Positions 1-64,000 of a stretch of DNA of 64,000 nt are shown piece by piece. A program made the translations under genes and the position numbers. The DNA lies in NCBI GenBank assembly GCA_041650515.1, contig JBAZLA010000003.1, positions 30,819 to 94,818 on the forward strand, written 5' to 3'. Numbering within the stretch: the stretch's first letter is position 1; each line of letters begins with the position of its first letter. Below the pieces are notes generated by a model. That model saw only the letters and a list, made by a program, of their open reading frames with translations, was not told where the DNA came from and searched no databases. This DNA comes from Patescibacteria group bacterium. GTDB taxonomy: Bacteria; Patescibacteriota; Patescibacteriia; JACRDY01.

Positions 1-507
1 AATATTAGCTTAGTGCCCCAAGACCCAATACTATTTCATCGGACTTTGTTGGAGAATATTCGTTATGGTAAAGCAGGGTCAAGCGACGTGGAGGTTATGG
101 TCGCGGCTAAAGCGGCTCACTGTCATGAGTTTATCGGCAATCTAGCCGATGGCTATAATACTTATGTTGGCGAGCGAGGGATTAAACTTTCGGGTGGCGA
201 ACGCCAACGCGTGGCGATCGCTCGGGCGATTTTGCGCAACGCGCCGATCCTAGTGCTTGATGAAGCGACCTCGAGTCTTGATTCTCACTCGGAGAGTTTG
301 ATCCAAGATGCTCTAGATAATTTGATGAAAGGTAAAACGGTAATTGTTATTGCTCATCGTCTGTCGACTATCCGTAAAATGGATCGAATTATTGTGATTG
401 ATGAAGGTGGCATTAATGAAGAAGGCTGTCATGATGAACTAATTAAGAAAGATAAAGGTATTTATCAGAAGCTCTGGCATCTGCAGGCTGGCGGATTTAT
501 TCAATAG
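1..507 (+). CDS. ABC transporter ATP-binding domain, C-terminal fragment (5' end outside window)
   Basis: Frame 1 reads LVPQDPILF...[14 protein letters not shown]...[11 protein letters not shown]...IAHRLSTI (Q-loop, ABC signature, Walker B, H-loop). The ORF is open to position 1. Confidence 0.8.
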
Positions 508-542
508 TACCCAGTAAACAGTACATAGTACGTAGTACATAG

Positions 543-597
543 TAGGGGGCATGGTAGTGGTAATTCATGAATTACCACTACCATGCCCCCTATTTTT
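543..597 (+). terminator. Rho-independent terminator (22-bp perfect stem plus T-run)
   Basis: agggggcatggtagtggtaatt / aattaccactaccatgccccct inverted repeat followed by atttttg, 36 nt after the ABC stop. Confidence 0.6.
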
Positions 598-805
598 GAT
601 CAAAAAAGAACCCTACCGAGTACATCACCGAAAACGCCGAAGCGTTTGGGGTGACCATGGGTAGGGGCGATGAGACAGGCCCCTCTAATAGACTTTCTGT
701 TGTCAATAAAACAATAAAAAAGGAATTAGCTTTCTTGTTTAGGCCCACAGGGCCGTATGTTGCCTTGCTTTCTTGCCTTATTTTCTCTATAATTCAAATA
801 AATTT

Positions 806-2101
806 ATGACTCAAACACTAATCTCTCAATTAGCTCAGTCTAAAGAGCAATCTGTTGCTCTAAAAGGCTGGGTTTGCAACCTTCGTTCTTCGGGCGGAAT
901 CTATTTTTTGCAGTTGCGTGATGGCAGCGGTTTTATTCAATGTGTGGTTGATAAAAGTAAAGTCAAACCAGCGGTTTGGCAGGCTTGCGAAAAGATGACC
1001 ATGGAGTCATCAATTGAAGTTAGCGGCCAAGTGACCGAACATCCCAAACAAAAAGGCGTTTATGAATTGCAAGTTAGTGACCTAGTGATGATTCATCTAG
1101 CCGCCGAATACCCGATTGCCAAAAAAGATCACGGGCCGGATTTTTTGCTCGACAATCGTCATTTGTGGCTGCGCTCCAAACGGCAGTGGGCCGTTCAGCG
1201 GGTTCGTAATACGATCATCAACGCCACTTATGAATATTTTGAACAAAATAATTTTATCAAGATTGATTCACCAATTCTTACTCCCAATGCCTGTGAAGGC
1301 ACCACCGAACTTTTTGAGATCAATTATTTTGATTGGGCCAAGGCTTATCTGACCCAATCTGGTCAATTATATCTAGAAGCGGCGATTATGGCCCATGGCC
1401 GGGTATTTGATTTTGGGCCGGTTTTTCGAGCCGAAAAGTCTAAGACCCGTCGGCATTTAACCGAGTTTTGGATGATGGATGCCGAAATGGCTTTTTGTGA
1501 CCACGAAGGCAATATGAAGATTCAGGAGGAGCTGATGATCTATATTGTCGAGCAGGTTCTGGAACGTAATTCAGCCGATTTAGTTTTATTAGAACGCGAT
1601 GTTGAACCATTAAAAAAGATCAAAGCGCCTTTTTATCATCTGACTCATGCCGAAGTAGTTGGGCAGCTCCATAAATTGGGTTCTAGTATTAAGGAAGATG
1701 ATGATTTGGGTGCTACTGATGAGACAATATTGACCAAGCAGTATGATCGGCCGATTTTTGTTGAAAAATATCCGGCTAAGGTTAAGGCTTTTTATATGAA
1801 ACCTGATCCTAAAGATCCGAAGCGGGTTTTAAATGCCGATCTGTTAGCGCCCGAAGGTTATGGTGAAATATTTGGTGGATCACAAAGGGAAGATAATTAT
1901 GAGGTTTTATTGAAGAAGCTTAAAAAGATGGGTCAAAAAATGGCTGATTGGCAATGGTATTTAGATTTGAGGCAGTACGGCAGCGTGCCACACAGCGGTT
2001 TTGGCTATGGTCTAGAGCGGATTACTGCTTGGCTTTGCGGTTTAGAGCATATTCGCGAGACCATTCCTTTCCCTCGATTAATCAATCGGTTAAAACCCTA
2101 A
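806..2101 (+). CDS. asnS: Asparaginyl-tRNA synthetase (class II). The track start at 773 is TTG; ATG at 806 preferred.
   Basis: FRAEKSKTRRHLTEFWMMDAE (motif 2), FGGSQRED (Asn-type), PHSGFGYGLERI (motif 3), FLLDNRHLWLRS. Confidence 0.75.
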   Translation: MTQTLISQLAQSKEQSVALKGWVCNLRSSGGIYFLQLRDGSGFIQCVVDKSKVKPAVWQACEKMTMESSIEVSGQVTEHPKQKGVYELQVSDLVMIHLAAEYPIAKKDHGPDFLLDNRHLWLRSKRQWAVQRVRNTIINATYEYFEQNNFIKIDSPILTPNACEGTTELFEINYFDWAKAYLTQSGQLYLEAAIMAHGRVFDFGPVFRAEKSKTRRHLTEFWMMDAEMAFCDHEGNMKIQEELMIYIVEQVLERNSADLVLLERDVEPLKKIKAPFYHLTHAEVVGQLHKLGSSIKEDDDLGATDETILTKQYDRPIFVEKYPAKVKAFYMKPDPKDPKRVLNADLLAPEGYGEIFGGSQREDNYEVLLKKLKKMGQKMADWQWYLDLRQYGSVPHSGFGYGLERITAWLCGLEHIRETIPFPRLINRLKP

Positions 2102-2151
2102 TTAGCTGTCAGCTGTTGGCTGTTAGTTATCAGTGAGTAGGAGTTAATAAT

Positions 2152-2598
2152 ATGATTGAGTTTAAAAATTTAGCATCGATTAATCAAGATGGCCAGCCGA
2201 CCTTGGTTACTATTGCTTCCGGGCCGGTGATTATTAAGGATGGTAAAGTATTACTTGATAAACACGGTGATGATTTTTGGAAATTTCCCGGTGGGGCGAT
2301 TCACAGTGATAATGGTTTAGAAGCCAACGCTATTCGCGAAGTTAAAGAAGAACTGAATATTGATGTCCGTTTAGTTGGTGGGCCCTACGTGGTCACGCTG
2401 GTTAGAGAAAAAGAGGGAAGGCAGGAATTAGTAGTATTAGTCCATTATCTAGCCGAGATTATCAGTGGCGAGCCGCAGGCCGGTCGTGATGTCGTGGAAT
2501 TTGCCTGGCATAAGGTTGATAATCTGCCGACAGATTGTGCGCCTAATATTAGATCAGCAGTGGATTATTTTATGAATCAGGTAGCACGTAATGCGTGA
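2152..2598 (+). CDS. Nudix hydrolase
   Basis: Nudix box GGAIHSDNGLEANAIREVKEELNI (GX5EX7REUXEEXGU). Confidence 0.7.
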   Translation: MIEFKNLASINQDGQPTLVTIASGPVIIKDGKVLLDKHGDDFWKFPGGAIHSDNGLEANAIREVKEELNIDVRLVGGPYVVTLVREKEGRQELVVLVHYLAEIISGEPQAGRDVVEFAWHKVDNLPTDCAPNIRSAVDYFMNQVARNA

Positions 2599-2619
2599 TA
2601 AAACGGATTACGTGAATTT

Positions 2620-3888
2620 ATGATTAAAAGTCTTAAAAAGTTGTTTGGTAAGCTTGGTCCTGGGTTTGTGACCGGCGCTTCAGATGATGATCCGTCGGGG
2701 ATTGGTACTTATTCAACCGCTGGCTCTAGATTTGGTTTTTCTCAATTATGGACACCATTATTCACCTTTCCTTTAATGACAGCTGTTCAAGAAATGTGTG
2801 CGCGGATTGGTATGGTAACCGGTCGCGGCCTAGCCGGGGTGATTCGAAAAAATTATTCTCGTCGATTGCTCTATTTTTGCGTAATTTTATTGGTGGTGGC
2901 TAATACGATTAATATTGGCGCTGACATTGGTATAATGGCGAGTGCAATTGGGATTTTATTCGCTGATTCGTCTTTTGTCCTTACCGCCGGTGTGCTAACT
3001 TTGTTGATTGTTCTACTAGAGGTTTTTATTCCTTATCGAGTATACGCTAAGATTTTACGGGTTTTGGCTTTTTCTTTGTTGTCTTATTGGATTGCTGCTT
3101 TTTTTATCAAAATTGACTGGTGGGAGGTAATCACCAGCATTGCTATTCCGCAGTGGCATTGGCAGTTGGATTATATTATGATTTTGGTTGGAGTATTAGG
3201 CACAACAATTTCGCCTTATCTTTTCTTTTGGCAGGCATCGGCGGAAGTAGAGGAGGAAATTATCCTGGGTCGGCAGTCAATTAAGTCGCGTCTTGGGGCC
3301 ACCCGTGAAGAGATTCATCGGATGCGCGAGGATAATTTTATTGGCATGCTTTTTTCCAATTTAACAATGTTTTTTATTATGTTGGTGACTGGCGTGACGT
3401 TGTTTAAAAATGGAATTTATAACATCGAAACCGCCGAGCAGGCCGCCTTAGCTTTGAAGCCGTTAGCTGGCGAATGGGCTTATCTACTTTTTACTTTAGG
3501 CATTATTGGTACTGGTTTGTTGGCGATTCCCGTTCTGGCCGGTTCGGCTTCTTATGCTGTTAGTGAGGCTTTTAAAATTAAGAATAGTTTAGGTCTTAAG
3601 TGGAGCCAGGCTAAGGGCTTTTATGGGGTAATTATTATTTCTACTTTTATCGGGTTACTGATCAATTTTATTGGTATTAACCCGATTAAGGCTTTACTCT
3701 ATACGGCGGTATTGAATGGGCTGGTAGCCGTGCCCTTACTGTGGGTAGTCATGCGGATCGGCAATAACCAAAAGATCATGGGTGATCTCAAAAACGGTCG
3801 TCTCTCTAATACCTTGGGTTGGCTAGCGACTTTAGTAATGACGACCGCGGCCGGAGTGTTGGTAATAGGTTTAATTATAAATTTCTAA
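2620..3888 (+). CDS. Nramp-family divalent metal cation transporter
   Basis: N-terminal GPGFVTGASDDDPSGIGTYSTAGSRFGFSQLW and ARIGMVTGRGLAGVIR match Nramp/MntH signature regions. Polytopic membrane protein. Confidence 0.7.
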   Translation: MIKSLKKLFGKLGPGFVTGASDDDPSGIGTYSTAGSRFGFSQLWTPLFTFPLMTAVQEMCARIGMVTGRGLAGVIRKNYSRRLLYFCVILLVVANTINIGADIGIMASAIGILFADSSFVLTAGVLTLLIVLLEVFIPYRVYAKILRVLAFSLLSYWIAAFFIKIDWWEVITSIAIPQWHWQLDYIMILVGVLGTTISPYLFFWQASAEVEEEIILGRQSIKSRLGATREEIHRMREDNFIGMLFSNLTMFFIMLVTGVTLFKNGIYNIETAEQAALALKPLAGEWAYLLFTLGIIGTGLLAIPVLAGSASYAVSEAFKIKNSLGLKWSQAKGFYGVIIISTFIGLLINFIGINPIKALLYTAVLNGLVAVPLLWVVMRIGNNQKIMGDLKNGRLSNTLGWLATLVMTTAAGVLVIGLIINF

Positions 3889-3903
3889 TTTTTATTTAAT
3901 ATT

Positions 3904-5310
3904 ATGAAGACTTACATTAAAGAAACATTAAACCAAGTTGGTCAGGCAGTTGAGCTTAAAGGCTGGGTGCATGTTAAGCGTGATATGGGTAAAATCTCCT
4001 TTATCGATCTGCGCGACTCAACGGGTTTGATTCAAGTTGTCTTATTACCCAAAGAGTTAAAAGTTGGCGCGGAGCAGATAAAAGAGCTACGGCCCGAGTT
4101 TGTGATCGGTATCAAGGGTTTGATCCAGAAACGCGATGCTAAACAAATTAATAAAGATTTAGCCACCGGCGAGATCGAAGTTTTAGCTCATGAGCTAGAA
4201 ATCATTAATCAAGCCGAAATGCCGCCCTTTGAGATTGATAATGAGAATTTGCAAGCTAATGAAGAACTGCGTTTAAAATATCGCTATTTAGATCTACGTC
4301 ATTTGCGCCTGGCCAAGAATATCACTCTGCGACATGAGATTATTCGATTCATGCGTGAGTATTTATATAATCAAGGTTTTCGTGAAGTTGAAACTCCCTA
4401 TCTTACTAAGTCAACGCCCGAGGGCGCCCGCGATTTTGTGGTGCCTTCTCGCAATTATCCGGGTAATTTTTATGCTTTGCCTCAATCGCCCCAACAGTAT
4501 AAGCAGATGTTAATGGTTGCGGGGATTGAGCGGTATTTTCAAATCCCGCGCTGCTTTCGTGACGAAGATCAACGTGGCGACCGTCAGGCCGAGTTTACGC
4601 AGCTAGATATTGAGATGAGCTTTGTCGAAGAGGAAGAAATTTTGGCTCTAAATGAAAAACTAGCTATTGAGTTAATTAAAAAAATCGCACCAGAAAAAAA
4701 GATTGCCCAAGTACCCTTTCCGCGGATCACCTATGCCGAAGCTATAAAAAAATATGGCAACGATCGGCCTGATCTACGGACCAATAAGGATGATCCTAAT
4801 GAGCTGGCTTTTTGTTGGGTAATTGATTTTCCGATGTTTGAGTATAAAGAAGGGTATAAGCGCTGGGGCGCGGCTCATCATCCTTTTACCGCGATCAAAG
4901 ATGACCACTTAGAATCCTTAGGCCAGACGGATAAGATGGGCGAGATTTTAGCTAAACAGTATGATTTAGTTTTGAATGGTAACGAAATCGGCGTTGTTAG
5001 TATTAGGACCCATGACCCCAAAATTTTAGCTAAAGTTTTTGCCGTTTTAGGTCACAGCCAGGAGGATATTCAGAAAAAGTTTGGTCATTTATTGGAAGCT
5101 TTTAAGTACGGTGTGCCACCGCATGGCGGGGTTGCTTGGGGTCTAGATCGGTTCGTGATGATTATGGCTGGTGAGCAGAGTATCCGCGAAGTGATGGCTT
5201 TTCCCAAAACGGCAGATAATCGTGATCCGTTGATGGATTCGCCGAGTCAGATTGATAAAGAGCAGTTGGCAGAATTAGGATTAGATATAAAGAAGAAAAT
5301 TAAAAAATAG
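3904..5310 (+). CDS. aspS: Aspartyl-tRNA synthetase, short bacterial-type lacking the GAD insertion domain
   Basis: LPQSPQQYKQMLMVAGIERYFQIPRCFRDEDQRGDRQAEFTQLDIEMSF (motif 2), GSIRTHD, GGVAWGLDR (motif 3). FPRITYAEA...DLR runs straight into WVIDFPMFE with no GAD domain. Confidence 0.8.
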   Translation: MKTYIKETLNQVGQAVELKGWVHVKRDMGKISFIDLRDSTGLIQVVLLPKELKVGAEQIKELRPEFVIGIKGLIQKRDAKQINKDLATGEIEVLAHELEIINQAEMPPFEIDNENLQANEELRLKYRYLDLRHLRLAKNITLRHEIIRFMREYLYNQGFREVETPYLTKSTPEGARDFVVPSRNYPGNFYALPQSPQQYKQMLMVAGIERYFQIPRCFRDEDQRGDRQAEFTQLDIEMSFVEEEEILALNEKLAIELIKKIAPEKKIAQVPFPRITYAEAIKKYGNDRPDLRTNKDDPNELAFCWVIDFPMFEYKEGYKRWGAAHHPFTAIKDDHLESLGQTDKMGEILAKQYDLVLNGNEIGVVSIRTHDPKILAKVFAVLGHSQEDIQKKFGHLLEAFKYGVPPHGGVAWGLDRFVMIMAGEQSIREVMAFPKTADNRDPLMDSPSQIDKEQLAELGLDIKKKIKK

Positions 5311-5313
5311 GTT

Positions 5314-5550
5314 ATGCGAATAGAAGGCCGTTGGGTTTTTGATCCCCTACAAAAAGTTAAGAAAGTTGGTCGCCCCAGTGGATCGGGCGATCGGCCGTTT
5401 GATCATCAAGGGGAGAGACCTGAGCAAGACGAGACTGAACACGGTGACACACCGCCGCCACCATTGTTTATTGATGATGTTGTGGAGATTAGTCCCGAAG
5501 CTAAAAAAGCCAGGGCGGCTGCGGCGGCGCAAGAAAGTAAGGAAAAGTGA
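5314..5550 (+). CDS. Hypothetical acidic, low-complexity small protein (uncertain)
   Basis: 78-aa ORF in a GC-rich patch directly after aspS. Overlapped by alternative ORFs on both strands; no recognisable domain. Confidence 0.25.
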   Translation: MRIEGRWVFDPLQKVKKVGRPSGSGDRPFDHQGERPEQDETEHGDTPPPPLFIDDVVEISPEAKKARAAAAAQESKEK

Positions 5551-5579
5551 TTGTTTTTATCTCTCATCTGGGCTATAAT
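5551..5579 (+). promoter_or_regulatory. Putative sigma70-type promoter for the 5601 ORF
   Basis: TTGTTT (5551-5556), 17-bp spacer, TATAAT (5574-5579), about 20 nt upstream of the ATG at 5601. Confidence 0.35.
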
Positions 5580-5600
5580 CTAGGCAGATAATGGAAATAT

Positions 5601-5924
5601 ATGAGGCTGTCGGTTTTACAAAAATACATCCTCCGGCAGTGTTATTTTGAGCAGAAAAAGCTCAATCGGGATAAACTGACTGCTTTTTATAATAATCAGA
5701 CTGCCTATGTTGCAACCGCGGTAGTTAAAAAGGTCAAGCCAAAAAGAGAGGATCAGGTTAATATTATTACCAAAAGCATTGAACGGCTGATTGAGCGGGG
5801 ACTATTAGTCGGTTATGGTATTAGGACGACTGATAAATGGTTTATTCGGGAGATTAAATTGACCAGAGTGGGTCTAAAAGTGGCTCGTGGATTGTTGGGT
5901 AGTCAGCAGAAATTAAAAATTTAA
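5601..5924 (+). CDS. Hypothetical protein
   Basis: 107-aa ORF with a promoter-like element upstream; no recognisable motif. Confidence 0.4.
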   Translation: MRLSVLQKYILRQCYFEQKKLNRDKLTAFYNNQTAYVATAVVKKVKPKREDQVNIITKSIERLIERGLLVGYGIRTTDKWFIREIKLTRVGLKVARGLLGSQQKLKI

Positions 5925-5939
5925 TTCATAATCAATCAT

Positions 5940-6515
5940 ATGATCAATAAAAAAGTTATTAATTACCTCCAGAAGCAAAAAGTCAGTTTTGATGTTTTGG
6001 ATCACAAAACAGTTTTTACTGCCTACGACCTGGCCCAAACGCTTAAGGAAGATTTGAAAAAGATTGCTAAGACCTTGTTGATCAAAGCGGATAAAGATTA
6101 TATCGTTGTCATTTTACCCGCTCATTATCGGTTAGATCTTAAGAAGCTAAAAAAGGTTCTTAAAGCTCAGAAGGTAGAAATTCCCAAGGAAAAATTAATG
6201 ATCAAAGTATTAAAAATTAAAACCGGCGGTTTGACTCCTTTTGGTAATCTGCATCAATTGGAGACTTGGGTTGATAAGAGTTTGCTAAAAACCCAAAAAA
6301 TGATTATGAATGCTGGTAGTTTTAACCAGAGTTTACGCATGAAGGTTAAAGATTTCATCAAGATGGAGGAGGCAAAACTAGGCAGTTTTGTTGAGGCTGG
6401 TGGTTATAAATTACAAGTTAAACCCAAGAAATCAAAAAAGCAAAAAAGCAAAAAAGTGAAGACGAAAAAAGTTAATAAACCCAAATCTAAGAAAACTAAG
6501 AAAAATAAAAAATAA
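5940..6515 (+). CDS. YbaK/ProX-family aminoacyl-tRNA deacylase-like protein with a Lys-rich C-terminal tail
   Basis: KTGGLTPFGNLH resembles the YbaK GxxxPFG motif. C-terminal KPKKSKKQKSKKVKTKKVNKPKSKKTKKNKK. Confidence 0.5.
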   Translation: MINKKVINYLQKQKVSFDVLDHKTVFTAYDLAQTLKEDLKKIAKTLLIKADKDYIVVILPAHYRLDLKKLKKVLKAQKVEIPKEKLMIKVLKIKTGGLTPFGNLHQLETWVDKSLLKTQKMIMNAGSFNQSLRMKVKDFIKMEEAKLGSFVEAGGYKLQVKPKKSKKQKSKKVKTKKVNKPKSKKTKKNKK

Positions 6516-6519
6516 TATT

Positions 6520-6609
6520 ATGACTTGTGGATGTTGTTGCTGTGGTCCAGCACCGCGCAAAAAAGTAGTTAAGAAGAAAACGGCTAAAGCAAAGACCAAA
6601 AAGAAATAA
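6520..6609 (+). CDS. Candidate 29-aa Cys-rich, Lys-rich small ORF (MTCGCCCCGPAPRKKVVKKKTAKAKTKKK)
   Basis: ATG at 6520, TAA at 6607-6609. Fits exactly between the 5940 ORF and scpA. Below the ORF-track length cutoff. Confidence 0.25.
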   Translation: MTCGCCCCGPAPRKKVVKKKTAKAKTKKK

Positions 6610-6611
6610 GC

Positions 6612-7301
6612 ATGACCTACGAAGTTAGGATGGAACAATTTGCTGGTCCGCTAGATTTGTTACTTCAGTTAATCGAAGCAGAGAAAATGGATGTTACCAA
6701 AGTTTCTTTGGCTAAAGTTGCGGATCAATATTTATCCTATATCAATTCTGCCACCGAGATAAACCCGGAAGAAATGGCCGATTTTTTGGTTGTTGCCGCT
6801 CAGTTGATTTTGATCAAATCCAAGGCTTTATTACCCGATTTAGAGATGGAGGAAGAGGGTGACCTAGAGATTCAACTAAAATTGTATAAAGAATTTTTAG
6901 AGGCTTCCAAAAAAGTTGAATCAATGATTAGAAAAAAGAAGTTTGGTCATGGCCGAGAAAAATTACCAGCCGAAATAGCACCGAGCTTCAATCCGCCCAA
7001 AAAGCTGGCTACTAATAAAATGGCGGAAATTTTTCAAAGCATTTTAGCCAAAATTGAGCCATTGGTACACTTACCCGAACGGGTAATAAAAAGAATTATC
7101 AGTTTGGAAGAAAAGATTTTTAATATTAGACGAACAATTACTGAGAAAATCCAGGCCACCTTTAATGAGCTAGTTAATCGAGAGGATAAAGCGGAAGTGA
7201 TTGTTAGTTTTTTAGCTTTATTGGAGTTGGTTAAGCAACGGAATATTACTCTGGAGCAAGAAGAAAGATTCGGTAATATTTTTATTAAAAAAATACAGTA
7301 A
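6612..7301 (+). CDS. scpA: Segregation and condensation protein A
   Basis: N-terminal FAGPLDLLLQLIEAEKMDVTKVSLAKVADQYL is the ScpA hallmark. Confidence 0.75.
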   Translation: MTYEVRMEQFAGPLDLLLQLIEAEKMDVTKVSLAKVADQYLSYINSATEINPEEMADFLVVAAQLILIKSKALLPDLEMEEEGDLEIQLKLYKEFLEASKKVESMIRKKKFGHGREKLPAEIAPSFNPPKKLATNKMAEIFQSILAKIEPLVHLPERVIKRIISLEEKIFNIRRTITEKIQATFNELVNREDKAEVIVSFLALLELVKQRNITLEQEERFGNIFIKKIQ

Positions 7302-7310
7302 ATATTATTT

Positions 7311-7871
7311 ATGTCCCAACTAAGATCAAAAGTCGAAAGTTTATTATTTATTTCCCCTAAGCCATTGTCAATTAAAAAGATTGCCGAGCTGGCACAGAGT
7401 GAACTTCAGGAAGTTGAGGAAGTGGTTGATGGATTAATGACGGAATATAGCAATCGTGGGATGGAAATCAAAAGATTGGGTGATAAGGTACAAATGATGA
7501 CCAGTGGCGATAACCATAAGTTAGTTCAAGATTTTGTTAAAGACGAAGTGACGGGAGAGTTAACTCGACCGTCTTTAGAAACTTTAACAGTTATTGCTTA
7601 TCGAGGACCGATTTCTAAACCCGAGTTGGAGTTGATTCGTGGTGTTAATTGTAGTTTGATTATTCGTAATTTATTAATTCGCGGTCTTATTGAGGAGGTT
7701 GAAGATAAAAATCGGGGGTCACTTTTTAATGTAACTTTTGATTTTTTGAAATTTTTAGGTATTAGCCAAGTGACGGAGCTGCCCGATTATGATAAATTAA
7801 ATTCAGATGAAAACCTAAAACGTCTACTAACTGGCCAATTAACAGATACCGAAACTTCGGCGGCGATTTAA
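7311..7871 (+). CDS. scpB: Segregation and condensation protein B
   Basis: Directly follows scpA. LETLTVIAYRGPISKPELELIRGV is a winged-helix ScpB motif. Confidence 0.75.
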   Translation: MSQLRSKVESLLFISPKPLSIKKIAELAQSELQEVEEVVDGLMTEYSNRGMEIKRLGDKVQMMTSGDNHKLVQDFVKDEVTGELTRPSLETLTVIAYRGPISKPELELIRGVNCSLIIRNLLIRGLIEEVEDKNRGSLFNVTFDFLKFLGISQVTELPDYDKLNSDENLKRLLTGQLTDTETSAAI

Positions 7872-7881
7872 TCTATTAATT

Positions 7882-8841
7882 ATGCGTGAATTAATTCTAG
7901 GGCTAATCTTTATACTAGGACTTGCTGGTAGTAATCAGCCACAATTTTCATTGCCTATTGCTAACCCAATATCACAGCCAACTAGACAGATTGGTGGTGA
8001 TATTTTGGATGATAGTTTGCAGTCATTGCCTCTAGCTAAGGAGAAAGAGAGCGGGCCACAAAAAGTTGATGATAAAAGTTTGGGGATAGAGGTTAGCGCC
8101 CAGAGTGGAGTGGTTATTGATAAACAAAGTGGCCAAATTTTATGGGAGAAGAATGCTTATCAGCCGCGTTCGATCGCTAGTATTACTAAACTAATGGCCG
8201 CTCTGGTCTTTTTAGAAAATAATCCCGGTTGGGATAAAGAGGTGACTATAGCTGCCAGTGATCAGCGTGAGGGCGGTGTGGCTTTTTTTGCGCCTGGGGA
8301 GGTTGTCAGCGTCCGTGATCTTTTTTACGTTTCTTTAGTCAAGTCGATCAATTGCACGGTGGCGGCTTTGGTGCGCTCTACTGGTTTAAGTGAAGAGGAG
8401 TTCGTGATCCAGATGAATCAAAAAGCTCAAGATTTAGGTTTAAATAGTACTCATTTTGTGGATCCAACCGGCTTGGCCAGCCGTAATATTTCTACTGCTT
8501 TAGAAGTGGCGTTTTTACTTAAAGTAGCACTAGACCATCCTGCCATTGCTAATGCCACAACGCTCAAGGATTTTACGGCAGTGGTTATTAATAAAAATGA
8601 AAAGCGCCAAGCTGGGGCGACTAATTATCTATTAACTAGTTATCTAAATAGCGGCAACTATAAAGTTTTGGGTGGTAAAACTGGTTTTATTGAAGAAGCT
8701 GGTTACTGTTTGACTTCAGCCGTAGCCGATAAGGCCGGTCATCAGGTTATCTCAGTTGTCTTGGGTAGCGCGACCGCCGAGAGCCGGTTTACTGAGAGTA
8801 AGGGGATTATTGATTGGACTTTTAATAATTATCAGTGGTAG
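7882..8841 (+). CDS. D-alanyl-D-alanine carboxypeptidase (S11, PBP5-like)
   Basis: SITK (SxxK), SxN-like VKSIN, GGKTGF (KTG) motifs; N-terminal signal/anchor. Confidence 0.75.
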   Translation: MRELILGLIFILGLAGSNQPQFSLPIANPISQPTRQIGGDILDDSLQSLPLAKEKESGPQKVDDKSLGIEVSAQSGVVIDKQSGQILWEKNAYQPRSIASITKLMAALVFLENNPGWDKEVTIAASDQREGGVAFFAPGEVVSVRDLFYVSLVKSINCTVAALVRSTGLSEEEFVIQMNQKAQDLGLNSTHFVDPTGLASRNISTALEVAFLLKVALDHPAIANATTLKDFTAVVINKNEKRQAGATNYLLTSYLNSGNYKVLGGKTGFIEEAGYCLTSAVADKAGHQVISVVLGSATAESRFTESKGIIDWTFNNYQW

Positions 8842-8852
8842 GAATAAATAAT

Positions 8853-8886
8853 CAAAAAAGACCGCCATCTCAGGCGGTCTTTTAAG
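8853..8886. terminator. Bidirectional hairpin terminator between convergent genes
   Basis: aaaaaagaccgcc-atctca-ggcggtcttttaag: GC stem flanked by A-run and T-run, between the 8841 stop (+) and the 8893 stop (-). Confidence 0.55.
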
Positions 8887-8892
8887 TTATCT

Positions 8893-9357
8893 TTATTTTA
8901 AGTAGAACAGGAGAAGGGAGATAATAAAGAGTGGTACCTCGGTAATCCAGAAAGCAATATAAGGTGAAAAATCAAATTTAGTAATTTTATTATGGAAAAT
9001 ACTATGCAGATTGTAAAAGTGTCTAAAAAAAGTTTTGGGTAGCAACCAGCCGATCGCTTGAGAATAGTCTGGTATGATTGCTCCGACAATACCGGCAACG
9101 ACTGACCAGTAGTTAGGTTGGCTGCTGCTTAATAGAATCAGAATCGTAGCGATCATAAAGGAGTTGTCTATGGCTACTACTTTGATAAATTTTAATAAGC
9201 CATCATGTTGTTCCAGACCGCGAACCATTTTTTTATCACCGTGAGGGATAGCATCAACTAGATAATGGGAGAATATTCCTAAAATAAAAGCTAACCAAGG
9301 ACTAGCAACATTTTGGCCGATTGCCGCACCAATAGCCGTATGGATCGTAAGATACAT
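8893..9357 (-). CDS. Small integral membrane protein, possibly YdjM-like membrane-bound metal-dependent hydrolase
   Basis: Four hydrophobic segments with conserved His/Asp (HYLVDAIPHGD). Family assignment is tentative. Confidence 0.45.
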   Translation of the reverse strand: MYLTIHTAIGAAIGQNVASPWLAFILGIFSHYLVDAIPHGDKKMVRGLEQHDGLLKFIKVVAIDNSFMIATILILLSSSQPNYWSVVAGIVGAIIPDYSQAIGWLLPKTFFRHFYNLHSIFHNKITKFDFSPYIAFWITEVPLFIISLLLFYLK

Positions 9358-9437
9358 TATTTCGTTTTTTTATTTTTTAATACCGCGGCCTTACCCCGGT
9401 TTTTAAAACTCTGTTGGAACGATTGTTTTTTTAGTTT

Positions 9438-9514
9438 TGGTACCAGGGGAGGGAATCGAACCCTCGACCTAAGGCTTATGAGTCCTTCGCTCTAACCAAC
9501 TGAGCTACCCTGGC
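9438..9514 (-). tRNA. tRNA-Met (CAT), elongator-type; could be tRNA-Ile2 if lysidinylated
   Basis: Reverse complement GCCAGGGTAGCTCAGTTGGTTAGAGCG..CTCATAA..GGTTCGATTCCCTC..CCTGGTACCA. Cloverleaf with C11:G24 and anticodon CAT. Confidence 0.7.
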
Positions 9515-9643
9515 CCCCACACCAACTTTGAATCCGTGTTATTCAAGTCTAAGTAAAATTTAAGATTAATCTTGTAAGTTTGGTTTGATCTAGAATTAAA
9601 AATTGGTGTGGGGGCTGGCTCAACGCTTGAGTAAAATAATTTT

Positions 9644-9720
9644 TGGTTGCGGGGGCGGGATTTGAACCCGCGACCTCCAGGTTATGGGCCTGGCGAGCTG
9701 CCGGACTGCTCTACCCCGCT
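9644..9720 (-). tRNA. tRNA-fMet (CAT), initiator-like
   Basis: Reverse complement AGCGGGGTAGAGCAGTCCGGCAGCTCGCCAGGCCCATAACCTGG..GCGGGTTCAAATCCCGC..ACCA. Unpaired 1:72, A11:U24 and a G-C-rich anticodon stem are initiator features. Confidence 0.65.
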
Positions 9721-9783
9721 ATAAGGATAAGATTTACAGTATAGCTTGATTTAGCCGAAATGCCAAGTTAAGAGATTTTAACT

Positions 9784-9911
9784 TGGTGCCGGGGGAGGGA
9801 ATCTCGCTCGCTCCGACTCGCGGTCCCGGGCGCTGCGCGCACTCGCGCCCTTTCAATCTTGATGCCAAGATTGAAACCCTCATGGACTTGCGTCCACACG
9901 ATTTTGAGTCC
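9784..9911 (-). pseudogene. Degenerate partial tRNA-Leu copy (anticodon loop through 3' end) with a ~75-nt GC-rich insertion in the T-loop
   Basis: 9784-9803 and 9878-9911 are identical to the 3' half of the adjacent tRNA-Leu. The D-arm and anticodon stem are not conserved. The insert is tcgctcgctccgactcgcggtcccgggcgctgcgcgcactcgcgccctttcaatcttgatgccaagattgaaa. Confidence 0.5.
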
Positions 9912-9956
9912 CTACAAACCTTTCACGGGGCGGGCGTGCGCTAGTTTGTCGGCAAT

Positions 9957-10044
9957 TGGTGCCGGGGGAGGGAATCGAACCCTCATGGACTTGCGTCCAC
10001 ACGATTTTGAGTCGTGCGCGTCTACCAATTCCGCCACCTCGGCC
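9957..10044 (-). tRNA. tRNA-Leu (CAA), class II with long variable arm
   Basis: Reverse complement GGCCGAGGTGGCGGAATTGGTAGACGCGCACGACTCAAAATCGTGTGGACGCAAGTCCATGAGGGTTCGATTCCCTCCCCCGGCACCA. Confidence 0.8.
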
Positions 10045-10281
10045 TATCTTATAGTGCTCATATTCTAAACTAAAGAAGGCAAGTTGTCAAAGATAACGCT
10101 TCAGTGTTAAAGCTTATTTCAAAATTGCTTCAACTAGGCTATAATTTTAAGATCAAGTTATGAAGAATTATGCAAAAGTTGGTAAACGCCCTGGTCGGCC
10201 AGCTTATCGCACGCCAGCTACTTTTCGTTACCAAAAATGTTTGCAGGTTAACAAAATCAAAAGCGCTAAGAGTCATTAAAT

Positions 10282-11829
10282 ATGTTTAATATTAATAAAA
10301 TCAAGCTGCCGTCGAAGTCTGGTTGCTATTTGATGAAAAATCAGAGCGGTCAGATCATTTATATTGGTAAAGCTAAGAATTTAGCGAAAAGGGTTAAAAG
10401 TTATTTCCAAAAAAATGATTCCGATTGGAAAACCAGTCAATTGCTCACTGAGATCAGGGACATTGAAACCATAATAACTCGCAACGAGGCGGAGGCGTTG
10501 TTGTTGGAGGCTCGATTAATCAAACAGCATCAACCAAAATATAATTTTAAACTTAAAGAAAATCAGCCGTTCATGTATATAAAGATCACTAATGAAGAGT
10601 TGCCACGTTTGGTGAGCGTTCGTAGGATTGAAGGGCCGGGTAAATATTTTGGTCCCTTTGTCTCTGGTAGGGGGCGGCGTTATTTATTGTTATTAACTGC
10701 TCGGCTTTTTGGTTTGCGGACGGATAAATTCATATCGCGTAGTAGCCGGGAGTTATATAAACTATTAAGCGAGATTCGTGATCGTAATCTGGGAGAAATC
10801 TCTACTGTTGAATATCGTCAGAATGTTAAATTGGCCGAGTTGTTTTTAAAAGGTAGAAAAGAGCAATTATTGGAACAATTAGAGAAGAGAATGAAATTAG
10901 CTAGTAGCCATCATAACTTTGAGTTAGCCAGGGTTTATCGAGATCAGATTAGATCGATTAAGATTTTATCAGCTAAACAACTAGTTTCTCTACCCAAAGA
11001 TTATGACCAAGATGTAATAAACTATGTGGTGGTGGATCAGCAGGCAATATTTCAGGTTTTCAATGTTAAGCAAGGGGTGATCACCTCTCGTCATGAAATC
11101 CAGTCAGCAGTTGATCGGCCGGTTGTCATTAGTGAAGTGTTAGCCAGTTTTATCCAGCAATATTATCTCACTCGGGTTATCCCTAGAGAGCTTATTATTC
11201 CTCAAAAGATTAAGGATGCGTCAGCACTCGCTGATTATCTTAATCAATTAAAGGGCAGCCGAGTGGTTATTACTGTACCCCAGAAAGGGGATAAGAAAGA
11301 GTTATTAGCCCTAGTTAGGCAGAATGTTATCAATAAAATGAGTTGGACACCAGCGCAGGAATTGCAGGCCCAATGTCATCTGCCGGTCTTGCCGGTCGAT
11401 ATCGATGGGTTTGACGTCTCTAATATTACTGGCCGTTTGGCTGTTGGTTCTTGTGTCCGTTTTACTAATGGTTGGCCGAATAAAAAGCTATACCGTCGCT
11501 TTAAAATTAGAACAGTAGTCGGGCCTAACGATTATGCTATGATGCTAGAGATTATCTCGCGGCGTTATCATCGGACAGGTTGGGGGTTGCCAGACTTGAT
11601 TCTAGTTGATGGTGGAAGGGGGCAGCTGAATGTCGCCTTGAAAGTTTTAGCTGGTCTAGGTTTAGATATTCCAATTGTTTCTTTAGCTAAAAAAAAGGAG
11701 GAGATTTATATTCCTCAGGAGAGAAAGCCAATTATTTTAGACCCACGATCTGGTGGCCGTTTACTTCTACAACGAATCCGTGACGAGGCTCATCGTTTTG
11801 CTATTAATTATCATAAACTTTTACGCTGA
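10282..11829 (+). CDS. uvrC: Excinuclease ABC subunit C, short form lacking the C-terminal (HhH)2 domain
   Basis: N-terminal GIY-YIG (GCYLMKNQSGQIIYIGKAKNLAKRVKSY), UVR domain (ELARVYRDQIRSI), C-terminal RDEAHRFAINYH endonuclease motif, then stop. Confidence 0.75.
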   Translation: MFNINKIKLPSKSGCYLMKNQSGQIIYIGKAKNLAKRVKSYFQKNDSDWKTSQLLTEIRDIETIITRNEAEALLLEARLIKQHQPKYNFKLKENQPFMYIKITNEELPRLVSVRRIEGPGKYFGPFVSGRGRRYLLLLTARLFGLRTDKFISRSSRELYKLLSEIRDRNLGEISTVEYRQNVKLAELFLKGRKEQLLEQLEKRMKLASSHHNFELARVYRDQIRSIKILSAKQLVSLPKDYDQDVINYVVVDQQAIFQVFNVKQGVITSRHEIQSAVDRPVVISEVLASFIQQYYLTRVIPRELIIPQKIKDASALADYLNQLKGSRVVITVPQKGDKKELLALVRQNVINKMSWTPAQELQAQCHLPVLPVDIDGFDVSNITGRLAVGSCVRFTNGWPNKKLYRRFKIRTVVGPNDYAMMLEIISRRYHRTGWGLPDLILVDGGRGQLNVALKVLAGLGLDIPIVSLAKKKEEIYIPQERKPIILDPRSGGRLLLQRIRDEAHRFAINYHKLLR

Positions 11830-11998
11830 TCGGGAATCGCTCCTTTGGTCAACAGAAAACTCCCCAAAAATCGAGGAGTTGTCTGCGTTAGGTGGGTTTT
11901 TAGCCCTTGCATTACAGTCAGTAGCTTACCATATCTAAGTGAATTGTCAAGAGGGGTTTTCCCTTGATTTTTATTTAGTTTTGTTTTATTGTGAAAAT

Positions 11999-13420
11999 AT
12001 GTTTAACCTTATTACTCAAATAGTTAAAAGCAATTACCCACAGGCCGATATCAGATTAATCGAGAAAGCCTACTCGACAGCTAGTCGATATTTGCGCGGT
12101 CAAAAGCGGGGTAACCTTAATTATATTGATCACCCAGTCGGGACTGCTTTAACTCTGGCTAGAATGAAGATGGATCAAGTGGTAGTAGTGGCTGCCCTAC
12201 TCCATGATTTGCCTAGACACTCCGAGTATGGTGTTGAGGATATAGGCCGAGATTTCGGTCCAGATGTTGGTAAAATAATGGTTAATCTAAATGCCATCTC
12301 GCATATTGATTCCCGTTTTCGAGGTACTGATCGTTACCTAGAAAGCGCTAGGAGGATGTTTATTGCTGTTGCTAAAGACTATCGGGTGATTTTGATTAAA
12401 CTGGCTGAACGACTTAATAATCTAGAACATTTGGATAGTTTTCCAGTTGAAAAACAAAAGAGATATATCGAGATGAGCGAAAAACTATATATTCCTTTAG
12501 CTAGTCTGTTGGGGTTGTGGCGACTGCGGGCCGACATGGAAGATATCTGTTTTAAATATCGGCATCCACAAGAATATCAAAAAATTAAGGATAAACTAGA
12601 TAAAGGGCTGAGAAGTCTTGGCGACCAGATTGTCGAACAGGTTCGACAAAAAATTTCAAAATTGGCCAAAAAGCAAGGTTTAGCGTTTGAGATTAGTACT
12701 CGTTTTAAACATATTCGGGGCATCCATAAGAAGATGCAAGAAAAAAATAAGGGTTTCAACGAGATTTATGATGCTTTTGCTGTCCGGATAATTGTGTCAA
12801 CGGTCTGGGATTGTTATTCGATGTTGGGCATAATCCATAGTTTATGGAGACCTAAGCCACGACGGGTGAAGGATTATATTGCCGCACCTAAGCCTAATGG
12901 TTATCGTTCCTTACATACCACTGTTTTTAGCGATGAAGGTTATCCAATGGAGTTTCAGGTCAGGACCCAAGAGATGCAGGACGAAGCCCGCTATGGCTTG
13001 GCGGCTCAGTATTTTTATAAACACCCTCATTTGAATGAAGATATCTCCCATTGGATCGGTGAGATTCTGAATACTCGCAAACAACACGAGGAAAATGATG
13101 TTAAAGATTTTACTTTTGATTTATTGAGTAATCGGATTTTTGTTTATACACCCAAGGGTGATGTTATCGAATTAGCCGAAGGGGCGACGCCGCTTGATTT
13201 TGCTTATATGATTCATACCGACGTTGGTAACCATTGTGTTAGTGTTTTAGTTAATGACATTAAACGGCCGTTTGATTATCAGTTGAGAAACAATGACGTG
13301 GTAGAGATCATTACCCGATCAACTAAAAAACCAGCCAAGAGCTGGTTGAGATCGGTTAGGACGCGCTATGCTCGACAGCAGATATTAAAAGCTTTAGAAA
13401 TTGAAGCCAAAACAAGTTAG
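11999..13420 (+). CDS. RelA/SpoT-homolog (p)ppGpp synthetase, short form with degenerate HD hydrolase motif. ATG 11999 preferred over GTG 11939.
   Basis: HD-like region LLHDLPRHSEY (no ED). Synthetase motifs DAFAVRIIV, GYRSLHTTV, EFQVRTQEM. TGS domain GDVIELAEGATPLDFAYMIHTDVG. Confidence 0.8.
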   Translation: MFNLITQIVKSNYPQADIRLIEKAYSTASRYLRGQKRGNLNYIDHPVGTALTLARMKMDQVVVVAALLHDLPRHSEYGVEDIGRDFGPDVGKIMVNLNAISHIDSRFRGTDRYLESARRMFIAVAKDYRVILIKLAERLNNLEHLDSFPVEKQKRYIEMSEKLYIPLASLLGLWRLRADMEDICFKYRHPQEYQKIKDKLDKGLRSLGDQIVEQVRQKISKLAKKQGLAFEISTRFKHIRGIHKKMQEKNKGFNEIYDAFAVRIIVSTVWDCYSMLGIIHSLWRPKPRRVKDYIAAPKPNGYRSLHTTVFSDEGYPMEFQVRTQEMQDEARYGLAAQYFYKHPHLNEDISHWIGEILNTRKQHEENDVKDFTFDLLSNRIFVYTPKGDVIELAEGATPLDFAYMIHTDVGNHCVSVLVNDIKRPFDYQLRNNDVVEIITRSTKKPAKSWLRSVRTRYARQQILKALEIEAKTS

Positions 13421-13424
13421 CTAT

Positions 13425-14894
13425 ATGTCTTCTCTAGAAAAGCTACTACAAATTATTCAGGTGAGCCATCCTAGAGCTAATCTAGATGTTGTTTCTTTAG
13501 CTTATGATTTCGCGGAAAAAGCTCACCAAGGACAGAAGCGGTTTTCGGGCGAGCCGTACTTTAGTCATCCCTATGCCGCTGCTTTGACTTTGGCGGAGAT
13601 GAAGGGCGGACCAAATATTGTTGCCGCTGCTTTGTTGCACGATGTTCCCGAGGAGACTGCAGTCACTATTGAAGAGCTTAAGAAAGAGTTTGGTGCTGAT
13701 ATTGCTTTCATGGTTGAAGGAGTTACCAAGGTGGGTAAGGTAAAATATCGTGGTATGGAACGTTACATTGAGAATTTACGCAAAATGTTTGTCGCCATGG
13801 CGGTTGATTTGCGGGTAATTTTAATTCGTTTTGCTGATCGTTTGCACAATTTGCAGACGTTGGAGCATTTGCCGCGCGATAAACAAGTGCGTATCGCTCA
13901 GGAGAGTCTAGAGATCTATGCGCCAATCGCCAATCGCTTGGGTATTGGTGAAATTAAAGGCAAACTTGAGGATGCTGCTTTTAAATATGCTTTGCCAGTA
14001 GAATATAGCCGAGTCGAAAAATTAGCCATCAAGAGTTATACTACCCGAGATAAGTATTTAAATAGAATCAAAAAACAGCTCGAAGATAGCTTGAGAAAAA
14101 ATAATGTTGAGTATCTTTCGATTCACGGTCGAGCCAAACATCTCTATAGTCTCTATCGCAAACTTCAGCATTATGATTGGGATATAACTAAAGTGTATGA
14201 TTTAGTCGCCTTGCGAGTTATTGTTAAAGACCTCGCTGGTTGTTATCACGTTTTAGGGATCGTTAATAACACCTGGCCGCCATTACCAGGGCGAATTAAA
14301 GATTATATTGCTCAGCCCAAGCCGAACGGTTATCAATCCTTGCATACTACCGTAATCACCGGCCAAGGCAATGGCGAGGTGGTAGAATTTCAAATTCGGA
14401 CGCAAGAAATGCATGAGCAAGCTGAGTTCGGTATTGCTGCTCATTGGCATTATGATGAGGCGGGTTCGTTTGTTCCTGATAAAAAATTTAAATGGGTTGA
14501 AGAGTTGACCAACTGGCAGCAGGAAATTTATGAAAATCAAAAATATTTAGAAGATTTGAAAATTGATGTTTTAAAAAATCGAATTTTTGTTTTTACTCCA
14601 CGCGGCGATGTCATTGATTTACCCGAGGCAGCCACGCCAGTTGATTTTGCCTATTCTATTCATACCGATATTGGTAATAAGTGTACTTCTGCTTTAGTTA
14701 ATGAGCAGATCGTCAATCTCGATTATAAGCTTAAAAATGGCGACGTGGTGGAGATTTTGATTGATAAAAATCGTAAGGGGCCAAACCCGGATTGGTTGCG
14801 ATTTGTTAAGAGTTCGATTGCTCGAAGTCGCATTCGGGCAGCTGCTAAACCCGATGAAAGTGGTAGTTTTTTGGGCCGGATGATTAGAAAATAA
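13425..14894 (+). CDS. RelA/SpoT-homolog bifunctional (p)ppGpp synthetase/hydrolase, short form. Start at 13425 immediately after the upstream stop.
   Basis: HD motif ALLHDVPEET; synthetase motifs DLVALRVIV, GYQSLHTTV, EFQIRTQEM; TGS domain GDVIDLPEAATPVDFAYSIHTDIG. Confidence 0.8.
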   Translation: MSSLEKLLQIIQVSHPRANLDVVSLAYDFAEKAHQGQKRFSGEPYFSHPYAAALTLAEMKGGPNIVAAALLHDVPEETAVTIEELKKEFGADIAFMVEGVTKVGKVKYRGMERYIENLRKMFVAMAVDLRVILIRFADRLHNLQTLEHLPRDKQVRIAQESLEIYAPIANRLGIGEIKGKLEDAAFKYALPVEYSRVEKLAIKSYTTRDKYLNRIKKQLEDSLRKNNVEYLSIHGRAKHLYSLYRKLQHYDWDITKVYDLVALRVIVKDLAGCYHVLGIVNNTWPPLPGRIKDYIAQPKPNGYQSLHTTVITGQGNGEVVEFQIRTQEMHEQAEFGIAAHWHYDEAGSFVPDKKFKWVEELTNWQQEIYENQKYLEDLKIDVLKNRIFVFTPRGDVIDLPEAATPVDFAYSIHTDIGNKCTSALVNEQIVNLDYKLKNGDVVEILIDKNRKGPNPDWLRFVKSSIARSRIRAAAKPDESGSFLGRMIRK

Positions 14895-14899
14895 TATTT

Positions 14900-16447
14900 A
14901 TGAGAGAAGCTACTAAATATCCGCCAGAAGTGGCTGATCAATCTAACCAACAAGAATTAGATAGAGCTCGGGTAGAAACCCTTACAACTGAGGAAGGTTT
15001 TTTAACTAAATTTAGAAATTGTCCGCGGGCTAAAGATTTGGCTCGAGTTTTAATTCTAACCACCATGATTGGTTTTGGTGGGTTGTTGGAGTCTCGGGCG
15101 GCCGCGGCCGAAGATCAAGCACAGTCGACTGAACATCATGATGTTTTAGTTGATGAGAATGAAAAAGTTTTTAATAGTTTTGGTAACGTTTATGAATGGG
15201 CGGGTAAAGATCATCGGGCAAATGACTATTTACCCTCAGATACTAATTCCCTTTTAGAAAGGGCGAGTAAATTGCAAGAAGATGGCATTAGCGGTATTAT
15301 GCCGGTTGATCTAGAGATTATGAGTAAATTTGGTACTTTTACTGAGAGAGCGGCCAAGAAAAAAATTGATGCATTAGTTGAAGAATTCGGAGGCCAGATA
15401 GATAATGATCCTAAGTTAGTTTCTGCTTTACGAGTAATAGCTGAGGATTCTTTTGTCTCTGAGGCTTTGACTGATTTTTTTAGAAGTAGTGGCCGAATTG
15501 AAGCTTGGCCTGATAGCGGTAAATACACACCCAAACCATTGAAGCTATCCGTTGGTACTAATGGTGATAATTTAGAGACTCAAAAAGTTTTATATCACGA
15601 GTTATTACATTATGTTTTTGACAAACAAGATACCGCTATGGCCGAAATGGAAGGACGTGGTGGCGCTGACCATGAGGTAATTAGACCCTTAGAAGATCGA
15701 TTTTTGATCACCCAGCTGATTGATAGTGGTAGAATGCCTCTCGATAGGAGGTTAGGGGCGTTAAATGGTCATTCTCGTGATGGACGATTGGGTCAGAAAA
15801 TCCAGAATATGTTAGATCAAAAAGATTACTCGGCGTTGCAGGGTTTGGTGAATTCGGATTATTTTTATACCACGTTAGTTCATAACGGTGTTCTATCTGC
15901 TTTATCAGGGAACGAATATAATTCTCGAGCCAGAACTATCTTTTTGAAATTATCTGATGGTAGTTCAATAAAGTTTGATGAAGACTATAAGTTGTCTATG
16001 GAAGACCAAGTGAGTATTCTTGGTGGTGATGGTCAGCCCAAAACGATTATAGTCACTGCAAAAGATTTTCGGATGTTTGATTCGAATAAAATTTGGGCGA
16101 CCGGTCAGATACCCGAAGCTGATCGTAGCCGGGTTGAGGGACTTCTTAGAGAACTTCAGGCCGATCCAGATAAAGGGCGAGCTCAGCTTTATTCACCAGA
16201 TCAGGTTAAAGATATTGCCTATTTGCACGCTTATAATGCGGCCATAATGCAAGGTGCTTGGCGGTTAGCTTTTGGTTATAGTGAAAAAATCGGTCAAGCG
16301 GTTGATCAAACTTTTGCCGATCAAAAGTATCAGGGATTGTTTAATCTTTTTATCGAAAAATTAGCCGATCACCAAAAGAAAAAATCAGTTGAAGAGTCGG
16401 TTGCTGATGCGGCTTTTGATATTGTTGATCAATTATTGAATAAATAA
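14900..16447 (+). CDS. Hypothetical membrane-anchored protein with HExxH motif (putative zinc metallopeptidase-like)
   Basis: Single N-proximal TM (VLILTTMIGFGGLL) and VLYHELLHYVF. No further family match recognised. Confidence 0.45.
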   Translation: MREATKYPPEVADQSNQQELDRARVETLTTEEGFLTKFRNCPRAKDLARVLILTTMIGFGGLLESRAAAAEDQAQSTEHHDVLVDENEKVFNSFGNVYEWAGKDHRANDYLPSDTNSLLERASKLQEDGISGIMPVDLEIMSKFGTFTERAAKKKIDALVEEFGGQIDNDPKLVSALRVIAEDSFVSEALTDFFRSSGRIEAWPDSGKYTPKPLKLSVGTNGDNLETQKVLYHELLHYVFDKQDTAMAEMEGRGGADHEVIRPLEDRFLITQLIDSGRMPLDRRLGALNGHSRDGRLGQKIQNMLDQKDYSALQGLVNSDYFYTTLVHNGVLSALSGNEYNSRARTIFLKLSDGSSIKFDEDYKLSMEDQVSILGGDGQPKTIIVTAKDFRMFDSNKIWATGQIPEADRSRVEGLLRELQADPDKGRAQLYSPDQVKDIAYLHAYNAAIMQGAWRLAFGYSEKIGQAVDQTFADQKYQGLFNLFIEKLADHQKKKSVEESVADAAFDIVDQLLNK

Positions 16448-16464
16448 CCCAAGTAATAATAATT

Positions 16465-16731
16465 GTGACCAATTTAGAGCAGATAAAAGTAATAATTAAT
16501 CAATCCGATCTGTCGCCTCAAGAAAAAGAGGAGATGATTGGTTGTTTTCAGTCAAGTAATTCATTGGATTTTTTAAGTTTTATTAATCTAATCCAGGATA
16601 ATCCAGATTGGCTAAAAAAGATTTATCAGATTTTAAAAGCCAAAAAAGCCGCTAAAACAGCGGCAGAGTGGCAGGCTATACTGATTAAAGAACAGGCGAT
16701 GTTGGCTGAGCTGTCGAGGCAAGATTATTAG
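16465..16731 (+). CDS. Hypothetical small protein
   Basis: 88-aa ORF filling the gap before the convergent der gene. Confidence 0.35.
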   Translation: MTNLEQIKVIINQSDLSPQEKEEMIGCFQSSNSLDFLSFINLIQDNPDWLKKIYQILKAKKAAKTAAEWQAILIKEQAMLAELSRQDY

Positions 16732-16732
16732 T

Positions 16733-18115
16733 TTACTTCTTATAGAATTTTTGGGTTACCTCAATTGGCGTGCCAGCGAAGCCCCAGCGTTGGCGAATTT
16801 GATTTTCTAGATAGCGAATATAAGAATAGTGAATATCGGCTTTACTATGGACTAAAAGCTCGAATTTTGGTGGGTTGGTTCGTGTTTGTTTTAATGAATA
16901 GATGTAGGGGTGAATATTGCCTTTAGCCTGAGCTGGTAGGTGGCGTTTAACTGCTCGTTTGAGTAAATATTCTAGATCTTTGTCACTGATTTTTCTTTCC
17001 CTTTCTTGTTTAATCGAGGCGGCTAGATCAAGAATTTTGTGGACACGTTGGCCAAATTTGGCCGAAACAAAGATAACTGGTGCCCAACCTAGAGCGGGAA
17101 AATGGCACTGAAAATAGGTAATAAATTTATTTTGGAGATTAGTACTCTTGTCTGGTATTAAATCCCATTTATTAGCGACAATAATTAGGCCGCACTTAGC
17201 GTCAGTAATCTCTTGAGCTAGTTTGGCATCCTGAACGGCTAAATTTTTTTGAGTTTCTAAAACTAACAAGGCAACGTCGGATTTTTTTAGATTAGTTAAA
17301 GAATTATCGACCCCAGCTTTTTCTATTCCTTTTTGGATTTTAGCATGACGGCGGATGCCTGCTGTATCGATCAGAGTAAACAATTGTTTATTATATTCAA
17401 AATCAACATCTTGGGACTCGCGAGTAGTATGGGGGATCGGTGAAACAATCACTCGCTCTTCACCTAAAATAGCATTGAGCAATGAAGATTTGCCGACGTT
17501 TGGTTTGCCGATGATTGAAACCTTGATAGTTTTTGGTTTTATTGTTCGACGACCAGGTTTAAATTTTAATTTTTTCACGACGATATCGAGCAGGTCGCCA
17601 GTACCTGAGCCGGTGATTGCCGAAACCGGAATCGGATCAGTTAATCCTAATTTAGTAAACTCCCAGATTTCCAAACGTTGGCTGGCCCGGTCAGCTTTGT
17701 TGACGGCTAGTAGATAAGGTTTGTTGGATTTGCGAACAATATTAGTGATAGTGTAATCTTCAGGCTGTAAGCCAACTTGACCGTCAACTACCAGAATCAA
17801 AAAATCTGCTTGTTTAATTGCTAATTCAGCCTGTTTAACAATATTGGTTTCGATCAAATCATCGGGGTTAACACGTTCAGTTAATTTTAGTTTTTTGGGG
17901 ATTTTATTTTTAGCTAAATAACCTAAATCCAATCCGCCAGTGTCCACTAAGGTAAATTCTTTACCCCGCCAAATAACATTACCAAAATTCCGGTCACGGG
18001 TGGTGCCGGGTAGATCAGAGACTAAGGCTTTAGGCATCTCAATCAGACGATTAAAAAGCGTTGATTTACCAACGTTAGTTCGACCAATTAAGGCCACTAG
18101 GGGTAGTTTGCCCAT
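16733..18115 (-). CDS. der: GTPase Der (EngA), double GTP-binding domain
   Basis: Two G-domains: GRTNVGKSTLFN...DTGG and GKPNVGKSSLLN...DTAG. C-terminal KH-like domain. Confidence 0.85.
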   Translation of the reverse strand: MGKLPLVALIGRTNVGKSTLFNRLIEMPKALVSDLPGTTRDRNFGNVIWRGKEFTLVDTGGLDLGYLAKNKIPKKLKLTERVNPDDLIETNIVKQAELAIKQADFLILVVDGQVGLQPEDYTITNIVRKSNKPYLLAVNKADRASQRLEIWEFTKLGLTDPIPVSAITGSGTGDLLDIVVKKLKFKPGRRTIKPKTIKVSIIGKPNVGKSSLLNAILGEERVIVSPIPHTTRESQDVDFEYNKQLFTLIDTAGIRRHAKIQKGIEKAGVDNSLTNLKKSDVALLVLETQKNLAVQDAKLAQEITDAKCGLIIVANKWDLIPDKSTNLQNKFITYFQCHFPALGWAPVIFVSAKFGQRVHKILDLAASIKQERERKISDKDLEYLLKRAVKRHLPAQAKGNIHPYIYSLKQTRTNPPKFELLVHSKADIHYSYIRYLENQIRQRWGFAGTPIEVTQKFYKK

Positions 18116-18121
18116 AGTTGG

Positions 18122-19570
18122 TTATAGGTTTAGTTTTTCGGCTTCTTGGCCTAAGATAATTACAATATCGCCTTTAGCCACAGTCGTCAACCAGCTAGGA
18201 ATTTGGCTGGAGACGTTAGCTTCTAGTTTATCGATAATAAACTCCATGGTTTTGGGGAACTGGCCGGAGCTTAAATCATAGACGACACTTTTTTCATAAT
18301 CACGAAAAGGTGCGTTACCGATACTCGGGACGTCATAACCCAGTGATATTAAGTAGTTTTGGCTTTTGGCCGCCAGGCCGGTAATCATCGTACCGTTACG
18401 GACTTCGATTTTGGCGTTTTCCTTTTTGATTATCTTTTCCTCTTCTTTAATCTGTTTAGTTTCTTCCGCAGCTTGTTTCTGACTGTCGGCTGTCGTTGGT
18501 TGACCGAAGATATTTTTAACCAATTCTCTAACGCTATCAAAATTGCCACCCTTGGGTTGGAGTAAGAAGGCACCGTCTTCGCCGATTAAAACTTCTAAGA
18601 GGCCGTTTGGTCCGTCGGTTAACCCGGCGTTAGTAATATTATCTTGAGTTAGACCCTGGCCCAATTGAGCTAGTTTTAGCATCTGGCCGATTTCTAGGTT
18701 AGTGGAGATATGTTCATTAAATTGGTCAATTAAACCTTTGATGGCAATTGGATTAAGTAGCGTGTTTAGAGAGAATATTTTGTCTTTGACTGCCATAATA
18801 ACCTTACGTTGCCGTTCACCACGGGCAAAATCAGAACCCTCGCCATTATTGCCGTGTCGGGAGCGAACAAATTTAAGAGCGGTGTCACCGTCCATTTTTT
18901 GGCAACCCTGTTCGAAGGAGACTGTTTGATATAAATAATTAGCGGCTGGGTATTCCTGATCGGTAAAGCCATTATCAACGCAGACCTTGATTCCGCCTAG
19001 TTGATTAATAAAGTCGGAAAAGCCGGTAAAATCGGCTCGAACATAATAGTGGATTGGAATTTGGAGAACCTGCTCGATAGTGTCTTTAGCGAATTTTCCC
19101 CCCGAGCCGGCTTCTTGGCTCTCGCCGTAAGAGTTAATTGAATTGATGCGTTGCCAACCATGACCAGGAATGGGCACCACCATATCGCGGGGAATAGAGA
19201 TCAAAGCCACTTTTTTAGTTGATGGTTGAAAACTAGCCAAAATTATCGTGTCGGTTAAGTAAGGGCCATCATGGCCTGGTCCGCCCATACCCAAGAGGAG
19301 GAAATTGATCCGATCATCTTGTTCGCCGGCTAAGGTTTTGTCCTTACTAATTAGTAGATGCTTGATTTGGGTCCAGATGCCGACGTTGTCATTGCCATTA
19401 TCCTTAGTGGAAAAGACGTTTTGAAGGCCAAGTGACGACCCAATGATAATTAAAAAAACTACCAGGTAGAAGATAATCTTTTTAACCCGGGTTTTGGGCA
19501 CTTGGTTGATGATTTTTTCCTTATTGAGCTCGTCTTTAATTTTGGAGAGGTCAATTTTCAGGTCAGTCAT
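18122..19570 (-). CDS. LytR-CpsA-Psr (LCP) family cell-envelope phosphotransferase
   Basis: N-terminal TM, then FLLLGMGGPGHDGPYLTDTIILASF...ISIPRDMVVPI, the LCP core. Confidence 0.8.
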   Translation of the reverse strand: MTDLKIDLSKIKDELNKEKIINQVPKTRVKKIIFYLVVFLIIIGSSLGLQNVFSTKDNGNDNVGIWTQIKHLLISKDKTLAGEQDDRINFLLLGMGGPGHDGPYLTDTIILASFQPSTKKVALISIPRDMVVPIPGHGWQRINSINSYGESQEAGSGGKFAKDTIEQVLQIPIHYYVRADFTGFSDFINQLGGIKVCVDNGFTDQEYPAANYLYQTVSFEQGCQKMDGDTALKFVRSRHGNNGEGSDFARGERQRKVIMAVKDKIFSLNTLLNPIAIKGLIDQFNEHISTNLEIGQMLKLAQLGQGLTQDNITNAGLTDGPNGLLEVLIGEDGAFLLQPKGGNFDSVRELVKNIFGQPTTADSQKQAAEETKQIKEEEKIIKKENAKIEVRNGTMITGLAAKSQNYLISLGYDVPSIGNAPFRDYEKSVVYDLSSGQFPKTMEFIIDKLEANVSSQIPSWLTTVAKGDIVIILGQEAEKLNL

Positions 19571-19730
19571 GGGTCTATTATATAGAAAAAATATAAAAAT
19601 GCCAAGAACGGGCTGTGAGAATCTAACCTATCCACAGCCTTTGAGGGTTGTTGGTGGTTTTTAATAAAAAACGACTCTAAAAAAAGCCCTTATTTTAGCC
19701 CCAAAATGATAAATTTGCTAAAAATTTGAC

Positions 19731-19778
19731 AGCACTATATCTAGTGCTATACTGAAAATGTGGATACTATATATTGGG
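19731..19778 (+). promoter_or_regulatory. Two candidate NrdR boxes about 32 bp apart upstream of nrdR-nrdD-nrdG
   Basis: Box 1 GCACTATATCTAGTGC (19731-19746) is a near-perfect palindrome. Box 2 ATACTATATATTGGGT (19763-19778) matches acaCwAtATaTwGtgt. Centre-to-centre spacing is about 32 bp. Confidence 0.5.
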
Positions 19779-19891
19779 TTATTTAGATAATTGGCAATTT
19801 AAATAAGGTACTCGAAATAAGCCTTTTTTATTATCACTTTATAGAGGTAGGATTAAAGGTGCTTATTTAGGGCTTATATCCATGTTTTCTT

Positions 19892-20356
19892 ATGAAATGT
19901 CCGGCTTGTTATCACGATGAAACCAAAGTAGTTGATTCGCGAGTTGGTGCTGACGAAATTTCTATCCGTCGTCGCCGCGAGTGTCTCAAATGTGGCTTTC
20001 GGTTTTCCACCCATGAAGAGGTAGAAATTTTGGACCTGACAGTAGTTAAGCGTAATGGTCATAAAGAGTCTTATGCTCGGGAAAAGTTGGAAGCTGGTTT
20101 AAAAAAAGCGCTAGAGAAGCGGCCGATCACTAAAGATAATTTTTACAAATTAATCAATAATATCGAGCGCGACATTCAAGTTACCGCCAAAAGTAACGAA
20201 ATCACCAGCTCAGAGATTGGAGAGATTGTCATGCGGCGGCTCAAGAAGGTGGATAAGGTGTCTTATATCCGGTTTGCCTCAGTCTACCAATCATTTAAAG
20301 ATGCCCAAACTTTTGAACGCGAATTACGTAAGTTATTAAGTAAAAACAGGTCATAA
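19892..20356 (+). CDS. nrdR: Transcriptional repressor NrdR (zinc ribbon plus ATP-cone)
   Basis: MKCPACYHDETKVVDSRV...RRRECLKCGFRFSTHE is the canonical NrdR N-terminus. Confidence 0.85.
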   Translation: MKCPACYHDETKVVDSRVGADEISIRRRRECLKCGFRFSTHEEVEILDLTVVKRNGHKESYAREKLEAGLKKALEKRPITKDNFYKLINNIERDIQVTAKSNEITSSEIGEIVMRRLKKVDKVSYIRFASVYQSFKDAQTFERELRKLLSKNRS

Positions 20357-20389
20357 TCAGATAATTTAAATATTAAGATAATTAACAGC

Positions 20390-22492
20390 ATGAGCGCTGC
20401 TTACCAAAAGAACAAAATTAGCCAAATTCGTAAACGTAATGATCAGATTGCTCCCTTTGATGAACAAAAGATTACCACCGCCATTCTTCGAGCGATGGAG
20501 GTTACTGGCGAGGGTAATCCAAAGCTAGCCGAAAAGATTGCCGATCAGGTGGTGGAAGTTTTGAACAAAAAATTTCATGAGCGCTCAATCCCAGCGGTTG
20601 AAGAGATCCAGGATATTGTTGAAGAACATTTGATTAAGAATCGGGTGATTAAAACGGCTAAGGCTTATATCATTTACCGTGACCAACATGCTAAGATCCG
20701 TAATCTGCAGGCGATGATTGACTCTGATTCTTTGGTCGAAGGCTATTTACAACAGGTTGATTGGCGAGTTAAGGAGAATAGTAATATGAGTTATTCTTTG
20801 CAGGGTTTGAATAATCATGTCGCTTCGGCGGTTTCGGCTCATTATTGGCTTAATAAAGTTTATCCGCAGGAGATTCGCGATGCTCATACCAATGCTGATT
20901 TACATTTGCATGATTTACAGATTTTGGCTGCTTATTGTTGTGGTTGGGATCTTAATGATATTTTATTGCGTGGTTTTGGGGGCGTCAGCGGTAAAGTTGA
21001 AAGTCGAGCGCCACATCATTTTCGAACGGCTTTAGGTCAGCTCGTTAACTTTTTTTACACTCTTCAGGGCGAAACGGCTGGGGCTCAGGCGGTTGCTAAT
21101 TTTGATACCTTATTAGCGCCGTTTATTCGTTATGATGGTTTAGACTATCGGGCAACCAAGCAATGTTTGCAAGAGTTTTTATTCAATATGAATGTTCCCA
21201 CTCGGGTTGGGTTTCAGACGCCCTTTACTAATGTTACCCTAGATTTAACCGTTCCTTCTTATTATATTGATCAGCCAGCGATCATCGGTGGCGTGCCACA
21301 AAAAGAAAAATATGGAGAGTTTCAGGCCGAAATGGATCTGTTTAATAAGGCTTTTGCCGAAGTGATGATTGAGGGCGACGCTAAGGGACGGGTATTCACT
21401 TTTCCTATTCCCACCTACAATATTTCCAAAGATTTTAATTGGGATAATCCAGTTTTAGACCTAGTTTGGGAGATGACCGCCAAATATGGCATTCCGTATT
21501 TTGCCAATTTTGTTAATTCGGACATGAAGCCCGACGATGCCCGGTCAATGTGCTGTCGGTTGCGGCTAGATAACCGTGAGCTACGCAAACGTGGTGGCGG
21601 TTTATTTGCCGCTAATCCGTTAACCGGTAGTATTGGGGTGGTAACGATTAATTTGGCCCGCGTTGGTTATCTAGCTAAAGGTAAAAGTGTCGTTGAGCTC
21701 AAAACGCGTTTAGCCGAAGTAATGGATTTGGCCCGTCGCAGTCTTGATATTAAGCGGAAGGTTTTGGAAAGTTTTACTGATGGTGGCCTTTACCCATATT
21801 CCAAACATTATTTAGAGTCGGTTAAACAACGCTTTGGTGAATATTGGAAAAATCATTTTAATACTATCGGCATCAATGGTATGAATGAATTGCTACTTAA
21901 CTATTTAGGGGCTAATAAGAGTATTGCCAGCTCCGAGGGTCATGCTTTGGCCGTTGAATTGATGGATTTTATGCGCGATAAGACTGGGGAATATCAGGCT
22001 GAATCTAATAATTTATTTAATCTAGAAGCGACGCCGGCCGAAGGGGTGACTTACCGATTCGCTAAGCATGACAAAGAAAAATATCCGGATCTACTTGTGG
22101 CTAATGAAAAAGCCTACCAAGAGCAGGGAGCTGATCCTTATTACACTAATTCGACGCACTTGCCGGTTAATTATACCGATGATATTTTCGAGGCGCTTGA
22201 TTTACAAGATGATTTGCAGACTCGCTATACTGGTGGTACGGTGTTGCATGGTTTTATTGGTGAAAAATTGCCATCAGTGCAGGCAACAAAAGAGTTGGTC
22301 AAAAAGATCGCCTATAATTATCATCTGCCCTATTATACCATCACACCAACTTTCTCAGTCTGCCCCAAACATGGTTATTTAGCTGGTGAGCATCTTTTTT
22401 GCCCCAAATGTGACGAAGAGATCGGTTATTTAGAAAGTGTTGATAATAAAGAAAACTTACCGATCGAATCGTTGAATCCAATTATTAATTAA
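20390..22492 (+). CDS. nrdD: Anaerobic ribonucleoside-triphosphate reductase NrdD, main body without the glycyl-radical tail
   Basis: N-terminal ATP-cone, active-site CCRLRLD, C-terminal Zn site CPKHG...CPKCDEE. The ORF stops before any RxxGY glycyl-radical motif. Confidence 0.85.
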   Translation: MSAAYQKNKISQIRKRNDQIAPFDEQKITTAILRAMEVTGEGNPKLAEKIADQVVEVLNKKFHERSIPAVEEIQDIVEEHLIKNRVIKTAKAYIIYRDQHAKIRNLQAMIDSDSLVEGYLQQVDWRVKENSNMSYSLQGLNNHVASAVSAHYWLNKVYPQEIRDAHTNADLHLHDLQILAAYCCGWDLNDILLRGFGGVSGKVESRAPHHFRTALGQLVNFFYTLQGETAGAQAVANFDTLLAPFIRYDGLDYRATKQCLQEFLFNMNVPTRVGFQTPFTNVTLDLTVPSYYIDQPAIIGGVPQKEKYGEFQAEMDLFNKAFAEVMIEGDAKGRVFTFPIPTYNISKDFNWDNPVLDLVWEMTAKYGIPYFANFVNSDMKPDDARSMCCRLRLDNRELRKRGGGLFAANPLTGSIGVVTINLARVGYLAKGKSVVELKTRLAEVMDLARRSLDIKRKVLESFTDGGLYPYSKHYLESVKQRFGEYWKNHFNTIGINGMNELLLNYLGANKSIASSEGHALAVELMDFMRDKTGEYQAESNNLFNLEATPAEGVTYRFAKHDKEKYPDLLVANEKAYQEQGADPYYTNSTHLPVNYTDDIFEALDLQDDLQTRYTGGTVLHGFIGEKLPSVQATKELVKKIAYNYHLPYYTITPTFSVCPKHGYLAGEHLFCPKCDEEIGYLESVDNKENLPIESLNPIIN

Positions 22493-22653
22493 TGATTAAC
22501 AAATATATGGCCGCCAACAAATTACAACGCCAACCTTGCGAGGTTTATTCCCGAATTGTGGGCTATTTGCGCCCGGTTCAACAGTGGAATAAAGGCAAAC
22601 AAGCCGAGTTTATCGACCGCAAAACCTATGATAAACAGCTTGGTGATGGTTGT
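22492..22653 (+). CDS. Separate 53-aa ORF encoding the NrdD glycyl-radical domain
   Basis: ATG overlaps the nrdD stop (TAATG), in frame +1 relative to nrdD. Translation MINKYMAANKLQRQPCEVYSRIVGYLRPVQQWNKGKQAEFIDRKTYDKQLGDGC carries the class III RNR glycyl-radical signature (SRIVGY..WNKGK..E..DR). Confidence 0.6.
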
Positions 22654-22694
22654 TAGTGAGATTTAAGATTTTAGACCACAGTTAATAACATAAA

Positions 22695-22716
22695 GAGCGG
22701 TTTGGCCGCTTTTTAT
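22695..22716 (+). terminator. Weak hairpin plus T-run between the NrdD tail ORF and nrdG
   Basis: agcgg-tttgg-ccgct followed by ttttat. Only a 5-bp stem. Confidence 0.3.
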
Positions 22717-22733
22717 ATCTCCATCAATATTAT

Positions 22734-23423
22734 ATGCAGATTGCTGGTTTACAAAAAACTTCACTAATCGATTTTCCAGACAAAGTCGCAGCGATTATTT
22801 TTACTCAAGGTTGCTGTTTTAACTGTGGCTTTTGTCATAATCCGGAACTAATTTCTTTGGTTGGTGAGCGGTTAATCCCGGAAAGGGAAATCTTAGAGTT
22901 TTTAGAAAAGCGAAAAAAGGTTATTGATGGCTTGGTGATCACTGGTGGCGAGCCGACCTTGCAGGCGGATCTAAAAGAATTTATTAAAAAGGTCAAAAAT
23001 TTAGGGTTAGAAGTTAAGTTAGATACTAATGGTGTTAATCCAAAAGTGCTAAAAGATTTATTAACAGCAGGGCTACTCGATTACATAGCCATGGATATTA
23101 AAGCACCGCTAGCTAAGTATGAAAAAGTGATTAATACTAAGGTGAAAGATCAGTTGATAAAAACCAGCATTGATCTAATTATGCATTCCGGGGTTGGTTA
23201 CGAATTTCGGAGCACAATCTTGCCGCGACTACATGCCGAAGAAGATATTGAGGCGATGGCCCAATTAATCAGCGGCGCTAAACGTTATTATCTGCAAAAA
23301 TTTTTAAATCAAGGTAAGCTACTAGACCCGACTTTTAATCAAGAAAAAGCTTTTACTGATAAAAAAATGGCGGAGTTGGCTACTATTTGTCAAAAATACG
23401 TTAAAGAGTGCGGAGTTCGGTAA
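22734..23423 (+). CDS. nrdG: Anaerobic ribonucleotide reductase activating protein (radical SAM)
   Basis: GCCFNCGFCHNP (CxxxCxxC) near the N-terminus. Position after nrdD. Confidence 0.8.
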   Translation: MQIAGLQKTSLIDFPDKVAAIIFTQGCCFNCGFCHNPELISLVGERLIPEREILEFLEKRKKVIDGLVITGGEPTLQADLKEFIKKVKNLGLEVKLDTNGVNPKVLKDLLTAGLLDYIAMDIKAPLAKYEKVINTKVKDQLIKTSIDLIMHSGVGYEFRSTILPRLHAEEDIEAMAQLISGAKRYYLQKFLNQGKLLDPTFNQEKAFTDKKMAELATICQKYVKECGVR

Positions 23424-23448
23424 TTTTTATTTTTTAGAATGTTTTTCT

Positions 23449-24087
23449 ATGATTTATCTAGTCGGCGGCCCACCAAGATGCGGCAAAACCACGTTAACCA
23501 AGATGATGTCTAAAAAATTCGGTATTTCTTGGATTTCTTCTGATACCTTAGAGGCGGTGTCCCGTGTTTATACCCCTAAGAAGCAATGGCCGAAGAAATA
23601 TCCTTATAGTTTTTTACGTCGGAAAAAGGGCGCGAGGAATAATGATGATTTTTATAGTACTTATTCCGCCGCGCAAATTATTAGTGCCCTAAATAGAGAG
23701 GCCAGGGCGGTCTATGAAGCAATTGATACGGTTATCGCTTGTGAGATAGCCGATGGAAAAGATTATATTATTGAGGGTTGTCAGCTCCTGCCAAGTTTTG
23801 TTAAACAGATGATTAATAAATACGGTCAGAAAAATGTCCGGGCTGTTTTTTTAACCAAACATGATGAGCAAAAATTTGCTCGGGATGTTCATAAGAGTAT
23901 AACTACAAACGATTGGTTATTAGTATTAACAAAAAAACCAGAAACGTTTGTTAAAGTAGGAAAAATGGTTTCTCGTTATAGTAAATATTTTGATCAAGAA
24001 ACCAAAAAATATGGTCTTAGAGCTATTAATGTTGATACTGATTTTTCGAATCAATTGGGTAAGGCTATAAGAAATTTAAGCAGATAA
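23449..24087 (+). CDS. P-loop NTPase/kinase-like hypothetical protein
   Basis: Walker A GGPPRCGKTTL at the N-terminus. No other recognisable motif. Confidence 0.45.
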   Translation: MIYLVGGPPRCGKTTLTKMMSKKFGISWISSDTLEAVSRVYTPKKQWPKKYPYSFLRRKKGARNNDDFYSTYSAAQIISALNREARAVYEAIDTVIACEIADGKDYIIEGCQLLPSFVKQMINKYGQKNVRAVFLTKHDEQKFARDVHKSITTNDWLLVLTKKPETFVKVGKMVSRYSKYFDQETKKYGLRAINVDTDFSNQLGKAIRNLSR

Positions 24088-24099
24088 TTTTATCCAAGT

Positions 24100-26319
24100 T
24101 TACTTTTGGAAATAGAAAATCCAAACTTGGCCGTTATCAATATTTTTATAACTATTAGCTTCAGCCATGGCTTGAGAAATTAATTTTTCCGAGTCAGTCC
24201 AGTATTTGTTTAAAACAAAATAACCTTGCTCTACGCCCAATAAATCCATTGCTTGTAGCATGGTTTTTTTGGTTGGCGCCTGGTAGACCATTTGGAGGTA
24301 ATATTGGTAGAGCCGACCAGAGGTGGGAATCGGATAATAAAATAATTCACCTTGGCTGGTTTGATAATATTTTTTAAAGCCGAATTCTTGTAGCGCCGCC
24401 GCGGCGACTGATTGGTTAGCCAAAACCAGATAATCACCGATGGTGTTTTCTTCAATATAACTAACTGCCTTAAGGTCAGCTGTTGAAACCGAAAATCCCC
24501 GATTAAAATAGTAAGGATCATGGTGGGGGTAGGAGACATAAAATGAGGCGGTAATAGCTAGGGTGAATAATAGAACAAAGAAACTTTTAGCCAGCCATTT
24601 TTGTTGTCTAACTTGCTCGATTAAGAAGTCAGCCGTAACGAAGACTAGGGGGATTAGAAAATAAAAGCTTAGGTTAAAGATACGATGAGGATAGTCTAGC
24701 CGTTCATAAAATATAACAGAATCAAAAGAGATAAATAGACGTAGACTGAGATAAACTAAGAGCAAGAGGCCAAAAAATAGTGGGTAAATAAATATTCTTT
24801 TATTTTTTTCTTCACGATAGTTTAAATATAGGCCAAAGCCGGCTAAGACAATAATTAGCCATTTAATATTTTGACCCAAAAGGTGAAAGAAATTAAGCAA
24901 AACAGTTGATTTTTCGGCCAGAATAGGCCAAGCCGGAGTGATTGTTTGTTGGATATTTTGCCAATTAAAATTCTGGACAGTTAGTGGGTTAGCAACATGG
25001 GGAGCTAAATATGATTGAAGCCAGAAAATCGCCGGTAATGAACAGACGGTAAATAATATTAACAGAGCAATAATTATTTTCTGATATTTAATCGGTTTAC
25101 ACCAATAAGAAAGTAAGGCGGTAAAAAGAAAAAGAGGAATGCCGCTGAGCGGGTGAATTAGAATAGTCGTCGCCGCCATAAAACCTAAGAGGTAGATAAA
25201 ATTAAAATTAATCTTTTTGGTGATCAAAAGCGGACTGGAAATAATGATTATCAGGGCAAGCAAATTAGCCAAGCTCTGCGGTGTTGTAACAATAAAATCA
25301 GTAAAGGGGATAATTAATAAAAATAGCGGCAAAAGATAATAATTAGTGGGTAATAAACTGGGGTTATTAATAATAATCAATTTAGGCTGGCTGATTTTTT
25401 TGTAGACCAGATAGATGATCGCCGGAATAAAAGTGGAGAAAAGCACTGGCACTAAAAATTTATCAATAATTTCAACAGAGATCTGGCTTAATCGGCTAAG
25501 AATGGTCACTAGCGAATATTGGCCGATATAATATAAAGTTTTGGGCGTGACTAGGCCGTTTTGATAAATTAATTTTTCGGTTGCCCGATGGATAAAAGGA
25601 TCAAAGCCATAACCAATTTTATAAATTATCACGGCGACAGTTAGAGTTAAAAAAAGGTGCAAGCGGCTAATTAGTAGATTAATTAGACGATATTTAGATA
25701 AAGCTAAAATTAAAATTACCACCAGGGTGATTAAAAAATAGATTATTAAAAAGCGGTTAGGCAGGGCATCCCAGAGGTTGCGTAGAGCCGCAGTTGAAGT
25801 GTGACTAAAAAGATAAACCCAACCAATGATAGTTAAAATAATAAAAGCGCTTAATAAACCCGAGAGCTTAAATTTTTCCAAAATAATTTGTTTTTTCTGA
25901 TAATGAAGTTGAAAGAAAAAATTCTTTATTCGCCAATAATAACCCAGTAATTTATTAGCTAAAATAAGAAATGAAGAAAGAGGAAGTTGATAAGTTGGTT
26001 TGGGGATATAACGGTTGATGGAGTAGATCAGCAGAGGAATTAGAATCAAGATTAAATAAACAATTGGCGCTGACAATTTATAAAGATAATAAGCGGCGGC
26101 GCCCAGAGAGGAGAATAGAGTCAAAACTAGTAAGGAGCCAGTTAGCAGTTGCAAGGCGGCGTTTTCGCGTTTAAAAATTCGTCGGCCCAAGAGGTAGCCG
26201 AACCAGATTAAATAGCCTAGGCCAAAAAACAAGCCCACTGCAAGGGAGTGCCCGGCGCTGTCGTTGTTAATAACCGTTAGTACTAAGAATAAGGAAATCA
26301 GGATTTTGAGATAATTCAT
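24100..26319 (-). CDS. Large polytopic membrane protein (about 16 TM), possibly a glycosyltransferase or polymerase of the envelope
   Basis: 739 aa dominated by hydrophobic helices with a C-terminal soluble domain. No confident motif. Confidence 0.5.
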   Translation of the reverse strand: MNYLKILISLFLVLTVINNDSAGHSLAVGLFFGLGYLIWFGYLLGRRIFKRENAALQLLTGSLLVLTLFSSLGAAAYYLYKLSAPIVYLILILIPLLIYSINRYIPKPTYQLPLSSFLILANKLLGYYWRIKNFFFQLHYQKKQIILEKFKLSGLLSAFIILTIIGWVYLFSHTSTAALRNLWDALPNRFLIIYFLITLVVILILALSKYRLINLLISRLHLFLTLTVAVIIYKIGYGFDPFIHRATEKLIYQNGLVTPKTLYYIGQYSLVTILSRLSQISVEIIDKFLVPVLFSTFIPAIIYLVYKKISQPKLIIINNPSLLPTNYYLLPLFLLIIPFTDFIVTTPQSLANLLALIIIISSPLLITKKINFNFIYLLGFMAATTILIHPLSGIPLFLFTALLSYWCKPIKYQKIIIALLILFTVCSLPAIFWLQSYLAPHVANPLTVQNFNWQNIQQTITPAWPILAEKSTVLLNFFHLLGQNIKWLIIVLAGFGLYLNYREEKNKRIFIYPLFFGLLLLVYLSLRLFISFDSVIFYERLDYPHRIFNLSFYFLIPLVFVTADFLIEQVRQQKWLAKSFFVLLFTLAITASFYVSYPHHDPYYFNRGFSVSTADLKAVSYIEENTIGDYLVLANQSVAAAALQEFGFKKYYQTSQGELFYYPIPTSGRLYQYYLQMVYQAPTKKTMLQAMDLLGVEQGYFVLNKYWTDSEKLISQAMAEANSYKNIDNGQVWIFYFQK

Positions 26320-26388
26320 GGGTATATTTTAGCACAAAATAGAGTAGTTGGCTTTTTAGAATAAATTCTGTGAGTTCTATTTAACGCC

Positions 26389-26446
26389 TGTCATCCCGAC
26401 CCCTTCACTGCGCTCAGGGTAAACTCGGAGTGGAAGGATCGGCTGG
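26389..26446. repeat. GC-rich palindromic intergenic element, family A (GTCATCCCGA...GGATCGGCTGG)
   Basis: tgtcatcccgaccccttcactgcgctcagggtaaactcggagtggaaggatcggctgg. Related copies lie at 26542-26596 (inverted) and 31788-31863. Confidence 0.55.
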
Positions 26447-26541
26447 TTTAATCAATAATACTAGCCAAATTTTCAAATTCTAGGTTCACGGATTTAATTA
26501 AACTTATTTTTTTCTCTCGACGCCAGTATATTATTGGGGTA

Positions 26542-26596
26542 CCCAGCCGATCCCTCGACTTCAGCCCGCCGAAGCGGGCTTCCGCTCGGGATGACA
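26542..26596. repeat. GC-rich palindromic intergenic element, family A, inverted copy
   Basis: Reverse complement gtcatcccgagcggaagcccgcttcggcgggctgaagtcgagggatcggctgg. Same termini as the 26389 copy, different internal hairpin. Confidence 0.55.
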
Positions 26597-26649
26597 ATTG
26601 GAGTAGCTTGGGGTATTTTTAGTTGCTTATTTGGCTTTAAATCGCTAAA

Positions 26650-28287
26650 ATGTATTATATGGCAATTAAGGGGAAAAATTGGCTTATTTTATTAATATTG
26701 GGGGTTATTTTTTTGGCGATTTATAGCTACGGGGCGGCTGCTAGCTCTTGGCGGGTTAATTCGCCCGACGAAGCAGCTAATTATTTTTGGCTGAGTCAGT
26801 ATGTAAGGACCGGTCAGTTGAGTTTAGCTGAGCCATTAAATCAGGTAGTTGGTAATATCATTCATCCGCGCAGTATTAATGTTAATGTGACTGGTGCGTT
26901 AGTACCCGGAAGTTTTTTGGGTCTAATTTTGATTTATGGCTGGCTAGCAAAGTTTTTTGGCCTTTATCTAGTTAAATTTTTTACGCCCGTTTTTTCAATC
27001 GTGGCGTTTTTTTGTTTTTATGGTTTAACCAAAAGATTATGGAATGGAAGGGTCGCCCTAATATCTAGTATTTTATTATTACTTCACCCGGCTTTTTGGT
27101 ATTACACTAGCCGGGGATTATTGCCAAATGTGCTGTTTTTGGATTTATTAATTATTGGGTGTTGGTTTTTGTTTAGCCGATGGCCGGTAGCCGATGGCCG
27201 ATGGCTAATTTATTTAAAATATTTTTTAGGTGGGTTGTTTGTTGGGTTGGCGTTAACAGTGCGGACGTCGGAAGTGATTTGGCTGGCAATTGTTGGTTTA
27301 GGTTTAGTGATTGTTTATCGAAAGAAAATAAATTGGCTGGCGTTGGTTTTATTTTTGGCCATGATTGTAATTATGTTTTTGCCAATTCTAAGCTGGAATC
27401 AGCAGTTGTATGGCGGATATTTTAAGACGGGGTATTCAAATTTAGTCCTCAGTCCTGAGTCCTTAGTCCTTAGTGAACAAACAGCGAACAGCGAACAACG
27501 AGCAGCAATTTTACCTTTTGGTTTTCATCCGTGGTCGATTCTGCGCAGCAGCTGGAATTATTATATCAAAATTATTTGGTGGTATTTTGTGCCGTTATTA
27601 GTCGGGTTTGTTTGGTTTTTGATTAAATTAGTGCAGAGTGCAAAGTGCAGAGCGCAGAGTGAGCGGACAGCGTGGATATATCTTTTTATCTTCGCTTTTG
27701 TCACTGATGCTTTAATTATCTATTATGGCTCTTGGTCAATAATGGATAATATTTCTAATCATGTGACCATTGGCACGTCGTATCTGCGCTATTGGTTGCC
27801 GAGTTTTATTTTAGGTTTGCCGCTCGTTGCTTGGCCAGTTGTTAAGGTTTTAGATTGGTTTAAAGAACGGATATCAAAAGTTTTAGTTGGTGTTTTTATT
27901 TTTGGTTTGTTTACCATTTTGTCCGCTAATTTAGTTTTTAATTCCGAGGAAGGTTTAGCCGCAGTTAATCAGGCGACTTATCAATATAAAATTCTTAATC
28001 AAGTGGCGAGGCAGGAATTAGATCCCAATTCCATTATTATCACCGATCGGACAGACAAAATTTTTTGGCCGGAGTTTAAAGTGGCGGTTTTTAATGGTGA
28101 TTGGTCGGTTTTTGCTAATTTAGGCAAACTAGTCGGTCAACAACCAATTTATTATTACCCCAACAATAGTTTAACCGCGGAAGATTTTAATAAGATGAAC
28201 GTTAATTTAGGTCAGTATAGCTTGAAGTTAGAGGAACGGAGCGGTTGGAGCGGGGAGAATAAGATTTATCAATTACAAATTAAATAA
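26650..28287 (+). CDS. GT-C superfamily (PMT/ArnT-like, GT39/GT83-type) membrane glycosyltransferase, putative
   Basis: Polytopic, with a conserved acidic DE motif in the first external loop (NSPDEAANYFW) as in PMT/ArnT enzymes. Large loops later. Tentative. Confidence 0.5.
   Translation: MYYMAIKGKNWLILLILGVIFLAIYSYGAAASSWRVNSPDEAANYFWLSQYVRTGQLSLAEPLNQVVGNIIHPRSINVNVTGALVPGSFLGLILIYGWLAKFFGLYLVKFFTPVFSIVAFFCFYGLTKRLWNGRVALISSILLLLHPAFWYYTSRGLLPNVLFLDLLIIGCWFLFSRWPVADGRWLIYLKYFLGGLFVGLALTVRTSEVIWLAIVGLGLVIVYRKKINWLALVLFLAMIVIMFLPILSWNQQLYGGYFKTGYSNLVLSPESLVLSEQTANSEQRAAILPFGFHPWSILRSSWNYYIKIIWWYFVPLLVGFVWFLIKLVQSAKCRAQSERTAWIYLFIFAFVTDALIIYYGSWSIMDNISNHVTIGTSYLRYWLPSFILGLPLVAWPVVKVLDWFKERISKVLVGVFIFGLFTILSANLVFNSEEGLAAVNQATYQYKILNQVARQELDPNSIIITDRTDKIFWPEFKVAVFNGDWSVFANLGKLVGQQPIYYYPNNSLTAEDFNKMNVNLGQYSLKLEERSGWSGENKIYQLQIK
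27175..27205 (+). repeat. Imperfect heptanucleotide tandem repeat (gccgatg-like, 4 units) inside the GT-C CDS
   Basis: agccgatg gccggta gccgatg gccgatg gc. GC-rich patch in an AT-rich gene. Confidence 0.5.
27444..27506 (+). repeat. Imperfect heptanucleotide tandem repeats (agtcctN x4, then gaacagc-like x5) inside the GT-C CDS
   Basis: agtcctc agtcctg agtcctt agtcctt agtgaac aaacagc gaacagc gaacaac gagcagc. Period 7 over 63 nt. Confidence 0.55.
27629..27672 (+). repeat. Imperfect heptanucleotide tandem repeat (gtgcaga-like, about 6 units) inside the GT-C CDS
   Basis: agtgcag agtgcaa agtgcag agcgcag agtgagc ggacagc. Confidence 0.5.
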
Positions 28288-28288
28288 A

Positions 28289-29938
28289 ATGTCTAAGTGT
28301 AAAAACTGTAATCAAGAATTTACCATTACGGCGACGGATCGACAGTATTACCTTAAAATTGGCGTGCCTGAGCCGACTTGGTGCCCAGATTGTCGACTAT
28401 GGCGTAAGATGGTTTGGCGTAATTTTAGTCGGCTTTATCAGCGAAAAAGTTCGTTGTCTGGCCAAAATATTATTTCTGAATATTCTGATGATAAGGAGTT
28501 AGTTGTTTATTCTGTACCGGAGTGGCAAAATGACAATTTTGATCCATTAACTTATGGTCGTGATTTTGATTTTTCTCGTCCGTTTTTCCAACAGTGGGCA
28601 GAATTATTTCACACTACGCCTTTGCCAGCCGCTTTTAACGACAAGACCGAAAATTGCGAATATAACCTAAAAGTAGCTACTTCGAAGAACTGTTATTACT
28701 CTTATTCTATTCACCGCTCCGAAGATGTTTATTATTCTCTACGGACTAATAAAGCTTTTCGTTGCTTTGATTCTAGTTATATTTTTAGTGAGTCGGATTG
28801 CATGTATCAATCACACTATTGTCATAATTGTAGTTTTAGTAGCAATCTATATTGGGGTAAGGGCTGTTCGGATTGCCATTACTGCGTTGATTGTAGCGGT
28901 TGCCAGAGCTGTTTGTTCTGCAATAATTTACGTAATCAACATTACTGCATTTTTAATAAACAAGTGAGCCAAGAACAATTTGAGCAGGAAAAAGCCAAAT
29001 TAATCAATGGCTCATATGAACAGCATCTAAAAAATTTGGAGATATTCAAAAAAGAAGTTTATAGTAAGGCTATTTTTACCGTGCGTAAAGTTAGCTGTGA
29101 AAATTGCCAAGGTGATAGTTTGACCAACTGCGCTAACCTAAAAAATAGTTTTAACGTCGGTAATGTTACTGACGGGGCTAATTTATATGAAATGTCACCG
29201 TGGAAGGGTAATCATGATTCCATGGATATTTATATCGGCGGCGTCGGCGAACTAATGTATGAGTGTTCGGCGTATAGTGGTAATTCTTATGATGCCCAAT
29301 TTTGTCTTAATGGTCGAGACGCTTCATTTCTGCGTTATTGTTTTCATTGTTTTCATAGCCAATATTGTTTTGGCTGTATTTCCTTGAAGGGAAACAAATT
29401 TTGTATTCTCAACAAACAATATTCAGAAGATGAATATCCCAAAATGGTAGCCAAAATTAAAGACCATATGATAAAGACAGGAGAATATGGTGAGTTTTTC
29501 CCACCCGAGCTTTCGCCTTTTGGTTATAATGAGACCACAGCTAATGATCAGTTTCCGATGACTAAAGATGAAGTGTTAGCTCGAGGTTTAAAATGGAAAG
29601 AAAAGGATCTACGCGAGTATTTGCCAGCCACTCACAAATTATCCGACAATATTAAAGATACTCCAGATATGGTTATGTCAGCGATTTTGGCTTGTGAGTT
29701 GTGCGGTAAAAACTATAAAATTATTAAGCCAGAGTTAGATTTCCATCGGCAATTTAATTACGCTTTACCGCGCCATTGCCCGGGTTGTCGTCTTAATGAT
29801 TTACGTCAATACCAGCGAGAATTGCGACTTTATAGTCGAGAGTGTGTCAAATGTGGGACGAAAGTTGATATTAGTATTCCATCAGGTCGTCCAGAGAAAA
29901 TTTATTGCGAAGAGTGTTACCAAAAAGAAATTTATTAA
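28289..29938 (+). CDS. Cys-rich double-zinc-ribbon repeat protein, paralog 1 of 9 (family unassigned)
   Basis: N-terminal CKNCNQEF...GVPEPTWCPDCR...RN; central CxxC-rich repeats; FCILNKQYSEDEY; GEYGEFFP..SPFGYNET; C-terminal CELCGKNYKIIKPELDF...PRHCPGCR...YCEECYQKEIY. Confidence 0.75.
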   Translation: MSKCKNCNQEFTITATDRQYYLKIGVPEPTWCPDCRLWRKMVWRNFSRLYQRKSSLSGQNIISEYSDDKELVVYSVPEWQNDNFDPLTYGRDFDFSRPFFQQWAELFHTTPLPAAFNDKTENCEYNLKVATSKNCYYSYSIHRSEDVYYSLRTNKAFRCFDSSYIFSESDCMYQSHYCHNCSFSSNLYWGKGCSDCHYCVDCSGCQSCLFCNNLRNQHYCIFNKQVSQEQFEQEKAKLINGSYEQHLKNLEIFKKEVYSKAIFTVRKVSCENCQGDSLTNCANLKNSFNVGNVTDGANLYEMSPWKGNHDSMDIYIGGVGELMYECSAYSGNSYDAQFCLNGRDASFLRYCFHCFHSQYCFGCISLKGNKFCILNKQYSEDEYPKMVAKIKDHMIKTGEYGEFFPPELSPFGYNETTANDQFPMTKDEVLARGLKWKEKDLREYLPATHKLSDNIKDTPDMVMSAILACELCGKNYKIIKPELDFHRQFNYALPRHCPGCRLNDLRQYQRELRLYSRECVKCGTKVDISIPSGRPEKIYCEECYQKEIY

Positions 29939-29944
29939 ACCTCA

Positions 29945-30021
29945 CGTCATTGCGAGCGGAGCGAAGCAATCTCCCGGATAATCCACCAGATTGCTTCGTC
30001 GCTACGCTCCTCGCAATGACG
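29945..30021. repeat. GC-rich palindromic intergenic element, family B (GTCATTGCGAG...CTCGCAATGAC)
   Basis: cgtcattgcgagcggagcgaagcaatc-tcccggataatccaccag-attgcttcgtcgctacgctcctcgcaatgacg between paralogs 1 and 2. Confidence 0.55.
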
Positions 30022-30031
30022 AGCAAATACT

Positions 30032-31723
30032 ATGCAATGTAAAAACTGCAATCAACAATTCACCATCTATCCCGAGGATAAAGAATTCTACGGTAAGATT
30101 GGTGTGCCCGAGCCGAAGCTTTGTCCTCTCTGCCGACAGCAGCGGCGGTTAGCTTGGCGTAATGAACGAATCTTTTACCAAAGAAATTCTGATTTGAGTG
30201 GTAAAAATATTCTTTCAACTTACTCTACTGACAAACCATTTCCGGTATATGAACAAGAAGAATGGTGGTCGGACGATTGGGATCCTTTTAATTATGGTCG
30301 AGAAATTGATTGGCAGCGGCCGATTTTGGATCAAATTATGGAACTTTTTAATCAAGTGCCTCGGCCGGCGTTATTTAATAGTAATAATGTCAATTCTTAT
30401 TATGGTAACCTGCAGGAAGGTAATAGTAATTGCTATATGGAAGTAGGTAGTGGTTGGTCAGAAGCTTGTTTTTATGGAACGATTAATGTCCACTGTAAAG
30501 ATATTGTGGATTCCCACTATTGTCATAAGTGTGAAGTGTCTTATAGTCTAATTAATTGCGACAATTGTTATCATTGCGTTAATTGTCAGGATTGCCATAA
30601 TAATATTGATTGTTATTTTTGTTTTAATTGCCGCGGTTGTAATAATTGTTTTGGTTGTGTTGGTTTACGCAATGCCAAATATTGTTGGCTAAATGAACAA
30701 ATCGCTCCAGAAGAATTTAATCGGCGGTTGGAAAATTCAGGCAAATACTCTTATTTTTCAGAATTAAAAAATAAGTTCAGTCAGTTTAAAAAAGAGCAGA
30801 TTCACGTTTATTCCATTTTAATCAAATGTGAACGCAGTACCGGCGATCACTTAACTTATTGTACTAATGTCAAACACGGTTTTGATTTAGTTGAGGCAGT
30901 TAATTGTGCTTATTTTTTTTGCGGTGAAAAAATTACTGATTCATATGATTGTGATGTCGCCGGTTGGCCGGCTAGCTGGCTTTATGAAATTGTTGGTGCC
31001 GATACTTCTTCTCATATGGTTTTTTCAGCTTTTTGTTGGCATAATAATTTTTTGCAATACTGCCACAGCTGCTTTGGTTGTCAGGATATTTTTGGTTGTT
31101 TTGCTCTGCATAACCGGAAATTCTGTATTCTCAATAAACAATACAGTGAAGAAGAATACAAAAGACTTTTGCCAAAGATAATTGATAAAATGAAGGCGGA
31201 TGGCGATTATGGTGAATTTTTTCCTGTTAAATTTTCACCCTATGCTTATAATGAGACCGTGGCCCAGGAATACTATCCACTGACCAGAGAAGAAGTTCTA
31301 AAACGTGGCTGGAAATGGCAGGATAATTTACCGAGTACTAAGGGCAAAGAGACAATTAAAGCCGAAGATTTGGCTGATGATATTAAGGATATTAAGGCCG
31401 AGATAACAAAAGAAATTTTGGTTTGTCTGACCTGTGGCCGCAATTATAAGGTTATTCCCCAGGAAGTTGATTTTTACCAAAAGATGAATTTACCCTTGCC
31501 GCGCCAATGTCCTTATTGTCGGCACATGGAGCGGATCCATCTGCGTAATCCGCGCCGGCTTTATTCGCGCCAGTGTATGTGTGATAATATAAAACACGGT
31601 CACGCCAGCAACGCTTCGCGTAGCGATGCGGGCAGGTGTGCTAACCAATTTGAAACACCCTATGCGCCTGATCGCGAGGAACTGGTTTATTGTCAGGAAT
31701 GTTACGAGAAGGAGATCTATTGA
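30032..31723 (+). CDS. Cys-rich double-zinc-ribbon repeat protein, paralog 2
   Basis: Same architecture; ends ...YCQECYEKEIY. Confidence 0.75.
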   Translation: MQCKNCNQQFTIYPEDKEFYGKIGVPEPKLCPLCRQQRRLAWRNERIFYQRNSDLSGKNILSTYSTDKPFPVYEQEEWWSDDWDPFNYGREIDWQRPILDQIMELFNQVPRPALFNSNNVNSYYGNLQEGNSNCYMEVGSGWSEACFYGTINVHCKDIVDSHYCHKCEVSYSLINCDNCYHCVNCQDCHNNIDCYFCFNCRGCNNCFGCVGLRNAKYCWLNEQIAPEEFNRRLENSGKYSYFSELKNKFSQFKKEQIHVYSILIKCERSTGDHLTYCTNVKHGFDLVEAVNCAYFFCGEKITDSYDCDVAGWPASWLYEIVGADTSSHMVFSAFCWHNNFLQYCHSCFGCQDIFGCFALHNRKFCILNKQYSEEEYKRLLPKIIDKMKADGDYGEFFPVKFSPYAYNETVAQEYYPLTREEVLKRGWKWQDNLPSTKGKETIKAEDLADDIKDIKAEITKEILVCLTCGRNYKVIPQEVDFYQKMNLPLPRQCPYCRHMERIHLRNPRRLYSRQCMCDNIKHGHASNASRSDAGRCANQFETPYAPDREELVYCQECYEKEIY

Positions 31724-31730
31724 CCCCACT

Positions 31731-31949
31731 GTCATTCTGAACCCTTCGTTCCACCCAGGGCAGGCTTCGCAAGGGTCATCTCAATTTGTCATCCCGAGCG
31801 AACCCCGAGTGAGCTCCGCCAATTGGCGGAGCGAATCGAGGGGGAAGTCGAGGGATCGGCAGGGAATATAGTAAATCAAGTAATTATTATCTTAACCCTA
31901 ATATTATTATAAATTTTCATCCGATCCTTCGCTACGCTCAGGATGACAA
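31731..31949. repeat. Composite spacer holding three family-A palindromic elements (31731-31775, 31788-31863, inverted 31921-31949)
   Basis: gtcattctgaaccc...; gtcatcccgagcgaaccccgagtgagctccgccaattggcggagcgaatcgagggggaagtcgagggatcggcaggg; ccgatccttcgctacgctcaggatgac (reverse complement gtcatcctgagcgtagcgaaggatcgg). Confidence 0.5.
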
Positions 31950-31959
31950 ATAAAACCCT

Positions 31960-33645
31960 ATGCCGACTTGTAAAAACTGTAACCAAGAGTTTACTATTTA
32001 CCCCGAAGATAAAGAATATTATCAGCGTTTCGGCGTGCCCGAACCAACCTGGTGTCCGACCTGTCGAGAGATGCGGCGCTGGGTTTTTCGCAATACTAAG
32101 ACTCTTTATTCGCGGCAATGCGATTTGTGTCATAAAGATGTTATCTCGGTTTATCCTCAGGAGACGTCCTACACGGTTTATTGTCCTGATTGTTGGTACT
32201 CGGATAGATGGGATGGACAAAAATATGCTCAGGATTTTGATTATTCCCAGCCATTTTTTCCTCAATTTGCCGAGCTTCAGCTAAAGGTGCCTCGGATTAG
32301 CAACTATAATAACCGCAATACTGTTAATTGTGATTATTGCAATGCGGCCATTGATTCTAAAAATTGTTATCTTTTATTTTCCACCTCTCAAGATGAAGAT
32401 TGTTACTATGGTTATAAAGTGATTAACAGCAAAGATTGTCTAGATACTCTGGGTGTATCTTACTGTGAGCTGTGTTATCAATGTGTCGATTGTCTGCGTT
32501 GTTTTAATGTTGCTTATGCCCAATATGCCACTGATTGTCATGATGCTGCTTGGTTATTTAATTGTTCCAACTGTCATGATTGTTTTATGTGTGTTAATTT
32601 GAAAAGTAAAGAATATTGTTTTCTTAATCAACCTTTAACAGCAGCCGAATATAAAAAGAAGATTAGTGATTGGCAGCAGGGGAGCTATCAAGTTGTCCAA
32701 AAATATTTGGCTGAATTTCGAAAACTAAAACTAAATTCGATTTATCGTTTTTCTGAGCAACATAATTGCACTAATTGTTTTGGCAATAATATCATTACTT
32801 CGAAAAATTGTTTTTATTGTTTTGACATTGCTAATGGTAATGGTGATCGTTATTTTTCTGATTCGGTGATTAATACCGCCGACTGTATGGACAGCACTAT
32901 TGGTTCGATTGATAATGAGTTGATCTATGAATGCCTCAGCATTATTAATAGTTACCGGGTCCATTTCTGTACTTACACTTGGTATAGTAATTTTATGTAT
33001 TATTGTGATCATTTTTTGGCCGGCGGTAGTTATTGTTTCGGTTGTACGGCGCTTAAAAAAGCCAAATATTGTATTTTAAATAAGCAATTCAGTGAAGAGG
33101 AATATCAGAAACAAGTTGATAAAATAATTAGCCACATGCAAAAAACCGGCGAGTGGGGACAATTTTTCCCAGTGGCGATGTCGCCGTTTGCTTATAATGA
33201 AACTTCGGCTATGGATCATTTTGCTTTAACTAAAGAGGAAGTTTTAGCCAAAGGCTGGCGCTGGAAAGATGACTTGCCGGGCATTTTTGGTAAAGAAACA
33301 ATCAAAGCTGACAGTTTGTCTGATAACATCAAAAAAATCGATAATAAAATTTTAAAAGAAACGATCGCCTGTATCGACTGCGCCCGGAATTACAAAATTA
33401 TTAAACCGGAGTTGAGTTTTTATCAAAAGCAAAATTTGCCCTTGCCCCGCCAGTGTCCTGATTGTCGCTATGTTAATCGGTTTAAACAGCGCAATCCGCA
33501 TAAGCTTTGGCCCCGCCAGTGTATGTGCGAGCAGTCGGAACATGGCCATACTGGCCGCTGTTCGAACGAGTTTCAAACCAGTTATGCGCCGGATCGGCCA
33601 GAAAAAGTTTATTGCGAGGAATGTTATCGGAAGGAAGTGTATTAA
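31960..33645 (+). CDS. Cys-rich double-zinc-ribbon repeat protein, paralog 3
   Basis: MPTCKNCNQEFTIYPEDKEYYQRFGVPEPTWCPTCR...; ends YCEECYRKEVY. Confidence 0.75.
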   Translation: MPTCKNCNQEFTIYPEDKEYYQRFGVPEPTWCPTCREMRRWVFRNTKTLYSRQCDLCHKDVISVYPQETSYTVYCPDCWYSDRWDGQKYAQDFDYSQPFFPQFAELQLKVPRISNYNNRNTVNCDYCNAAIDSKNCYLLFSTSQDEDCYYGYKVINSKDCLDTLGVSYCELCYQCVDCLRCFNVAYAQYATDCHDAAWLFNCSNCHDCFMCVNLKSKEYCFLNQPLTAAEYKKKISDWQQGSYQVVQKYLAEFRKLKLNSIYRFSEQHNCTNCFGNNIITSKNCFYCFDIANGNGDRYFSDSVINTADCMDSTIGSIDNELIYECLSIINSYRVHFCTYTWYSNFMYYCDHFLAGGSYCFGCTALKKAKYCILNKQFSEEEYQKQVDKIISHMQKTGEWGQFFPVAMSPFAYNETSAMDHFALTKEEVLAKGWRWKDDLPGIFGKETIKADSLSDNIKKIDNKILKETIACIDCARNYKIIKPELSFYQKQNLPLPRQCPDCRYVNRFKQRNPHKLWPRQCMCEQSEHGHTGRCSNEFQTSYAPDRPEKVYCEECYRKEVY

Positions 33646-33646
33646 T

Positions 33647-35290
33647 ATGCCAATTTGTACCAATTGTCAAAAAGAATTTGTCGTTCTACCTAAAGAAAAA
33701 GAGTTTTTGGATAAACACTACTTATCAATACCCAAGGTTTGTCCTTTTTGTCGGCAGGTTTTTCGTTATGCTTCGCGGAATGAATATTATCTTTATCTAC
33801 GCCGTTGCTCTCAGTGTCAGAAAGAGATTGTTTCTTATATCTCGCCCGACAAACCTTTGGTAGTTTATTGCTCATCGTGCTATTGGTTGGATAGTTGGTC
33901 GGGAACTGATTATGGCATTGATTATAATTCTAGTTTATCGGTTTTTGATCATTTAAAAGCGCTGCACCTAAAAGTGCCCCATTTATCCGGTCGGATAATC
34001 CAGTCGCAGAACTCTGATTACACTAATTCTTCCAGTCACAATAAAGATTGCTACCTTAGCTTCCGAGTCCATTATTGCGAGGGCGTCTTTAATTCCTATT
34101 GGATAATTGAAAGTAAGGATTGTAGCGATTGTTTAAAAGCAACCAAAAATGAACTTTGTTACCAATGCGTTGATTGTCATCGTAATTATAATTGCCAGTA
34201 TTGTTTTAATTGTTATGATTCCCTAGATTGCAGCGGCTGTGTTGATTGTCGCAATTGCCAAGCGTGCCATCTTTGTTCCAATTTAAGAAACCGCCGCTAT
34301 TGTTATCAAAATAAACAGCTTAATAGAGACGAGTATGAAAGATTAGTTCAGCCTTTATATACATACAGCCAACAACAAAAGTTTGTTTGTGCCTGGAAAG
34401 AAATAATAGATCAAGCAATTTATAGTGCTACTAATCAGATCAATTCTGTAAATTGTTCTGGCGATAATTTATTAAATTGTAAAGATTGCTACTCGGCTTT
34501 TGACTTAGTTGGTTGTGAAAATTGTATTTATTTACTCGATGCTTTAAATATCAAGGATTCAGTTGATGTTTATAGTGCTGGCGTGGGAGTTGGTGCAGAG
34601 AATGTTTATAATTCTTGGGGGGTGGGTAATAAGTCATCTAGTATTATTGCTTCTTTTGATACCCAAGAGGGGATGAGCAACGCGGAATATTGTCAACAAT
34701 GTTATTCTGGCCATGATCTTTTCGGTTGTGTTAATTTGCGTAATAAATCATTTTGCATTTTTAATAAACAATATCGCGAAGACGATTATTTTAAATTAAA
34801 AGAAAAAATTGTTAACCGATTAAAAGAAGAGGGGATTTATGGCGCTTTTCAGCCGCCAGAGTATAGTTTATTTGGTTATAATGAATCACCCGCTATGGGT
34901 TATTTACCCCTAACTAAAGAAGAAGTTTTAGCTAAAGGCTGGCGCTGGCACGATCAGGAACAAAAAGAGTATAGTGAATCTAATTATCAAATTCCCGATA
35001 ATATCCGCCAAGTTTCAGATGAAATTACCAAAGAAGCTTTAGCCTGCACTCAGTGCGGTCGCAATTACAAAATAATTTCTTCAGAATTAGATTTTTACCG
35101 TAAATTTAATTTACCAATTCCCCGCCAGTGTTTTTATTGCCGACATACCGAGAAAATTAATCTGCGCAATCCGCTTAGTTTGCACAAAGTTGATTGTGCT
35201 CAGTGTGGCCGAGAAGTTGATACTTCTTTTCCCACAGGCACCAAGAAAAAAATTTACTGCCAAGAGTGTTATCAGAAGGAGATATATTAA
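33647..35290 (+). CDS. Cys-rich double-zinc-ribbon repeat protein, paralog 4. ATG one base after the paralog 3 stop (TAATATG).
   Basis: MPICTNCQKEFVVLPKEKEF...; ends YCQECYQKEIY. The track ORF 33470.. is an upstream in-frame extension overlapping paralog 3. Confidence 0.75.
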   Translation: MPICTNCQKEFVVLPKEKEFLDKHYLSIPKVCPFCRQVFRYASRNEYYLYLRRCSQCQKEIVSYISPDKPLVVYCSSCYWLDSWSGTDYGIDYNSSLSVFDHLKALHLKVPHLSGRIIQSQNSDYTNSSSHNKDCYLSFRVHYCEGVFNSYWIIESKDCSDCLKATKNELCYQCVDCHRNYNCQYCFNCYDSLDCSGCVDCRNCQACHLCSNLRNRRYCYQNKQLNRDEYERLVQPLYTYSQQQKFVCAWKEIIDQAIYSATNQINSVNCSGDNLLNCKDCYSAFDLVGCENCIYLLDALNIKDSVDVYSAGVGVGAENVYNSWGVGNKSSSIIASFDTQEGMSNAEYCQQCYSGHDLFGCVNLRNKSFCIFNKQYREDDYFKLKEKIVNRLKEEGIYGAFQPPEYSLFGYNESPAMGYLPLTKEEVLAKGWRWHDQEQKEYSESNYQIPDNIRQVSDEITKEALACTQCGRNYKIISSELDFYRKFNLPIPRQCFYCRHTEKINLRNPLSLHKVDCAQCGREVDTSFPTGTKKKIYCQECYQKEIY

Positions 35291-35296
35291 ACCCTG

Positions 35297-35393
35297 CGTC
35301 ATTGCGAGGAGCTCCGACGCAAAGTCGGAGCGACGAAGCAATCTGGTGGATTATCTCGGAGATTGCTTCTCCGCCTTCGGCGGATCGCAATGA
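35297..35393. repeat. GC-rich palindromic intergenic element, family B, opposite orientation to the 29945 copy
   Basis: gtcattgcgaggagctccgacgcaaagtcggagcgacgaagcaatc-tggtggattatctcgga-gattgcttctccgccttcggcggatcgcaatgac. The central 17 bp is the reverse complement of the 29945 centre. Confidence 0.55.
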
Positions 35394-35405
35394 CGATGAA
35401 ATATT

Positions 35406-37085
35406 ATGCCAACTTGCAAAAATTGCCAAAAGGAGTTCATTATTGGCCTGATTGGTCAGCGGATTTTAGCTACGCTCAAATTTCCCGAGCCGGCGGTTTG
35501 CGATGTTTGCGCGATGCGGCTGATGATGGCTTATCGCAATGAGCGGACTTTTTATCCGCGGCAGTGCGATTCGTGCCATAAACAGATTATTAGTATGTAT
35601 CCGCAAAAAACGCCGTTTACTGTTTACTGTCGTGATTGTTGGTGGGGCGACAGTTGGGGCGGTTTAAATTTTAGTCGAGGATATAGCGGACCGGAGAATT
35701 TTTTTATTGAGCTCAAAGAGCTCCAGCGGCAAGTGCCCCGCGAAGCTCTAGTCAACCTTAACAGTCTGGACTGCGAATACAGCAATCATATCCGTGATTC
35801 TAAAAGTTGCTATATGTGTTCGCTCTGTTCCGACCAGTGTGAAGAATGTTTTCATTGCTATTGGATTGTGACAGTTAAAGATTCGGCTGATTGCTACTAC
35901 GGCCGTGATTGTGAGCGTTGCTATTTTTGTGTGGTTATTTGGCGGAGTTATAATTGTTCTTATTTATTAGAAGCTGAAGATTGTTTAGATTGCCATTATT
36001 GTTATGACCTGCGTGGCTGTAAAAATTGTTTTCTTAGTAGCAACCTGCGCAATCAATCTTATGTTTTTGCCAATAAACAATTAACCAAGGCAGAATATGA
36101 AGCCAAAGTTAAAGGATTGCGGCTAGGCAGTTATGCTCAGTCGCAGGAATATTGGCAAAAGTGGCAGGAATTGATCAAAAATTCCTTACACCAATATTCT
36201 TATCAAACTAAATGCGAAAACTGTACCGGCGACAATATGCAGAACTGCGTTAACGTTGAGCTGGGCTATAATACTTTTGAAACCGAGAATGCTTGGAATT
36301 CAGCCAGCCTGCTTTTCGCCCGTAATGTTTTTAATGGTTTTGCGATTGGCAGCCAACCAGTTGATTGGGCGAGCAATGTTGCGGTTATTAAGGGCGGCAG
36401 TCAGGTAGTTAGCTGCTATAATACGGTTTTCTCCAGTGATATTTATTTTTGTGAAAATTCGGTTTCTTGTCTGGATTGCTTAGGTTGTATTGGATTGCAC
36501 AAAAAAAAGTTTTGTATTTTAAACAAGCAGTACAGTGAGGACGAATATTATAAGATTAAAAAGGAACTTATTGAATATTGGACCAAGACTGGCCTAATCT
36601 CGGAATTTTTGCCTCAGGCAATGGCGGCTTTTGCTTACAACGAAACCGCGGCCCAGGATTTTTATCCGATGACTAAAGAAGAAGCCATTAAGTTTGGCTA
36701 TCGTTGGCAGGCAGAAATGCCGGGAACTTTTGGTAAAGAAACGTTTGAAGCGGAACAGATTCCGGATGATATTAACGAAGTTAAAGAGGATATTACTGAT
36801 CAAGTTTTAAGCTGTACAAAGTGCGGAAAAAACTATAAGGTAATTAAACAAGAGTTGAAATTGTATCGAGCATTGAATATTCCCATACCAAGAATTTGTC
36901 AGCATTGTCGTCATCGCCAACGTTTGGACCTAATGGGGGATCGTAATCTAACCGAGCGGCAGTGTGATTGTCAGTCAACTAGCCATAAACATGATGGTCG
37001 ATGTTCGAATCGGCTGGTTACCAAATATAAAACCGGAGAAAAGAATGTTTATTGCGAGGAGTGCTATCAAAAGGAAATATATTAA
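35406..37085 (+). CDS. Cys-rich double-zinc-ribbon repeat protein, paralog 5
   Basis: MPTCKNCQKEFIIG...; C-terminal CTKCGKNYKVIKQEL...YCEECYQKEIY. Confidence 0.75.
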   Translation: MPTCKNCQKEFIIGLIGQRILATLKFPEPAVCDVCAMRLMMAYRNERTFYPRQCDSCHKQIISMYPQKTPFTVYCRDCWWGDSWGGLNFSRGYSGPENFFIELKELQRQVPREALVNLNSLDCEYSNHIRDSKSCYMCSLCSDQCEECFHCYWIVTVKDSADCYYGRDCERCYFCVVIWRSYNCSYLLEAEDCLDCHYCYDLRGCKNCFLSSNLRNQSYVFANKQLTKAEYEAKVKGLRLGSYAQSQEYWQKWQELIKNSLHQYSYQTKCENCTGDNMQNCVNVELGYNTFETENAWNSASLLFARNVFNGFAIGSQPVDWASNVAVIKGGSQVVSCYNTVFSSDIYFCENSVSCLDCLGCIGLHKKKFCILNKQYSEDEYYKIKKELIEYWTKTGLISEFLPQAMAAFAYNETAAQDFYPMTKEEAIKFGYRWQAEMPGTFGKETFEAEQIPDDINEVKEDITDQVLSCTKCGKNYKVIKQELKLYRALNIPIPRICQHCRHRQRLDLMGDRNLTERQCDCQSTSHKHDGRCSNRLVTKYKTGEKNVYCEECYQKEIY

Positions 37086-37088
37086 AAT

Positions 37089-38744
37089 ATGCCCGTTTGT
37101 CGACAATGTAAAAATTCGTTTGAATATCATCAGTCAGATCTTTTGTTTTATAAAAAGATTGATGTACCATCGCCCTTAGATTGCCCGGATTGTCGGCATC
37201 GTCAACGATCGGTTTGGCGTAATTCTTGTAAACTTTATCAGCGGCGATGTGATTTATGCAAAAAAAATATTGTTTCGGTTTTTTCAGCCGATAAGCCATA
37301 TTTAGTTTATTGTCATGATTGTTGGTTTTCAGATAAATGGGATGGCACTAGCTATAGTCGTGATTTTGATTTTTCTCGTCCATTTTTTTCTCAATTTGAA
37401 GAATTGGTCCTCGCCGCTCCTCAGTTGGCCATCAATAATGTTAATTCAGTTAATTCGGAATATACTCACCATGCTTCACGGAATAAAAATTGTTATTTGC
37501 AATTTGAAGGTTCGACAGAATGTGAAGATTGTTATTATGGTTGGGCATCATTTAGATCAAAAGATTGTATTGATGTAGTTTTTTGTTATGATTCTGAACT
37601 CTGTTATGAGTGTTGTGATATTGAGAATTGCTATGATTGTTCCTTTACTGATTATTCGCGTGGCTGTCACGATTGTTATTTTTGTTATGATTGTGTTGGT
37701 TGTACCAATTGTTTTGGTTGTGTCAATTTACGCAATGTCAAAAATTATTTATGGAATAAACCAGCCAGCCCGGAGGAGATTAGTCGAATTAAAGAGGGAT
37801 TAGCTGCTTTCTCGGCCGCGGCTGATATTAGAAAAAAATTTATTGATATTAAGGCGTTAGCCGTGGTGGCGCCAGCTCATAGCTTTAAGATAACTAATTC
37901 CACCGGTGATTATATTCGTTATTGCAAAAATAGCCATGATATTTATGATCTTTATAATGTTGAAGATTGCGGTTATGTTATCAATGGTGAAAGTATCAAA
38001 GATGCTTATGACTGCAGTGGCTACGGTGGTACACCCAGCGAATTAGCTTATCAATGTATCTCCACCGGTCGTGGTTCTTATGGTACCTTTTTTGATTCTT
38101 TGACCTGGGAAAGTCGAAACGTCTGGTATAGCCATTGTATTTTTACTTGTCAAGAAATTTTTGGTTGTGCTAGTTTGCATCGTAAAAAATATTGCCTTTT
38201 TAATAAACAATATAATGAAGATGAATATACTGAGTTGAAGGATAAGATAGTTAAACACATGAAACAGACCGGAGAATGGGGAGAATTTTTTCCTTACCAA
38301 CTGTCTTTGTTTGGTTATAATGAAAGTCGGTCACAGCTCGATTTGCCATTAACTAAAGAACAAGCATTAAAGTTTGGCGCTAAATGGAAAGAAGAAGATA
38401 GCGGCGCTTTTGGTCGGGAGACTGCTAGCTGGGATAGAGTTCCTGAATCAATTAAAGAAATTCGAGAAGACATTAGTTCTGAAATTTTAACCTGTAGCCA
38501 GTGTTCCCGTAATTATAAAATTTTAAAACCAGAATTTAATTTTTATCAACGCCAAAGTATTGCCTTGCCGCGTTCTTGTCCTGATTGTCGCTTAGAGCGC
38601 CGGTTAAATAGCCGAAATCCCAAGCGGTTATGGCGTCGTCAATGTATGCATGAAGGCTGCCAGAACGAATTTGAGACCACTTATGCGCCGGATCGACCGG
38701 AGAAAGTTTATTGCCAGGAGTGCTATCAAAAAGAAATATATTAA
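37089..38744 (+). CDS. Cys-rich double-zinc-ribbon repeat protein, paralog 6
   Basis: 3-nt spacer after paralog 5. MPVCRQCKNSFEYHQSDLLFYKKIDVPSPLDCPDCR...; ends YCQECYQKEIY. Confidence 0.75.
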   Translation: MPVCRQCKNSFEYHQSDLLFYKKIDVPSPLDCPDCRHRQRSVWRNSCKLYQRRCDLCKKNIVSVFSADKPYLVYCHDCWFSDKWDGTSYSRDFDFSRPFFSQFEELVLAAPQLAINNVNSVNSEYTHHASRNKNCYLQFEGSTECEDCYYGWASFRSKDCIDVVFCYDSELCYECCDIENCYDCSFTDYSRGCHDCYFCYDCVGCTNCFGCVNLRNVKNYLWNKPASPEEISRIKEGLAAFSAAADIRKKFIDIKALAVVAPAHSFKITNSTGDYIRYCKNSHDIYDLYNVEDCGYVINGESIKDAYDCSGYGGTPSELAYQCISTGRGSYGTFFDSLTWESRNVWYSHCIFTCQEIFGCASLHRKKYCLFNKQYNEDEYTELKDKIVKHMKQTGEWGEFFPYQLSLFGYNESRSQLDLPLTKEQALKFGAKWKEEDSGAFGRETASWDRVPESIKEIREDISSEILTCSQCSRNYKILKPEFNFYQRQSIALPRSCPDCRLERRLNSRNPKRLWRRQCMHEGCQNEFETTYAPDRPEKVYCQECYQKEIY

Positions 38745-38745
38745 T

Positions 38746-40380
38746 ATGACTAATTGCAAAAATTGTAACCAGCCATTTACCATTTATCCTGAGGATCAAA
38801 CATTTTACAGCAAGATTGGTGTATCAGAGCCAACAGAGTGTCCTGATTGCCGTCAACAGCGAAGGATTGCTTGGCGTAATTTTACTAATCTTTATGTTCG
38901 TCAATGTGAGCTGACCGGTAAAGACGTCGTTAGCCGTTTCAGCCCGCAGAGCAAAATTAAGGTCATAAATATTTATGATTGGAATTCCGATAAGTGGGAT
39001 CCGATCCGTTATGGCCGCGATTATGATCTGAGCCGGTCTTTTTTTGAACAATTTGTTGAGCTTTATAAAGATATACCACACTCAGCGATTTGGACTAATA
39101 ATTGTCATAATTGTGACTATACTAATTTATCGGCCTATTCTAACAATTGTTATATGGTTTTTGGTTGCGTTGGTAATGAAGATTGTTATTATGGTCATAT
39201 TGTTTGGAACTCTCAGGATTGCCGGGAATGTCTGTATATTCGTAAATGTGAATTATGCTTTAAGTGTATTGATTGTAACGAATCTTATGGGCTTTTTTGG
39301 TGTAGTGACTGTAGCGGCTGCAACGACTGTAAGTATTGTTATTATTGCAAAGGCTGCCAGGATTGCGTGGGTTGTTACGGTTTGATTAATCAGCATCAAC
39401 ACGTTTTGAATAAACCTTGTGCTAATGATGAAGAATATCATCGTGAGGTTGAAAAGTTTATGGCTCTTGGCGAGGCGGTGAGACAAGCTAAGATTAATGA
39501 GCTTAGAAAAGTTATGCCGGTTCGGGAAAGTACCATCATCGGTTGTGTAAATTGTACTGGCAACTATATTTATCGTTCTAAAAATTGCCAAGATTGTTAT
39601 GACACCAAGGTCTCTGAAGATACAAGATATTGCTATACTCTTCAGAATGGGACAGAGACTTATGATTGTTGTTACACCGCCTGGGAAATTGAGTTGTCTT
39701 ATAATATCTTGGCCAGCTATGGCTATCGTTTACTCTGCTGCCAGGGTTGTTTGGAAAATTCTAGCGAGTTAGATTATTGCCAAGAATGCAACGCAATTAA
39801 GAATTGTTTTGGCTGTATTGGTTTGCACAACAAAGAGCAATATTATATTTTGAACAAAAAATATTCTGAAGCAGAATATAAAGAATTAAGAGATAAAATT
39901 ATTAGTGCTCTAACGGTGAGTGGAGAATGGGGAAGTTTTTTTCCAATTGCCTGTTCGCCCTTTGGCTATAATGAGACTATGGCAGCGGAGTATTATCCAC
40001 TGATCAAGGAAGCGGCGTTAGCTAAAGGGTATAATTGGCTTGATCCGGATCAGCGTGATTATCAAGAGCAAACTTATCAAGTTCCAATCAAGATTGAAGA
40101 GGTGCAGGATGATGTTTTAACAGCAGTTTTAGCTTGCGAGCGTTGTCGTCGTAACTATAAAATTATTAAACAAGAATTAGATTTTTACCGTAAGTACGGT
40201 CTGCCTCTTCCTCGTAAATGTTTCCATTGCCGTCATGCTGCGCGGATGGAGAAACGCAACCCGCGTAAATTGTTTGAGCGTTCCTGCGCTCATTGTAATA
40301 AGACTATCCGGACTACTTATGCGCTGGATCGACCGGAGAAAGTTTATTGTGAGGAGTGCTATAATAGAGAAGTTTATTAA
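38746..40380 (+). CDS. Cys-rich double-zinc-ribbon repeat protein, paralog 7 (TAATATG junction with paralog 6)
   Basis: MTNCKNCNQPFTIYPEDQTFYSKIGVSEPTECPDCR...; ends YCEECYNREVY. Confidence 0.75.
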   Translation: MTNCKNCNQPFTIYPEDQTFYSKIGVSEPTECPDCRQQRRIAWRNFTNLYVRQCELTGKDVVSRFSPQSKIKVINIYDWNSDKWDPIRYGRDYDLSRSFFEQFVELYKDIPHSAIWTNNCHNCDYTNLSAYSNNCYMVFGCVGNEDCYYGHIVWNSQDCRECLYIRKCELCFKCIDCNESYGLFWCSDCSGCNDCKYCYYCKGCQDCVGCYGLINQHQHVLNKPCANDEEYHREVEKFMALGEAVRQAKINELRKVMPVRESTIIGCVNCTGNYIYRSKNCQDCYDTKVSEDTRYCYTLQNGTETYDCCYTAWEIELSYNILASYGYRLLCCQGCLENSSELDYCQECNAIKNCFGCIGLHNKEQYYILNKKYSEAEYKELRDKIISALTVSGEWGSFFPIACSPFGYNETMAAEYYPLIKEAALAKGYNWLDPDQRDYQEQTYQVPIKIEEVQDDVLTAVLACERCRRNYKIIKQELDFYRKYGLPLPRKCFHCRHAARMEKRNPRKLFERSCAHCNKTIRTTYALDRPEKVYCEECYNREVY

Positions 40381-40389
40381 TAGCCAGAT

Positions 40390-40986
40390 ATGTCTTTGTC
40401 TCAATTACACAAAATTATTCGCGGTGTCCTAATTATTGCGCCAATTATGTTGGCCCTATTTTTAGTCCACCAAGATTTAGTTGTGTCAGGTCAGTTAGCC
40501 GCTGAGTATGATTTTAAGCATAATTCGCCGTTTATTCTGACTCTGGGCCCCAAAGAACGGATTTCGGAAATTCAGAAAGAAAATGGTGATTATTATCAAA
40601 GTTTGTATGATGATCCGATCTACTTTGATCTGCGGCTACCACGCAACTTTAAAATTGTTACTTTTTGGATTACTTATCGAGCTAATCCAGCTGGTCAGAT
40701 CAAACTGGCGGGTTTTGTTAATAAGGATCAGTGGCAATTTATTCAGCAGGAGTTTACTGAAGTAAAAGACTTGGGTAACGGTTGGCAGGAGGGTAAAGTG
40801 GTTTTTAATGTTTCCAAATTACCTTTTGTTAATCAAAAATATCAGATGATGATTTCTCTGACCGGAGAGAAAGGGAGTGTGCGCCAAGTAGATATTACTA
40901 ATATTCAGATTTTAGCTGAGCGTGAGCCGTTAACACTCGGTAATTTATTCTCTCGAATTGAGAAAAAAATAAATCGATATGAATAA
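40390..40986 (+). CDS. Hypothetical membrane-anchored protein
   Basis: N-terminal TM (LIIAPIMLALFLV) followed by a soluble domain. No family recognised. Confidence 0.4.
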   Translation: MSLSQLHKIIRGVLIIAPIMLALFLVHQDLVVSGQLAAEYDFKHNSPFILTLGPKERISEIQKENGDYYQSLYDDPIYFDLRLPRNFKIVTFWITYRANPAGQIKLAGFVNKDQWQFIQQEFTEVKDLGNGWQEGKVVFNVSKLPFVNQKYQMMISLTGEKGSVRQVDITNIQILAEREPLTLGNLFSRIEKKINRYE

Positions 40987-41170
40987 AGATCAATTTATTC
41001 GACAAATCATTCGCGACGTTTTTACTGTCTCAGTAATCACTTTGGTTTGTTTTGTTATTTTTGAGCTGATTAAATTTGGCTTCGTGATTAATTATTTTAA
41101 CCTTAATTTATTTTTATTTTGGTGTTTAATAATTGGTGTAGTTTATTTAATTATAGATAAGAAGGGTTAG
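40979..41170 (+). CDS. Small two-TM membrane protein (uncertain)
   Basis: 63-aa hydrophobic ORF overlapping the preceding stop by 8 nt. Confidence 0.25.
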   Translation: MNKDQFIRQIIRDVFTVSVITLVCFVIFELIKFGFVINYFNLNLFLFWCLIIGVVYLIIDKKG

Positions 41171-41172
41171 CT

Positions 41173-41598
41173 ATGATAATTACGCTTTGTGGTAGTGTTA
41201 AGTTTGCCGTGGAATTGGTTGATGTTTTTCATCAGCTGCAGCAGTTGGGGCACGAGCCTAAGATGGAAGAGCAAATGGCGCAGATCGCTGACGGCACGGC
41301 GCCAGAATTAATCGATGGGATTAAGAATGACCACGCTGAAGTTAAACGTAAATATGATTTTATTCGTCGGTGGTATCAGCTGATCTTAGGTAGCGATGCT
41401 ATTTTGGTCTGTAATTTTGATAAGGGTGAAATCAAAAATTATGTTGGTGGTAATACTCTGATGGAAATGGGTTTTGCTCATGTTAATAACAAGAAGGTTT
41501 TTTTACTTAATCCTATTCCGAATAATTTATCCTATACTTCAGAAATTAAAGCTATGACGGACGTGGTTATTAATGGTGATTTAACTAAAATTATTTAA
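41173..41598 (+). CDS. Nucleoside 2-deoxyribosyltransferase-like (Rossmann-like) protein, tentative
   Basis: ITLCGSVKF...ILVCNFD...GGNTLMEMGFAHVNNKKVFLLNP resembles NDT/DUF4406-type folds. Weak. Confidence 0.4.
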   Translation: MIITLCGSVKFAVELVDVFHQLQQLGHEPKMEEQMAQIADGTAPELIDGIKNDHAEVKRKYDFIRRWYQLILGSDAILVCNFDKGEIKNYVGGNTLMEMGFAHVNNKKVFLLNPIPNNLSYTSEIKAMTDVVINGDLTKII

Positions 41599-41603
41599 TT
41601 TTT

Positions 41604-42194
41604 ATGACCAAAATTATTTTAGCTACCACTTCGCCTTACCGAATTGCCGCTTTTAAAGAACTAAGCTTAGACTTTATCAGCGAAGGAAGTGATGTCGATG
41701 AAAAGTTTATTAACCGACCGACCAAGCCCCAGGAACTAGTTTTAACCCTAGCCCAGTTGAAAGCGGAAAACGTGGCTAAAAATCATCAAGAAGGTATCGT
41801 CATTGGCTTTGACTCCGTAGGTTACTTCCAGGGGCAGATTTTAGAGAAACCGCAGTCAGTGGCCGAGGGCAGAGAGAGACTGATCAAATTATCAGGTCAG
41901 AAGTACTTTTTTTATACTGGAGTTTGGCTGATTAATCTAGATAATCAGCGAGTTATTTCTCGTGCGGTGGAGACAGAAATAGATATGCGCCAGTTGAGTG
42001 AAGCAGAAATTGATAAATATATTGCCCAGGATCCTAATTTTAAGACTTATGCCCATGGTTATGATCCGGTTGGCCACTATAGCTCCACCTTTGCTCTAAA
42101 ACTGGTTGGGAGTTATAATAATTTTAGCTTAGGTATTCCGCTTGAGGCGATAGCGGAGATGTTAATTGAGACCGGTTACAAAATAACAAAATAA
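41604..42194 (+). CDS. maf: Maf-like nucleoside triphosphate pyrophosphatase
   Basis: ILATTSPYRIAAFKELSLDFISEGSDVDE matches the Maf N-terminal signature. Confidence 0.7.
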   Translation: MTKIILATTSPYRIAAFKELSLDFISEGSDVDEKFINRPTKPQELVLTLAQLKAENVAKNHQEGIVIGFDSVGYFQGQILEKPQSVAEGRERLIKLSGQKYFFYTGVWLINLDNQRVISRAVETEIDMRQLSEAEIDKYIAQDPNFKTYAHGYDPVGHYSSTFALKLVGSYNNFSLGIPLEAIAEMLIETGYKITK

Positions 42195-42195
42195 T

Positions 42196-42648
42196 ATGAT
42201 TGAAGACGTAATTATCAAAAAACTAGAAAAATACAGTGATGAGCGGGGTTGGTTAGTAGAGATTTATCGCGCTGATGAGCTTAATTTTGCGCCGGCCATG
42301 GCTTATATCTCTCAGACCAAGCCCGGAGTCGCTCGTGGGCCGCACGAACACAAAGGGCAGTCGGATGCTTTTGTTTTTGTTGGGCCGGGCACTTTTCGGC
42401 TCTTCCTCTGGGATAATCGGCAGGGTAGTAAGACTTATGGTGAGAGGCTAGAAGAAGATTTTGGTCAAGACAATCCGGCTTTAGTGATTATTCCGCCAGG
42501 AGTGGTCCATGGTTATAAATGTGTTTCTGATATTTTTGGGCAAGTGATTAATTTGCCAGACAGGCTTTATCGTGGTCAGAATAAACAAGATGATGTTGAT
42601 GAGATCAGATGGGAAAAAGATCCTAATTCACCATTTAAAATTGATTAA
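42196..42648 (+). CDS. RmlC-like cupin (dTDP-sugar 3,5-epimerase or 3,4-ketoisomerase family)
   Basis: ERGWLVEIYR...RGPHEHKGQSDAFVFVGPGTFRLFLWDNR resembles the RmlC/FdtA core. Short (150 aa). Confidence 0.55.
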   Translation: MIEDVIIKKLEKYSDERGWLVEIYRADELNFAPAMAYISQTKPGVARGPHEHKGQSDAFVFVGPGTFRLFLWDNRQGSKTYGERLEEDFGQDNPALVIIPPGVVHGYKCVSDIFGQVINLPDRLYRGQNKQDDVDEIRWEKDPNSPFKID

Positions 42649-42650
42649 TT

Positions 42651-43229
42651 ATGTTTGAAGCCGCTGACAAATTACATCCTCAAGATAAATTATTAAAACC
42701 GTTGGTTAGCCTGATACCTAAAGGTATTTTGCCTAATCATTTAACTGTTTTTCGCATGTTGGGTACGCCGTTAGTTTGGTATTTTTTAACGATTGATGAG
42801 TATTTTTGGGGTTTAATTTGGTTTTTGATTTTGGCATTTACCGATGCTTTAGACGGTGCCATGGCCCGGTTGCGTAGCCAAATTACCGTTTGGGGCAAAT
42901 TTTACGATCCGGTCGCCGACAAATTATTAGTTGTTAGCACGGTGATTATGATTATGGTTAAAAGGATAAACATCTTTATCTCGATCGCTATTATTTTTTT
43001 GGAGCTAGTTACTATCATGGGCGGGATAATTAGGAAAAAACGCAATATTGTTGTTCCAGCTAATAAGTGGGGTAAGATCAAAATGTTATTACAGACTGTT
43101 GGCGTTGGGTTAGTTTTGCTTGGTCTTTATTTAGATGTGCCTATTCTTTTTTTATATTCAACCCCGGCTTTTGGCTTGGCAATAATCTTTGCTATCCTTA
43201 GTTTATTGGCTGAGGGTTTTAAATCTTAA
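42651..43229 (+). CDS. CDP-alcohol phosphatidyltransferase family protein
   Basis: DALDGAMAR...G...YDPVADK (D-G-x2-A-R...G-x3-D-x3-D motif). Multi-TM. Confidence 0.7.
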   Translation: MFEAADKLHPQDKLLKPLVSLIPKGILPNHLTVFRMLGTPLVWYFLTIDEYFWGLIWFLILAFTDALDGAMARLRSQITVWGKFYDPVADKLLVVSTVIMIMVKRINIFISIAIIFLELVTIMGGIIRKKRNIVVPANKWGKIKMLLQTVGVGLVLLGLYLDVPILFLYSTPAFGLAIIFAILSLLAEGFKS

Positions 43230-43238
43230 AAAACAGAT

Positions 43239-44255
43239 ATGAAACTTTTAGTAACTGGTGGCGCCGGCTTTATTGGCTCAAACTTTATCCTTTATTGGCT
43301 AAAAAAATATCCTCGGGATCAGATTTTAAATTTGGACAGTTTAACATACGCTGGTAATTTAGAAAATTTGGTCGCAGTTGAAAAAAATGAAAATTATCGT
43401 TTTATTAAAGGTGACATTTGCGACCCGGCGGTGGTTAATCGATCGATGAAGGGGATCGATATTGTAGTTCATTTCGCGGCCGAATCACATGTTGACCGAT
43501 CGATTTTGGGTCCAGCAGTGTTTATCAAGACCAATATTATAGGGACTCAAGTGTTGCTTGATGTGGCTTTTAAAAATAAGGTTAAACGCTTTCATCACGT
43601 TTCGACCGATGAGGTGTTCGGTGCACTACGGCTGGGCACAAAAGAAAAGTTTGACGAAGACACGCTTTATGACCCACGTAGCCCATATTCAGCTTCTAAA
43701 GCCGCTTCGGACCACCTGGTACGGGCTTATGCCCATACTTTTAATCTGCCGTTTACAATTACTAATTGTTCCAATAACTTCGGCCCGTACCAATTTCCAG
43801 AAAAATTGATTCCATTAGCTATAACCAATTTGATTGAGGGTAAGAAAGTGCCAATCTATGGCGATGGGCTTTATGTTCGCGATTGGCTCTATGTTGATGA
43901 CCACTGCCGGGCAATTGATTTAGTTATTAAGCGCGGCAAGGTGGGAGAAACGTATTGTATTGGTGGGATGACTAAAGATGTTAGTAATCTGGAATTGGTA
44001 GAAAAAATTCTAAAAATTATGGGTAAAGATAAAAGCTATTTAGAATATGTTAAAGATCGGCCCGGGCATGATCGGCGGTATGCGGTTGATTGGTCTAAAG
44101 CTAAGAGAGAACTTGGCTATCGACCAGAGTATGATTTTGATACTTATTTGAAAAAGACTATAAAATGGTATTTGGACAATCCGGCCTGGCGGCAACGGGT
44201 TAAATCAGGGGAATACCAGAAGTATTATAAAAAGCAATACGGTTCCAATAAATAG
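43239..44255 (+). CDS. rmlB: dTDP-glucose 4,6-dehydratase
   Basis: MKLLVTGGAGFIGSNF (Rossmann), YSASKAASD (YxxxK), conserved C-terminal region. Confidence 0.85.
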   Translation: MKLLVTGGAGFIGSNFILYWLKKYPRDQILNLDSLTYAGNLENLVAVEKNENYRFIKGDICDPAVVNRSMKGIDIVVHFAAESHVDRSILGPAVFIKTNIIGTQVLLDVAFKNKVKRFHHVSTDEVFGALRLGTKEKFDEDTLYDPRSPYSASKAASDHLVRAYAHTFNLPFTITNCSNNFGPYQFPEKLIPLAITNLIEGKKVPIYGDGLYVRDWLYVDDHCRAIDLVIKRGKVGETYCIGGMTKDVSNLELVEKILKIMGKDKSYLEYVKDRPGHDRRYAVDWSKAKRELGYRPEYDFDTYLKKTIKWYLDNPAWRQRVKSGEYQKYYKKQYGSNK

Positions 44256-44349
44256 TATGCGGTATACAGTATATAGGGGCTAAGTCCAACAATCCGTGGA
44301 AATCAATTCCTGCATACTGTATACTAAGACCCGTATACTGCTAGAAAAT

Positions 44350-46023
44350 ATGCCTAAGTGCAGAAAATGTAACCAAGAATTTATTATTTCTGATTTTGAG
44401 ATAAAATTTTTAGATCGGATTAGTCCGGTTATCGGCGGTCGGAAATATCAGATTCCTCAGCCGGTTTTTTGTTCGGAGTGTCGTCTACGTTTTCGGACGG
44501 TTCATCGTAATGAGGCCTATCTATTTAAGAATGTTTCAGCCAAAAGCGGCCGGGAAATCATTTCTTTGTATTCGCCGGAAATGCCGTGGAATAAAGAATT
44601 AAAACTTTATACTCCAGAAGAGTGGTGGCAAGATGATTGGGACGGCCTTGATTATGGTCGTGATTTTGATTTCTCGCGGCCGTTTTTTGAACAGTTTAAC
44701 GAATTAGCTCGAGCCGTGCCGCGGTTAGCGTTAATGATCAGCAATTGCCAAAACTCCGACTATACTACTGGGACTGGTTATTGCAAAAACTGCTATCTCG
44801 TAAATTGTTCGGAAAATGATGAAGATTGTTATTATGGTAAGCTGATTCAGAGCAGCCGTGATATTATGGATTCAGATTTTGTTTACAAATCGGAGCTCTG
44901 CTACGGTTGTTTTAATATTACCGAATGTTATCATTGCTTGTATCTTTCTTATGGTTTACATTGTCACGATTGTTATTTTTCGGAAAATTTACATGGTTGT
45001 AGCAGCTGTCTTTTTTGTACCAATCTGACAAACCAAGAATATTGCATTCGGAACAAATCGGTGACTAAAGAAGATTTTGAAAAAGCCAAAGATGAGGTTT
45101 TAGGTTCACGGACTAAGGTTAGCCAGGCGGTTAAGATCCTCAATGAATTGCGTCAAAAACGCATTCATAAGTATGCAGCGGTAGTTAAGTGTCAAAATTC
45201 AACTGGCGATTTTTTGACCAATTGTAAAAATTGTACAGATTGCTATGACTGTAATGATAGCGAGGATTGCAAATACGTTGTTGTCGGAGTTAACGTCAAA
45301 GATTTGGTTGATTGTTCAAATATGTATTTAAAGCAGGAGCTGGCTTATCAGGTTTTGGGCACAATTGATATTTACGACGTTATATTTTCTCTTTATATTT
45401 TTTATAGTCAACATATCATGTACAGCGAAAGTTGCTGGAGTAGTAAAAATTTATTTGGTTGCTGCGGCCTGCGCAATAAAGAGTATTGTGTTTTTAATAA
45501 ACAATATACTGAAGAGGAATATAATAAGCTGGTGCCTAGAATTATTGAACATATGCAAAAAACAGGTGAATGGGGCAATTATTTTCCTGCTCAATATTCG
45601 CCTTTTCCTTACAATCACACCGTAGCGCATGATTATTTATCGTTAACTAAAGAAGAGACGCTAGAACTTGGTTGTTATTGGTTGGAGGTTGGTGCTAAGG
45701 AAAAATTACCGGCCACCAGCGAACTACCTGATAAAATCAGCGAGGCGACTGATGGTGTGATTAATGAAATGTTTGCTTGCCGAGAATGCGGCCGTAATTA
45801 TAAAATTGTCAAACAAGAATTGATTCGTTTGCGTCAGTTGCAAATGCCGCTGCCAGATAAATGTTCTTATTGTCGCCAGGCCGAACGGATGCAGAAACGC
45901 AATCCGCGTCGGTTATATGATCGAGTTTGTAATAAATGTAGTAAAGAAATTAAAACCACTTATCCGCCAACCCGTCCGGAACAGATTTACTGTGAGGAGT
46001 GTTATCAGAAGGAGATTTATTAG
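44350..46023 (+). CDS. Cys-rich double-zinc-ribbon repeat protein, paralog 8
   Basis: MPKCRKCNQEFIISDFEIKFLDRISPV...; C-terminal CRECGRNYKIVKQEL...YCEECYQKEIY. The track ORF start 44296 is a likely upstream extension. Confidence 0.7.
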   Translation: MPKCRKCNQEFIISDFEIKFLDRISPVIGGRKYQIPQPVFCSECRLRFRTVHRNEAYLFKNVSAKSGREIISLYSPEMPWNKELKLYTPEEWWQDDWDGLDYGRDFDFSRPFFEQFNELARAVPRLALMISNCQNSDYTTGTGYCKNCYLVNCSENDEDCYYGKLIQSSRDIMDSDFVYKSELCYGCFNITECYHCLYLSYGLHCHDCYFSENLHGCSSCLFCTNLTNQEYCIRNKSVTKEDFEKAKDEVLGSRTKVSQAVKILNELRQKRIHKYAAVVKCQNSTGDFLTNCKNCTDCYDCNDSEDCKYVVVGVNVKDLVDCSNMYLKQELAYQVLGTIDIYDVIFSLYIFYSQHIMYSESCWSSKNLFGCCGLRNKEYCVFNKQYTEEEYNKLVPRIIEHMQKTGEWGNYFPAQYSPFPYNHTVAHDYLSLTKEETLELGCYWLEVGAKEKLPATSELPDKISEATDGVINEMFACRECGRNYKIVKQELIRLRQLQMPLPDKCSYCRQAERMQKRNPRRLYDRVCNKCSKEIKTTYPPTRPEQIYCEECYQKEIY

Positions 46024-46024
46024 T

Positions 46025-47692
46025 ATGCCAAATTGTCAAAACTGCCAAAAAGAATTTAAGGTTTTTCCTGAAGAGCTGCCATTCTTTAAGAAAATGGATT
46101 TACCCTTGCCAAAACTCTGCCCAACTTGTCGGGCGCAACGGCGTTGGGCTTTTCGCAACCAAAGTAAGCTCTATAAGCGGAAATGCGATTTTACCGGCGA
46201 AAAGATGGTCTCACTTTATGCTGATGATTCGCCCTTTAAAGTGTATAAGGAAGATATTTGGTGGAGTGACAAGTGGGATCCGATGAGTTATGGTCGGGAG
46301 TTTGATTTTTCTCGTCCATTTTTTGATCAGTTCCACGATTTACGGTTGGCCGTGCCGCGGCGGGGGATGCAGCAGGATGGCACCAATACTAATTGCGATT
46401 ATACGACTTTTGGCATGAGTAATAAAAATTGTTACTTAGTTTTTGCTGGTTTTTATTGTGAAGATGTTTATTATTCGGCCTGGACCGGTATGTCGCGGGA
46501 TTGTCTGGATTGCTTAGTGGTGATAAACGGTGAATTAACCTACGAATGTGTAGAATGCACCAAATGTTATCATTGTCTTTATTGTAAAGATTGTGTTAAT
46601 TGTTTAGATAGTTATCTGTTGGAGAATTGCTCTAACTGCCAAAATTGCATTGCTTGTAAAAATTTACAGAATAAAAAGTATTACGTTTATAATCAAAAAG
46701 TCACGCCGGAGGAATTTGAAAAATTAAAGCAAAAATTAGAGACTGGTCCGGTAGATACCGAAAGAGAAAAATTCGATCAATGGAAATTAAGTTTTCCGTG
46801 TCGTTATACTCATATGGTCGCTTCGGAAAATTGCGACGGTGATTATATTGAGCACGGTAAAAATTGTCATGACTGCTTTGGTATTCTGCAAGGGGCGGAA
46901 AACTGTTGGCATTGTCAGATGACCGGCGCGCAAGCTAAGGAAGCAATTGATTGCTCGATGGCTGGCATGGATAGTCAATTAACTTATGAGCTACATGCTA
47001 GTGTTGGTGGTTATTATACGGCTTTTTGTAATTTTTCTCGTCATGGCAAAAATGTTTATTATTGCGATTCAATGAGTTCTTGCCAAGATTGTCTTGGCTG
47101 TATTGGTTTGCAGCACAAAAAGTTTTGTCTTTTGAATAAACAGTATAGCGCCGGAGAATATAGCCAGATGTTGCCGAAGGTCATTGAATATTTAAAAAAA
47201 ACCGGGGAGTGGGGAGAATTTTTTCCGATTAAGCACTCGCCCTTCCCTTTTAATGATACTTTGTCGCAAGAATTTTTTCCTATCAGCCGGGAGGAGGCGT
47301 TGGCCAAGAGTTATAGTTGGCGCGATGATGAAGACATAATTTACCAAAAACAAATCTATAAAGTTGATGCTGACATCACCAAAGTTAAAGATGATATTCT
47401 AGAAGCAGTTTTAGTCTGCCAGGGGTGTGGTAAAAATTATAAAATTATCCCGCAAGAATTAAGATTTTACCATAAGTTAAAAATAGCGATCCCCAAACTT
47501 TGTCCAGACTGTCGCCATACCCACCGAATGCGGCAAAGAAATCCGATGCAGTTGTATCACCGGCAATGTATGTGCGAGAGTACTAAACACGGCCATAAAG
47601 GTCGTTGTCCACAGGAATTTAAAACTACTTATGCCCTTGATCGCCAGGAATTGATTTACTGCGAAGAGTGTTATCAGAAAGAATTGTACTAA
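46025..47692 (+). CDS. Cys-rich double-zinc-ribbon repeat protein, paralog 9 (TAGTATG junction with paralog 8)
   Basis: MPNCQNCQKEFKVFPEELPFFKKMDLPLPKLCPTCR...; ends YCEECYQKELY. Confidence 0.75.
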   Translation: MPNCQNCQKEFKVFPEELPFFKKMDLPLPKLCPTCRAQRRWAFRNQSKLYKRKCDFTGEKMVSLYADDSPFKVYKEDIWWSDKWDPMSYGREFDFSRPFFDQFHDLRLAVPRRGMQQDGTNTNCDYTTFGMSNKNCYLVFAGFYCEDVYYSAWTGMSRDCLDCLVVINGELTYECVECTKCYHCLYCKDCVNCLDSYLLENCSNCQNCIACKNLQNKKYYVYNQKVTPEEFEKLKQKLETGPVDTEREKFDQWKLSFPCRYTHMVASENCDGDYIEHGKNCHDCFGILQGAENCWHCQMTGAQAKEAIDCSMAGMDSQLTYELHASVGGYYTAFCNFSRHGKNVYYCDSMSSCQDCLGCIGLQHKKFCLLNKQYSAGEYSQMLPKVIEYLKKTGEWGEFFPIKHSPFPFNDTLSQEFFPISREEALAKSYSWRDDEDIIYQKQIYKVDADITKVKDDILEAVLVCQGCGKNYKIIPQELRFYHKLKIAIPKLCPDCRHTHRMRQRNPMQLYHRQCMCESTKHGHKGRCPQEFKTTYALDRQELIYCEECYQKELY

Positions 47693-47702
47693 AATTTAAT
47701 TT

Positions 47703-48725
47703 ATGACCCTAATGCCAAAGGAAGAAAAAATTTTAAAATCGATTATTGTGCCATCAGAAAGCGACCCACACAAACCGGAATTCCCACCGGGCCATCCCAA
47801 ATTTCCGGCAACGCCGACCTATAAAATTAAAGTGTCGGGTTTTAGTAATGTTTGGCTTAAAGATGAGAGTATTAATCCAACCGGCACTCATAAAGACCGG
47901 CTGGCTTGGGAGATGGTAGTAACTTATAAGCAGTTACTTTTAGCTAAGAAAGAGGGTCGTTTGAAGGCGATACCCCAGATGTCAATTATTAGCTCCGGTT
48001 CAGCCGCTAATGCCGTTCAGTCCATGTTGCGACGTCATAGTCTGCCCAATCTTAAAGTTTTAGTTGATTATCGAACCGACGACAAGATTAAAAAATCATT
48101 GCGTCAAATTGGTTGCGGTATCTACGAAACGGACCTTTCCAAGAGGATTTTATACCGAGATGATATTCTAAAACTTACTGATAATCTCGGCGGCATTGAT
48201 ATCACTTCTGACGATTCATTGGGCCCACATAGTATTTTTTATGATTGGATGAGTTATGAGATTATTAATCAGAATGCTGATTATGTTTTTATTCCCTATG
48301 GAACAGGTAATTTGTATGAAAATATTATTAACGTAGCGGTCCGAGAAGTAAGAAGTTTTCTGATTCACGACCGTCGCTTTAAAGGTAATGTGAATAAAAT
48401 CCGTAATTGTAACTTTTTTGGCGCGACGACTAATAACCCCAATACCAAGGCCGATAAATTGTATTCACCCCATTTGCCGTTTATTCATTTCGACAATAAT
48501 TGGATCCAACTGGCCATTGCCAAGGGTTATATCGGTAATGAATCTAATGTTTATATTATCCAGGAGAGCTATTTAGATGAAGCGATGAAATTAGCTAAAA
48601 AGAATAAGGTAACTTGTGAGCCGTCGGGTATTGCTGGCTTAGCCTTGATGTTGCAGCTCAAAGATAGGCTACCGAGGGACAAAAAAATGTTAATTGTTAA
48701 TACTGGAAAAACTAAATTAAAATAA
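47703..48725 (+). CDS. PLP-dependent enzyme, fold-type II (threonine synthase / cysteine synthase / TrpB-like PALP family)
   Basis: KDESINPTGTHKDR contains the canonical PLP-lysine motif (cf. NPTGSFKDR). Begins 10 nt after paralog 9. Confidence 0.6.
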   Translation: MTLMPKEEKILKSIIVPSESDPHKPEFPPGHPKFPATPTYKIKVSGFSNVWLKDESINPTGTHKDRLAWEMVVTYKQLLLAKKEGRLKAIPQMSIISSGSAANAVQSMLRRHSLPNLKVLVDYRTDDKIKKSLRQIGCGIYETDLSKRILYRDDILKLTDNLGGIDITSDDSLGPHSIFYDWMSYEIINQNADYVFIPYGTGNLYENIINVAVREVRSFLIHDRRFKGNVNKIRNCNFFGATTNNPNTKADKLYSPHLPFIHFDNNWIQLAIAKGYIGNESNVYIIQESYLDEAMKLAKKNKVTCEPSGIAGLALMLQLKDRLPRDKKMLIVNTGKTKLK

Positions 48726-49588
48726 TGAAAATTCTTGTTGTCTACAATCCCGTTTCCGGGAAAAAGAAAAATATTCAGCAGTCGCTCAAAAAAGCTTTAG
48801 TGGCTATTGATTATGATTGGCTGGAGACCAATACGGCTGGTGATTATTTAGACGGCGTTGTTGGTTCGATCTACCAGCGGGTGATTGTGGTGGGCGGTGA
48901 TGGCACAGTGCATCAAGTAGCAAATTGGATTATTAAAAATAATTATGATTTAGTCTTGGGCATCATTCCTCAGGGAAGTGCTAATTTGTTAGCTACTTGT
49001 TTTAAAATTCCTCATTTTTTGGGTCCAGCATTAAAGATTGCCCTGGGTGCCAATTATCAAACCATCGATGTTGGTCTGGTTAATAAAGAAAAATATTTTT
49101 TAATTGCCGCGGGGCTGGGCTATGACGCCTGGGTGATTAAAAACACGAAGCGGGCGTGGAAACGTTTGTTTGGTTTTTGGGCTTATACCGTTGCTTTATT
49201 TCAGGGTTTGTTTAAACTTAAAGAAGCCAATTTTTCCTTAACTATTGATGGTATCCGTCACCAATATCACGCCAAAACAGTTTTTATTATGAATTTTGGC
49301 AAATTTTTAGGATTTAATTTTGGGCCAGATATTTCTTATACTGATGGTTACCTAAGTTTAGCAATTGTCCGGCCGGTTAAACTGATTGATTACTGGATTA
49401 TGCTTGGTCGGCTAATCGGTCGACAATACTTTTGGCAAAAACGGCTAGAATATTTTAAATTTAAACGTTTACAAATTAACTATAACAAAAAGGTTTTGGC
49501 TCAGCTAGACGGCGAAGATCTATTATTGGGTAGTCCGGTGGAGATCGAAGTAGTGGATAAAAAAATAAAAATTGCTGGTAAATTATGA
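48725..49588 (+). CDS. DAGK-catalytic-domain lipid kinase (YegS/BmrU family)
   Basis: KILVVYNPVSGKKK...VIVVGGDGTVHQV (GGDGT motif). Confidence 0.7.
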   Translation: MKILVVYNPVSGKKKNIQQSLKKALVAIDYDWLETNTAGDYLDGVVGSIYQRVIVVGGDGTVHQVANWIIKNNYDLVLGIIPQGSANLLATCFKIPHFLGPALKIALGANYQTIDVGLVNKEKYFLIAAGLGYDAWVIKNTKRAWKRLFGFWAYTVALFQGLFKLKEANFSLTIDGIRHQYHAKTVFIMNFGKFLGFNFGPDISYTDGYLSLAIVRPVKLIDYWIMLGRLIGRQYFWQKRLEYFKFKRLQINYNKKVLAQLDGEDLLLGSPVEIEVVDKKIKIAGKL

Positions 49589-50286
49589 TTAATTATCAAG
49601 ATCGACAACGTCAGTTAATTGGTCGAATAAAAAGTGATTCAGACTTAAAATATAATCAGGCGACGATTATTGCGATGGAACCCAATAAGGTCGCCTATAA
49701 TAATTCTCAGGAAATTACTCTAACCTTGGTGGTTTTTGTGCCAGCTAGTCTTGGCCAGGTAATTCAGGAAAAAATTATTTTGCCATTGCAAAAAATTGAG
49801 CCAGAACATTTTTATTCTCCGCTAAAATCGTTGCATTTAACCATTAAAAATGTCAGAGCCGCCAGCCGGCCGCCGACGTTTACTGCCGAGGAGGTTAAAA
49901 AAGTCGACGAGTTATTCAAAAAGATTGTTCCCAATCTTTTGTCATTTGATTTTACCCTCGAAGGCCTGATGCCTTTTGCTACTAGTGCTTCCCTGATGGG
50001 TTATTGCGACGAGAGGTTGAAAGATCTAGTTATTGGTCTAGATGCTGGTTTGCGCCAGATTGGTGTGCCCGATAATAAGAAATATTTTTCTAATGAGATA
50101 TTTTTTGGTAATATTAGTCTATGCCGCTTTGTTCATGAGCCATCGTTGGCCTTTATGAATAAAGTTGAGGCGATGGCTCGAATATCAGTTGGTAACTTAC
50201 CGATTAAACAAATTAGCTTAATCACCTGTAACAAAGTTTGTAGTCAAGAGAGTCAGAAAATTATTGGTACTTATAATTTAAAGTAA
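49585..50286 (+). CDS. Hypothetical protein, possibly 2H-phosphoesterase-like
   Basis: One H-x-T-x motif (SLHLTIK). The second motif is degenerate. Weak. Confidence 0.35.
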   Translation: MINYQDRQRQLIGRIKSDSDLKYNQATIIAMEPNKVAYNNSQEITLTLVVFVPASLGQVIQEKIILPLQKIEPEHFYSPLKSLHLTIKNVRAASRPPTFTAEEVKKVDELFKKIVPNLLSFDFTLEGLMPFATSASLMGYCDERLKDLVIGLDAGLRQIGVPDNKKYFSNEIFFGNISLCRFVHEPSLAFMNKVEAMARISVGNLPIKQISLITCNKVCSQESQKIIGTYNLK

Positions 50287-50287
50287 T

Positions 50288-51130
50288 ATGAAAAAAGTTT
50301 TAATCATCGGCGCGGCGGGTATGCTTGGTCAATATTTGGCTAAGATTTTTACTAACGAAGATTTGTATTTAGTTGATCGCGATAAGCTAGATATTATTAA
50401 TCCAGCCGCAGTTCTAAAATTAGTTAGGGATTTAAAGCCCCAGGTTATTATTAATGCTGCGGCTTATAATGCCGTTGATTTGGCCGAAACTGATTTTGTC
50501 ACCGCGCAGCAGGTTAATGGCTATGCAGTTGGTTCTTTGGCTAAAGCGGCTAAAGAGGTTGACGCTATTTTAATTCACTATAGCACCGATTATGTTTTCG
50601 ATGGGGAAAAAGAGGAGGGTTATGTTGAAACTGATTTGCCTAATCCTATTTCTAGATATGGCCAGTCAAAGTATTTGGGCGAGCAGGAATTGCAGGAAAA
50701 TTGTGATAAATATTATTTAATTCGGTTGTCGCGACTATTTGGCCGGGTTGGTGATGGCGTGGGAGTCAAAGAAAGTTTTGTTGATAAAATTTTAAAACTA
50801 ACTCAGAATAAAAGCGAACTGGAAATAATTGATGAGGAAGTATCGAGCCCAACTTACGCGGCTGATTTAGCCGAATTTACCTTGGCATTGCTAGTCAAAG
50901 GTGAGCCATTTGGTATTTATCATGGTGCTAATAGCGGTAGCTGCACTTGGTTTGGGCTGGCCCAAGAGGTTGCCAAAATAAGGGGAATTGATATAAGATT
51001 AATTCCAGTCTCCGGAGCTAAGCTAGCTCGAACGGCTAAACGGCCCAGATATTCAATCCTGCTCAATACTAAGTTTATCCCGATGAGATCTTGGCACGAG
51101 GCGCTAGCGGAGTATTTAAACCATGTCTAA
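50288..51130 (+). CDS. rmlD: dTDP-4-dehydrorhamnose reductase-like NAD(P)-dependent reductase
   Basis: MKKVLIIGAAGMLGQYL Rossmann, YGQSKYLGE (YxxxK), about 280 aa. Adjacent to rmlA. Confidence 0.65.
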   Translation: MKKVLIIGAAGMLGQYLAKIFTNEDLYLVDRDKLDIINPAAVLKLVRDLKPQVIINAAAYNAVDLAETDFVTAQQVNGYAVGSLAKAAKEVDAILIHYSTDYVFDGEKEEGYVETDLPNPISRYGQSKYLGEQELQENCDKYYLIRLSRLFGRVGDGVGVKESFVDKILKLTQNKSELEIIDEEVSSPTYAADLAEFTLALLVKGEPFGIYHGANSGSCTWFGLAQEVAKIRGIDIRLIPVSGAKLARTAKRPRYSILLNTKFIPMRSWHEALAEYLNHV

Positions 51131-51857
51131 ATTTAGTTTTATGAAGGGTATAATTTTAGCCGGCGGTCACGCCACTCGATTGCGGCCATTGACCAAAGTC
51201 ACTTCCAAACAATTATTGCCGATTTACGACAAGCCGATGATTTTTTATCCGCTTAATACTTTACTTAAAGCTGGGATAAAAGATATTTTGATAATCTTGG
51301 CGCCGGAGAATGCTGGTCAGTTCTTGAATCTGCTTGGTTCTGGTCGGGAGTTCGGCGCTAATTTTAGTTACGAAATTCAGGAGTCGCCGCGGGGCTTAGC
51401 TGATGCTTTTATTGTCGGCGAAAATTTTATTGGCGACGACAATGTCACTATGATTTTGGGTGATAATATTGTTGGCGATGATTTATCCGAGGATATTGCT
51501 AGTTTTCAAAAAGGTGGTCGGATATTCTGTAAAAAAGTTCCCGATCCCGAGCGATTTGGCGTAGCGGCTTTTGATGATCAGATGAAAGTAACCAAGATTA
51601 TTGAAAAACCAAAAGAATGGATTTCTGACTATGCCATTATTGGTGTTTATGTTTATGATAACCGAGTGATTGAGCTCGCTAAAAAGGTCAAGCCATCCGA
51701 CCGTGGCGAGATCGAAATTACCGAATTACATAATGCTTATTTAGAGCTTGGCGAATTGGACGTTCGCTTTATTAAAGGGGAGTGGTTTGATGCTGGGACG
51801 TTTGATTCACTTCTAGCGGCGAGTAATTTTGTTGCCGGGAAATCAAAAAAGCAATAA
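51123..51857 (+). CDS. rmlA: Glucose-1-phosphate thymidylyltransferase (alternative ATG at 51141)
   Basis: MKGIILAGGHATRLRPLTKVTSKQLLPIYDKPMIFYPLNTLLKAGIKDILII is the classic RmlA N-terminus. Confidence 0.75.
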   Translation: MSKFSFMKGIILAGGHATRLRPLTKVTSKQLLPIYDKPMIFYPLNTLLKAGIKDILIILAPENAGQFLNLLGSGREFGANFSYEIQESPRGLADAFIVGENFIGDDNVTMILGDNIVGDDLSEDIASFQKGGRIFCKKVPDPERFGVAAFDDQMKVTKIIEKPKEWISDYAIIGVYVYDNRVIELAKKVKPSDRGEIEITELHNAYLELGELDVRFIKGEWFDAGTFDSLLAASNFVAGKSKKQ

Positions 51858-51894
51858 ATAGTACACAGTACTTAGCACAGAGTGCACAATAATA

Positions 51895-51926
51895 ATACCC
51901 CGAGCCTTAATATGGAGTCGGGGTAT
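51895..51926. terminator. Hairpin between convergent rmlA and the minus-strand PEGA gene
   Basis: ataccccga-gccttaatatggag-tcggggtat: 9-bp stem, AT-rich flanks. Confidence 0.45.
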
Positions 51927-51979
51927 TATAGTTTAAAAAGGAAGTTGAAGTACTCCGTACTCTATACTGTGCGTTGCTA

Positions 51980-53380
51980 TTATTGAATGTTGATTTTATA
52001 TAAGCCGCTGGACTGACCGATCTGGCCAGGAAAATAGATATTCTCACCGCTTTGGTCAAGGTAAAAATCATCAACTTTTTCATTTTTAGTTAGATCAATG
52101 ATATTACGTTTGCCACGTTCATCTAATTCGGCAATCTGAAGCGAATTATCAACTAGGAAAGCGATATATTCAATTTTGGGTATTAAATAGGCCCGTTTAA
52201 TTATCTGGCCAAAGCGGGTGATGAGTTTGTTGTTTTTGGTGTCCAGGTCATAAATATAAAGTTCAAAGTCATTATAATAAACCAACTTTTTATCTTTGCT
52301 GTCCCAATTAAAATTTTTGGCTTCAGCTTCTAAAATTATCGACTCAAAATGGGGAGCAATTAGATACATTTTTTGTTTAGTGGTGTCCAGAATAGTAATC
52401 GTTAGGTTTTTATTATAATAAAATTGATAGTTATCTGCCCGGGCTAGCTTCAAAATACGAGCGGCCGGTTTTTTAGGTTGGTCTAAATCAATTTTATTTA
52501 GATATGAGCCATCAGCAGTGGTTTGAATATAAAAAAGATTTTTGTTTTCGGCGATAAAATCACTGATATTGGTGTCCTCTGTATCGCTCGGGAAATAATG
52601 GATGATTCGATATTCTTTAGTCAGAGTATTAATTTGGTAGATAGCGCGTCCCGATAAGCCATATAGAGTGTAGTTGTTAGTTTTATCCCAAAAGACCTTA
52701 TCCATTGAGACATTGGTGATAGTGGTTATATCCGAAGGTTCTTTGGATTTGGTTAAATCGTATATTAAATAATCGTCCGATTCTGTCGTCAGCAACAACT
52801 GGGCGCTATTTTCTGACCAATCAACAGCGTTGATTTTTAGGTTAGTTTGGTTAACCAAGGTAGTTTGTAAATTTTGGTAATTAAAAATATAGATTTGATC
52901 ACTGGTTTGACCGGTAGCAACGTAGGCAATTTTTCCCTGATCGGGGGCGAGCTGGCTAAGACTGATTTTGTTATTTATTACTTGTTCGGGTAGATTCTGT
53001 TTAAATAAGATAACCTTATCGACAAAGGTGTTGGTTCCGCTATAAATCTCAACTTTTTTCTGCCAGGGGTAATAGCCATCTTTGTTAATCTTAATCTCGT
53101 GTTCGCCGGGTTTTAAGTTGACTATTCGGACAGTGTTGTCAGGACGGTAGCCCGTTTGGTTTACGTTTTCGAAGTAGATTTCACTATCATAAGGAAAGGC
53201 TTTGATTGAGATTGAGCCGGTTTTTTGGACTTCACCTTTTTTAAAATTATAACGATAACCAGCAGTATATAATACTAGGATCGGTGCGGTGGCTAAGAAA
53301 AGGAGGATAAAGATGATATAAACGACGCGGCGGGTTCTTAAAGACAACATAAATTTAGGCAAAATAGGAAGATTAACCAC
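51980..53380 (-). CDS. Membrane-anchored protein with PEGA domain and a predicted beta-rich C-terminal region
   Basis: N-terminal TM, then SISIKAFPYDSEIYFENVNQTGYRPDNTVRIVNLKPGEHEIKINKDGYYP (PEGA-like). Confidence 0.5.
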   Translation of the reverse strand: MVNLPILPKFMLSLRTRRVVYIIFILLFLATAPILVLYTAGYRYNFKKGEVQKTGSISIKAFPYDSEIYFENVNQTGYRPDNTVRIVNLKPGEHEIKINKDGYYPWQKKVEIYSGTNTFVDKVILFKQNLPEQVINNKISLSQLAPDQGKIAYVATGQTSDQIYIFNYQNLQTTLVNQTNLKINAVDWSENSAQLLLTTESDDYLIYDLTKSKEPSDITTITNVSMDKVFWDKTNNYTLYGLSGRAIYQINTLTKEYRIIHYFPSDTEDTNISDFIAENKNLFYIQTTADGSYLNKIDLDQPKKPAARILKLARADNYQFYYNKNLTITILDTTKQKMYLIAPHFESIILEAEAKNFNWDSKDKKLVYYNDFELYIYDLDTKNNKLITRFGQIIKRAYLIPKIEYIAFLVDNSLQIAELDERGKRNIIDLTKNEKVDDFYLDQSGENIYFPGQIGQSSGLYKINIQ

Positions 53381-53485
53381 TTCAGGTTATCTCGATTATA
53401 GCGCAAAGTCAAGCTTTTGGAAAACTTGTTTTTTATCCTTAGCTGGAGTAAAATGAGGTAGTGATTTTAATTCTAAAATTTGTCT

Positions 53486-54745
53486 ATGGATAAATTTATT
53501 ATTCGCGGTGGTCGCCGATTAAAGGGGACAGTTCGGGTATCAGGTTCTAAAAATGCGGCCTTACCATGTTTAGCCGCTACCTTATTGACTAGACAAAAAT
53601 GTATTTTAACTAACGTCCCGGATATTGCTGACGTTCACACTATGTTGGAATTACTGAAGTTTTTGGGTAGCAAAGTTAGCTTTAAAAATCATAAAGTAAT
53701 CATCGATAGCAGTCAGACTAAAAGCAAAGAATTAGAACATGACCGGGTTAGCCGCCTGCGAGCTTCAATTTTACTTTTGGGTCCGTTGTTGGCCCGGTTT
53801 GGCAAAGTGCGGATGGCTTTTCCCGGTGGTTGTGTCATTGGTAAGCGATCAGTCCGGGCCCATCTTAATGCTTTGCGCGATTTGGGCGCCAAAATGGTTC
53901 AGACTAAGGATTGGCTTCATTTAGCTGGTAAGTTGAAGGCTAATAAATTCTTGATGTGGGAAGCATCAGTCACGGCCACGGAAAATGCAATTATGGCAGC
54001 TAGTTTAGTGCCAGGTAAAACGGTTATTCGGTTGGCGGCTAGTGAACCGCATATTCAGGACTTGTGTCATATGTTGCAAGGGATGGGCGCTAAAATTAGT
54101 GGCGTTGGGACCAGCACCTTGGTTATTGAGGGTAGAAAACAATTGCACGGAGTTAAGCACGCGATCGTTGGTGATTATTTAGAAATGGGTACCCTAGCCA
54201 TCGCGGCGGCCTCGGTGCCGGGTAGCAAAGTAACTATTACCGGCTTAGATCCGGAGCAGTTGGATGCTTTTTGGAATAATTTAGCTGAAGTGGGCGCTAA
54301 ATTTACCTTAGGCAAAAATTTTGTCATGATCGAATATAAGAAAGGTTTGGTGGCTCTATCTAAACTAGAGACTCGACTCTATCCTGGTTTTCCTACTGAT
54401 TTACAGGCGCCGTTTTCTATTATTCTGACTCAGGCTAAGGGTATCACTAGAATTTTTGAAACCCTATATGAGGATCGATTGAAGTATTTTAATGAGTTAG
54501 AAAAAATGGGGGTCAAGTCGGAGATCTACAATCCGCATCAGGCTTTGGTGGTCGGCCCGGTTTGTTTACGTGGCGCGGTGGTCGAGAGTTGTGATTTGCG
54601 CGCGGGCGCCACCTTGGTTTTGGCCGGTTTGGTCGCTCGAGGCAAAACTGAAGTCTATAATATTAATTATATCGATCGGGGTTATGAAAATTTGGCTGGT
54701 AAATTAAAAAGTCTAGGCGCTGACATTAGACGAGTGGTGATTTAA
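53486..54745 (+). CDS. murA: UDP-N-acetylglucosamine 1-carboxyvinyltransferase
   Basis: MDKFIIRGGRRLKGTVRVSGSKNAALPCLAA... is the canonical MurA N-terminus. The TTG at 53480 is an alternative start. Confidence 0.85.
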   Translation: MDKFIIRGGRRLKGTVRVSGSKNAALPCLAATLLTRQKCILTNVPDIADVHTMLELLKFLGSKVSFKNHKVIIDSSQTKSKELEHDRVSRLRASILLLGPLLARFGKVRMAFPGGCVIGKRSVRAHLNALRDLGAKMVQTKDWLHLAGKLKANKFLMWEASVTATENAIMAASLVPGKTVIRLAASEPHIQDLCHMLQGMGAKISGVGTSTLVIEGRKQLHGVKHAIVGDYLEMGTLAIAAASVPGSKVTITGLDPEQLDAFWNNLAEVGAKFTLGKNFVMIEYKKGLVALSKLETRLYPGFPTDLQAPFSIILTQAKGITRIFETLYEDRLKYFNELEKMGVKSEIYNPHQALVVGPVCLRGAVVESCDLRAGATLVLAGLVARGKTEVYNINYIDRGYENLAGKLKSLGADIRRVVI

Positions 54746-54761
54746 AAATTATAATATTACT

Positions 54762-55991
54762 TTGATGCCCAAAAAAATATTTCAAAAACTGTTAGTGGTT
54801 TATTTAACTATTGTGATTTTGGTTTTTGGATTTGTGGCTGGTTTTTGGACGGGTCAGACTGATCCAGTGGTACCGGCCGAGCAGGGTCAATTGTTAAATA
54901 AGCCAGCCATTGGAGAACGGCCAGCTTTTCTTGCTAAAGATGTTGATTTTTCTTTATTCAACCAAGTTTGGCAAACGGTCAGAGAAGACTATTTACATAA
55001 AGATCAAGTAACTGACAGCCAGTTATTTTATGGCGCCCTAGCGGGTATTGTAGCTGCTCTCGGCGATTCTCACTCTAGTTTTTTTGATCCAGAGATGACG
55101 CGGAATTTTTCGGAAGAGTTAGCCGGTAGTTTCGAAGGTATCGGTGCTGAGATTGCTATCAAAAAAAATCAATTGATGATTGTTTCACCTCTACCAGCGA
55201 CACCAGCCTATCGAGCTGGTTTACAGGCAGAAGATCGGATTTTAGCTATTGACGGCCAAGAGACTTTAGTCATGCCCTTGGATTACGCAGTTAGTATTAT
55301 TCGTGGTGCTAAGGGAACGGTGGTTAAATTATTAATTATGCGAACCGGCTGGCCAGAACCAAGAGAATTTGAGATTATTCGTGACGTTATTCAATTCGAA
55401 AGCGTTACTTGGGAAATGAAGGATCAGAATATTGCTTATCTAAAAATCACTAGTTTTAATGATGATACTCAGCAGCTCTTTAACCAGGCAGTAGCACAAA
55501 TCGTGATGAAAAATCCCAAAGGAATTATTCTGGATTTAAGAAGCAATCCTGGTGGTTTTTTTAATGATTCGGTTAATGTCGCTTCAGCCTGGATCGAAGA
55601 CGGAGTGGTAGTGATTGAGAGCTCTAACGGCGATAAAAAAGAATTTTCCGCTCGAGGTCAGGCTAGACTGAAAGATTATCCAACCGTGGTTTTAGTTAAT
55701 AAGGGTTCGGCTTCAGCTTCGGAGATTGTGGCTGGCGCGCTCCAAGATTATAAAAAGGCAACAATTGTTGGTCAAACCACCTTTGGTAAGGGTTCGGTCC
55801 AAGATCTCCGCCCGCTAGCTGATGGTTCATCGGTTAAAATTACCGTGGCTGACTGGTTAACGCCCCAGGGGCGACAAATTGATGAGGTGGGTATTACGCC
55901 AGATGTTGTAATTGAATTGACCGGAGATGACTTTGACAATAGTTTAGACCCCCAATTGGATAAGGCTTTGGAGATTTTACAAAGCAAGTAG
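54762..55991 (+). CDS. Carboxyl-terminal processing protease (S41) with PDZ domain
   Basis: N-terminal TM, PDZ region, GIILDLRSNPGGF (S41 catalytic Ser region), TFGKGS. Confidence 0.75.
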   Translation: MMPKKIFQKLLVVYLTIVILVFGFVAGFWTGQTDPVVPAEQGQLLNKPAIGERPAFLAKDVDFSLFNQVWQTVREDYLHKDQVTDSQLFYGALAGIVAALGDSHSSFFDPEMTRNFSEELAGSFEGIGAEIAIKKNQLMIVSPLPATPAYRAGLQAEDRILAIDGQETLVMPLDYAVSIIRGAKGTVVKLLIMRTGWPEPREFEIIRDVIQFESVTWEMKDQNIAYLKITSFNDDTQQLFNQAVAQIVMKNPKGIILDLRSNPGGFFNDSVNVASAWIEDGVVVIESSNGDKKEFSARGQARLKDYPTVVLVNKGSASASEIVAGALQDYKKATIVGQTTFGKGSVQDLRPLADGSSVKITVADWLTPQGRQIDEVGITPDVVIELTGDDFDNSLDPQLDKALEILQSK

Positions 55992-56010
55992 CTTTATTTT
56001 TTGTCTTGTT

Positions 56011-56295
56011 TTGTTATACTATAATCAGTTAAATTTGAAATATATGGCCGAAAAAGAAATCGGTAAAGTGGTTCATTACTTTACCAATCTAAGCGTGGCC
56101 GTTATTGCCGCTACCGCTAATTTGCAGGTCGGTGATAGGATCCACATTAAAGGGCCAAAAACTGATTTTGAACAGGTGGTTGATTCTTTGCAGGTTGAAA
56201 AGCAGCCGGTCGATATTCTCTCGGCTGGTAGCGAAGCGGGCCTTAAAACCGTGGAGCACGTTAAGGAAGGTGATCAAGTTTATCTGGTTGAATAG
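56011..56295 (+). CDS. Hypothetical small protein (alternative start 56044)
   Basis: 94-aa ORF; no motif recognised. Confidence 0.3.
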   Translation: MLYYNQLNLKYMAEKEIGKVVHYFTNLSVAVIAATANLQVGDRIHIKGPKTDFEQVVDSLQVEKQPVDILSAGSEAGLKTVEHVKEGDQVYLVE

Positions 56296-56358
56296 ACTGA
56301 CTGTCGCCAATTTATGTTAAGAGCAGGGGATGAGCTTATAATTAGCTAAGTTTTTTAT

Positions 56359-56802
56359 ATGAGGATTGTTTTGGTAAAAAAAGTTGTGAGCCTAGGTAAT
56401 CCGGGTGAGGTTAAAGAAGTCTCCGAAGGTTATGGTCGTAATTTTTTATTACCTCAAGGACTAGCAGTCATTGCTACTGCTAGCACAATTGCTCAGTGGC
56501 AGCAAAAAAAACAAATAGTTGAGGCCCATAAAGTTCATGAAGTGAAGCAGGCTAGTATTTTGGCTAAAAAATTAAATAATGTATTAATCGAAGTTAGCGC
56601 TAAAGCCAATAAGGCGGGGACACTATTTGGCGCAGTGACTCCAGATCAGATTATTAAAAAATTAGTTGACCAAAAGATTGAATTGGATAAAAAATATCTG
56701 CAATATTCTGAGCATATTAAAAAAGTAGGTGAGCATCAAGTTAACTTTAAACTGGTAGATGGGAGCGAAGGTAAAATTAGGGTGAAGGTGATTAGTCTTT
56801 AG
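56359..56802 (+). CDS. rplI: 50S ribosomal protein L9
   Basis: MRIVLVKKVVSLGNPGEVKEVSEGYGRNFLLPQGLAV matches the L9 N-domain. Confidence 0.8.
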   Translation: MRIVLVKKVVSLGNPGEVKEVSEGYGRNFLLPQGLAVIATASTIAQWQQKKQIVEAHKVHEVKQASILAKKLNNVLIEVSAKANKAGTLFGAVTPDQIIKKLVDQKIELDKKYLQYSEHIKKVGEHQVNFKLVDGSEGKIRVKVISL

Positions 56803-56838
56803 TCTCCGCTATAATCTATTTATTATTTTTATTAAAAT

Positions 56839-58467
56839 ATGACGCCAAAATTTATTTTTGTGGTTGGTGGCGTAATGTCTGGCGTTGGTAAGGGTATTTC
56901 CTGCGCCTCGATTGCCACCATTTTAAAAAGCAAAGGTTTTCGCGTGACGGCGATTAAAATCGATCCATATATCAACGTTGATGCCGGTACAATGAATCCG
57001 ACTGAGCATGGTGAAGTTTTTGTCACCGACGATGGCGATGAGACTGATCAGGATATTGGTAATTATGAGCGATTCATGAACCAAAATATTTACCGAATCA
57101 ATTATATGACCACGGGCCGGGTTTACCAATCGGTTATTCAGCGCGAGCGCAATTTAGAATATGGTGGCAAATGTGTGGAAGTGGTACCGCATATCCCGAT
57201 GGAGGTGATTAATCGTATAAAGAGTGCTACTCAAAAAGCTAAGGCTGATTTTACTATTGTGGAGGTTGGCGGTACGGTTGGTGAATATCAAAATATTTTA
57301 TTCTTGGAAGCGGTGCGGATGATGAAACTTAAAAATCCCGATGATGTGGCCGTAGTCTTGGTCAGTTATTTGCCCGTACCGAGTAAAATTGGCGAGATGA
57401 AAACTAAGCCAACGCAGTATGCTTCTCGATCTTTAAATTCAGTTGGCTTACAGGCGGATTTTATTTTAGCTCGTGCCCCCGTAGCTCTAGATGAGCCACG
57501 GCGGGAAAAATTAGCGACTTTTTGCGGCGTGCGACCGGAAAACGTTATTTCGGCGCCGGACGTGGATTCAATTTATGAAGTGCCATTAAATTTTGCTAAA
57601 GAAGGTTTGGGCGATCAAATTCTAAAACATTTTGGTCTTAAACCTCGTCAGCGTGACCTGAAAGATTGGCAAAAGATGGTTAAGGAGATCAAAGCGGCCA
57701 AAAAGGAAGTTAAAATTGGCATCGTGGGCAAATACTTTAGCACGGGTGATTTTATTTTGGCTGATTCTTATATTTCGGTCATCGAAGCGATTAAGCACGC
57801 TTGTCGGGTTAACAAATGCAAACCAGTACTTAAATGGTTGGGAACGCAAGACATCGAAAAATATGGTCCAAAAAAAGTTTTAGCGGGTTTGGCTGGTTTG
57901 ATTGTCCCGCAGGGTTGGGGCAGCCGGGGCGCTGAGGGTAAGATTGCGACGATTAAATATTGTCGTGAAAACAAAGTACCCTACTTTGGTTTGTGTTATG
58001 GTATGCAGATGGCGGTAATTGAATTTGCTCGTAATGTTTGTGGTTTTAAAGATGCCAACTCACAGGAAGTTAGTCCCAAAACCACTCATCCGGTGATTCA
58101 TATTATGCCCGAACAGCAAGAATATCTTAGAAAGCATCAGTATGGTGGTACAATCCGGCTAGGCGCTTGGCCATGTAAGCTTAAGAAAGGAACGCATATT
58201 TATACTGCTTATAAGGGGCAAGAAAAGATTGCCGAGCGGCATCGTCACCGTTATGAGTTTAATAACAAATATCGCGAAATAATGGAAAAGAAAGGTTTGA
58301 CGATTTGCGGTACCTCGCCCGATGGCCAGTTAGTCGAAGCAGTCGAAATTACTAATCATCCTTTCTTTATTGGTACGCAGTTTCATCCGGAATATAAATC
58401 ACGGCCGTTAGAACCACATCCGCTGTTTGTTGAGTTTGTTAGGTGCTGCCTCAAGAACAAAAAATAA
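56839..58467 (+). CDS. pyrG: CTP synthase
   Basis: FIFVVGGVMSGVGKGISCASI; GATase domain GLCYGMQ, RHRHRYEFN. Confidence 0.9.
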   Translation: MTPKFIFVVGGVMSGVGKGISCASIATILKSKGFRVTAIKIDPYINVDAGTMNPTEHGEVFVTDDGDETDQDIGNYERFMNQNIYRINYMTTGRVYQSVIQRERNLEYGGKCVEVVPHIPMEVINRIKSATQKAKADFTIVEVGGTVGEYQNILFLEAVRMMKLKNPDDVAVVLVSYLPVPSKIGEMKTKPTQYASRSLNSVGLQADFILARAPVALDEPRREKLATFCGVRPENVISAPDVDSIYEVPLNFAKEGLGDQILKHFGLKPRQRDLKDWQKMVKEIKAAKKEVKIGIVGKYFSTGDFILADSYISVIEAIKHACRVNKCKPVLKWLGTQDIEKYGPKKVLAGLAGLIVPQGWGSRGAEGKIATIKYCRENKVPYFGLCYGMQMAVIEFARNVCGFKDANSQEVSPKTTHPVIHIMPEQQEYLRKHQYGGTIRLGAWPCKLKKGTHIYTAYKGQEKIAERHRHRYEFNNKYREIMEKKGLTICGTSPDGQLVEAVEITNHPFFIGTQFHPEYKSRPLEPHPLFVEFVRCCLKNKK

Positions 58468-58559
58468 AATTTAAGCCGTCGGTTACAAGCCGGCGGCTGT
58501 TGTTATTTTGATTGCTCTATTGCTTTATTTCATTATTACCTGTCAGTTGAGAATAATTT

Positions 58560-59255
58560 ATGAACAAAATCAGTTTTGAATTTAATAATCAAGATCTCGA
58601 GCTCTACTGTCGTGACAATATTGATCAGAGCGTGATCAATGAGATTTTTAAATTTGGTGAATATCGGTCCGCCGAGGAGACTATCAGAAAAGCCGTTGAG
58701 CCGATTTTAGATGTTGGTGCCCACGCTGGGTTTTTTAGTTGGTACTGTCGGCTACTTAATTCCTTGGTCAAAATCTACTCCCTAGAGCCAGCTAAAGAAA
58801 ATGTTAATCTGTTCCAAAAAAATTATAAGCTTAACCATTTTAAAAACATTACCCTTATTCCCGCGGCTTTAGCCGGGCAAAGCGGTACAAGAAAAATGTT
58901 AGTTTCTGCTGATAATATTAATCACCGTTTGATTTCACCAGATGAGAAAGTGGTTGGTGGTGAGATAACGGAAGTTAAAGCTTATTCCTTGGCTGGTTTA
59001 ACCAATAAATTTAAAATTAATAGGTTTTCGCTAATTAAAATGGATATCGAGGGCGGGGAATATGAGGTTGTGGCTAGCTGGCAAGACCAGGATTGGTTAA
59101 AAGTTAGTGTTTTGGTCTTAGAGTATCACAATCAAGATGAAAACAGTCGTGAGATTTTAGAGCAGAGTTTACGTCAGCATGGTTTTAGCGTGCAAGTTTT
59201 TCCGTCGCAGTTTGACAAGAAATTAGGATTTATCTTCGCTAGGAATAGGCGATAG
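58560..59255 (+). CDS. FkbM-family methyltransferase
   Basis: LDVGAHAGFFS (SAM-binding) and IKMDIEGGEYEV, characteristic of FkbM. Confidence 0.65.
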   Translation: MNKISFEFNNQDLELYCRDNIDQSVINEIFKFGEYRSAEETIRKAVEPILDVGAHAGFFSWYCRLLNSLVKIYSLEPAKENVNLFQKNYKLNHFKNITLIPAALAGQSGTRKMLVSADNINHRLISPDEKVVGGEITEVKAYSLAGLTNKFKINRFSLIKMDIEGGEYEVVASWQDQDWLKVSVLVLEYHNQDENSREILEQSLRQHGFSVQVFPSQFDKKLGFIFARNRR

Positions 59256-59289
59256 CGCCACACGCTACTATTTGATACTAAAAGTCCCC

Positions 59290-59320
59290 CTTAGCGGGGG
59301 ACTTATATTTTGTTGATTAT
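59290..59320. terminator. Bidirectional hairpin terminator between the FkbM gene (+) and rpmA (-)
   Basis: aaagtccccc-ttag-cgggggactt with T-run on the plus side and A-run on the minus side. Confidence 0.55.
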
Positions 59321-59324
59321 TTAT

Positions 59325-59609
59325 TTACTTTTTTTGGGGTTCGACACTGACAAAACTACCTAATTTTAATTTACCGTCGTAGCTTCTAATTTTTTTTCGG
59401 TAATATTTAACAATACCGATAGCGGTGGCAAAAAGAGTGTCATCGCCGCCTTTTTTAACATTTTTACCAGCCCGGAATTTGCTGCCTCTTTGGCGAACTA
59501 AAATCGCCCCGGTTTTAGCCCATTGGCCGCCGTGGAGTTTGACGCCTAGTCTTTTAGATACAGAATCGCGTCCCAGCGCTGTAGAACCGCCCGCTTTTTT
59601 ATGTGACAT
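59325..59609 (-). CDS. rpmA: 50S ribosomal protein L27 with C-terminal extension
   Basis: [29 protein letters not shown]...[16 protein letters not shown] matches L27. Confidence 0.8.
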
Positions 59610-59779
59610 ATTCTAGTTATCAGCTAACAGCGGTCAGCCGTCAGCTCGAAATTAAGATTTAAAGTGGTTTTATTCTAGCGGATGAGGTGATAATTGTCAA
59701 GAGGTAGTTTAAGGTGATTATTTTAATAGAATATGGTATAATAAAATAGTAAATAATCTAAATAATAAGTAACCATAAT

Positions 59780-60019
59780 ATGAAGCGAGTTTACCAAAAT
59801 TTTCAAGATATCTTATCTGAAGTAATGTGGTTTTTTGTAGTTCAGGGAATTTTCCTTTTGGCTTTCGCGGTTTTAGTTTTATTTTATCCTTTTGCCTTGA
59901 TAATTTTAGTCGCTTTACTTTTAATTTGTTTAGCGGTGGTCAGCTTGTATTTTGGCTATAAGATATTAAAGGTAAAAATGACTGTTAATAAAATTAAGAA
60001 AGAATTGACTGGTGAGTAG
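59780..60019 (+). CDS. Hypothetical small membrane protein
   Basis: 79 aa with two hydrophobic helices. Confidence 0.3.
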   Translation: MKRVYQNFQDILSEVMWFFVVQGIFLLAFAVLVLFYPFALIILVALLLICLAVVSLYFGYKILKVKMTVNKIKKELTGE

Positions 60020-60108
60020 GGTTTTCAAAGAGAGCTTGAGATAAATTCCATCTTCATATATGATAGTAGTCTATTTAGCTTGGTAACTAATTAATTTAAG
60101 CTAATTTT

Positions 60109-60528
60109 ATGTATAATAAGATAATTTTGGATCATTTTCAGCATCCGCGAAACCAGGGTAAAATCGCCAAGCCCGACGGTTTAGGCCAGGTGGGTAATCC
60201 GGTTTGTGGAGATATTATGAAGATTTATATTAAGATTGACCAAGAAAGAGGTCAGGCGATTATTAAAGACATCAAGTTTGAAACTTTGGGTTGCGCGGCA
60301 GCGATTGCCAACTCTTCAATGTTAACAACTGTAGTTAAAGGTAAGCTGATTAGCCAAGCCTTGCGGGTGACCAAGAATGATATTGTTAAAAAACTCGGTG
60401 GCGATGTACCCAAGAATAAGATTCATTGTTCAATGTTGGCGATAGAAGCGCTTAAAGAAGCAGTTGATGATTGGCAGAAAAAAAACAAGAAAGTCCGCCC
60501 TAAGCGGGTTCGAAGGGCAAAAAAGTAA
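60109..60528 (+). CDS. IscU/NifU-N-type Fe-S cluster scaffold
   Basis: Three conserved Cys (NPVCGD, LGCAAAIA, IHCSMLA) in IscU-like spacing. Confidence 0.7.
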   Translation: MYNKIILDHFQHPRNQGKIAKPDGLGQVGNPVCGDIMKIYIKIDQERGQAIIKDIKFETLGCAAAIANSSMLTTVVKGKLISQALRVTKNDIVKKLGGDVPKNKIHCSMLAIEALKEAVDDWQKKNKKVRPKRVRRAKK

Positions 60529-60559
60529 AAAAGTTATTTAGTAATTTAGCAATTCAAAT

Positions 60560-60784
60560 ATGCAAGATAAAATTAAAAAAGCCTTAGCTAAAATTCGGCC
60601 CAACCTCAAAGCGCACGGTGGTAACGTTCGTCTAATCAAAATTGAACCTAAGAAAGGTTTGGTTTATGTCCGCTTGCAAGGCGCTTGCGCTGGTTGTCCA
60701 ATGGCTGAGATTACATTGCAGCAGGGGATTGAGAAATTTTTAAAAGCTCAAATCAAGGGTGTTAAAAAAGTGATAAGCGTTTAA
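60560..60784 (+). CDS. NifU-C / Nfu-type Fe-S assembly domain protein
   Basis: IRPNLKAHGGNVRLIKI...LQGACAGCPMAEITL (CxxC Nfu motif). Confidence 0.65.
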   Translation: MQDKIKKALAKIRPNLKAHGGNVRLIKIEPKKGLVYVRLQGACAGCPMAEITLQQGIEKFLKAQIKGVKKVISV

Positions 60785-60787
60785 AAT

Positions 60788-61978
60788 ATGAAGGAGCTAA
60801 AAAATAGAATTTATTTGGATTGCGCGGCGACGACGCCGGTTGATCCTATTATTTTAAAGGCAATGTTGCCTTATTTTAGTAATAATTTTGGTAATGCGTC
60901 GTCGATTCATCATTTCGGTCAGGCGGCGCTGGCTGGTGTTGACTTGGCTCGTGATCAACTGGCTAAGTTTTTGGGTTGCCAAGCTAAAGAGATAATTTTT
61001 ACTTCAGGCGCTAGCGAGGCGGACAATCTGGCTGTTCAAGGAGTTATAAAAGCTAGCCCTTATGGAAAGAAGTCACATATTATTACTTCTAGGATAGAGC
61101 ATCCAGCGGTTTTGGAAACTTGCAAATCATTAGAAAAACAAGGTTTAGCCCAAGTCAGTTACGTTGGGGTGAATAAAAAAGGTCTAGTCGAAGTTGGCGC
61201 AATTAGAAAACTAATTAAACCAACCACGGTCCTAGTGTCAATTATGTATGTTAATAATGAGATTGGCACGATTCAGCCGATTGCCCAGATTGGTAAAATG
61301 ATTACCGGGAAAAACCAAGGGCGAAAAAATAAAATTTATTTTCATACTGATGCGGTGCAAGCGGCCAATTATTTGGATTGTCAGGTGGATCCATTGGGCG
61401 TTGATTTGCTATCGCTCTCCGGCCATAAGATCTATGGCCCCAAAGGCGTGGGCGCGCTTTATATCCGATTGGGAACGGCAATTAAACATTATACTTATGG
61501 TGGTGAACAAGAGTTCGGTTTACGTCCTGGTACATTAAACACCGCCGCCATCGTCGGTTTTGGTAAAGCCGTTGAGTTGATTCGGACTAAAGACCGGGTG
61601 CGGGCTAATCAACAAATTAGAAAAAATCGTGATTTATTGTCCAAAGGTATCCTGGCCAGGATTAAGGATATTAAAATTAATGGCGATTTAATTAAGCGTG
61701 TACCTAGCAATTTGAATGTTAGCTTTAAAAATGTGGAAGGAGAAAGCCTGTTATTAATGCTAGATCTAGTTGGTATTTCGGTCTCGACCGGTTCGGCCTG
61801 CGCTTCGGGAGCATTGAGCGCTTCGCCTATTTTATTAGCTTTGGGTCTATCACATAGCGATGCCCATGGTAGTTTGCGCTTCACTCTGGGTCAAGATGTA
61901 ACTACTAGTGATATTAATAAAGTGGTGGCGGTTTTACCTAGTTTAGTCAAGAAGTTGCGTCAGATTGCCCCGAAATAA
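60788..61978 (+). CDS. iscS: Cysteine desulfurase (class V aminotransferase)
   Basis: IYLDCAATTPVDP..., SLSGHKIYGPKGVGALYIR (PLP Lys), SACASG (active-site Cys loop). Confidence 0.85.
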   Translation: MKELKNRIYLDCAATTPVDPIILKAMLPYFSNNFGNASSIHHFGQAALAGVDLARDQLAKFLGCQAKEIIFTSGASEADNLAVQGVIKASPYGKKSHIITSRIEHPAVLETCKSLEKQGLAQVSYVGVNKKGLVEVGAIRKLIKPTTVLVSIMYVNNEIGTIQPIAQIGKMITGKNQGRKNKIYFHTDAVQAANYLDCQVDPLGVDLLSLSGHKIYGPKGVGALYIRLGTAIKHYTYGGEQEFGLRPGTLNTAAIVGFGKAVELIRTKDRVRANQQIRKNRDLLSKGILARIKDIKINGDLIKRVPSNLNVSFKNVEGESLLLMLDLVGISVSTGSACASGALSASPILLALGLSHSDAHGSLRFTLGQDVTTSDINKVVAVLPSLVKKLRQIAPK

Positions 61979-62396
61979 TTTTTTTGCTAAAATAGCGCTG
62001 GCTATGCCTTTTACCAACATCAGCTTATTTTACGATGATCTGAGGAAAAACCTTAAGGTGATTTTTTTGCAGGATAGAATTTTGATAATTTTTTTTGGGA
62101 TCGCTTTAGTATTAAATTTGTTGCTCTATTTTGGTCTATATTGGCAGATTCAGCCGTCAGCCGAACCAGTGTTTTTGCACTACAATATTTATTTTGGCAT
62201 TGATTTAATTGGTGGTTGGCAAGAAGTTTACTTAATGCCGATCGTGGGTAGTTTTTTACTTGTAATTAATTTGATTTTAGCTTATTTTTTTTATCACTCA
62301 GAGAAAATTGTTAGCTATCTGTTATTAGGTATTAGCTTGTTGATCGAAGTGCTGCTTTTGGTCGGCGGCGTGATGGTAATAATGGTTAATCAATAA
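61965..62396 (+). CDS. Hypothetical membrane protein (start uncertain)
   Basis: Hydrophobic 143-aa ORF overlapping the iscS 3' end. Confidence 0.3.
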   Translation: MPRNNFFAKIALAMPFTNISLFYDDLRKNLKVIFLQDRILIIFFGIALVLNLLLYFGLYWQIQPSAEPVFLHYNIYFGIDLIGGWQEVYLMPIVGSFLLVINLILAYFFYHSEKIVSYLLLGISLLIEVLLLVGGVMVIMVNQ

Positions 62397-62398
62397 TT

Positions 62399-63469
62399 AT
62401 GAATTATTTTTATATAATTAAACTGGCTTTGCTGACGACCTTGGCTTTCGTTGTGGCGATGGTCTGGACGCCGCTATTGACTCATTTTTTGTATAAATAC
62501 CGATGTTGGAAAAAATCTGTTCGGACAACGGCACCCGATGGAGCGGGTACGCCAATTTTTAGTCAATTGCATCAAGACAAAGAAGTCACAGTGCCCCGAA
62601 TGGGTGGTTTATTAATCTGGGTAACAACGTTATTATTTTCTTTTCTTTTTATAATTTTTTGTCCAGTCTTTAGCACTTGTTCTTGGTTGCAAGGATTAAA
62701 CTTCTTAAACCGAGCAGAAACTTGGCTGCCACTTTTTACTTTGGTTGTTGCATCATTTATTGGTTTAGTTGATGATATTCTAGTGGTGCGTGGGTTTGGC
62801 GAAAAAGGTAAGGGTGGTGGTATCCGGTTTCGTCATCGTTTACTTTTGGTGGCGATCTTAGGTTTAATCGGCGGATTGTGGTTTTATTATAAACTTGATT
62901 GGGATACGCTGCACCTACCTTTTGATGGAACGATCGCCTTGGGTTGGCTATTTATCCCATTTTTTATTATGGTGATGCTAGCGATGTTTAGTACTAGCGT
63001 TACCGATGGTCTAGATGGTTTGGCCGGCGGTTTGTTTATAGCTGAATTTGTTGCTTTTGGGGCAATTGCTTTTTCGTTGGGTAAATATAATCTAGCTACT
63101 TTTTGCGGTGTAATTGCCGGTAGTCTATTGGCTTTTCTGTGGTTTAATATCCCGCCGGCGCGATTTTATCTTGGGGAGACAGGGATTTTGGGATTAACTA
63201 CTACTTTAGCTGTTGTTGCTTTTTTGACTAATTCTGTTTTGCTTTTGCCAGTAATTGCTTTTGTGCCGATGGTCGAGTCATTCTCAGTAATCATTCAGTT
63301 ATTATCCAAAAAGTTTCGTCACCAGAAAGTTTTTCTTTCGACGCCGATCCATCATCATTTTCAGGCTAAGGGTTGGCCGGAGTATAAAGTGGTGATGCGG
63401 TTTTGGCTAATCGGCGCGGTGACGGCGGTAGTCGGAGTTAGTTTGTTTTTGCTAGATAAAACTTTTTAA
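62399..63469 (+). CDS. mraY: Phospho-N-acetylmuramoyl-pentapeptide transferase
   Basis: QLHQDKEVTVPRMGG, VDDIL, TDGLDGLAGG: MraY/GT4 signature motifs. Polytopic. Confidence 0.8.
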   Translation: MNYFYIIKLALLTTLAFVVAMVWTPLLTHFLYKYRCWKKSVRTTAPDGAGTPIFSQLHQDKEVTVPRMGGLLIWVTTLLFSFLFIIFCPVFSTCSWLQGLNFLNRAETWLPLFTLVVASFIGLVDDILVVRGFGEKGKGGGIRFRHRLLLVAILGLIGGLWFYYKLDWDTLHLPFDGTIALGWLFIPFFIMVMLAMFSTSVTDGLDGLAGGLFIAEFVAFGAIAFSLGKYNLATFCGVIAGSLLAFLWFNIPPARFYLGETGILGLTTTLAVVAFLTNSVLLLPVIAFVPMVESFSVIIQLLSKKFRHQKVFLSTPIHHHFQAKGWPEYKVVMRFWLIGAVTAVVGVSLFLLDKTF

Positions 63470-63552
63470 AAATTAACCAATATCCAATATTTGATATTTA
63501 ATATTAAAAAAATATTAGATATTAGATACTAGATATTGTTTTGACTATATTT

Positions 63553-64000
63553 ATGCAATTAGATTTGAAAAACAAAAAAGTTCTAGTCATGGGTCTAGGC
63601 CTTAATGGCGGGGGATTAAGTGTTACTAAATGGTTAGTCAAACGGGGCGCCAAAGTAACGGTGACCGATCTTAAAACCAGATTTCAACTGAAAAAATCTT
63701 TAGACCAATTGCGCGGTTTGTCGATCAAATATGTTTTGGGTCAGCATCATTTGGCTGATTTTAAAAATACCGATTTGATTATCAAAAATCCAGGTGTGCC
63801 CAATAGTTCCATTTATTTAAAAACCGCGATCAAGAATAAAATTCCCATTGAAGGCGATATTTCCTTATTTTTTTTACAAAATCCCGCGCCAATTATTGGC
63901 ATCACCGGCACTCGTGGTAAATCAACCGTGACTAAGTTATTGGGTGAGATTTTTGCCGCGGCAAAAAAAAGGCCGGTGGTGGCGGGCAATATTGGTGTTT
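63553..64000 (+). CDS. murD: UDP-N-acetylmuramoylalanine--D-glutamate ligase, N-terminal part (3' end outside window)
   Basis: ATG at 63553. MQLDLKNKKVLVMGLGLNGGG...GITGTRGKSTVTKLLGEIF (Mur ligase P-loop). Open to window end. Confidence 0.75.
   Translation, partial: MQLDLKNKKVLVMGLGLNGGGLSVTKWLVKRGAKVTVTDLKTRFQLKKSLDQLRGLSIKYVLGQHHLADFKNTDLIIKNPGVPNSSIYLKTAIKNKIPIEGDISLFFLQNPAPIIGITGTRGKSTVTKLLGEIFAAAKKRPVVAGNIGV

Follow-up and report, generated by a model that had tools for sequence, protein, structure and literature searches.

The closest described counterparts of the elements treated here are the NTS repeats of Neisseria and the CGTC-tagged REPs. The single-domain GIY-YIG nuclease SsnA (94 aa) binds and cuts NTS, CGTCATTCCCGCGMAVGCGGGAATCYRG, in single-stranded form, whereas double-stranded DNA, RNA and the reverse strand are not substrates (Chenal 2025, PMC11893778). 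Cleavage takes place a few nucleotides 5' of the tag; the GTC that precedes the NTS palindrome is the most critical element for cutting, and the C right after the palindrome is the most critical for binding (PMC11893778). An ssnA gene usually has its own motifs on its flanks, and the Ssn system, which trims incoming DNA in Neisseria, reduces transformation by NTS-bearing DNA (PMC11893778).

The CGTC-tagged REPs were described by Di Nocera (2013, PMC3733652) as hairpins with an unpaired CGTC, often TGTC and also CCTC, a stem of 8-9 bp that nearly always starts with A-T, T-A, a loop of 4-5 nt and a 3-nt tail that is mostly CCA. In that description they are found mainly as head-to-head dimers, often heterodimers, with spacers of 20-100 bp, and they are grouped in families CGTC-1 to CGTC-4, whose members include dRS3 of Neisseria and RPE-4 and RPE-6 of Rickettsia. 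Variable loops are noted there for the Bradyrhizobium CGTC REPs, and the families as described have neither a linked transposase nor a tyrosine transposase gene flanked by CGTC units (PMC3733652).

The window, that is the whole stretch of 64,000 nucleotides that was analysed, comes from a contig of 472.5 kb in a Patescibacteria MAG. We consider it quite probable that the GC-rich palindromic elements found in it are CGTC/TGTC-tagged REP hairpins of the NTS/SRM kind, arranged as head-to-head dimers and a mosaic, and that they are Ssn sites, either cognate or, in this genome, orphan.

Tagged hairpin units and their arrangement in the window

The initial annotation had reported two copies with shared inverted termini, and both are present, copy A at 29945-30021 and copy B at 35297-35395. 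The 11-nt termini of copy A are perfect (GTCATTGCGAG and CTCGCAATGAC), while copy B has the same left arm and agrees at 10 of 11 positions in the right arm. The inversion of the central 17-nt segment between the two copies is also borne out, segment 29972-29988 of copy A being the reverse complement of 35344-35360 of copy B at 15 of 17 positions. This segment is exactly the spacer that separates two hairpin units, and since each arm is a complete hairpin unit the termini do not correspond to transposon-type ends. For the sequence GTCATYSYGA the window has nine occurrences where 0.5 would be expected, a count reached by no shuffle, and all nine are confined to 26.4-35.4 kb. The elements were rightly described as intergenic and GC-rich, with 53-67% G+C compared with 39.6% for the window. 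In this region we identified nine tagged units in four intergenic regions, which are listed here together with their spacers.

26389-26440, + strand: TGTC-tagged CCC-class unit, partly degenerate (helix CCC vs AGG)
26441-26548, no strand: AT-rich spacer (about 29% G+C) flanked by two head-to-head CCC units, in the divergent region preceding the array
26549-26596, - strand: TGTC-tagged CCC-class unit, inner hairpin AGCCCGC-TTCG-GCGGGCT
29945-29971, + strand: unit A-left, TGC class (C-GTC tag, ATTGC, GA, GCGGAGC mini-hairpin, GAA, GCAAT, C), fitting the family pattern
29972-29988, no strand: 17-nt spacer of head-to-head dimer A, tcccggataatccacca, reverse complement of the dimer B spacer (15/17)
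29989-30021, - strand: unit A-right, TGC class, heterodimer partner with the longer inner hairpin GAGCGTAGCGAC
31730-31775, + strand: degenerate TGTC-tagged TCT-type unit, left end of the junction mosaic, kept in the L451 copies
31787-31857, + strand: TGTC-tagged CCC-class unit with a long inner hairpin
31858-31922, no strand: AT-rich spacer of the mosaic (about 15% G+C)
31923-31948, - strand: basal 26-nt CCT-class unit TGTCATCCTGAGCGTAGCGAAGGATC
35297-35343, + strand: unit B-left, TGC class, long type, with the nested extra hairpin TCCGAC-GCAAA-GTCGGA
35344-35360, no strand: 17-nt spacer of dimer B, inverted relative to dimer A
35361-35395, - strand: unit B-right, TGC class, inner hairpin TCCGCC-GAAG-GCGGA

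Read on the tagged strand, a unit starts with an unpaired (C/T)GTC, which is followed by a 5-bp helix (P1) in which the pairs A-T and T-A come first and three variable pairs after them. The 5' half of P1 leads into GA and then into an inner hairpin (P2) with a closing G:C pair; next come GA or GAA and the second half of P1, and the unit ends with an unpaired C right after the helix and a short tail. The units of the head-to-head pairs A and B are 26-47 nt long, and the shortest unit, TGTCATCCTGAGCGTAGCGAAGGATC, holds the whole plan within 26 nt. The tag is CGTC in four of the nine units and TGTC in five, the helix starts with AT in all of them, and the ATC end is found in eight, the exception being the degenerate unit 31730-31775. 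In unit A-left both the tag and the trailing C are as in NTS. The three variable pairs define the classes TGC/GCA (dimers A and B), CCC/GGG and CCT/AGG, to which the degenerate TCT copy has to be added. The copies with GTCATCCCGAG... ends, which had been set apart as a second, related family, are indeed related, but they represent the same unit with a different covarying helix and not a separate family.

The pairing of P1 was evaluated in IMG/VR viral contigs, where matched halves were found in at least 120 stretches for TGC/GCA, at least 120 for CCT/AGG and 89 for CCC/GGG, so that the last two classes are as common as TGC. As a control, mismatched halves were searched and gave only 3 stretches for CCT with GCA and 7 for TGC with AGG. 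Since matched halves are common and mismatched ones rare, P1 is a real covarying helix. P2 is free in length and sequence with its pairing kept, the commonest form being G-CGNAG-C (58 of 184 units); the GCGNAGC DNA mini-hairpin is described as extraordinarily stable in the account given in PMC13037366. The position preceding GTC (-1) was T or C in 108/112, 107/110 and 184/188 units of three family samples. The 3' tail is CCA in most proteobacterial copies and CTC, CTG or CGG in the window.

Folding gave a divided answer. The two head-to-head dimers are stable as RNA (-40.9 and -59.9 kcal/mol) and also as DNA (-29.3 and -35.9 kcal/mol), in both cases far better than shuffles (z about -7 to -8), whereas single units did not fold significantly better than shuffles in nearest-neighbour calculations. 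Support for the hairpin of the single unit therefore rests on covariation. Nearest-neighbour energy tables may miss sheared G-A pairs and GNA loops.

Four head-to-head pairs are present in the window. Dimers A and B have a 17-nt spacer each, the pair 26389-26440 / 26549-26596 is separated by 108 nt and the pair 31787-31857 / 31923-31948 by 65 nt, both of these spacers being AT-rich. The partners of a dimer are unlike in P2, and the long-type partner is on the left in B and on the right in A, which means that the whole of B is inverted relative to A. The short flanks outside the two dimers keep the same orientation to the genes despite this inversion, and the dimer hairpins start 6-7 nt past stop codons. 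Elsewhere the units are found single or as head-to-head dimers, and 90 dimers with unlike partners were catalogued. Direct tandem TGC arrays, and not inverted dimers, were seen in L046 (2695-2818), L020 (28-101) and L127 (1372-1506), with periods of 33, 43 and about 50 nt.

The possibility that the elements are MITEs, which had also been raised, was considered and rejected in its strict sense, as the arms are independent hairpins without transposase-type ends and no target-site duplication was observed at the 90 dimers or at the window copies, the flanks of which only extend the palindrome by C...G. In related phage contigs both filled and empty sites were found, with boundaries that are not clean.

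Compared with the described systems, the units share with the CGTC-tagged REPs the CGTC/TGTC tag, the A-T/T-A start of the stem, the 3-nt tail, the habit of forming head-to-head heterodimers with spacers of 20-100 bp and the lack of a linked transposase, and the initial suggestion of REP-like palindromes is thereby upheld. The hosts listed for those REPs also overlap with our hits in Bradyrhizobium, Micavibrio, Novosphingobium aromaticivorans and sphingomonads. They differ in range, as the hosts described by Di Nocera belong to 5 phyla and mostly to Alphaproteobacteria (PMC3733652), while the units were found here in more than 12 phyla, in viral contigs and in Patescibacteria. They differ also in the inner hairpin, which in many units reaches at least 30 nt against the loops of 4-5 nt in that description; the basal 25-26-nt units fit a stem of 8-9 bp with a loop of 4-5 nt only if the two G-A mismatches are counted as stem.

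With NTS/SRM the window units have in common the 5' CGTC tag followed by AT, the hairpin, the C-Y-R-G after the helix and an orientation set by the flanks, as well as intergenic, clustered copies. At the level of the family, units flank a single-domain GIY-YIG gene of about 95 aa head to head, an association that was reproduced here for the TGC class. In contrast to the perfect 8-bp stem of NTS, the units described here have tandem G-A mismatches and a variable inner hairpin, they do not match the SRM pattern, and their host is a Patescibacteria MAG without an ssn gene in about 103 kb.

The block 31730-31948, with its three tagged units and AT-rich spacer, is repeated elsewhere in the genome and in this recalls the BIMEs of E. 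coli and the NIMEs of Neisseria, from which it differs in being built of CGTC-type units, in a CPR genome and only at paralog junctions. Among the repeats of Bradyrhizobium, Br-REP2 when reversed (CGAGATTCCGGG...CCCCGGAATGA) looks like a TCC-class tagged unit, a connection that the account of this repeat in PMC5082802 does not draw; Br-REP1, as described in the same paper, was considered as a relative and is unrelated.

Spread of the units and their place in the paralog array

The initial annotation had recommended a search for copies elsewhere, and the motif proved to be widespread, so that the refuting outcome named there, a motif confined to this locus, did not occur. The pattern GTCATTGCGAG-N(5-30)-GAAGCAATC was found in at least 120 stretches of IMG/VR viral contigs and in at least 120 stretches of GTDB species genomes, and the matches listed cover more than 12 phyla. 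The GTDB hosts listed include Alpha-, Gamma- and Deltaproteobacteria, Chloroflexi, Bacteroidota, Cyanobacteria, Planctomycetota, Zixibacteria, Latescibacterota, Ignavibacteria, Firmicutes, Helicobacter rodentium and Patescibacteria. The unit is also present in plasmids from Novosphingobium, Methylosinus, Aulosira, Halomonas and Legionella, in none of whose records it is annotated. An identical unit is carried by Bradyrhizobium, Chloroflexi and phages.

Single units in other genomes are in sense orientation to the neighbouring genes in 52 cases and in antisense in 46, and they are found in convergent gene gaps 30 times and in divergent ones 13 times. Because the G-A/GNA features occur on one strand only and the orientation to transcription is random, recognition at the level of DNA and not of mRNA is indicated. 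Two viral contigs, L015 (7 units in 13 kb) and L036 (5 units in 6.6 kb), have a unit in almost all of their intergenic gaps, always on the same strand and adjoining ribosome-binding sites.

No Rfam match was obtained at the repeats, only three tRNAs of the window reaching the gathering score and nothing credible being found at E up to 10 in 26.3-35.5 kb, and NCBIfam models gave nothing on the translations that span the repeats. The literature, when searched by sequence strings, returned only primers and unrelated matches, the relevant papers having surfaced by keyword. A small ribozyme or k-turn, suggested by the hammerhead-like GA...GAA core, was also considered and discarded, as there is no CUGANGA core, Rfam is silent and the orientation to genes is random. 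Outside the repeat region, three minus-strand tRNA genes lie at 9441-10043, two of them separated by a 21-nt inverted repeat (9513-9533 / 9595-9615). At 543-592 there is a perfect loopless palindrome of 50 nt with 25-nt arms, preceded by AGTACAT/AGTACGT heptamer repeats and followed by TTTTT, which has the appearance of a strong terminator acting in both directions.

In about 103 kb of the MAG, the tagged units are found only at or beside the junctions of a family of Cys-rich zinc-ribbon proteins of about 550 aa. These are soluble proteins with treble-clef zinc ribbons at both ends, encoded in long tandem arrays (window 28289-40380 and 44296-47692; L451 10001-21671), and 4983 homologues at E <=1e-30 were found in Patescibacteria metagenomes. 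On a second contig the 31730-31948 mosaic is present at two further junctions and, in a short version, at a third. Comparison of three junctions gave 87-93% identity for the mosaic together with its flanks, tccccact and aaataaaaccct, against 57-72% for the adjacent 80 nt of coding DNA on each side. Elsewhere in these arrays there are empty junctions, which consist of TAA, 1-3 nt and ATG.

Since the proteins of the array are only 31-42% identical to each other, against 87-93% for the mosaic, the repeats arrived or were homogenised long after the gene duplications. They appear to be later arrivals at permissive stop-to-start gaps and not the cause of the amplification, a role that had been proposed for them as recombination sites and that these identities make unlikely. 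Orthologous arrays of other Patescibacteria have different hairpin repeats, and other Patescibacteria loci with TGC dimers do not have the Cys-rich zinc-ribbon family adjacent; the repeats are therefore not tied to this family in general. Unrelated hairpins were also seen at other paralog junctions (window 44262-44324; L451 11671-11771; L449 9898-10001 and 11647-11716), with arms of the GTATACAGTATATAGG...CCTGCATACTGTATAC type and, in L449, built from CACAGAT repeats, which indicates that hairpins at these junctions are a general habit and not specific to the CGTC type.

Linkage to single-domain GIY-YIG nucleases

The positions that are critical for SsnA correspond to the invariant unpaired GTC and C of the window-type units. 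Motif scans and six-frame translations revealed, in a Planctomycetota MAG (L182), a 95-aa GIY-YIG ORF with a TGC unit on each side, head to head. Its product is a single-domain protein of 95 aa (Pfam GIY-YIG, E 6e-18), and 7999 of 8000 candidate relatives scored at E <=1e-5, their named hosts being Deltaproteobacteria, Chloroflexi, Anaerolineales and Marinimicrobia. The L182 protein is 44% identical (E 2e-26) to a 94-aa GIY-YIG ORF that is embedded in NTS repeats in the gonococcus and that, judged from its sequence and surroundings, is evidently the SsnA orthologue, which makes the L182 protein a candidate member of the Ssn clade, CDD cd10448.

To evaluate this linkage, 80 metagenome loci, kept out of 589 confirmed relatives, were chosen by the L182 protein and not by the DNA motif. 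A GTCAT-TGC unit was found within 200 nt of the gene in 74 of the 80 loci, and in 50 of 73 a TGC unit was present on both sides of the gene, mostly on the (+) strand upstream and on the (-) strand downstream. The density of units was 3.17 per kb near the GIY-YIG gene and 0.24 per kb elsewhere in the same loci, and the partner nucleases of these loci share 60-72% identity. When 240 loci fetched by the motif were used instead, clustering of the neighbouring proteins gave only shared phage genes and no recurrent transposase; the ssn gene was missed by this approach because random unit loci rarely include that single gene. In viral contigs the TGC-clade nuclease is almost absent, with one IMG/VR locus compared with the at least 120 unit stretches found there.

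In annotated isolates, homologues named 'GIY-YIG nuclease family protein' are flanked by tagged hairpins with lineage-specific stems in Rhizobium, Sinorhizobium, Azospirillum, Sphingobium and Photobacterium. The homologue of Spirosoma has flanks of the CCC class and that of Planktothrix flanks of the TCT and CCT classes, so that, together with the TGC flanks, an Ssn-type partner exists somewhere for each of the three helix classes seen in the window. In a Planktothrix agardhii plasmid (L536, NZ_LR882964.1, 17650-20313) the ssn-like gene and its TCT/CCT dimers lie between an MmeI-type restriction-modification gene and the DISARM gene drmA, and thus inside a defence island. In Photobacterium sp. 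GJ3 plasmid pGJ3-1 (L542), the hairpin beside the GIY-YIG gene, CGTCATTCCCGCGCAGGCGGGAATC, is identical to the NTS of Neisseria (L534, N. gonorrhoeae). This sequence identity points to horizontal transfer of enzyme and site together.

In the MAG itself, no small GIY-YIG or ssn gene was found in about 103 kb, comprising the window, 17 kb of added contig flanks and 21.7 kb of a second contig. This search was a profile search of six-frame translations for the window, L448-L452 and the other loci fetched by then, and relied on Pfam listings for the flanks L543 and L544.

The published SRM pattern, HGTCWYN(0-2)YYVSBRHN(0-5)WNVSBRGN(0-2)RNCYNB, was drawn from 29 genomes (PMC11893778). NTS matches this pattern, whereas no window unit and no TGC, CCT or CCC consensus does, and the G-A internal loop has no room in it. 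These three classes are thus outside what the SRM survey counted.

Proposed function, rival readings and meaning

The mechanism that we propose for these Ssn sites is that the tagged strand would fold when single-stranded, and that an Ssn enzyme would then bind the folded strand and cut it a few nucleotides upstream of the tag. The units of the window would be cognate or orphan sites of such an enzyme that spread into the permissive stop-to-start junctions of the paralog array, either along a route that depends on Ssn or through short-tract conversion from one junction to another; an effect on mRNA, if any, would be a by-product. By analogy with NTS and SsnA, we infer that TGC, CCC and CCT units would each be cut by their own Ssn clade, the helix triplet setting the specificity, and that the window copies would be sites or relics of an Ssn-type system. 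In the source organism the enzyme step is putative, as no ssn-like gene was found in about 103 kb, and in this MAG the window copies could have spread purely via recombination between conserved gene ends.

A different reading places the function in the mRNA of the array, where the hairpins would be 3'-exonuclease barriers, processing sites or causes of ribosome stalling near the stop codon, and would tune the output of the paralogs. It draws on the high stability of the dimers as RNA, on their start so close behind stop codons and on the preference for convergent over divergent gaps in other genomes, and it has precedents in E. coli, where REPs within 15 nt of the stop affect translation, and in the stabilisation of upstream mRNA by REPs (work cited in the account of PMC5082802). 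We nevertheless regard it as unlikely, because sense and antisense orientations are nearly balanced (52 vs 46), the tag and the G-A/GNA features are found on one strand only, the RNA form of NTS is not bound by SsnA (PMC11893778) and other junctions of the array function with a gap of 1-3 nt and no hairpin. That the elements are intrinsic transcription terminators partitioning the array, as had been suggested at the outset, can hardly be credited at all: the stems are stable, G+C-rich and intergenic, but they are never followed by a T-run, the 11 terminator-like calls in 26-36 kb all lie outside the elements, the orientation in other genomes is as even as just stated, and the genes downstream lack an obvious promoter.

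Two further readings concern the way in which the elements were copied. If the lineage had no partner enzyme, the units might be passengers of recombination in the paralog array, copied only by gene conversion or unequal crossing-over via the conserved zinc-ribbon gene ends. Their restriction to paralog junctions and the lack of an ssn gene in about 103 kb agree with this, as does the contrast between the mosaic (87-93%) and the coding DNA (57-72%), yet the drop of identity, which is sharp and falls exactly at stop and start codons, is explained by insertion of a discrete segment no less well than by conversion. We hold the passenger reading to be quite improbable, as it leaves unexplained both the arrival of a unit that recurs unchanged in Bradyrhizobium, Chloroflexi and phages and the coexistence of three helix classes. 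Mobilisation as REPINs by a RAYT, the HUH tyrosine transposase associated with the GTAG REPs of E. coli and Pseudomonas, would account for the same architecture of imperfect hairpins with an unpaired 5' tetranucleotide in intergenic, inverted doublets, and the GTAG system also resembles ours in the recognition of tagged hairpins as single-stranded DNA and in an enzyme gene flanked by its own repeats. Such a mobilisation has very little chance of being correct here, as the tag is CGTC/TGTC and not GTAG, the families described by Di Nocera have no tyrosine transposase flanked by CGTC units (PMC3733652), and no transposase recurred in the neighbour clustering, the consistent neighbour being a GIY-YIG gene and not an HUH enzyme. 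Moreover the REPIN-RAYT system is mostly vertically inherited, whereas the window-type unit is near-identical across phyla.

For the preferred reading as Ssn-type tagged hairpins, the structure is demonstrated by covariation, and the spread across phyla and the linkage to a GIY-YIG clade homologous to SsnA are established from the sequences compared here. The tagged-hairpin family as such was known; the host phylum, the abundance in viral contigs that are poor in the nuclease and the Ssn link of three helix classes missed by the pattern are new, and a link to a nuclease of single-stranded DNA was not anticipated in the initial annotation.

More tentatively, the hairpin and the GIY-YIG nuclease may together form a horizontally mobile element of single-stranded DNA, in which the gene with its two head-to-head hairpins would be autonomous and the lone units and dimers non-autonomous, colonising genomes that lack the enzyme, including those of phages and CPR bacteria. 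The dimers of the array would then also serve as 'cut here' marks, at which single-stranded recombination intermediates would be divided into cassettes of one gene each. Compatible with this possibility are the near-identical unit in more than 12 phyla, a mosaic younger than the surrounding genes, the filled and empty sites of phages, the 60-72% identity of the nuclease across 80 loci and the near absence of the TGC-clade nuclease from viral contigs, in which units are abundant.

The range of CGTC-REPs and SRMs is extended by these results to Patescibacteria and viral contigs. As the published SRM pattern misses at least three abundant helix classes, counts of Ssn sites that are based on it are probably too low. 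A repeat that annotation pipelines leave blank, and often translate into spurious small ORFs, now has a name and a partner that can be tested. In the organism studied here the repeats mark a fast-evolving paralog array, a parallel with the clustering of NTS around variable genes of Neisseria that we take as suggestive only.

Follow-up and report, generated by a model that had tools for sequence, protein, structure and literature searches.

Cysteine-rich paralogs likely lodged at existing operon boundaries of a conserved envelope neighbourhood in a Patescibacteria genome

The nine Cys-rich genes found in the 64,000-nucleotide stretch of DNA analyzed here (hereafter, the window), which belongs to a metagenome-assembled genome (MAG) of the Patescibacteria (locus tags WC480_), most likely reached their present sites, at operon boundaries that already existed, by insertion or relocation, and probably share no rhamnose pathway with their neighbors. 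Under this explanation, the locus would be a conserved cell-envelope neighborhood of a small Patescibacteria clade, with a CDP-alcohol phosphatidyltransferase as an optional member, and members of a multi-copy family of cytoplasmic Cys-rich zinc-ribbon proteins (~550 aa), which occurs across the CPR and is unrelated to this neighborhood, would have lodged at two pre-existing gaps between its tightly packed blocks, one past the GT-C gene and the other past rmlB. The rml genes would have stood in two groups beforehand, with the kinase between rmlB and rmlD, while the copies would represent ancient differentiated paralogs, not recent tandem duplicates, and the set resident at the locus would vary among related genomes via relocation, gain or loss. 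The features on which this explanation draws are the following:

18122..19570, minus strand: LytR-CpsA-Psr (LCP) family protein (PF03816, 135.9 bits, plus LytR_C)
19892..24087, plus strand: block of NrdR, NrdD, NrdG-type radical-SAM activase and AAA_18 protein (Pfam matches)
24100..26319, minus strand: 739-aa polytopic membrane protein, ~18 hydrophobic segments
26650..28287, plus strand: 545-aa GT-C-like (PMT_2/ArnT-like) polytopic membrane protein, ~13 hydrophobic segments
28289..29938, plus strand: Cys-rich paralog P1, starting 1 nt past the GT-C stop codon
29939..30031, no strand: GC-rich palindromic spacer element with GTCATTGCGAG motif (MFE -40.9 kcal/mol, z -6.7)
30032..31723, plus strand: Cys-rich paralog P2 (68% WCT37 ortholog, contig L017)
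31724..31959, no strand: 236-nt structured spacer (MFE -87 kcal/mol, z -6.2)
31960..33645, plus strand: Cys-rich paralog P3 (orthologs 70% in L001, 64% in L002)
33647..35290, plus strand: Cys-rich paralog P4, starting 1 nt past the P3 stop (start codon checked)
35291..35405, no strand: GC-rich palindromic spacer element (MFE -59.9 kcal/mol, z -6.9)
35406..37085, plus strand: Cys-rich paralog P5, first gene of the tight block ending at rmlB
37089..38744, plus strand: Cys-rich paralog P6 (60% WCT37 ortholog on L017)
38746..40380, plus strand: Cys-rich paralog P7 (61% WCT37 ortholog on L080)
40390..40986, plus strand: 198-aa protein (u198), one N-terminal TM segment, backbone member
40979..41170, plus strand: conserved 63-aa protein, two TM segments, backbone member
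41173..41598, plus strand: 141-aa protein, at this position in the window only
41604..42194, plus strand: Maf-family nucleotide pyrophosphatase (PF02545, 120.6 bits)
42196..42648, plus strand: short (150-aa) RmlC-like cupin (PF00908, 54 bits)
42651..43229, plus strand: CDP-alcohol phosphatidyltransferase, PgsA-like (PF01066, 104.9 bits)
43239..44255, plus strand: RmlB, dTDP-glucose 4,6-dehydratase (TIGR01181, 469 bits, cut-off 365)
44256..44349, no strand: spacer with hairpin after rmlB, the boundary where P8-P9 sit (MFE -26.5 kcal/mol, z -2.8 to -4.0)
44350..46023, plus strand: Cys-rich paralog P8 (WCT37 ortholog 82% identical, same place)
46025..47692, plus strand: Cys-rich paralog P9, starting 1 nt past the P8 stop codon
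47703..48725, plus strand: PLP-dependent (PALP fold) enzyme (PF00291, 69 bits)
48725..49588, plus strand: DAGK/YegS-family lipid kinase (PF00781, PF19279)
49585..50286, plus strand: 233-aa protein, at this position in the window only
50288..51130, plus strand: RmlD, dTDP-4-dehydrorhamnose reductase (TIGR01214, 267.8 bits, cut-off 224)
51123..51857, plus strand: short (244-aa) RmlA-like glucose-1-phosphate thymidylyltransferase (PF00483, 200 bits)

Profile matches confirmed the gene content given in the initial annotation (Maf, cupin, CDP-alcohol transferase, rmlB, PLP enzyme, kinase, rmlD and rmlA), as well as the gene order in which P8-P9, the PLP enzyme and the kinase split the rml genes into C,B and D,A. 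Its count of 25 genes on one strand between 26650 and 51857 is replaced by 22 on the plus strand in our recount, and four genes (198, 63, 141, and 233 aa) had been overlooked. The GC skew is positive across the whole 64 kb and the plus strand holds most of the window genes, so the shared strand of the genes in this interval is nothing special. Both of the large membrane proteins described upstream are polytopic, but the 739-aa one lies on the minus strand; the PMT/ArnT-like DE motif is present as an N-terminal 'SPDE' in the 545-aa protein, but the PMT_2 match of the latter (23.3 bits) falls under the Pfam threshold of 26.1. Profile searches returned no family match for u198 or the 233-aa protein, nor did a Pfam and NCBIfam search for the 739-aa protein, and the sole match of the 141-aa protein was weak (Nuc_deoxyrib_tr, E 0.079).

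The related genomes used for comparison, all of them MAGs and two of their contigs short, were WCT37 (L001, L081, L028), the Falkowbacteria genome HY933 (L002) and the genome of contig L082. The common backbone comprises the LCP protein, the 739-aa membrane protein, the GT-C protein, the RmlC-like cupin, RmlB, the DAGK-type kinase, RmlD and RmlA. The LCP gene marks the upstream edge of this conserved envelope neighborhood, and its WCT37 ortholog (55% identical) directly adjoins a 737-aa membrane protein, followed by GT-C, orthologs of P3 and P4, u198, a 60-aa gene, the RmlC-like cupin, the CDP-OH transferase, RmlB, orthologs of P8 and P9, the kinase, RmlD and RmlA, past which lie a PEGA protein, MurA and an S41 peptidase. 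The order in HY933 is membrane protein, GT-C, a single P3 ortholog, u198, a 61-aa gene, RmlC-like cupin, RmlB and kinase, while RmlB, kinase and RmlD are contiguous in L082. Orthologs in L001 and L002 were 46-50% identical for the 739-aa protein (same position), 48-53% for the GT-C-like protein (the HY933 one with a precomputed PMT_2 match, PF13231) and 51-54% for u198, and their 60- and 61-aa genes matched the 63-aa ORF in tblastn (51-52% identity, E 1e-14 to 3e-16). Identities were 64-71% for the cupin, 69-73% for the kinase (L001, L002, L082), 75% for the RmlA-like protein in WCT37, and 82, 62, and 50% for RmlB in WCT37, HY933 and L082, respectively; the CDP-alcohol phosphatidyltransferase occurs in WCT37 (52%) and not in HY933.

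The same backbone thus carries fewer or no Cys-rich genes in the relatives, at the same two sites (1 + 0 copies in HY933, 2 + 2 in WCT37 and 7 + 2 in the window), which agrees with the insertion or relocation part of the earlier proposal that the array had been inserted or expanded into a rhamnose cluster. A P8-P9 pair stands at the same place in two genomes (window and WCT37), and rmlB is followed directly by the kinase in L002 and L082. The latter is about equally distant from the window, WCT37 and HY933 genomes, which fits an outgroup position and favors an ancestral locus that lacked P8-P9. As for the rml genes being contiguous where the paralogs are lacking, the backbone does exist without P8-P9, but the kinase already splits rmlB from rmlD: it was found between them wherever the contig permits, across the four genomes, and hence the rml cluster was interrupted before any Cys-rich gene. 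Besides, other lineage-specific insertions are found in this stretch, indicating that the region tolerates them: the nrdR-nrdD-nrdG genes (the nrd/AAA_18 block between the LCP and 739-aa genes is window-specific and missing at the WCT37 site, L001), the 141-aa gene and Maf (not present in L001 and L002, Maf being at this position in the window only), the PLP enzyme (at this position in the window only; in L001 the kinase comes immediately after the P9 ortholog) and the 233-aa gene (the kinase directly adjoins rmlD in L081 and L082).

The nine ~550-aa paralogs are real, with 6.6-9.0% Cys, and share 31-45% identity with each other. Seven of them (P2, P3, P4, P6, P7, P8, and P9) have orthologs in WCT37 at 60-82% identity, including P4 (61%, adjoining the P3 ortholog) and P9 (73%, same place), while no close ortholog was found for P1 in WCT37 or HY933 (best 41%) or for P5 in the relatives. 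In a neighbor-joining tree the window paralogs did not pair with their array neighbors; these seven paired with their WCT37 orthologs (P3 also with that of HY933). P3 is the only copy retained downstream of GT-C in the window, WCT37 and HY933. The WCT37 orthologs of P2 and P6 adjoin each other on L017, with no rml genes near the P2 ortholog, and that of P7 lies on L080; on both contigs the flanking genes differ from those of the window. Closer orthologs elsewhere, some of them at other loci, thus speak against a recent in-place expansion. An array grown by tandem duplication within the rhamnose locus, the fewer copies of the relatives being what is left of a large ancestral array after loss or dispersal, is unlikely in our judgment, even though this family typically occurs as tandem arrays (elsewhere reaching 11 copies in 21.6 kb), the related palindromes of the array spacers might favor unequal recombination, and P1, P2, and P5-P7 may be either gains of the window or dispersal or loss in the relatives. 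The low identity of the paralogs and of their listed common DNA stretches (mostly 60-75%) would make any duplication far older than these species. Moreover, P8, the most conserved among the paralogs searched, occurs at 48-64% identity across CPR classes (Peregrinibacteria and Gracilibacteria), and the ortholog pairing in the tree and the L082 genome also argue against growth in place.

The distribution of the family in other genomes supports insertion or relocation without a shared pathway. In a survey of 77 further loci carrying the family, in 70 other GTDB assemblies (the WCT37 locus L028 was counted apart), none had adjacent rml, GT-C or kinase genes and a single one had an RmlB homolog, 7.6 kb off. 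The usual neighbors there were TrmB-family HTH proteins, at 28 loci, and a HerA/TrwB-like ATPase of ~745 aa, at 23 loci. Orthologs of P3 (57%, L102) and P8 (63-64%, L102 and L105) lie in unrelated contexts, in arrays among housekeeping genes such as GreA, RRF, UvrC, S2 and EF-Ts, and the genome of the window itself carries a second array of at least eight copies ending at a HerA/VirD4-like ATPase. Additionally, a simple hydropathy scan predicted no TM segment in P1-P9, searches of Pfam, NCBIfam and PADLOC matched nothing beyond zinc-finger domains, and the ~550-aa architecture had neither a solved relative nor a significant fold match in the PDB (best Foldseek E 5.9; AF2 model with pLDDT 84 and pTM 0.87), so nothing marks these proteins as glycosyltransferases or sugar enzymes.

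These observations also bear on the suggestion that the Cys-rich proteins functionally belong to the glycosylation/lipid head-group pathway, which the survey and the second array do not support. That they, or at least the P3, P8, and P9 types, act in such an envelope glycoconjugate pathway is very unlikely; in that case they could be cytoplasmic, zinc-dependent proteins that scaffold or regulate the assembly of rhamnose polymers and are expressed together with the rhamnose pathway. Two observations count against our preferred explanation and speak for a pathway role: the P3-type site is retained in three genomes and the P8-P9 site (rmlB on one side, the kinase on the other) in two, and gaps to the envelope genes measure 1-10 nt. 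The short gaps, in which no intrinsic terminators were predicted, also speak for a pathway role. However, rmlB and the kinase stand together without P8-P9 in L002 and L082, and WCT37 keeps its P2, P6, and P7 orthologs elsewhere.

Since they are packed within 1-10 nt, the Cys-rich and envelope genes are probably co-transcribed. Gaps inside the gene blocks do not exceed 10 nt, as in the whole interval from the P5 start (35406) to the rmlB end (44255), and the larger spacers (93, 236, 115, and 94 nt) all bear stable hairpins. The junctions from GT-C to P1, from P7 to u198 and from P9 to the PLP enzyme measure 1-10 nt, and each of the two blocks with rml genes begins with Cys-rich paralogs, one with P5-P7 and the other with P8-P9. 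Within the 64 kb scanned, the GTCATTGCGAG motif is confined to the array spacers. The element at 35291-35405 is an inverted relative of that at 29939-30031 (inverted repeat I1, 93% complementary over 44 nt), and pieces of the 31724-31959 spacer are related to the GT-C upstream region 26429-26620 (inverted repeats I8 and I13). The corresponding spacers after rmlB are long palindromes in L001 (-45.6 kcal/mol, z -8.0) and L002 (-83.8 kcal/mol, z -14.9), and that of L082 showed no stable palindrome.

Misassembly into a chimeric contig, with the join made across the repeated Cys-rich genes, could produce the same arrangement, the source being metagenome-assembled and repeated gene families being able to mislead assemblers. 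Such an artifact is extremely improbable because the copies differ too much to be collapsed, the repeat search listed no long near-identical DNA repeat, the same WCT37 order occurs in two sources (JGI Ga0172379_10002615 and NCBI JBAZBH010000010), and the window proteins are listed on a single 472,517-bp contig under four sources.

Taken together, the placement of the Cys-rich genes is most likely a by-product of compact genome organization and not of a shared pathway. The widespread Cys-rich family is uncharacterized, and its placement here is lineage-specific and no evidence for a sugar-pathway role; the TrmB-type regulators and HerA/VirD4-like P-loop ATPase partners suggest that it may form a separate cytoplasmic system with many distinct paralogous subunits. 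The finding at this locus is in itself ordinary.

Among known families, the treble-clef families PF13451 (zf_Tbcl), PF23477 (zf_Tbcl_2) and TIGR04272 (CxxC-x17-CxxC) weakly matched the CxxC...CxxC modules that the paralogs carry at the N-terminus, in penultimate position and at the C-terminus, but they span just 35-48 residues and no family model covers the ~550-aa architecture. Unlike them, this architecture contains two central Cys-rich regions with internal repeats, both of which close with a motif of the NLRN..YC..NKQ..EEY type. The spacers resemble REP-like bacterial elements in being GC-rich imperfect palindromes of 90-115 nt between co-directional genes, forming sequence families within the genome and very stable hairpins; in contrast to such elements, the GTCATYSCGAG-type was seen only in or beside the two Cys-rich arrays of this genome, and the corresponding spacers of the relatives have other palindrome sequences.

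Compared with rmlABCD (rfb) clusters, the window RmlA is short (244 aa) and under the RfbA cut-off (TIGR01207, 298 bits against 360.65, model positions 1-243 of 286), and the 150-aa cupin is far under that of RmlC (TIGR01221, 42 bits against 155.75). The best solved relative of the cupin is 2b9u (E 1.6e-9, residues 5-113), deposited as a hypothetical dTDP-4-dehydrorhamnose 3,5-epimerase; at the position of a Lys conserved in RmlC, the cupin does not have Lys in this alignment. The genes scanned between 26650 and 51857 included no identified rhamnosyltransferase of the GT-A or GT-B type, and a lipid kinase always sits between rmlB and rmlD. RmlB and RmlD pass the NCBIfam equivalog cut-offs alongside RmlA-like and RmlC-like proteins, and the nearby genes for an LCP ligase, a membrane protein of GT-C type and MurA recall the Gram-positive rhamnose cell-wall polysaccharide loci. 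Since rml genes are often split or dispersed, with rmlD separate from rmlACB in streptococci and a dispersed arrangement in mycobacteria, the split seen here is not unusual in itself.

Comparison of gene order in related genomes supports the insertion or relocation of the Cys-rich genes into a pre-existing envelope/rhamnose neighborhood that was already divided, which was one of the two explanations offered in the initial annotation. The locus (locus tags WC480_) belongs to a contig of 472,517 bp from a metagenome-assembled genome of Patescibacteria (CPR), and its genes, assigned to families with Pfam and NCBIfam, are arranged in the following order:

26650-28287, + strand: GT-C-like polytopic membrane protein
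28289-40380, + strand: Cys-rich paralogs P1 to P7
40390-40986, + strand: 198-aa protein with a single transmembrane segment (u198)
40979-41170, + strand: 63-aa protein with two transmembrane segments, conserved
following, + strand: 141-aa protein, then Maf
42196-42648, + strand: 150-aa RmlC-like cupin
following, + strand: CDP-alcohol phosphatidyltransferase, then RmlB
44350-47692, + strand: Cys-rich paralogs P8 and P9
following, + strand: PALP-fold PLP enzyme
48725-49588, + strand: DAGK/YegS-type lipid kinase
following, + strand: 233-aa protein, then RmlD
51123-51857, + strand: short RmlA

The genes had been described correctly in substance, although four were overlooked, and the run from 26650 to 51857 does lie on one strand but holds 22 genes instead of 25. 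Both polytopic proteins placed upstream of the array are present, the one of 739 aa (24100-26319) being encoded on the minus strand. The single-strand run is itself unremarkable, since GC skew is positive over the entire window and the plus strand holds most of the genes. In the region of the Cys-rich/rml locus, no RNA genes were detected with Rfam or by a tRNA scan; elsewhere in the window, two tRNA-Met (CAT) and one tRNA-Leu (CAA) lie in a structured intergenic stretch on the minus strand (9438-10043).

The GT-C candidate has about 13 hydrophobic segments and the sequence NSPDEAANYFW near its N-terminus; it scored 23.3 bits against PMT_2 (threshold 26.1), and its ortholog in the Falkowbacteria genome HY933 has a precomputed PF13231 match. 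Among the rhamnose enzymes, RmlB is a dTDP-glucose 4,6-dehydratase equivalog (TIGR01181, 469.1 bits, cut-off 365.1) and RmlD a dTDP-4-dehydrorhamnose reductase equivalog (TIGR01214, 267.8 bits, cut-off 224.05). RmlA (244 aa) and the cupin are shorter than the reference models and fall under the equivalog cut-offs, and both short forms are kept in relatives, that of RmlA in the genome WCT37. RmlA reached 298.2 bits against the glucose-1-phosphate thymidylyltransferase model TIGR01207 (cut-off 360.65), covering positions 1-243 of 286 without the C-terminus of the model, and is over the threshold for PF00483 (200 bits). The cupin failed the dTDP-4-dehydrorhamnose 3,5-epimerase equivalog (TIGR01221, 42 bits against a cut-off of 155.75) and exceeded the Pfam thresholds for PF00908 (54 bits, threshold 27) and FdtA (30.6 bits, threshold 23). 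Its alignment to the deposited RmlC-like chain 2b9u spans residues 5-113 only, with the His of the RG.H motif aligned and no Lys at the position of the Lys in the QGK motif of 2b9u. Judged from these matches, the cupin is a member of the RmlC/FdtA superfamily to which no specific activity can be assigned.

Synteny was compared in three related genomes, namely WCT37, HY933 and a relative represented by a metagenome contig of 2.5 kb (L082), in which percentages are identities to the window protein:

WCT37: RelA/SpoT, EngA, LCP (minus strand), 737-aa membrane protein (minus strand), GT-C, P3 ortholog (70%), P4 ortholog (61%), u198, 60-aa protein, RmlC-like, CDP-OH transferase, RmlB (82%), P8 ortholog (82%), P9 ortholog (73%), kinase, RmlD, RmlA, PEGA protein (minus strand), MurA, S41 peptidase
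HY933: membrane protein (minus strand), GT-C, single P3 ortholog (64%), u198, 61-aa protein, RmlC-like, RmlB, kinase
L082: RmlB, kinase (69%) and RmlD, contiguous

The backbone is conserved, and the number of Cys-rich copies at the two sites (after GT-C and after rmlB) is 1 + 0 in HY933, 2 + 2 in WCT37 and 7 + 2 in the window. In HY933, RmlB is followed directly by the kinase, with no gene between them. In all the genomes compared, as far as the contigs reach, the kinase separates rmlB from rmlD, so that the rml genes were already split into two groups. Pairwise identities place the window, WCT37 and HY933 about equally far from one another, and L082, about equally distant from all three by the same measure, would fit an outgroup position. 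The same stretch of the window carries further private insertions, comprising the 141-aa gene with Maf, the PLP enzyme, the 233-aa gene, and a block of nrdR, nrdD (anaerobic ribonucleotide reductase), the nrdG radical-SAM activase and an AAA_18 gene (19892-24087); this block separates the LCP gene from the 739-aa membrane protein, which are adjacent in WCT37. Upstream, the window has two tandem RelA/SpoT-type genes with HD, RelA_SpoT and TGS domains (11939-13420 and 13401-14894), followed by a gene for a protein of 515 aa without a Pfam match (14900-16447). In a metagenome scan with the kinase alignment, the only close relatives were L082 and, once more, the WCT37 contig; the other 19 loci were uninformative because they encode distant YegS-like kinases without rml neighbors. 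The RmlB proteins of the window and WCT37 share 82% identity, but the value falls to 62-68% against HY933 and about 50% against L082, unlike that of the neighboring kinase, which is 69-78% in all pairs among these four; RmlB may have a history different from that of its neighbors, for example replacement or exchange along with P8.

Within the locus the genes are tightly packed, with gaps of 10 nt or less, or overlaps, inside four blocks (GT-C/P1; P3/P4; P5 to RmlB, 11 genes; P8 to RmlA, 7 genes). Cys-rich and envelope genes are separated by 1-10 nt, in gaps free of terminator-like sites, and this packing makes it likely that they are co-transcribed. Consensus scans for promoters and terminators (26000-54000) were discarded as a guide to transcription units, since all terminator-like sites lay within coding sequence and promoter-like sites were unspecific. 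The longer spacers contain hairpins:

29939-30031: hairpin, -40.9 kcal/mol, z -6.7
31724-31959: stable hairpin
35291-35405: hairpin, -59.9 kcal/mol, z -6.9
44256-44349: hairpin, -26.5 kcal/mol

The first and third are related GC-rich palindromes. The motif GTCATTGCGAG and its close variant occur within the 64 kb only in the array spacers and immediately upstream of the GT-C gene, and REP-like GC-rich palindromes with GTCATTGCGAG or GTCATCCCGAG are found at 29939-30031, 31724-31959, 35291-35405 and 26429-26620. A second Cys-rich array in the same genome has variants of the motif between its genes as well (L103, about 1348-1507 and 4897-5022), and in the sequence examined these REP-like elements (z about -7) were confined to the spacers of the two arrays and the site just upstream of GT-C. 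Such palindromes might be taken as specific scars of insertion, a reading that was softened because the window has structured spacers at other places too (508-772, 8842-8892, 51858-51979, 63470-63540) and relatives without the insertions have them at the corresponding boundaries. The palindromes of the relatives are very stable and unlike those of the window in sequence: the spacer after rmlB reaches -45.6 kcal/mol (z -8.0) in WCT37 and -83.8 kcal/mol (z -14.9) in HY933, and the spacer after the P3 ortholog about -41 kcal/mol in both. No comparable hairpin is present between rmlB and the kinase in L082. The palindromes of the HY933 locus (L002:8428-8552 and 5844-5916) and the WCT37 locus (L001:16584-16733, 13400-13496 and 11681-11758) are long and almost perfect, and those that follow the P3 ortholog in these two genomes have CACAGAU-rich sequence in common. 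We read the structured spacers as elements that generally mark the boundaries of gene blocks, where the Cys-rich genes were placed.

The nine paralogs are proteins of 544-563 aa with 6.6-9.0% Cys, in which a simple hydropathy scan detected no hydrophobic segments. They are 31-40% identical to P1, no pair exceeding about 45%, and have in common an N-terminal CxxC...CxxC module, two central Cys-rich stretches that each end in an NLRN..YC..NKQ..EEY-like motif and a helix, a second zinc-ribbon module (NYKI..E...PLPR.CP.CR) and an almost invariant C-terminus (VYC(E/Q)ECY.KE.Y). Only the short zinc-finger models PF13451, PF23477 and TIGR04272 matched them, weakly. An AlphaFold2 model of P3 built with 61 homologues was confident (pLDDT 84, pTM 0.87); a Foldseek search of this model against the PDB gave nothing significant (best E 5.9), and P3 has no sequence relative among the solved structures of the PDB. 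The top Foldseek matches (E 5.9-9.9, TM 0.10 or less), several of them acetyl- or succinyltransferases of the left-handed beta-helix type, were discarded since their scores are meaningless. PADLOC defense models did not match P3 or P8, and our literature search found no work on the family. The Cys-rich proteins described in Peribacteria are a different set, being large (580-3860 aa) and mostly equipped with a predicted signal peptide (PMC4736985). The family is large, with over 5,200 matching clusters (90% identity); the source-supplied names among the 120 matches listed are all of Patescibacteria lineages, and among the matches examined the family is restricted to Patescibacteria. The genome of the window has at least 18 copies, including WC480_03940 on the contig of the second array; at about 1.67 kb each, they fill roughly 30 kb of a genome assumed to be about 1 Mb in size.

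A neighbor-joining tree was built from the window paralogs, the WCT37 and HY933 copies, a Peribacteria array and four copies that lie on a different contig of the genome to which the window belongs. Of the nine window paralogs, seven (P2, P3, P4, P6, P7, P8 and P9) paired with WCT37 orthologs and not with their array neighbors, P3 pairing also with its HY933 ortholog, while P1 and P5 had no close partner; recent duplication in place is not supported as the origin of the array. The WCT37 orthologs of P2 (68%) and P6 (60%) adjoin each other on a contig apart from the rml locus (L017), that of P7 (61%) is on yet another contig (L080), and the window has no flanking genes in common with either contig. 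The paralogs are old and differentiated, and each lineage has its own history of gathering, dispersal or loss. Moreover, the listed homologues of P8 (44350-46023) are 48-64% identical in genomes labeled Peregrinibacteria, Gracilibacteria and Abawacabacteria, and those of P3 from such lineages only 39-46%; the much stronger conservation of the P8 subfamily suggests that the paralogs are non-interchangeable components.

The other explanation, that the Cys-rich genes belong functionally to a glycosylation or lipid head-group pathway, found no support, as the rml context is absent at other loci. A scan of GTDB species representatives yielded 78 family loci in 71 assemblies, viewed with flanks of up to 10 kb, and the combination of rml, GT-C and kinase genes occurred at the WCT37 locus only; the Cys-rich and rml/GT-C neighborhood was absent from the 77 other loci (70 other assemblies), leaving the window, WCT37 and HY933 (one copy) as its only cases. 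Outside WCT37, an RmlB homologue was present at a single locus (L067), where eight genes and 7.6 kb separate it from the Cys-rich gene, and the remaining loci lacked rml, GT-C and kinase neighbors even with relaxed thresholds. One of the 77, in Magasanikbacteria, has a distant u198 homologue of 23% identity two genes downstream of a Cys-rich gene (L049:2380-2937), the sole such case. The test for a conserved module across diverged lineages was also negative around orthologs of 57-64% identity: the closest P8 orthologs beyond WCT37 (63-64%, loci L102 and L105) and a P3 ortholog (57%, L102) belong to arrays flanked by GreA, RRF, an aminoacyl-tRNA synthetase, UvrC, S2, EF-Ts and GAPDH. What is left for coupling is that the P3-type copy has stayed in place in three genomes and P8-P9 in two, which synteny alone can explain, since these genomes are close enough; a real functional coupling to the rhamnose/envelope pathway is very improbable. 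Also very improbable is that the P3-type copy, which lies downstream of GT-C in three genomes, and P8-P9, which head the kinase-rmlD-rmlA block, are not passengers but lineage-specific recruits that control or scaffold the synthesis of a rhamnose-containing surface polymer. Under such recruitment, their source would be a CPR-wide multi-paralog zinc-protein system with a fold lacking a solved relative, and the normal partners of the family would be a HerA/VirD4-like ATPase and TrmB regulators.

Taken together, comparison with relatives accounts for the window arrangement as an ordinary one, and insertion into an already divided neighborhood matters little at the level of the locus, given that split rml clusters and lineage-specific insertions in envelope loci are common. 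The useful result is a negative one, namely that the rhamnose context is no guide to the function or annotation of the Cys-rich genes. The family is more interesting than the locus, being abundant, organized in arrays and without a structural match. Tandem arrays are usual for it, with a maximum of 11 copies in a 21.6-kb locus, and in Peregrinibacteria, Gracilibacteria and other CPR loci (L003-L080) they have recurrent companions, both absent from the window. A TrmB-family HTH protein of about 250 aa stands beside arrays in 28 loci (e.g., L009:14092-14850), often within the array on the opposite strand, and a P-loop ATPase of about 745 aa is found near arrays in 23 loci (e.g., L007:11764-14004), usually at the 3' end. 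The second array in the window's genome, with at least eight copies on a contig of 127,914 bp, likewise ends at a HerA/TrwB/VirD4-like ATPase (L103:13464-15689), followed by RuBisCO and nucleoside-salvage genes. Differentiated tandem paralogs accompanied by TrmB-type regulators and this ATPase, recurring across CPR, are thus the better lead on the function of the family. Compared with known systems, the ATPase of about 745 aa is weakly similar to DUF87/HerA, TrwB, TraD and VirD4, and among PADLOC models it matched, weakly, only the generic HerA and mad8 models.
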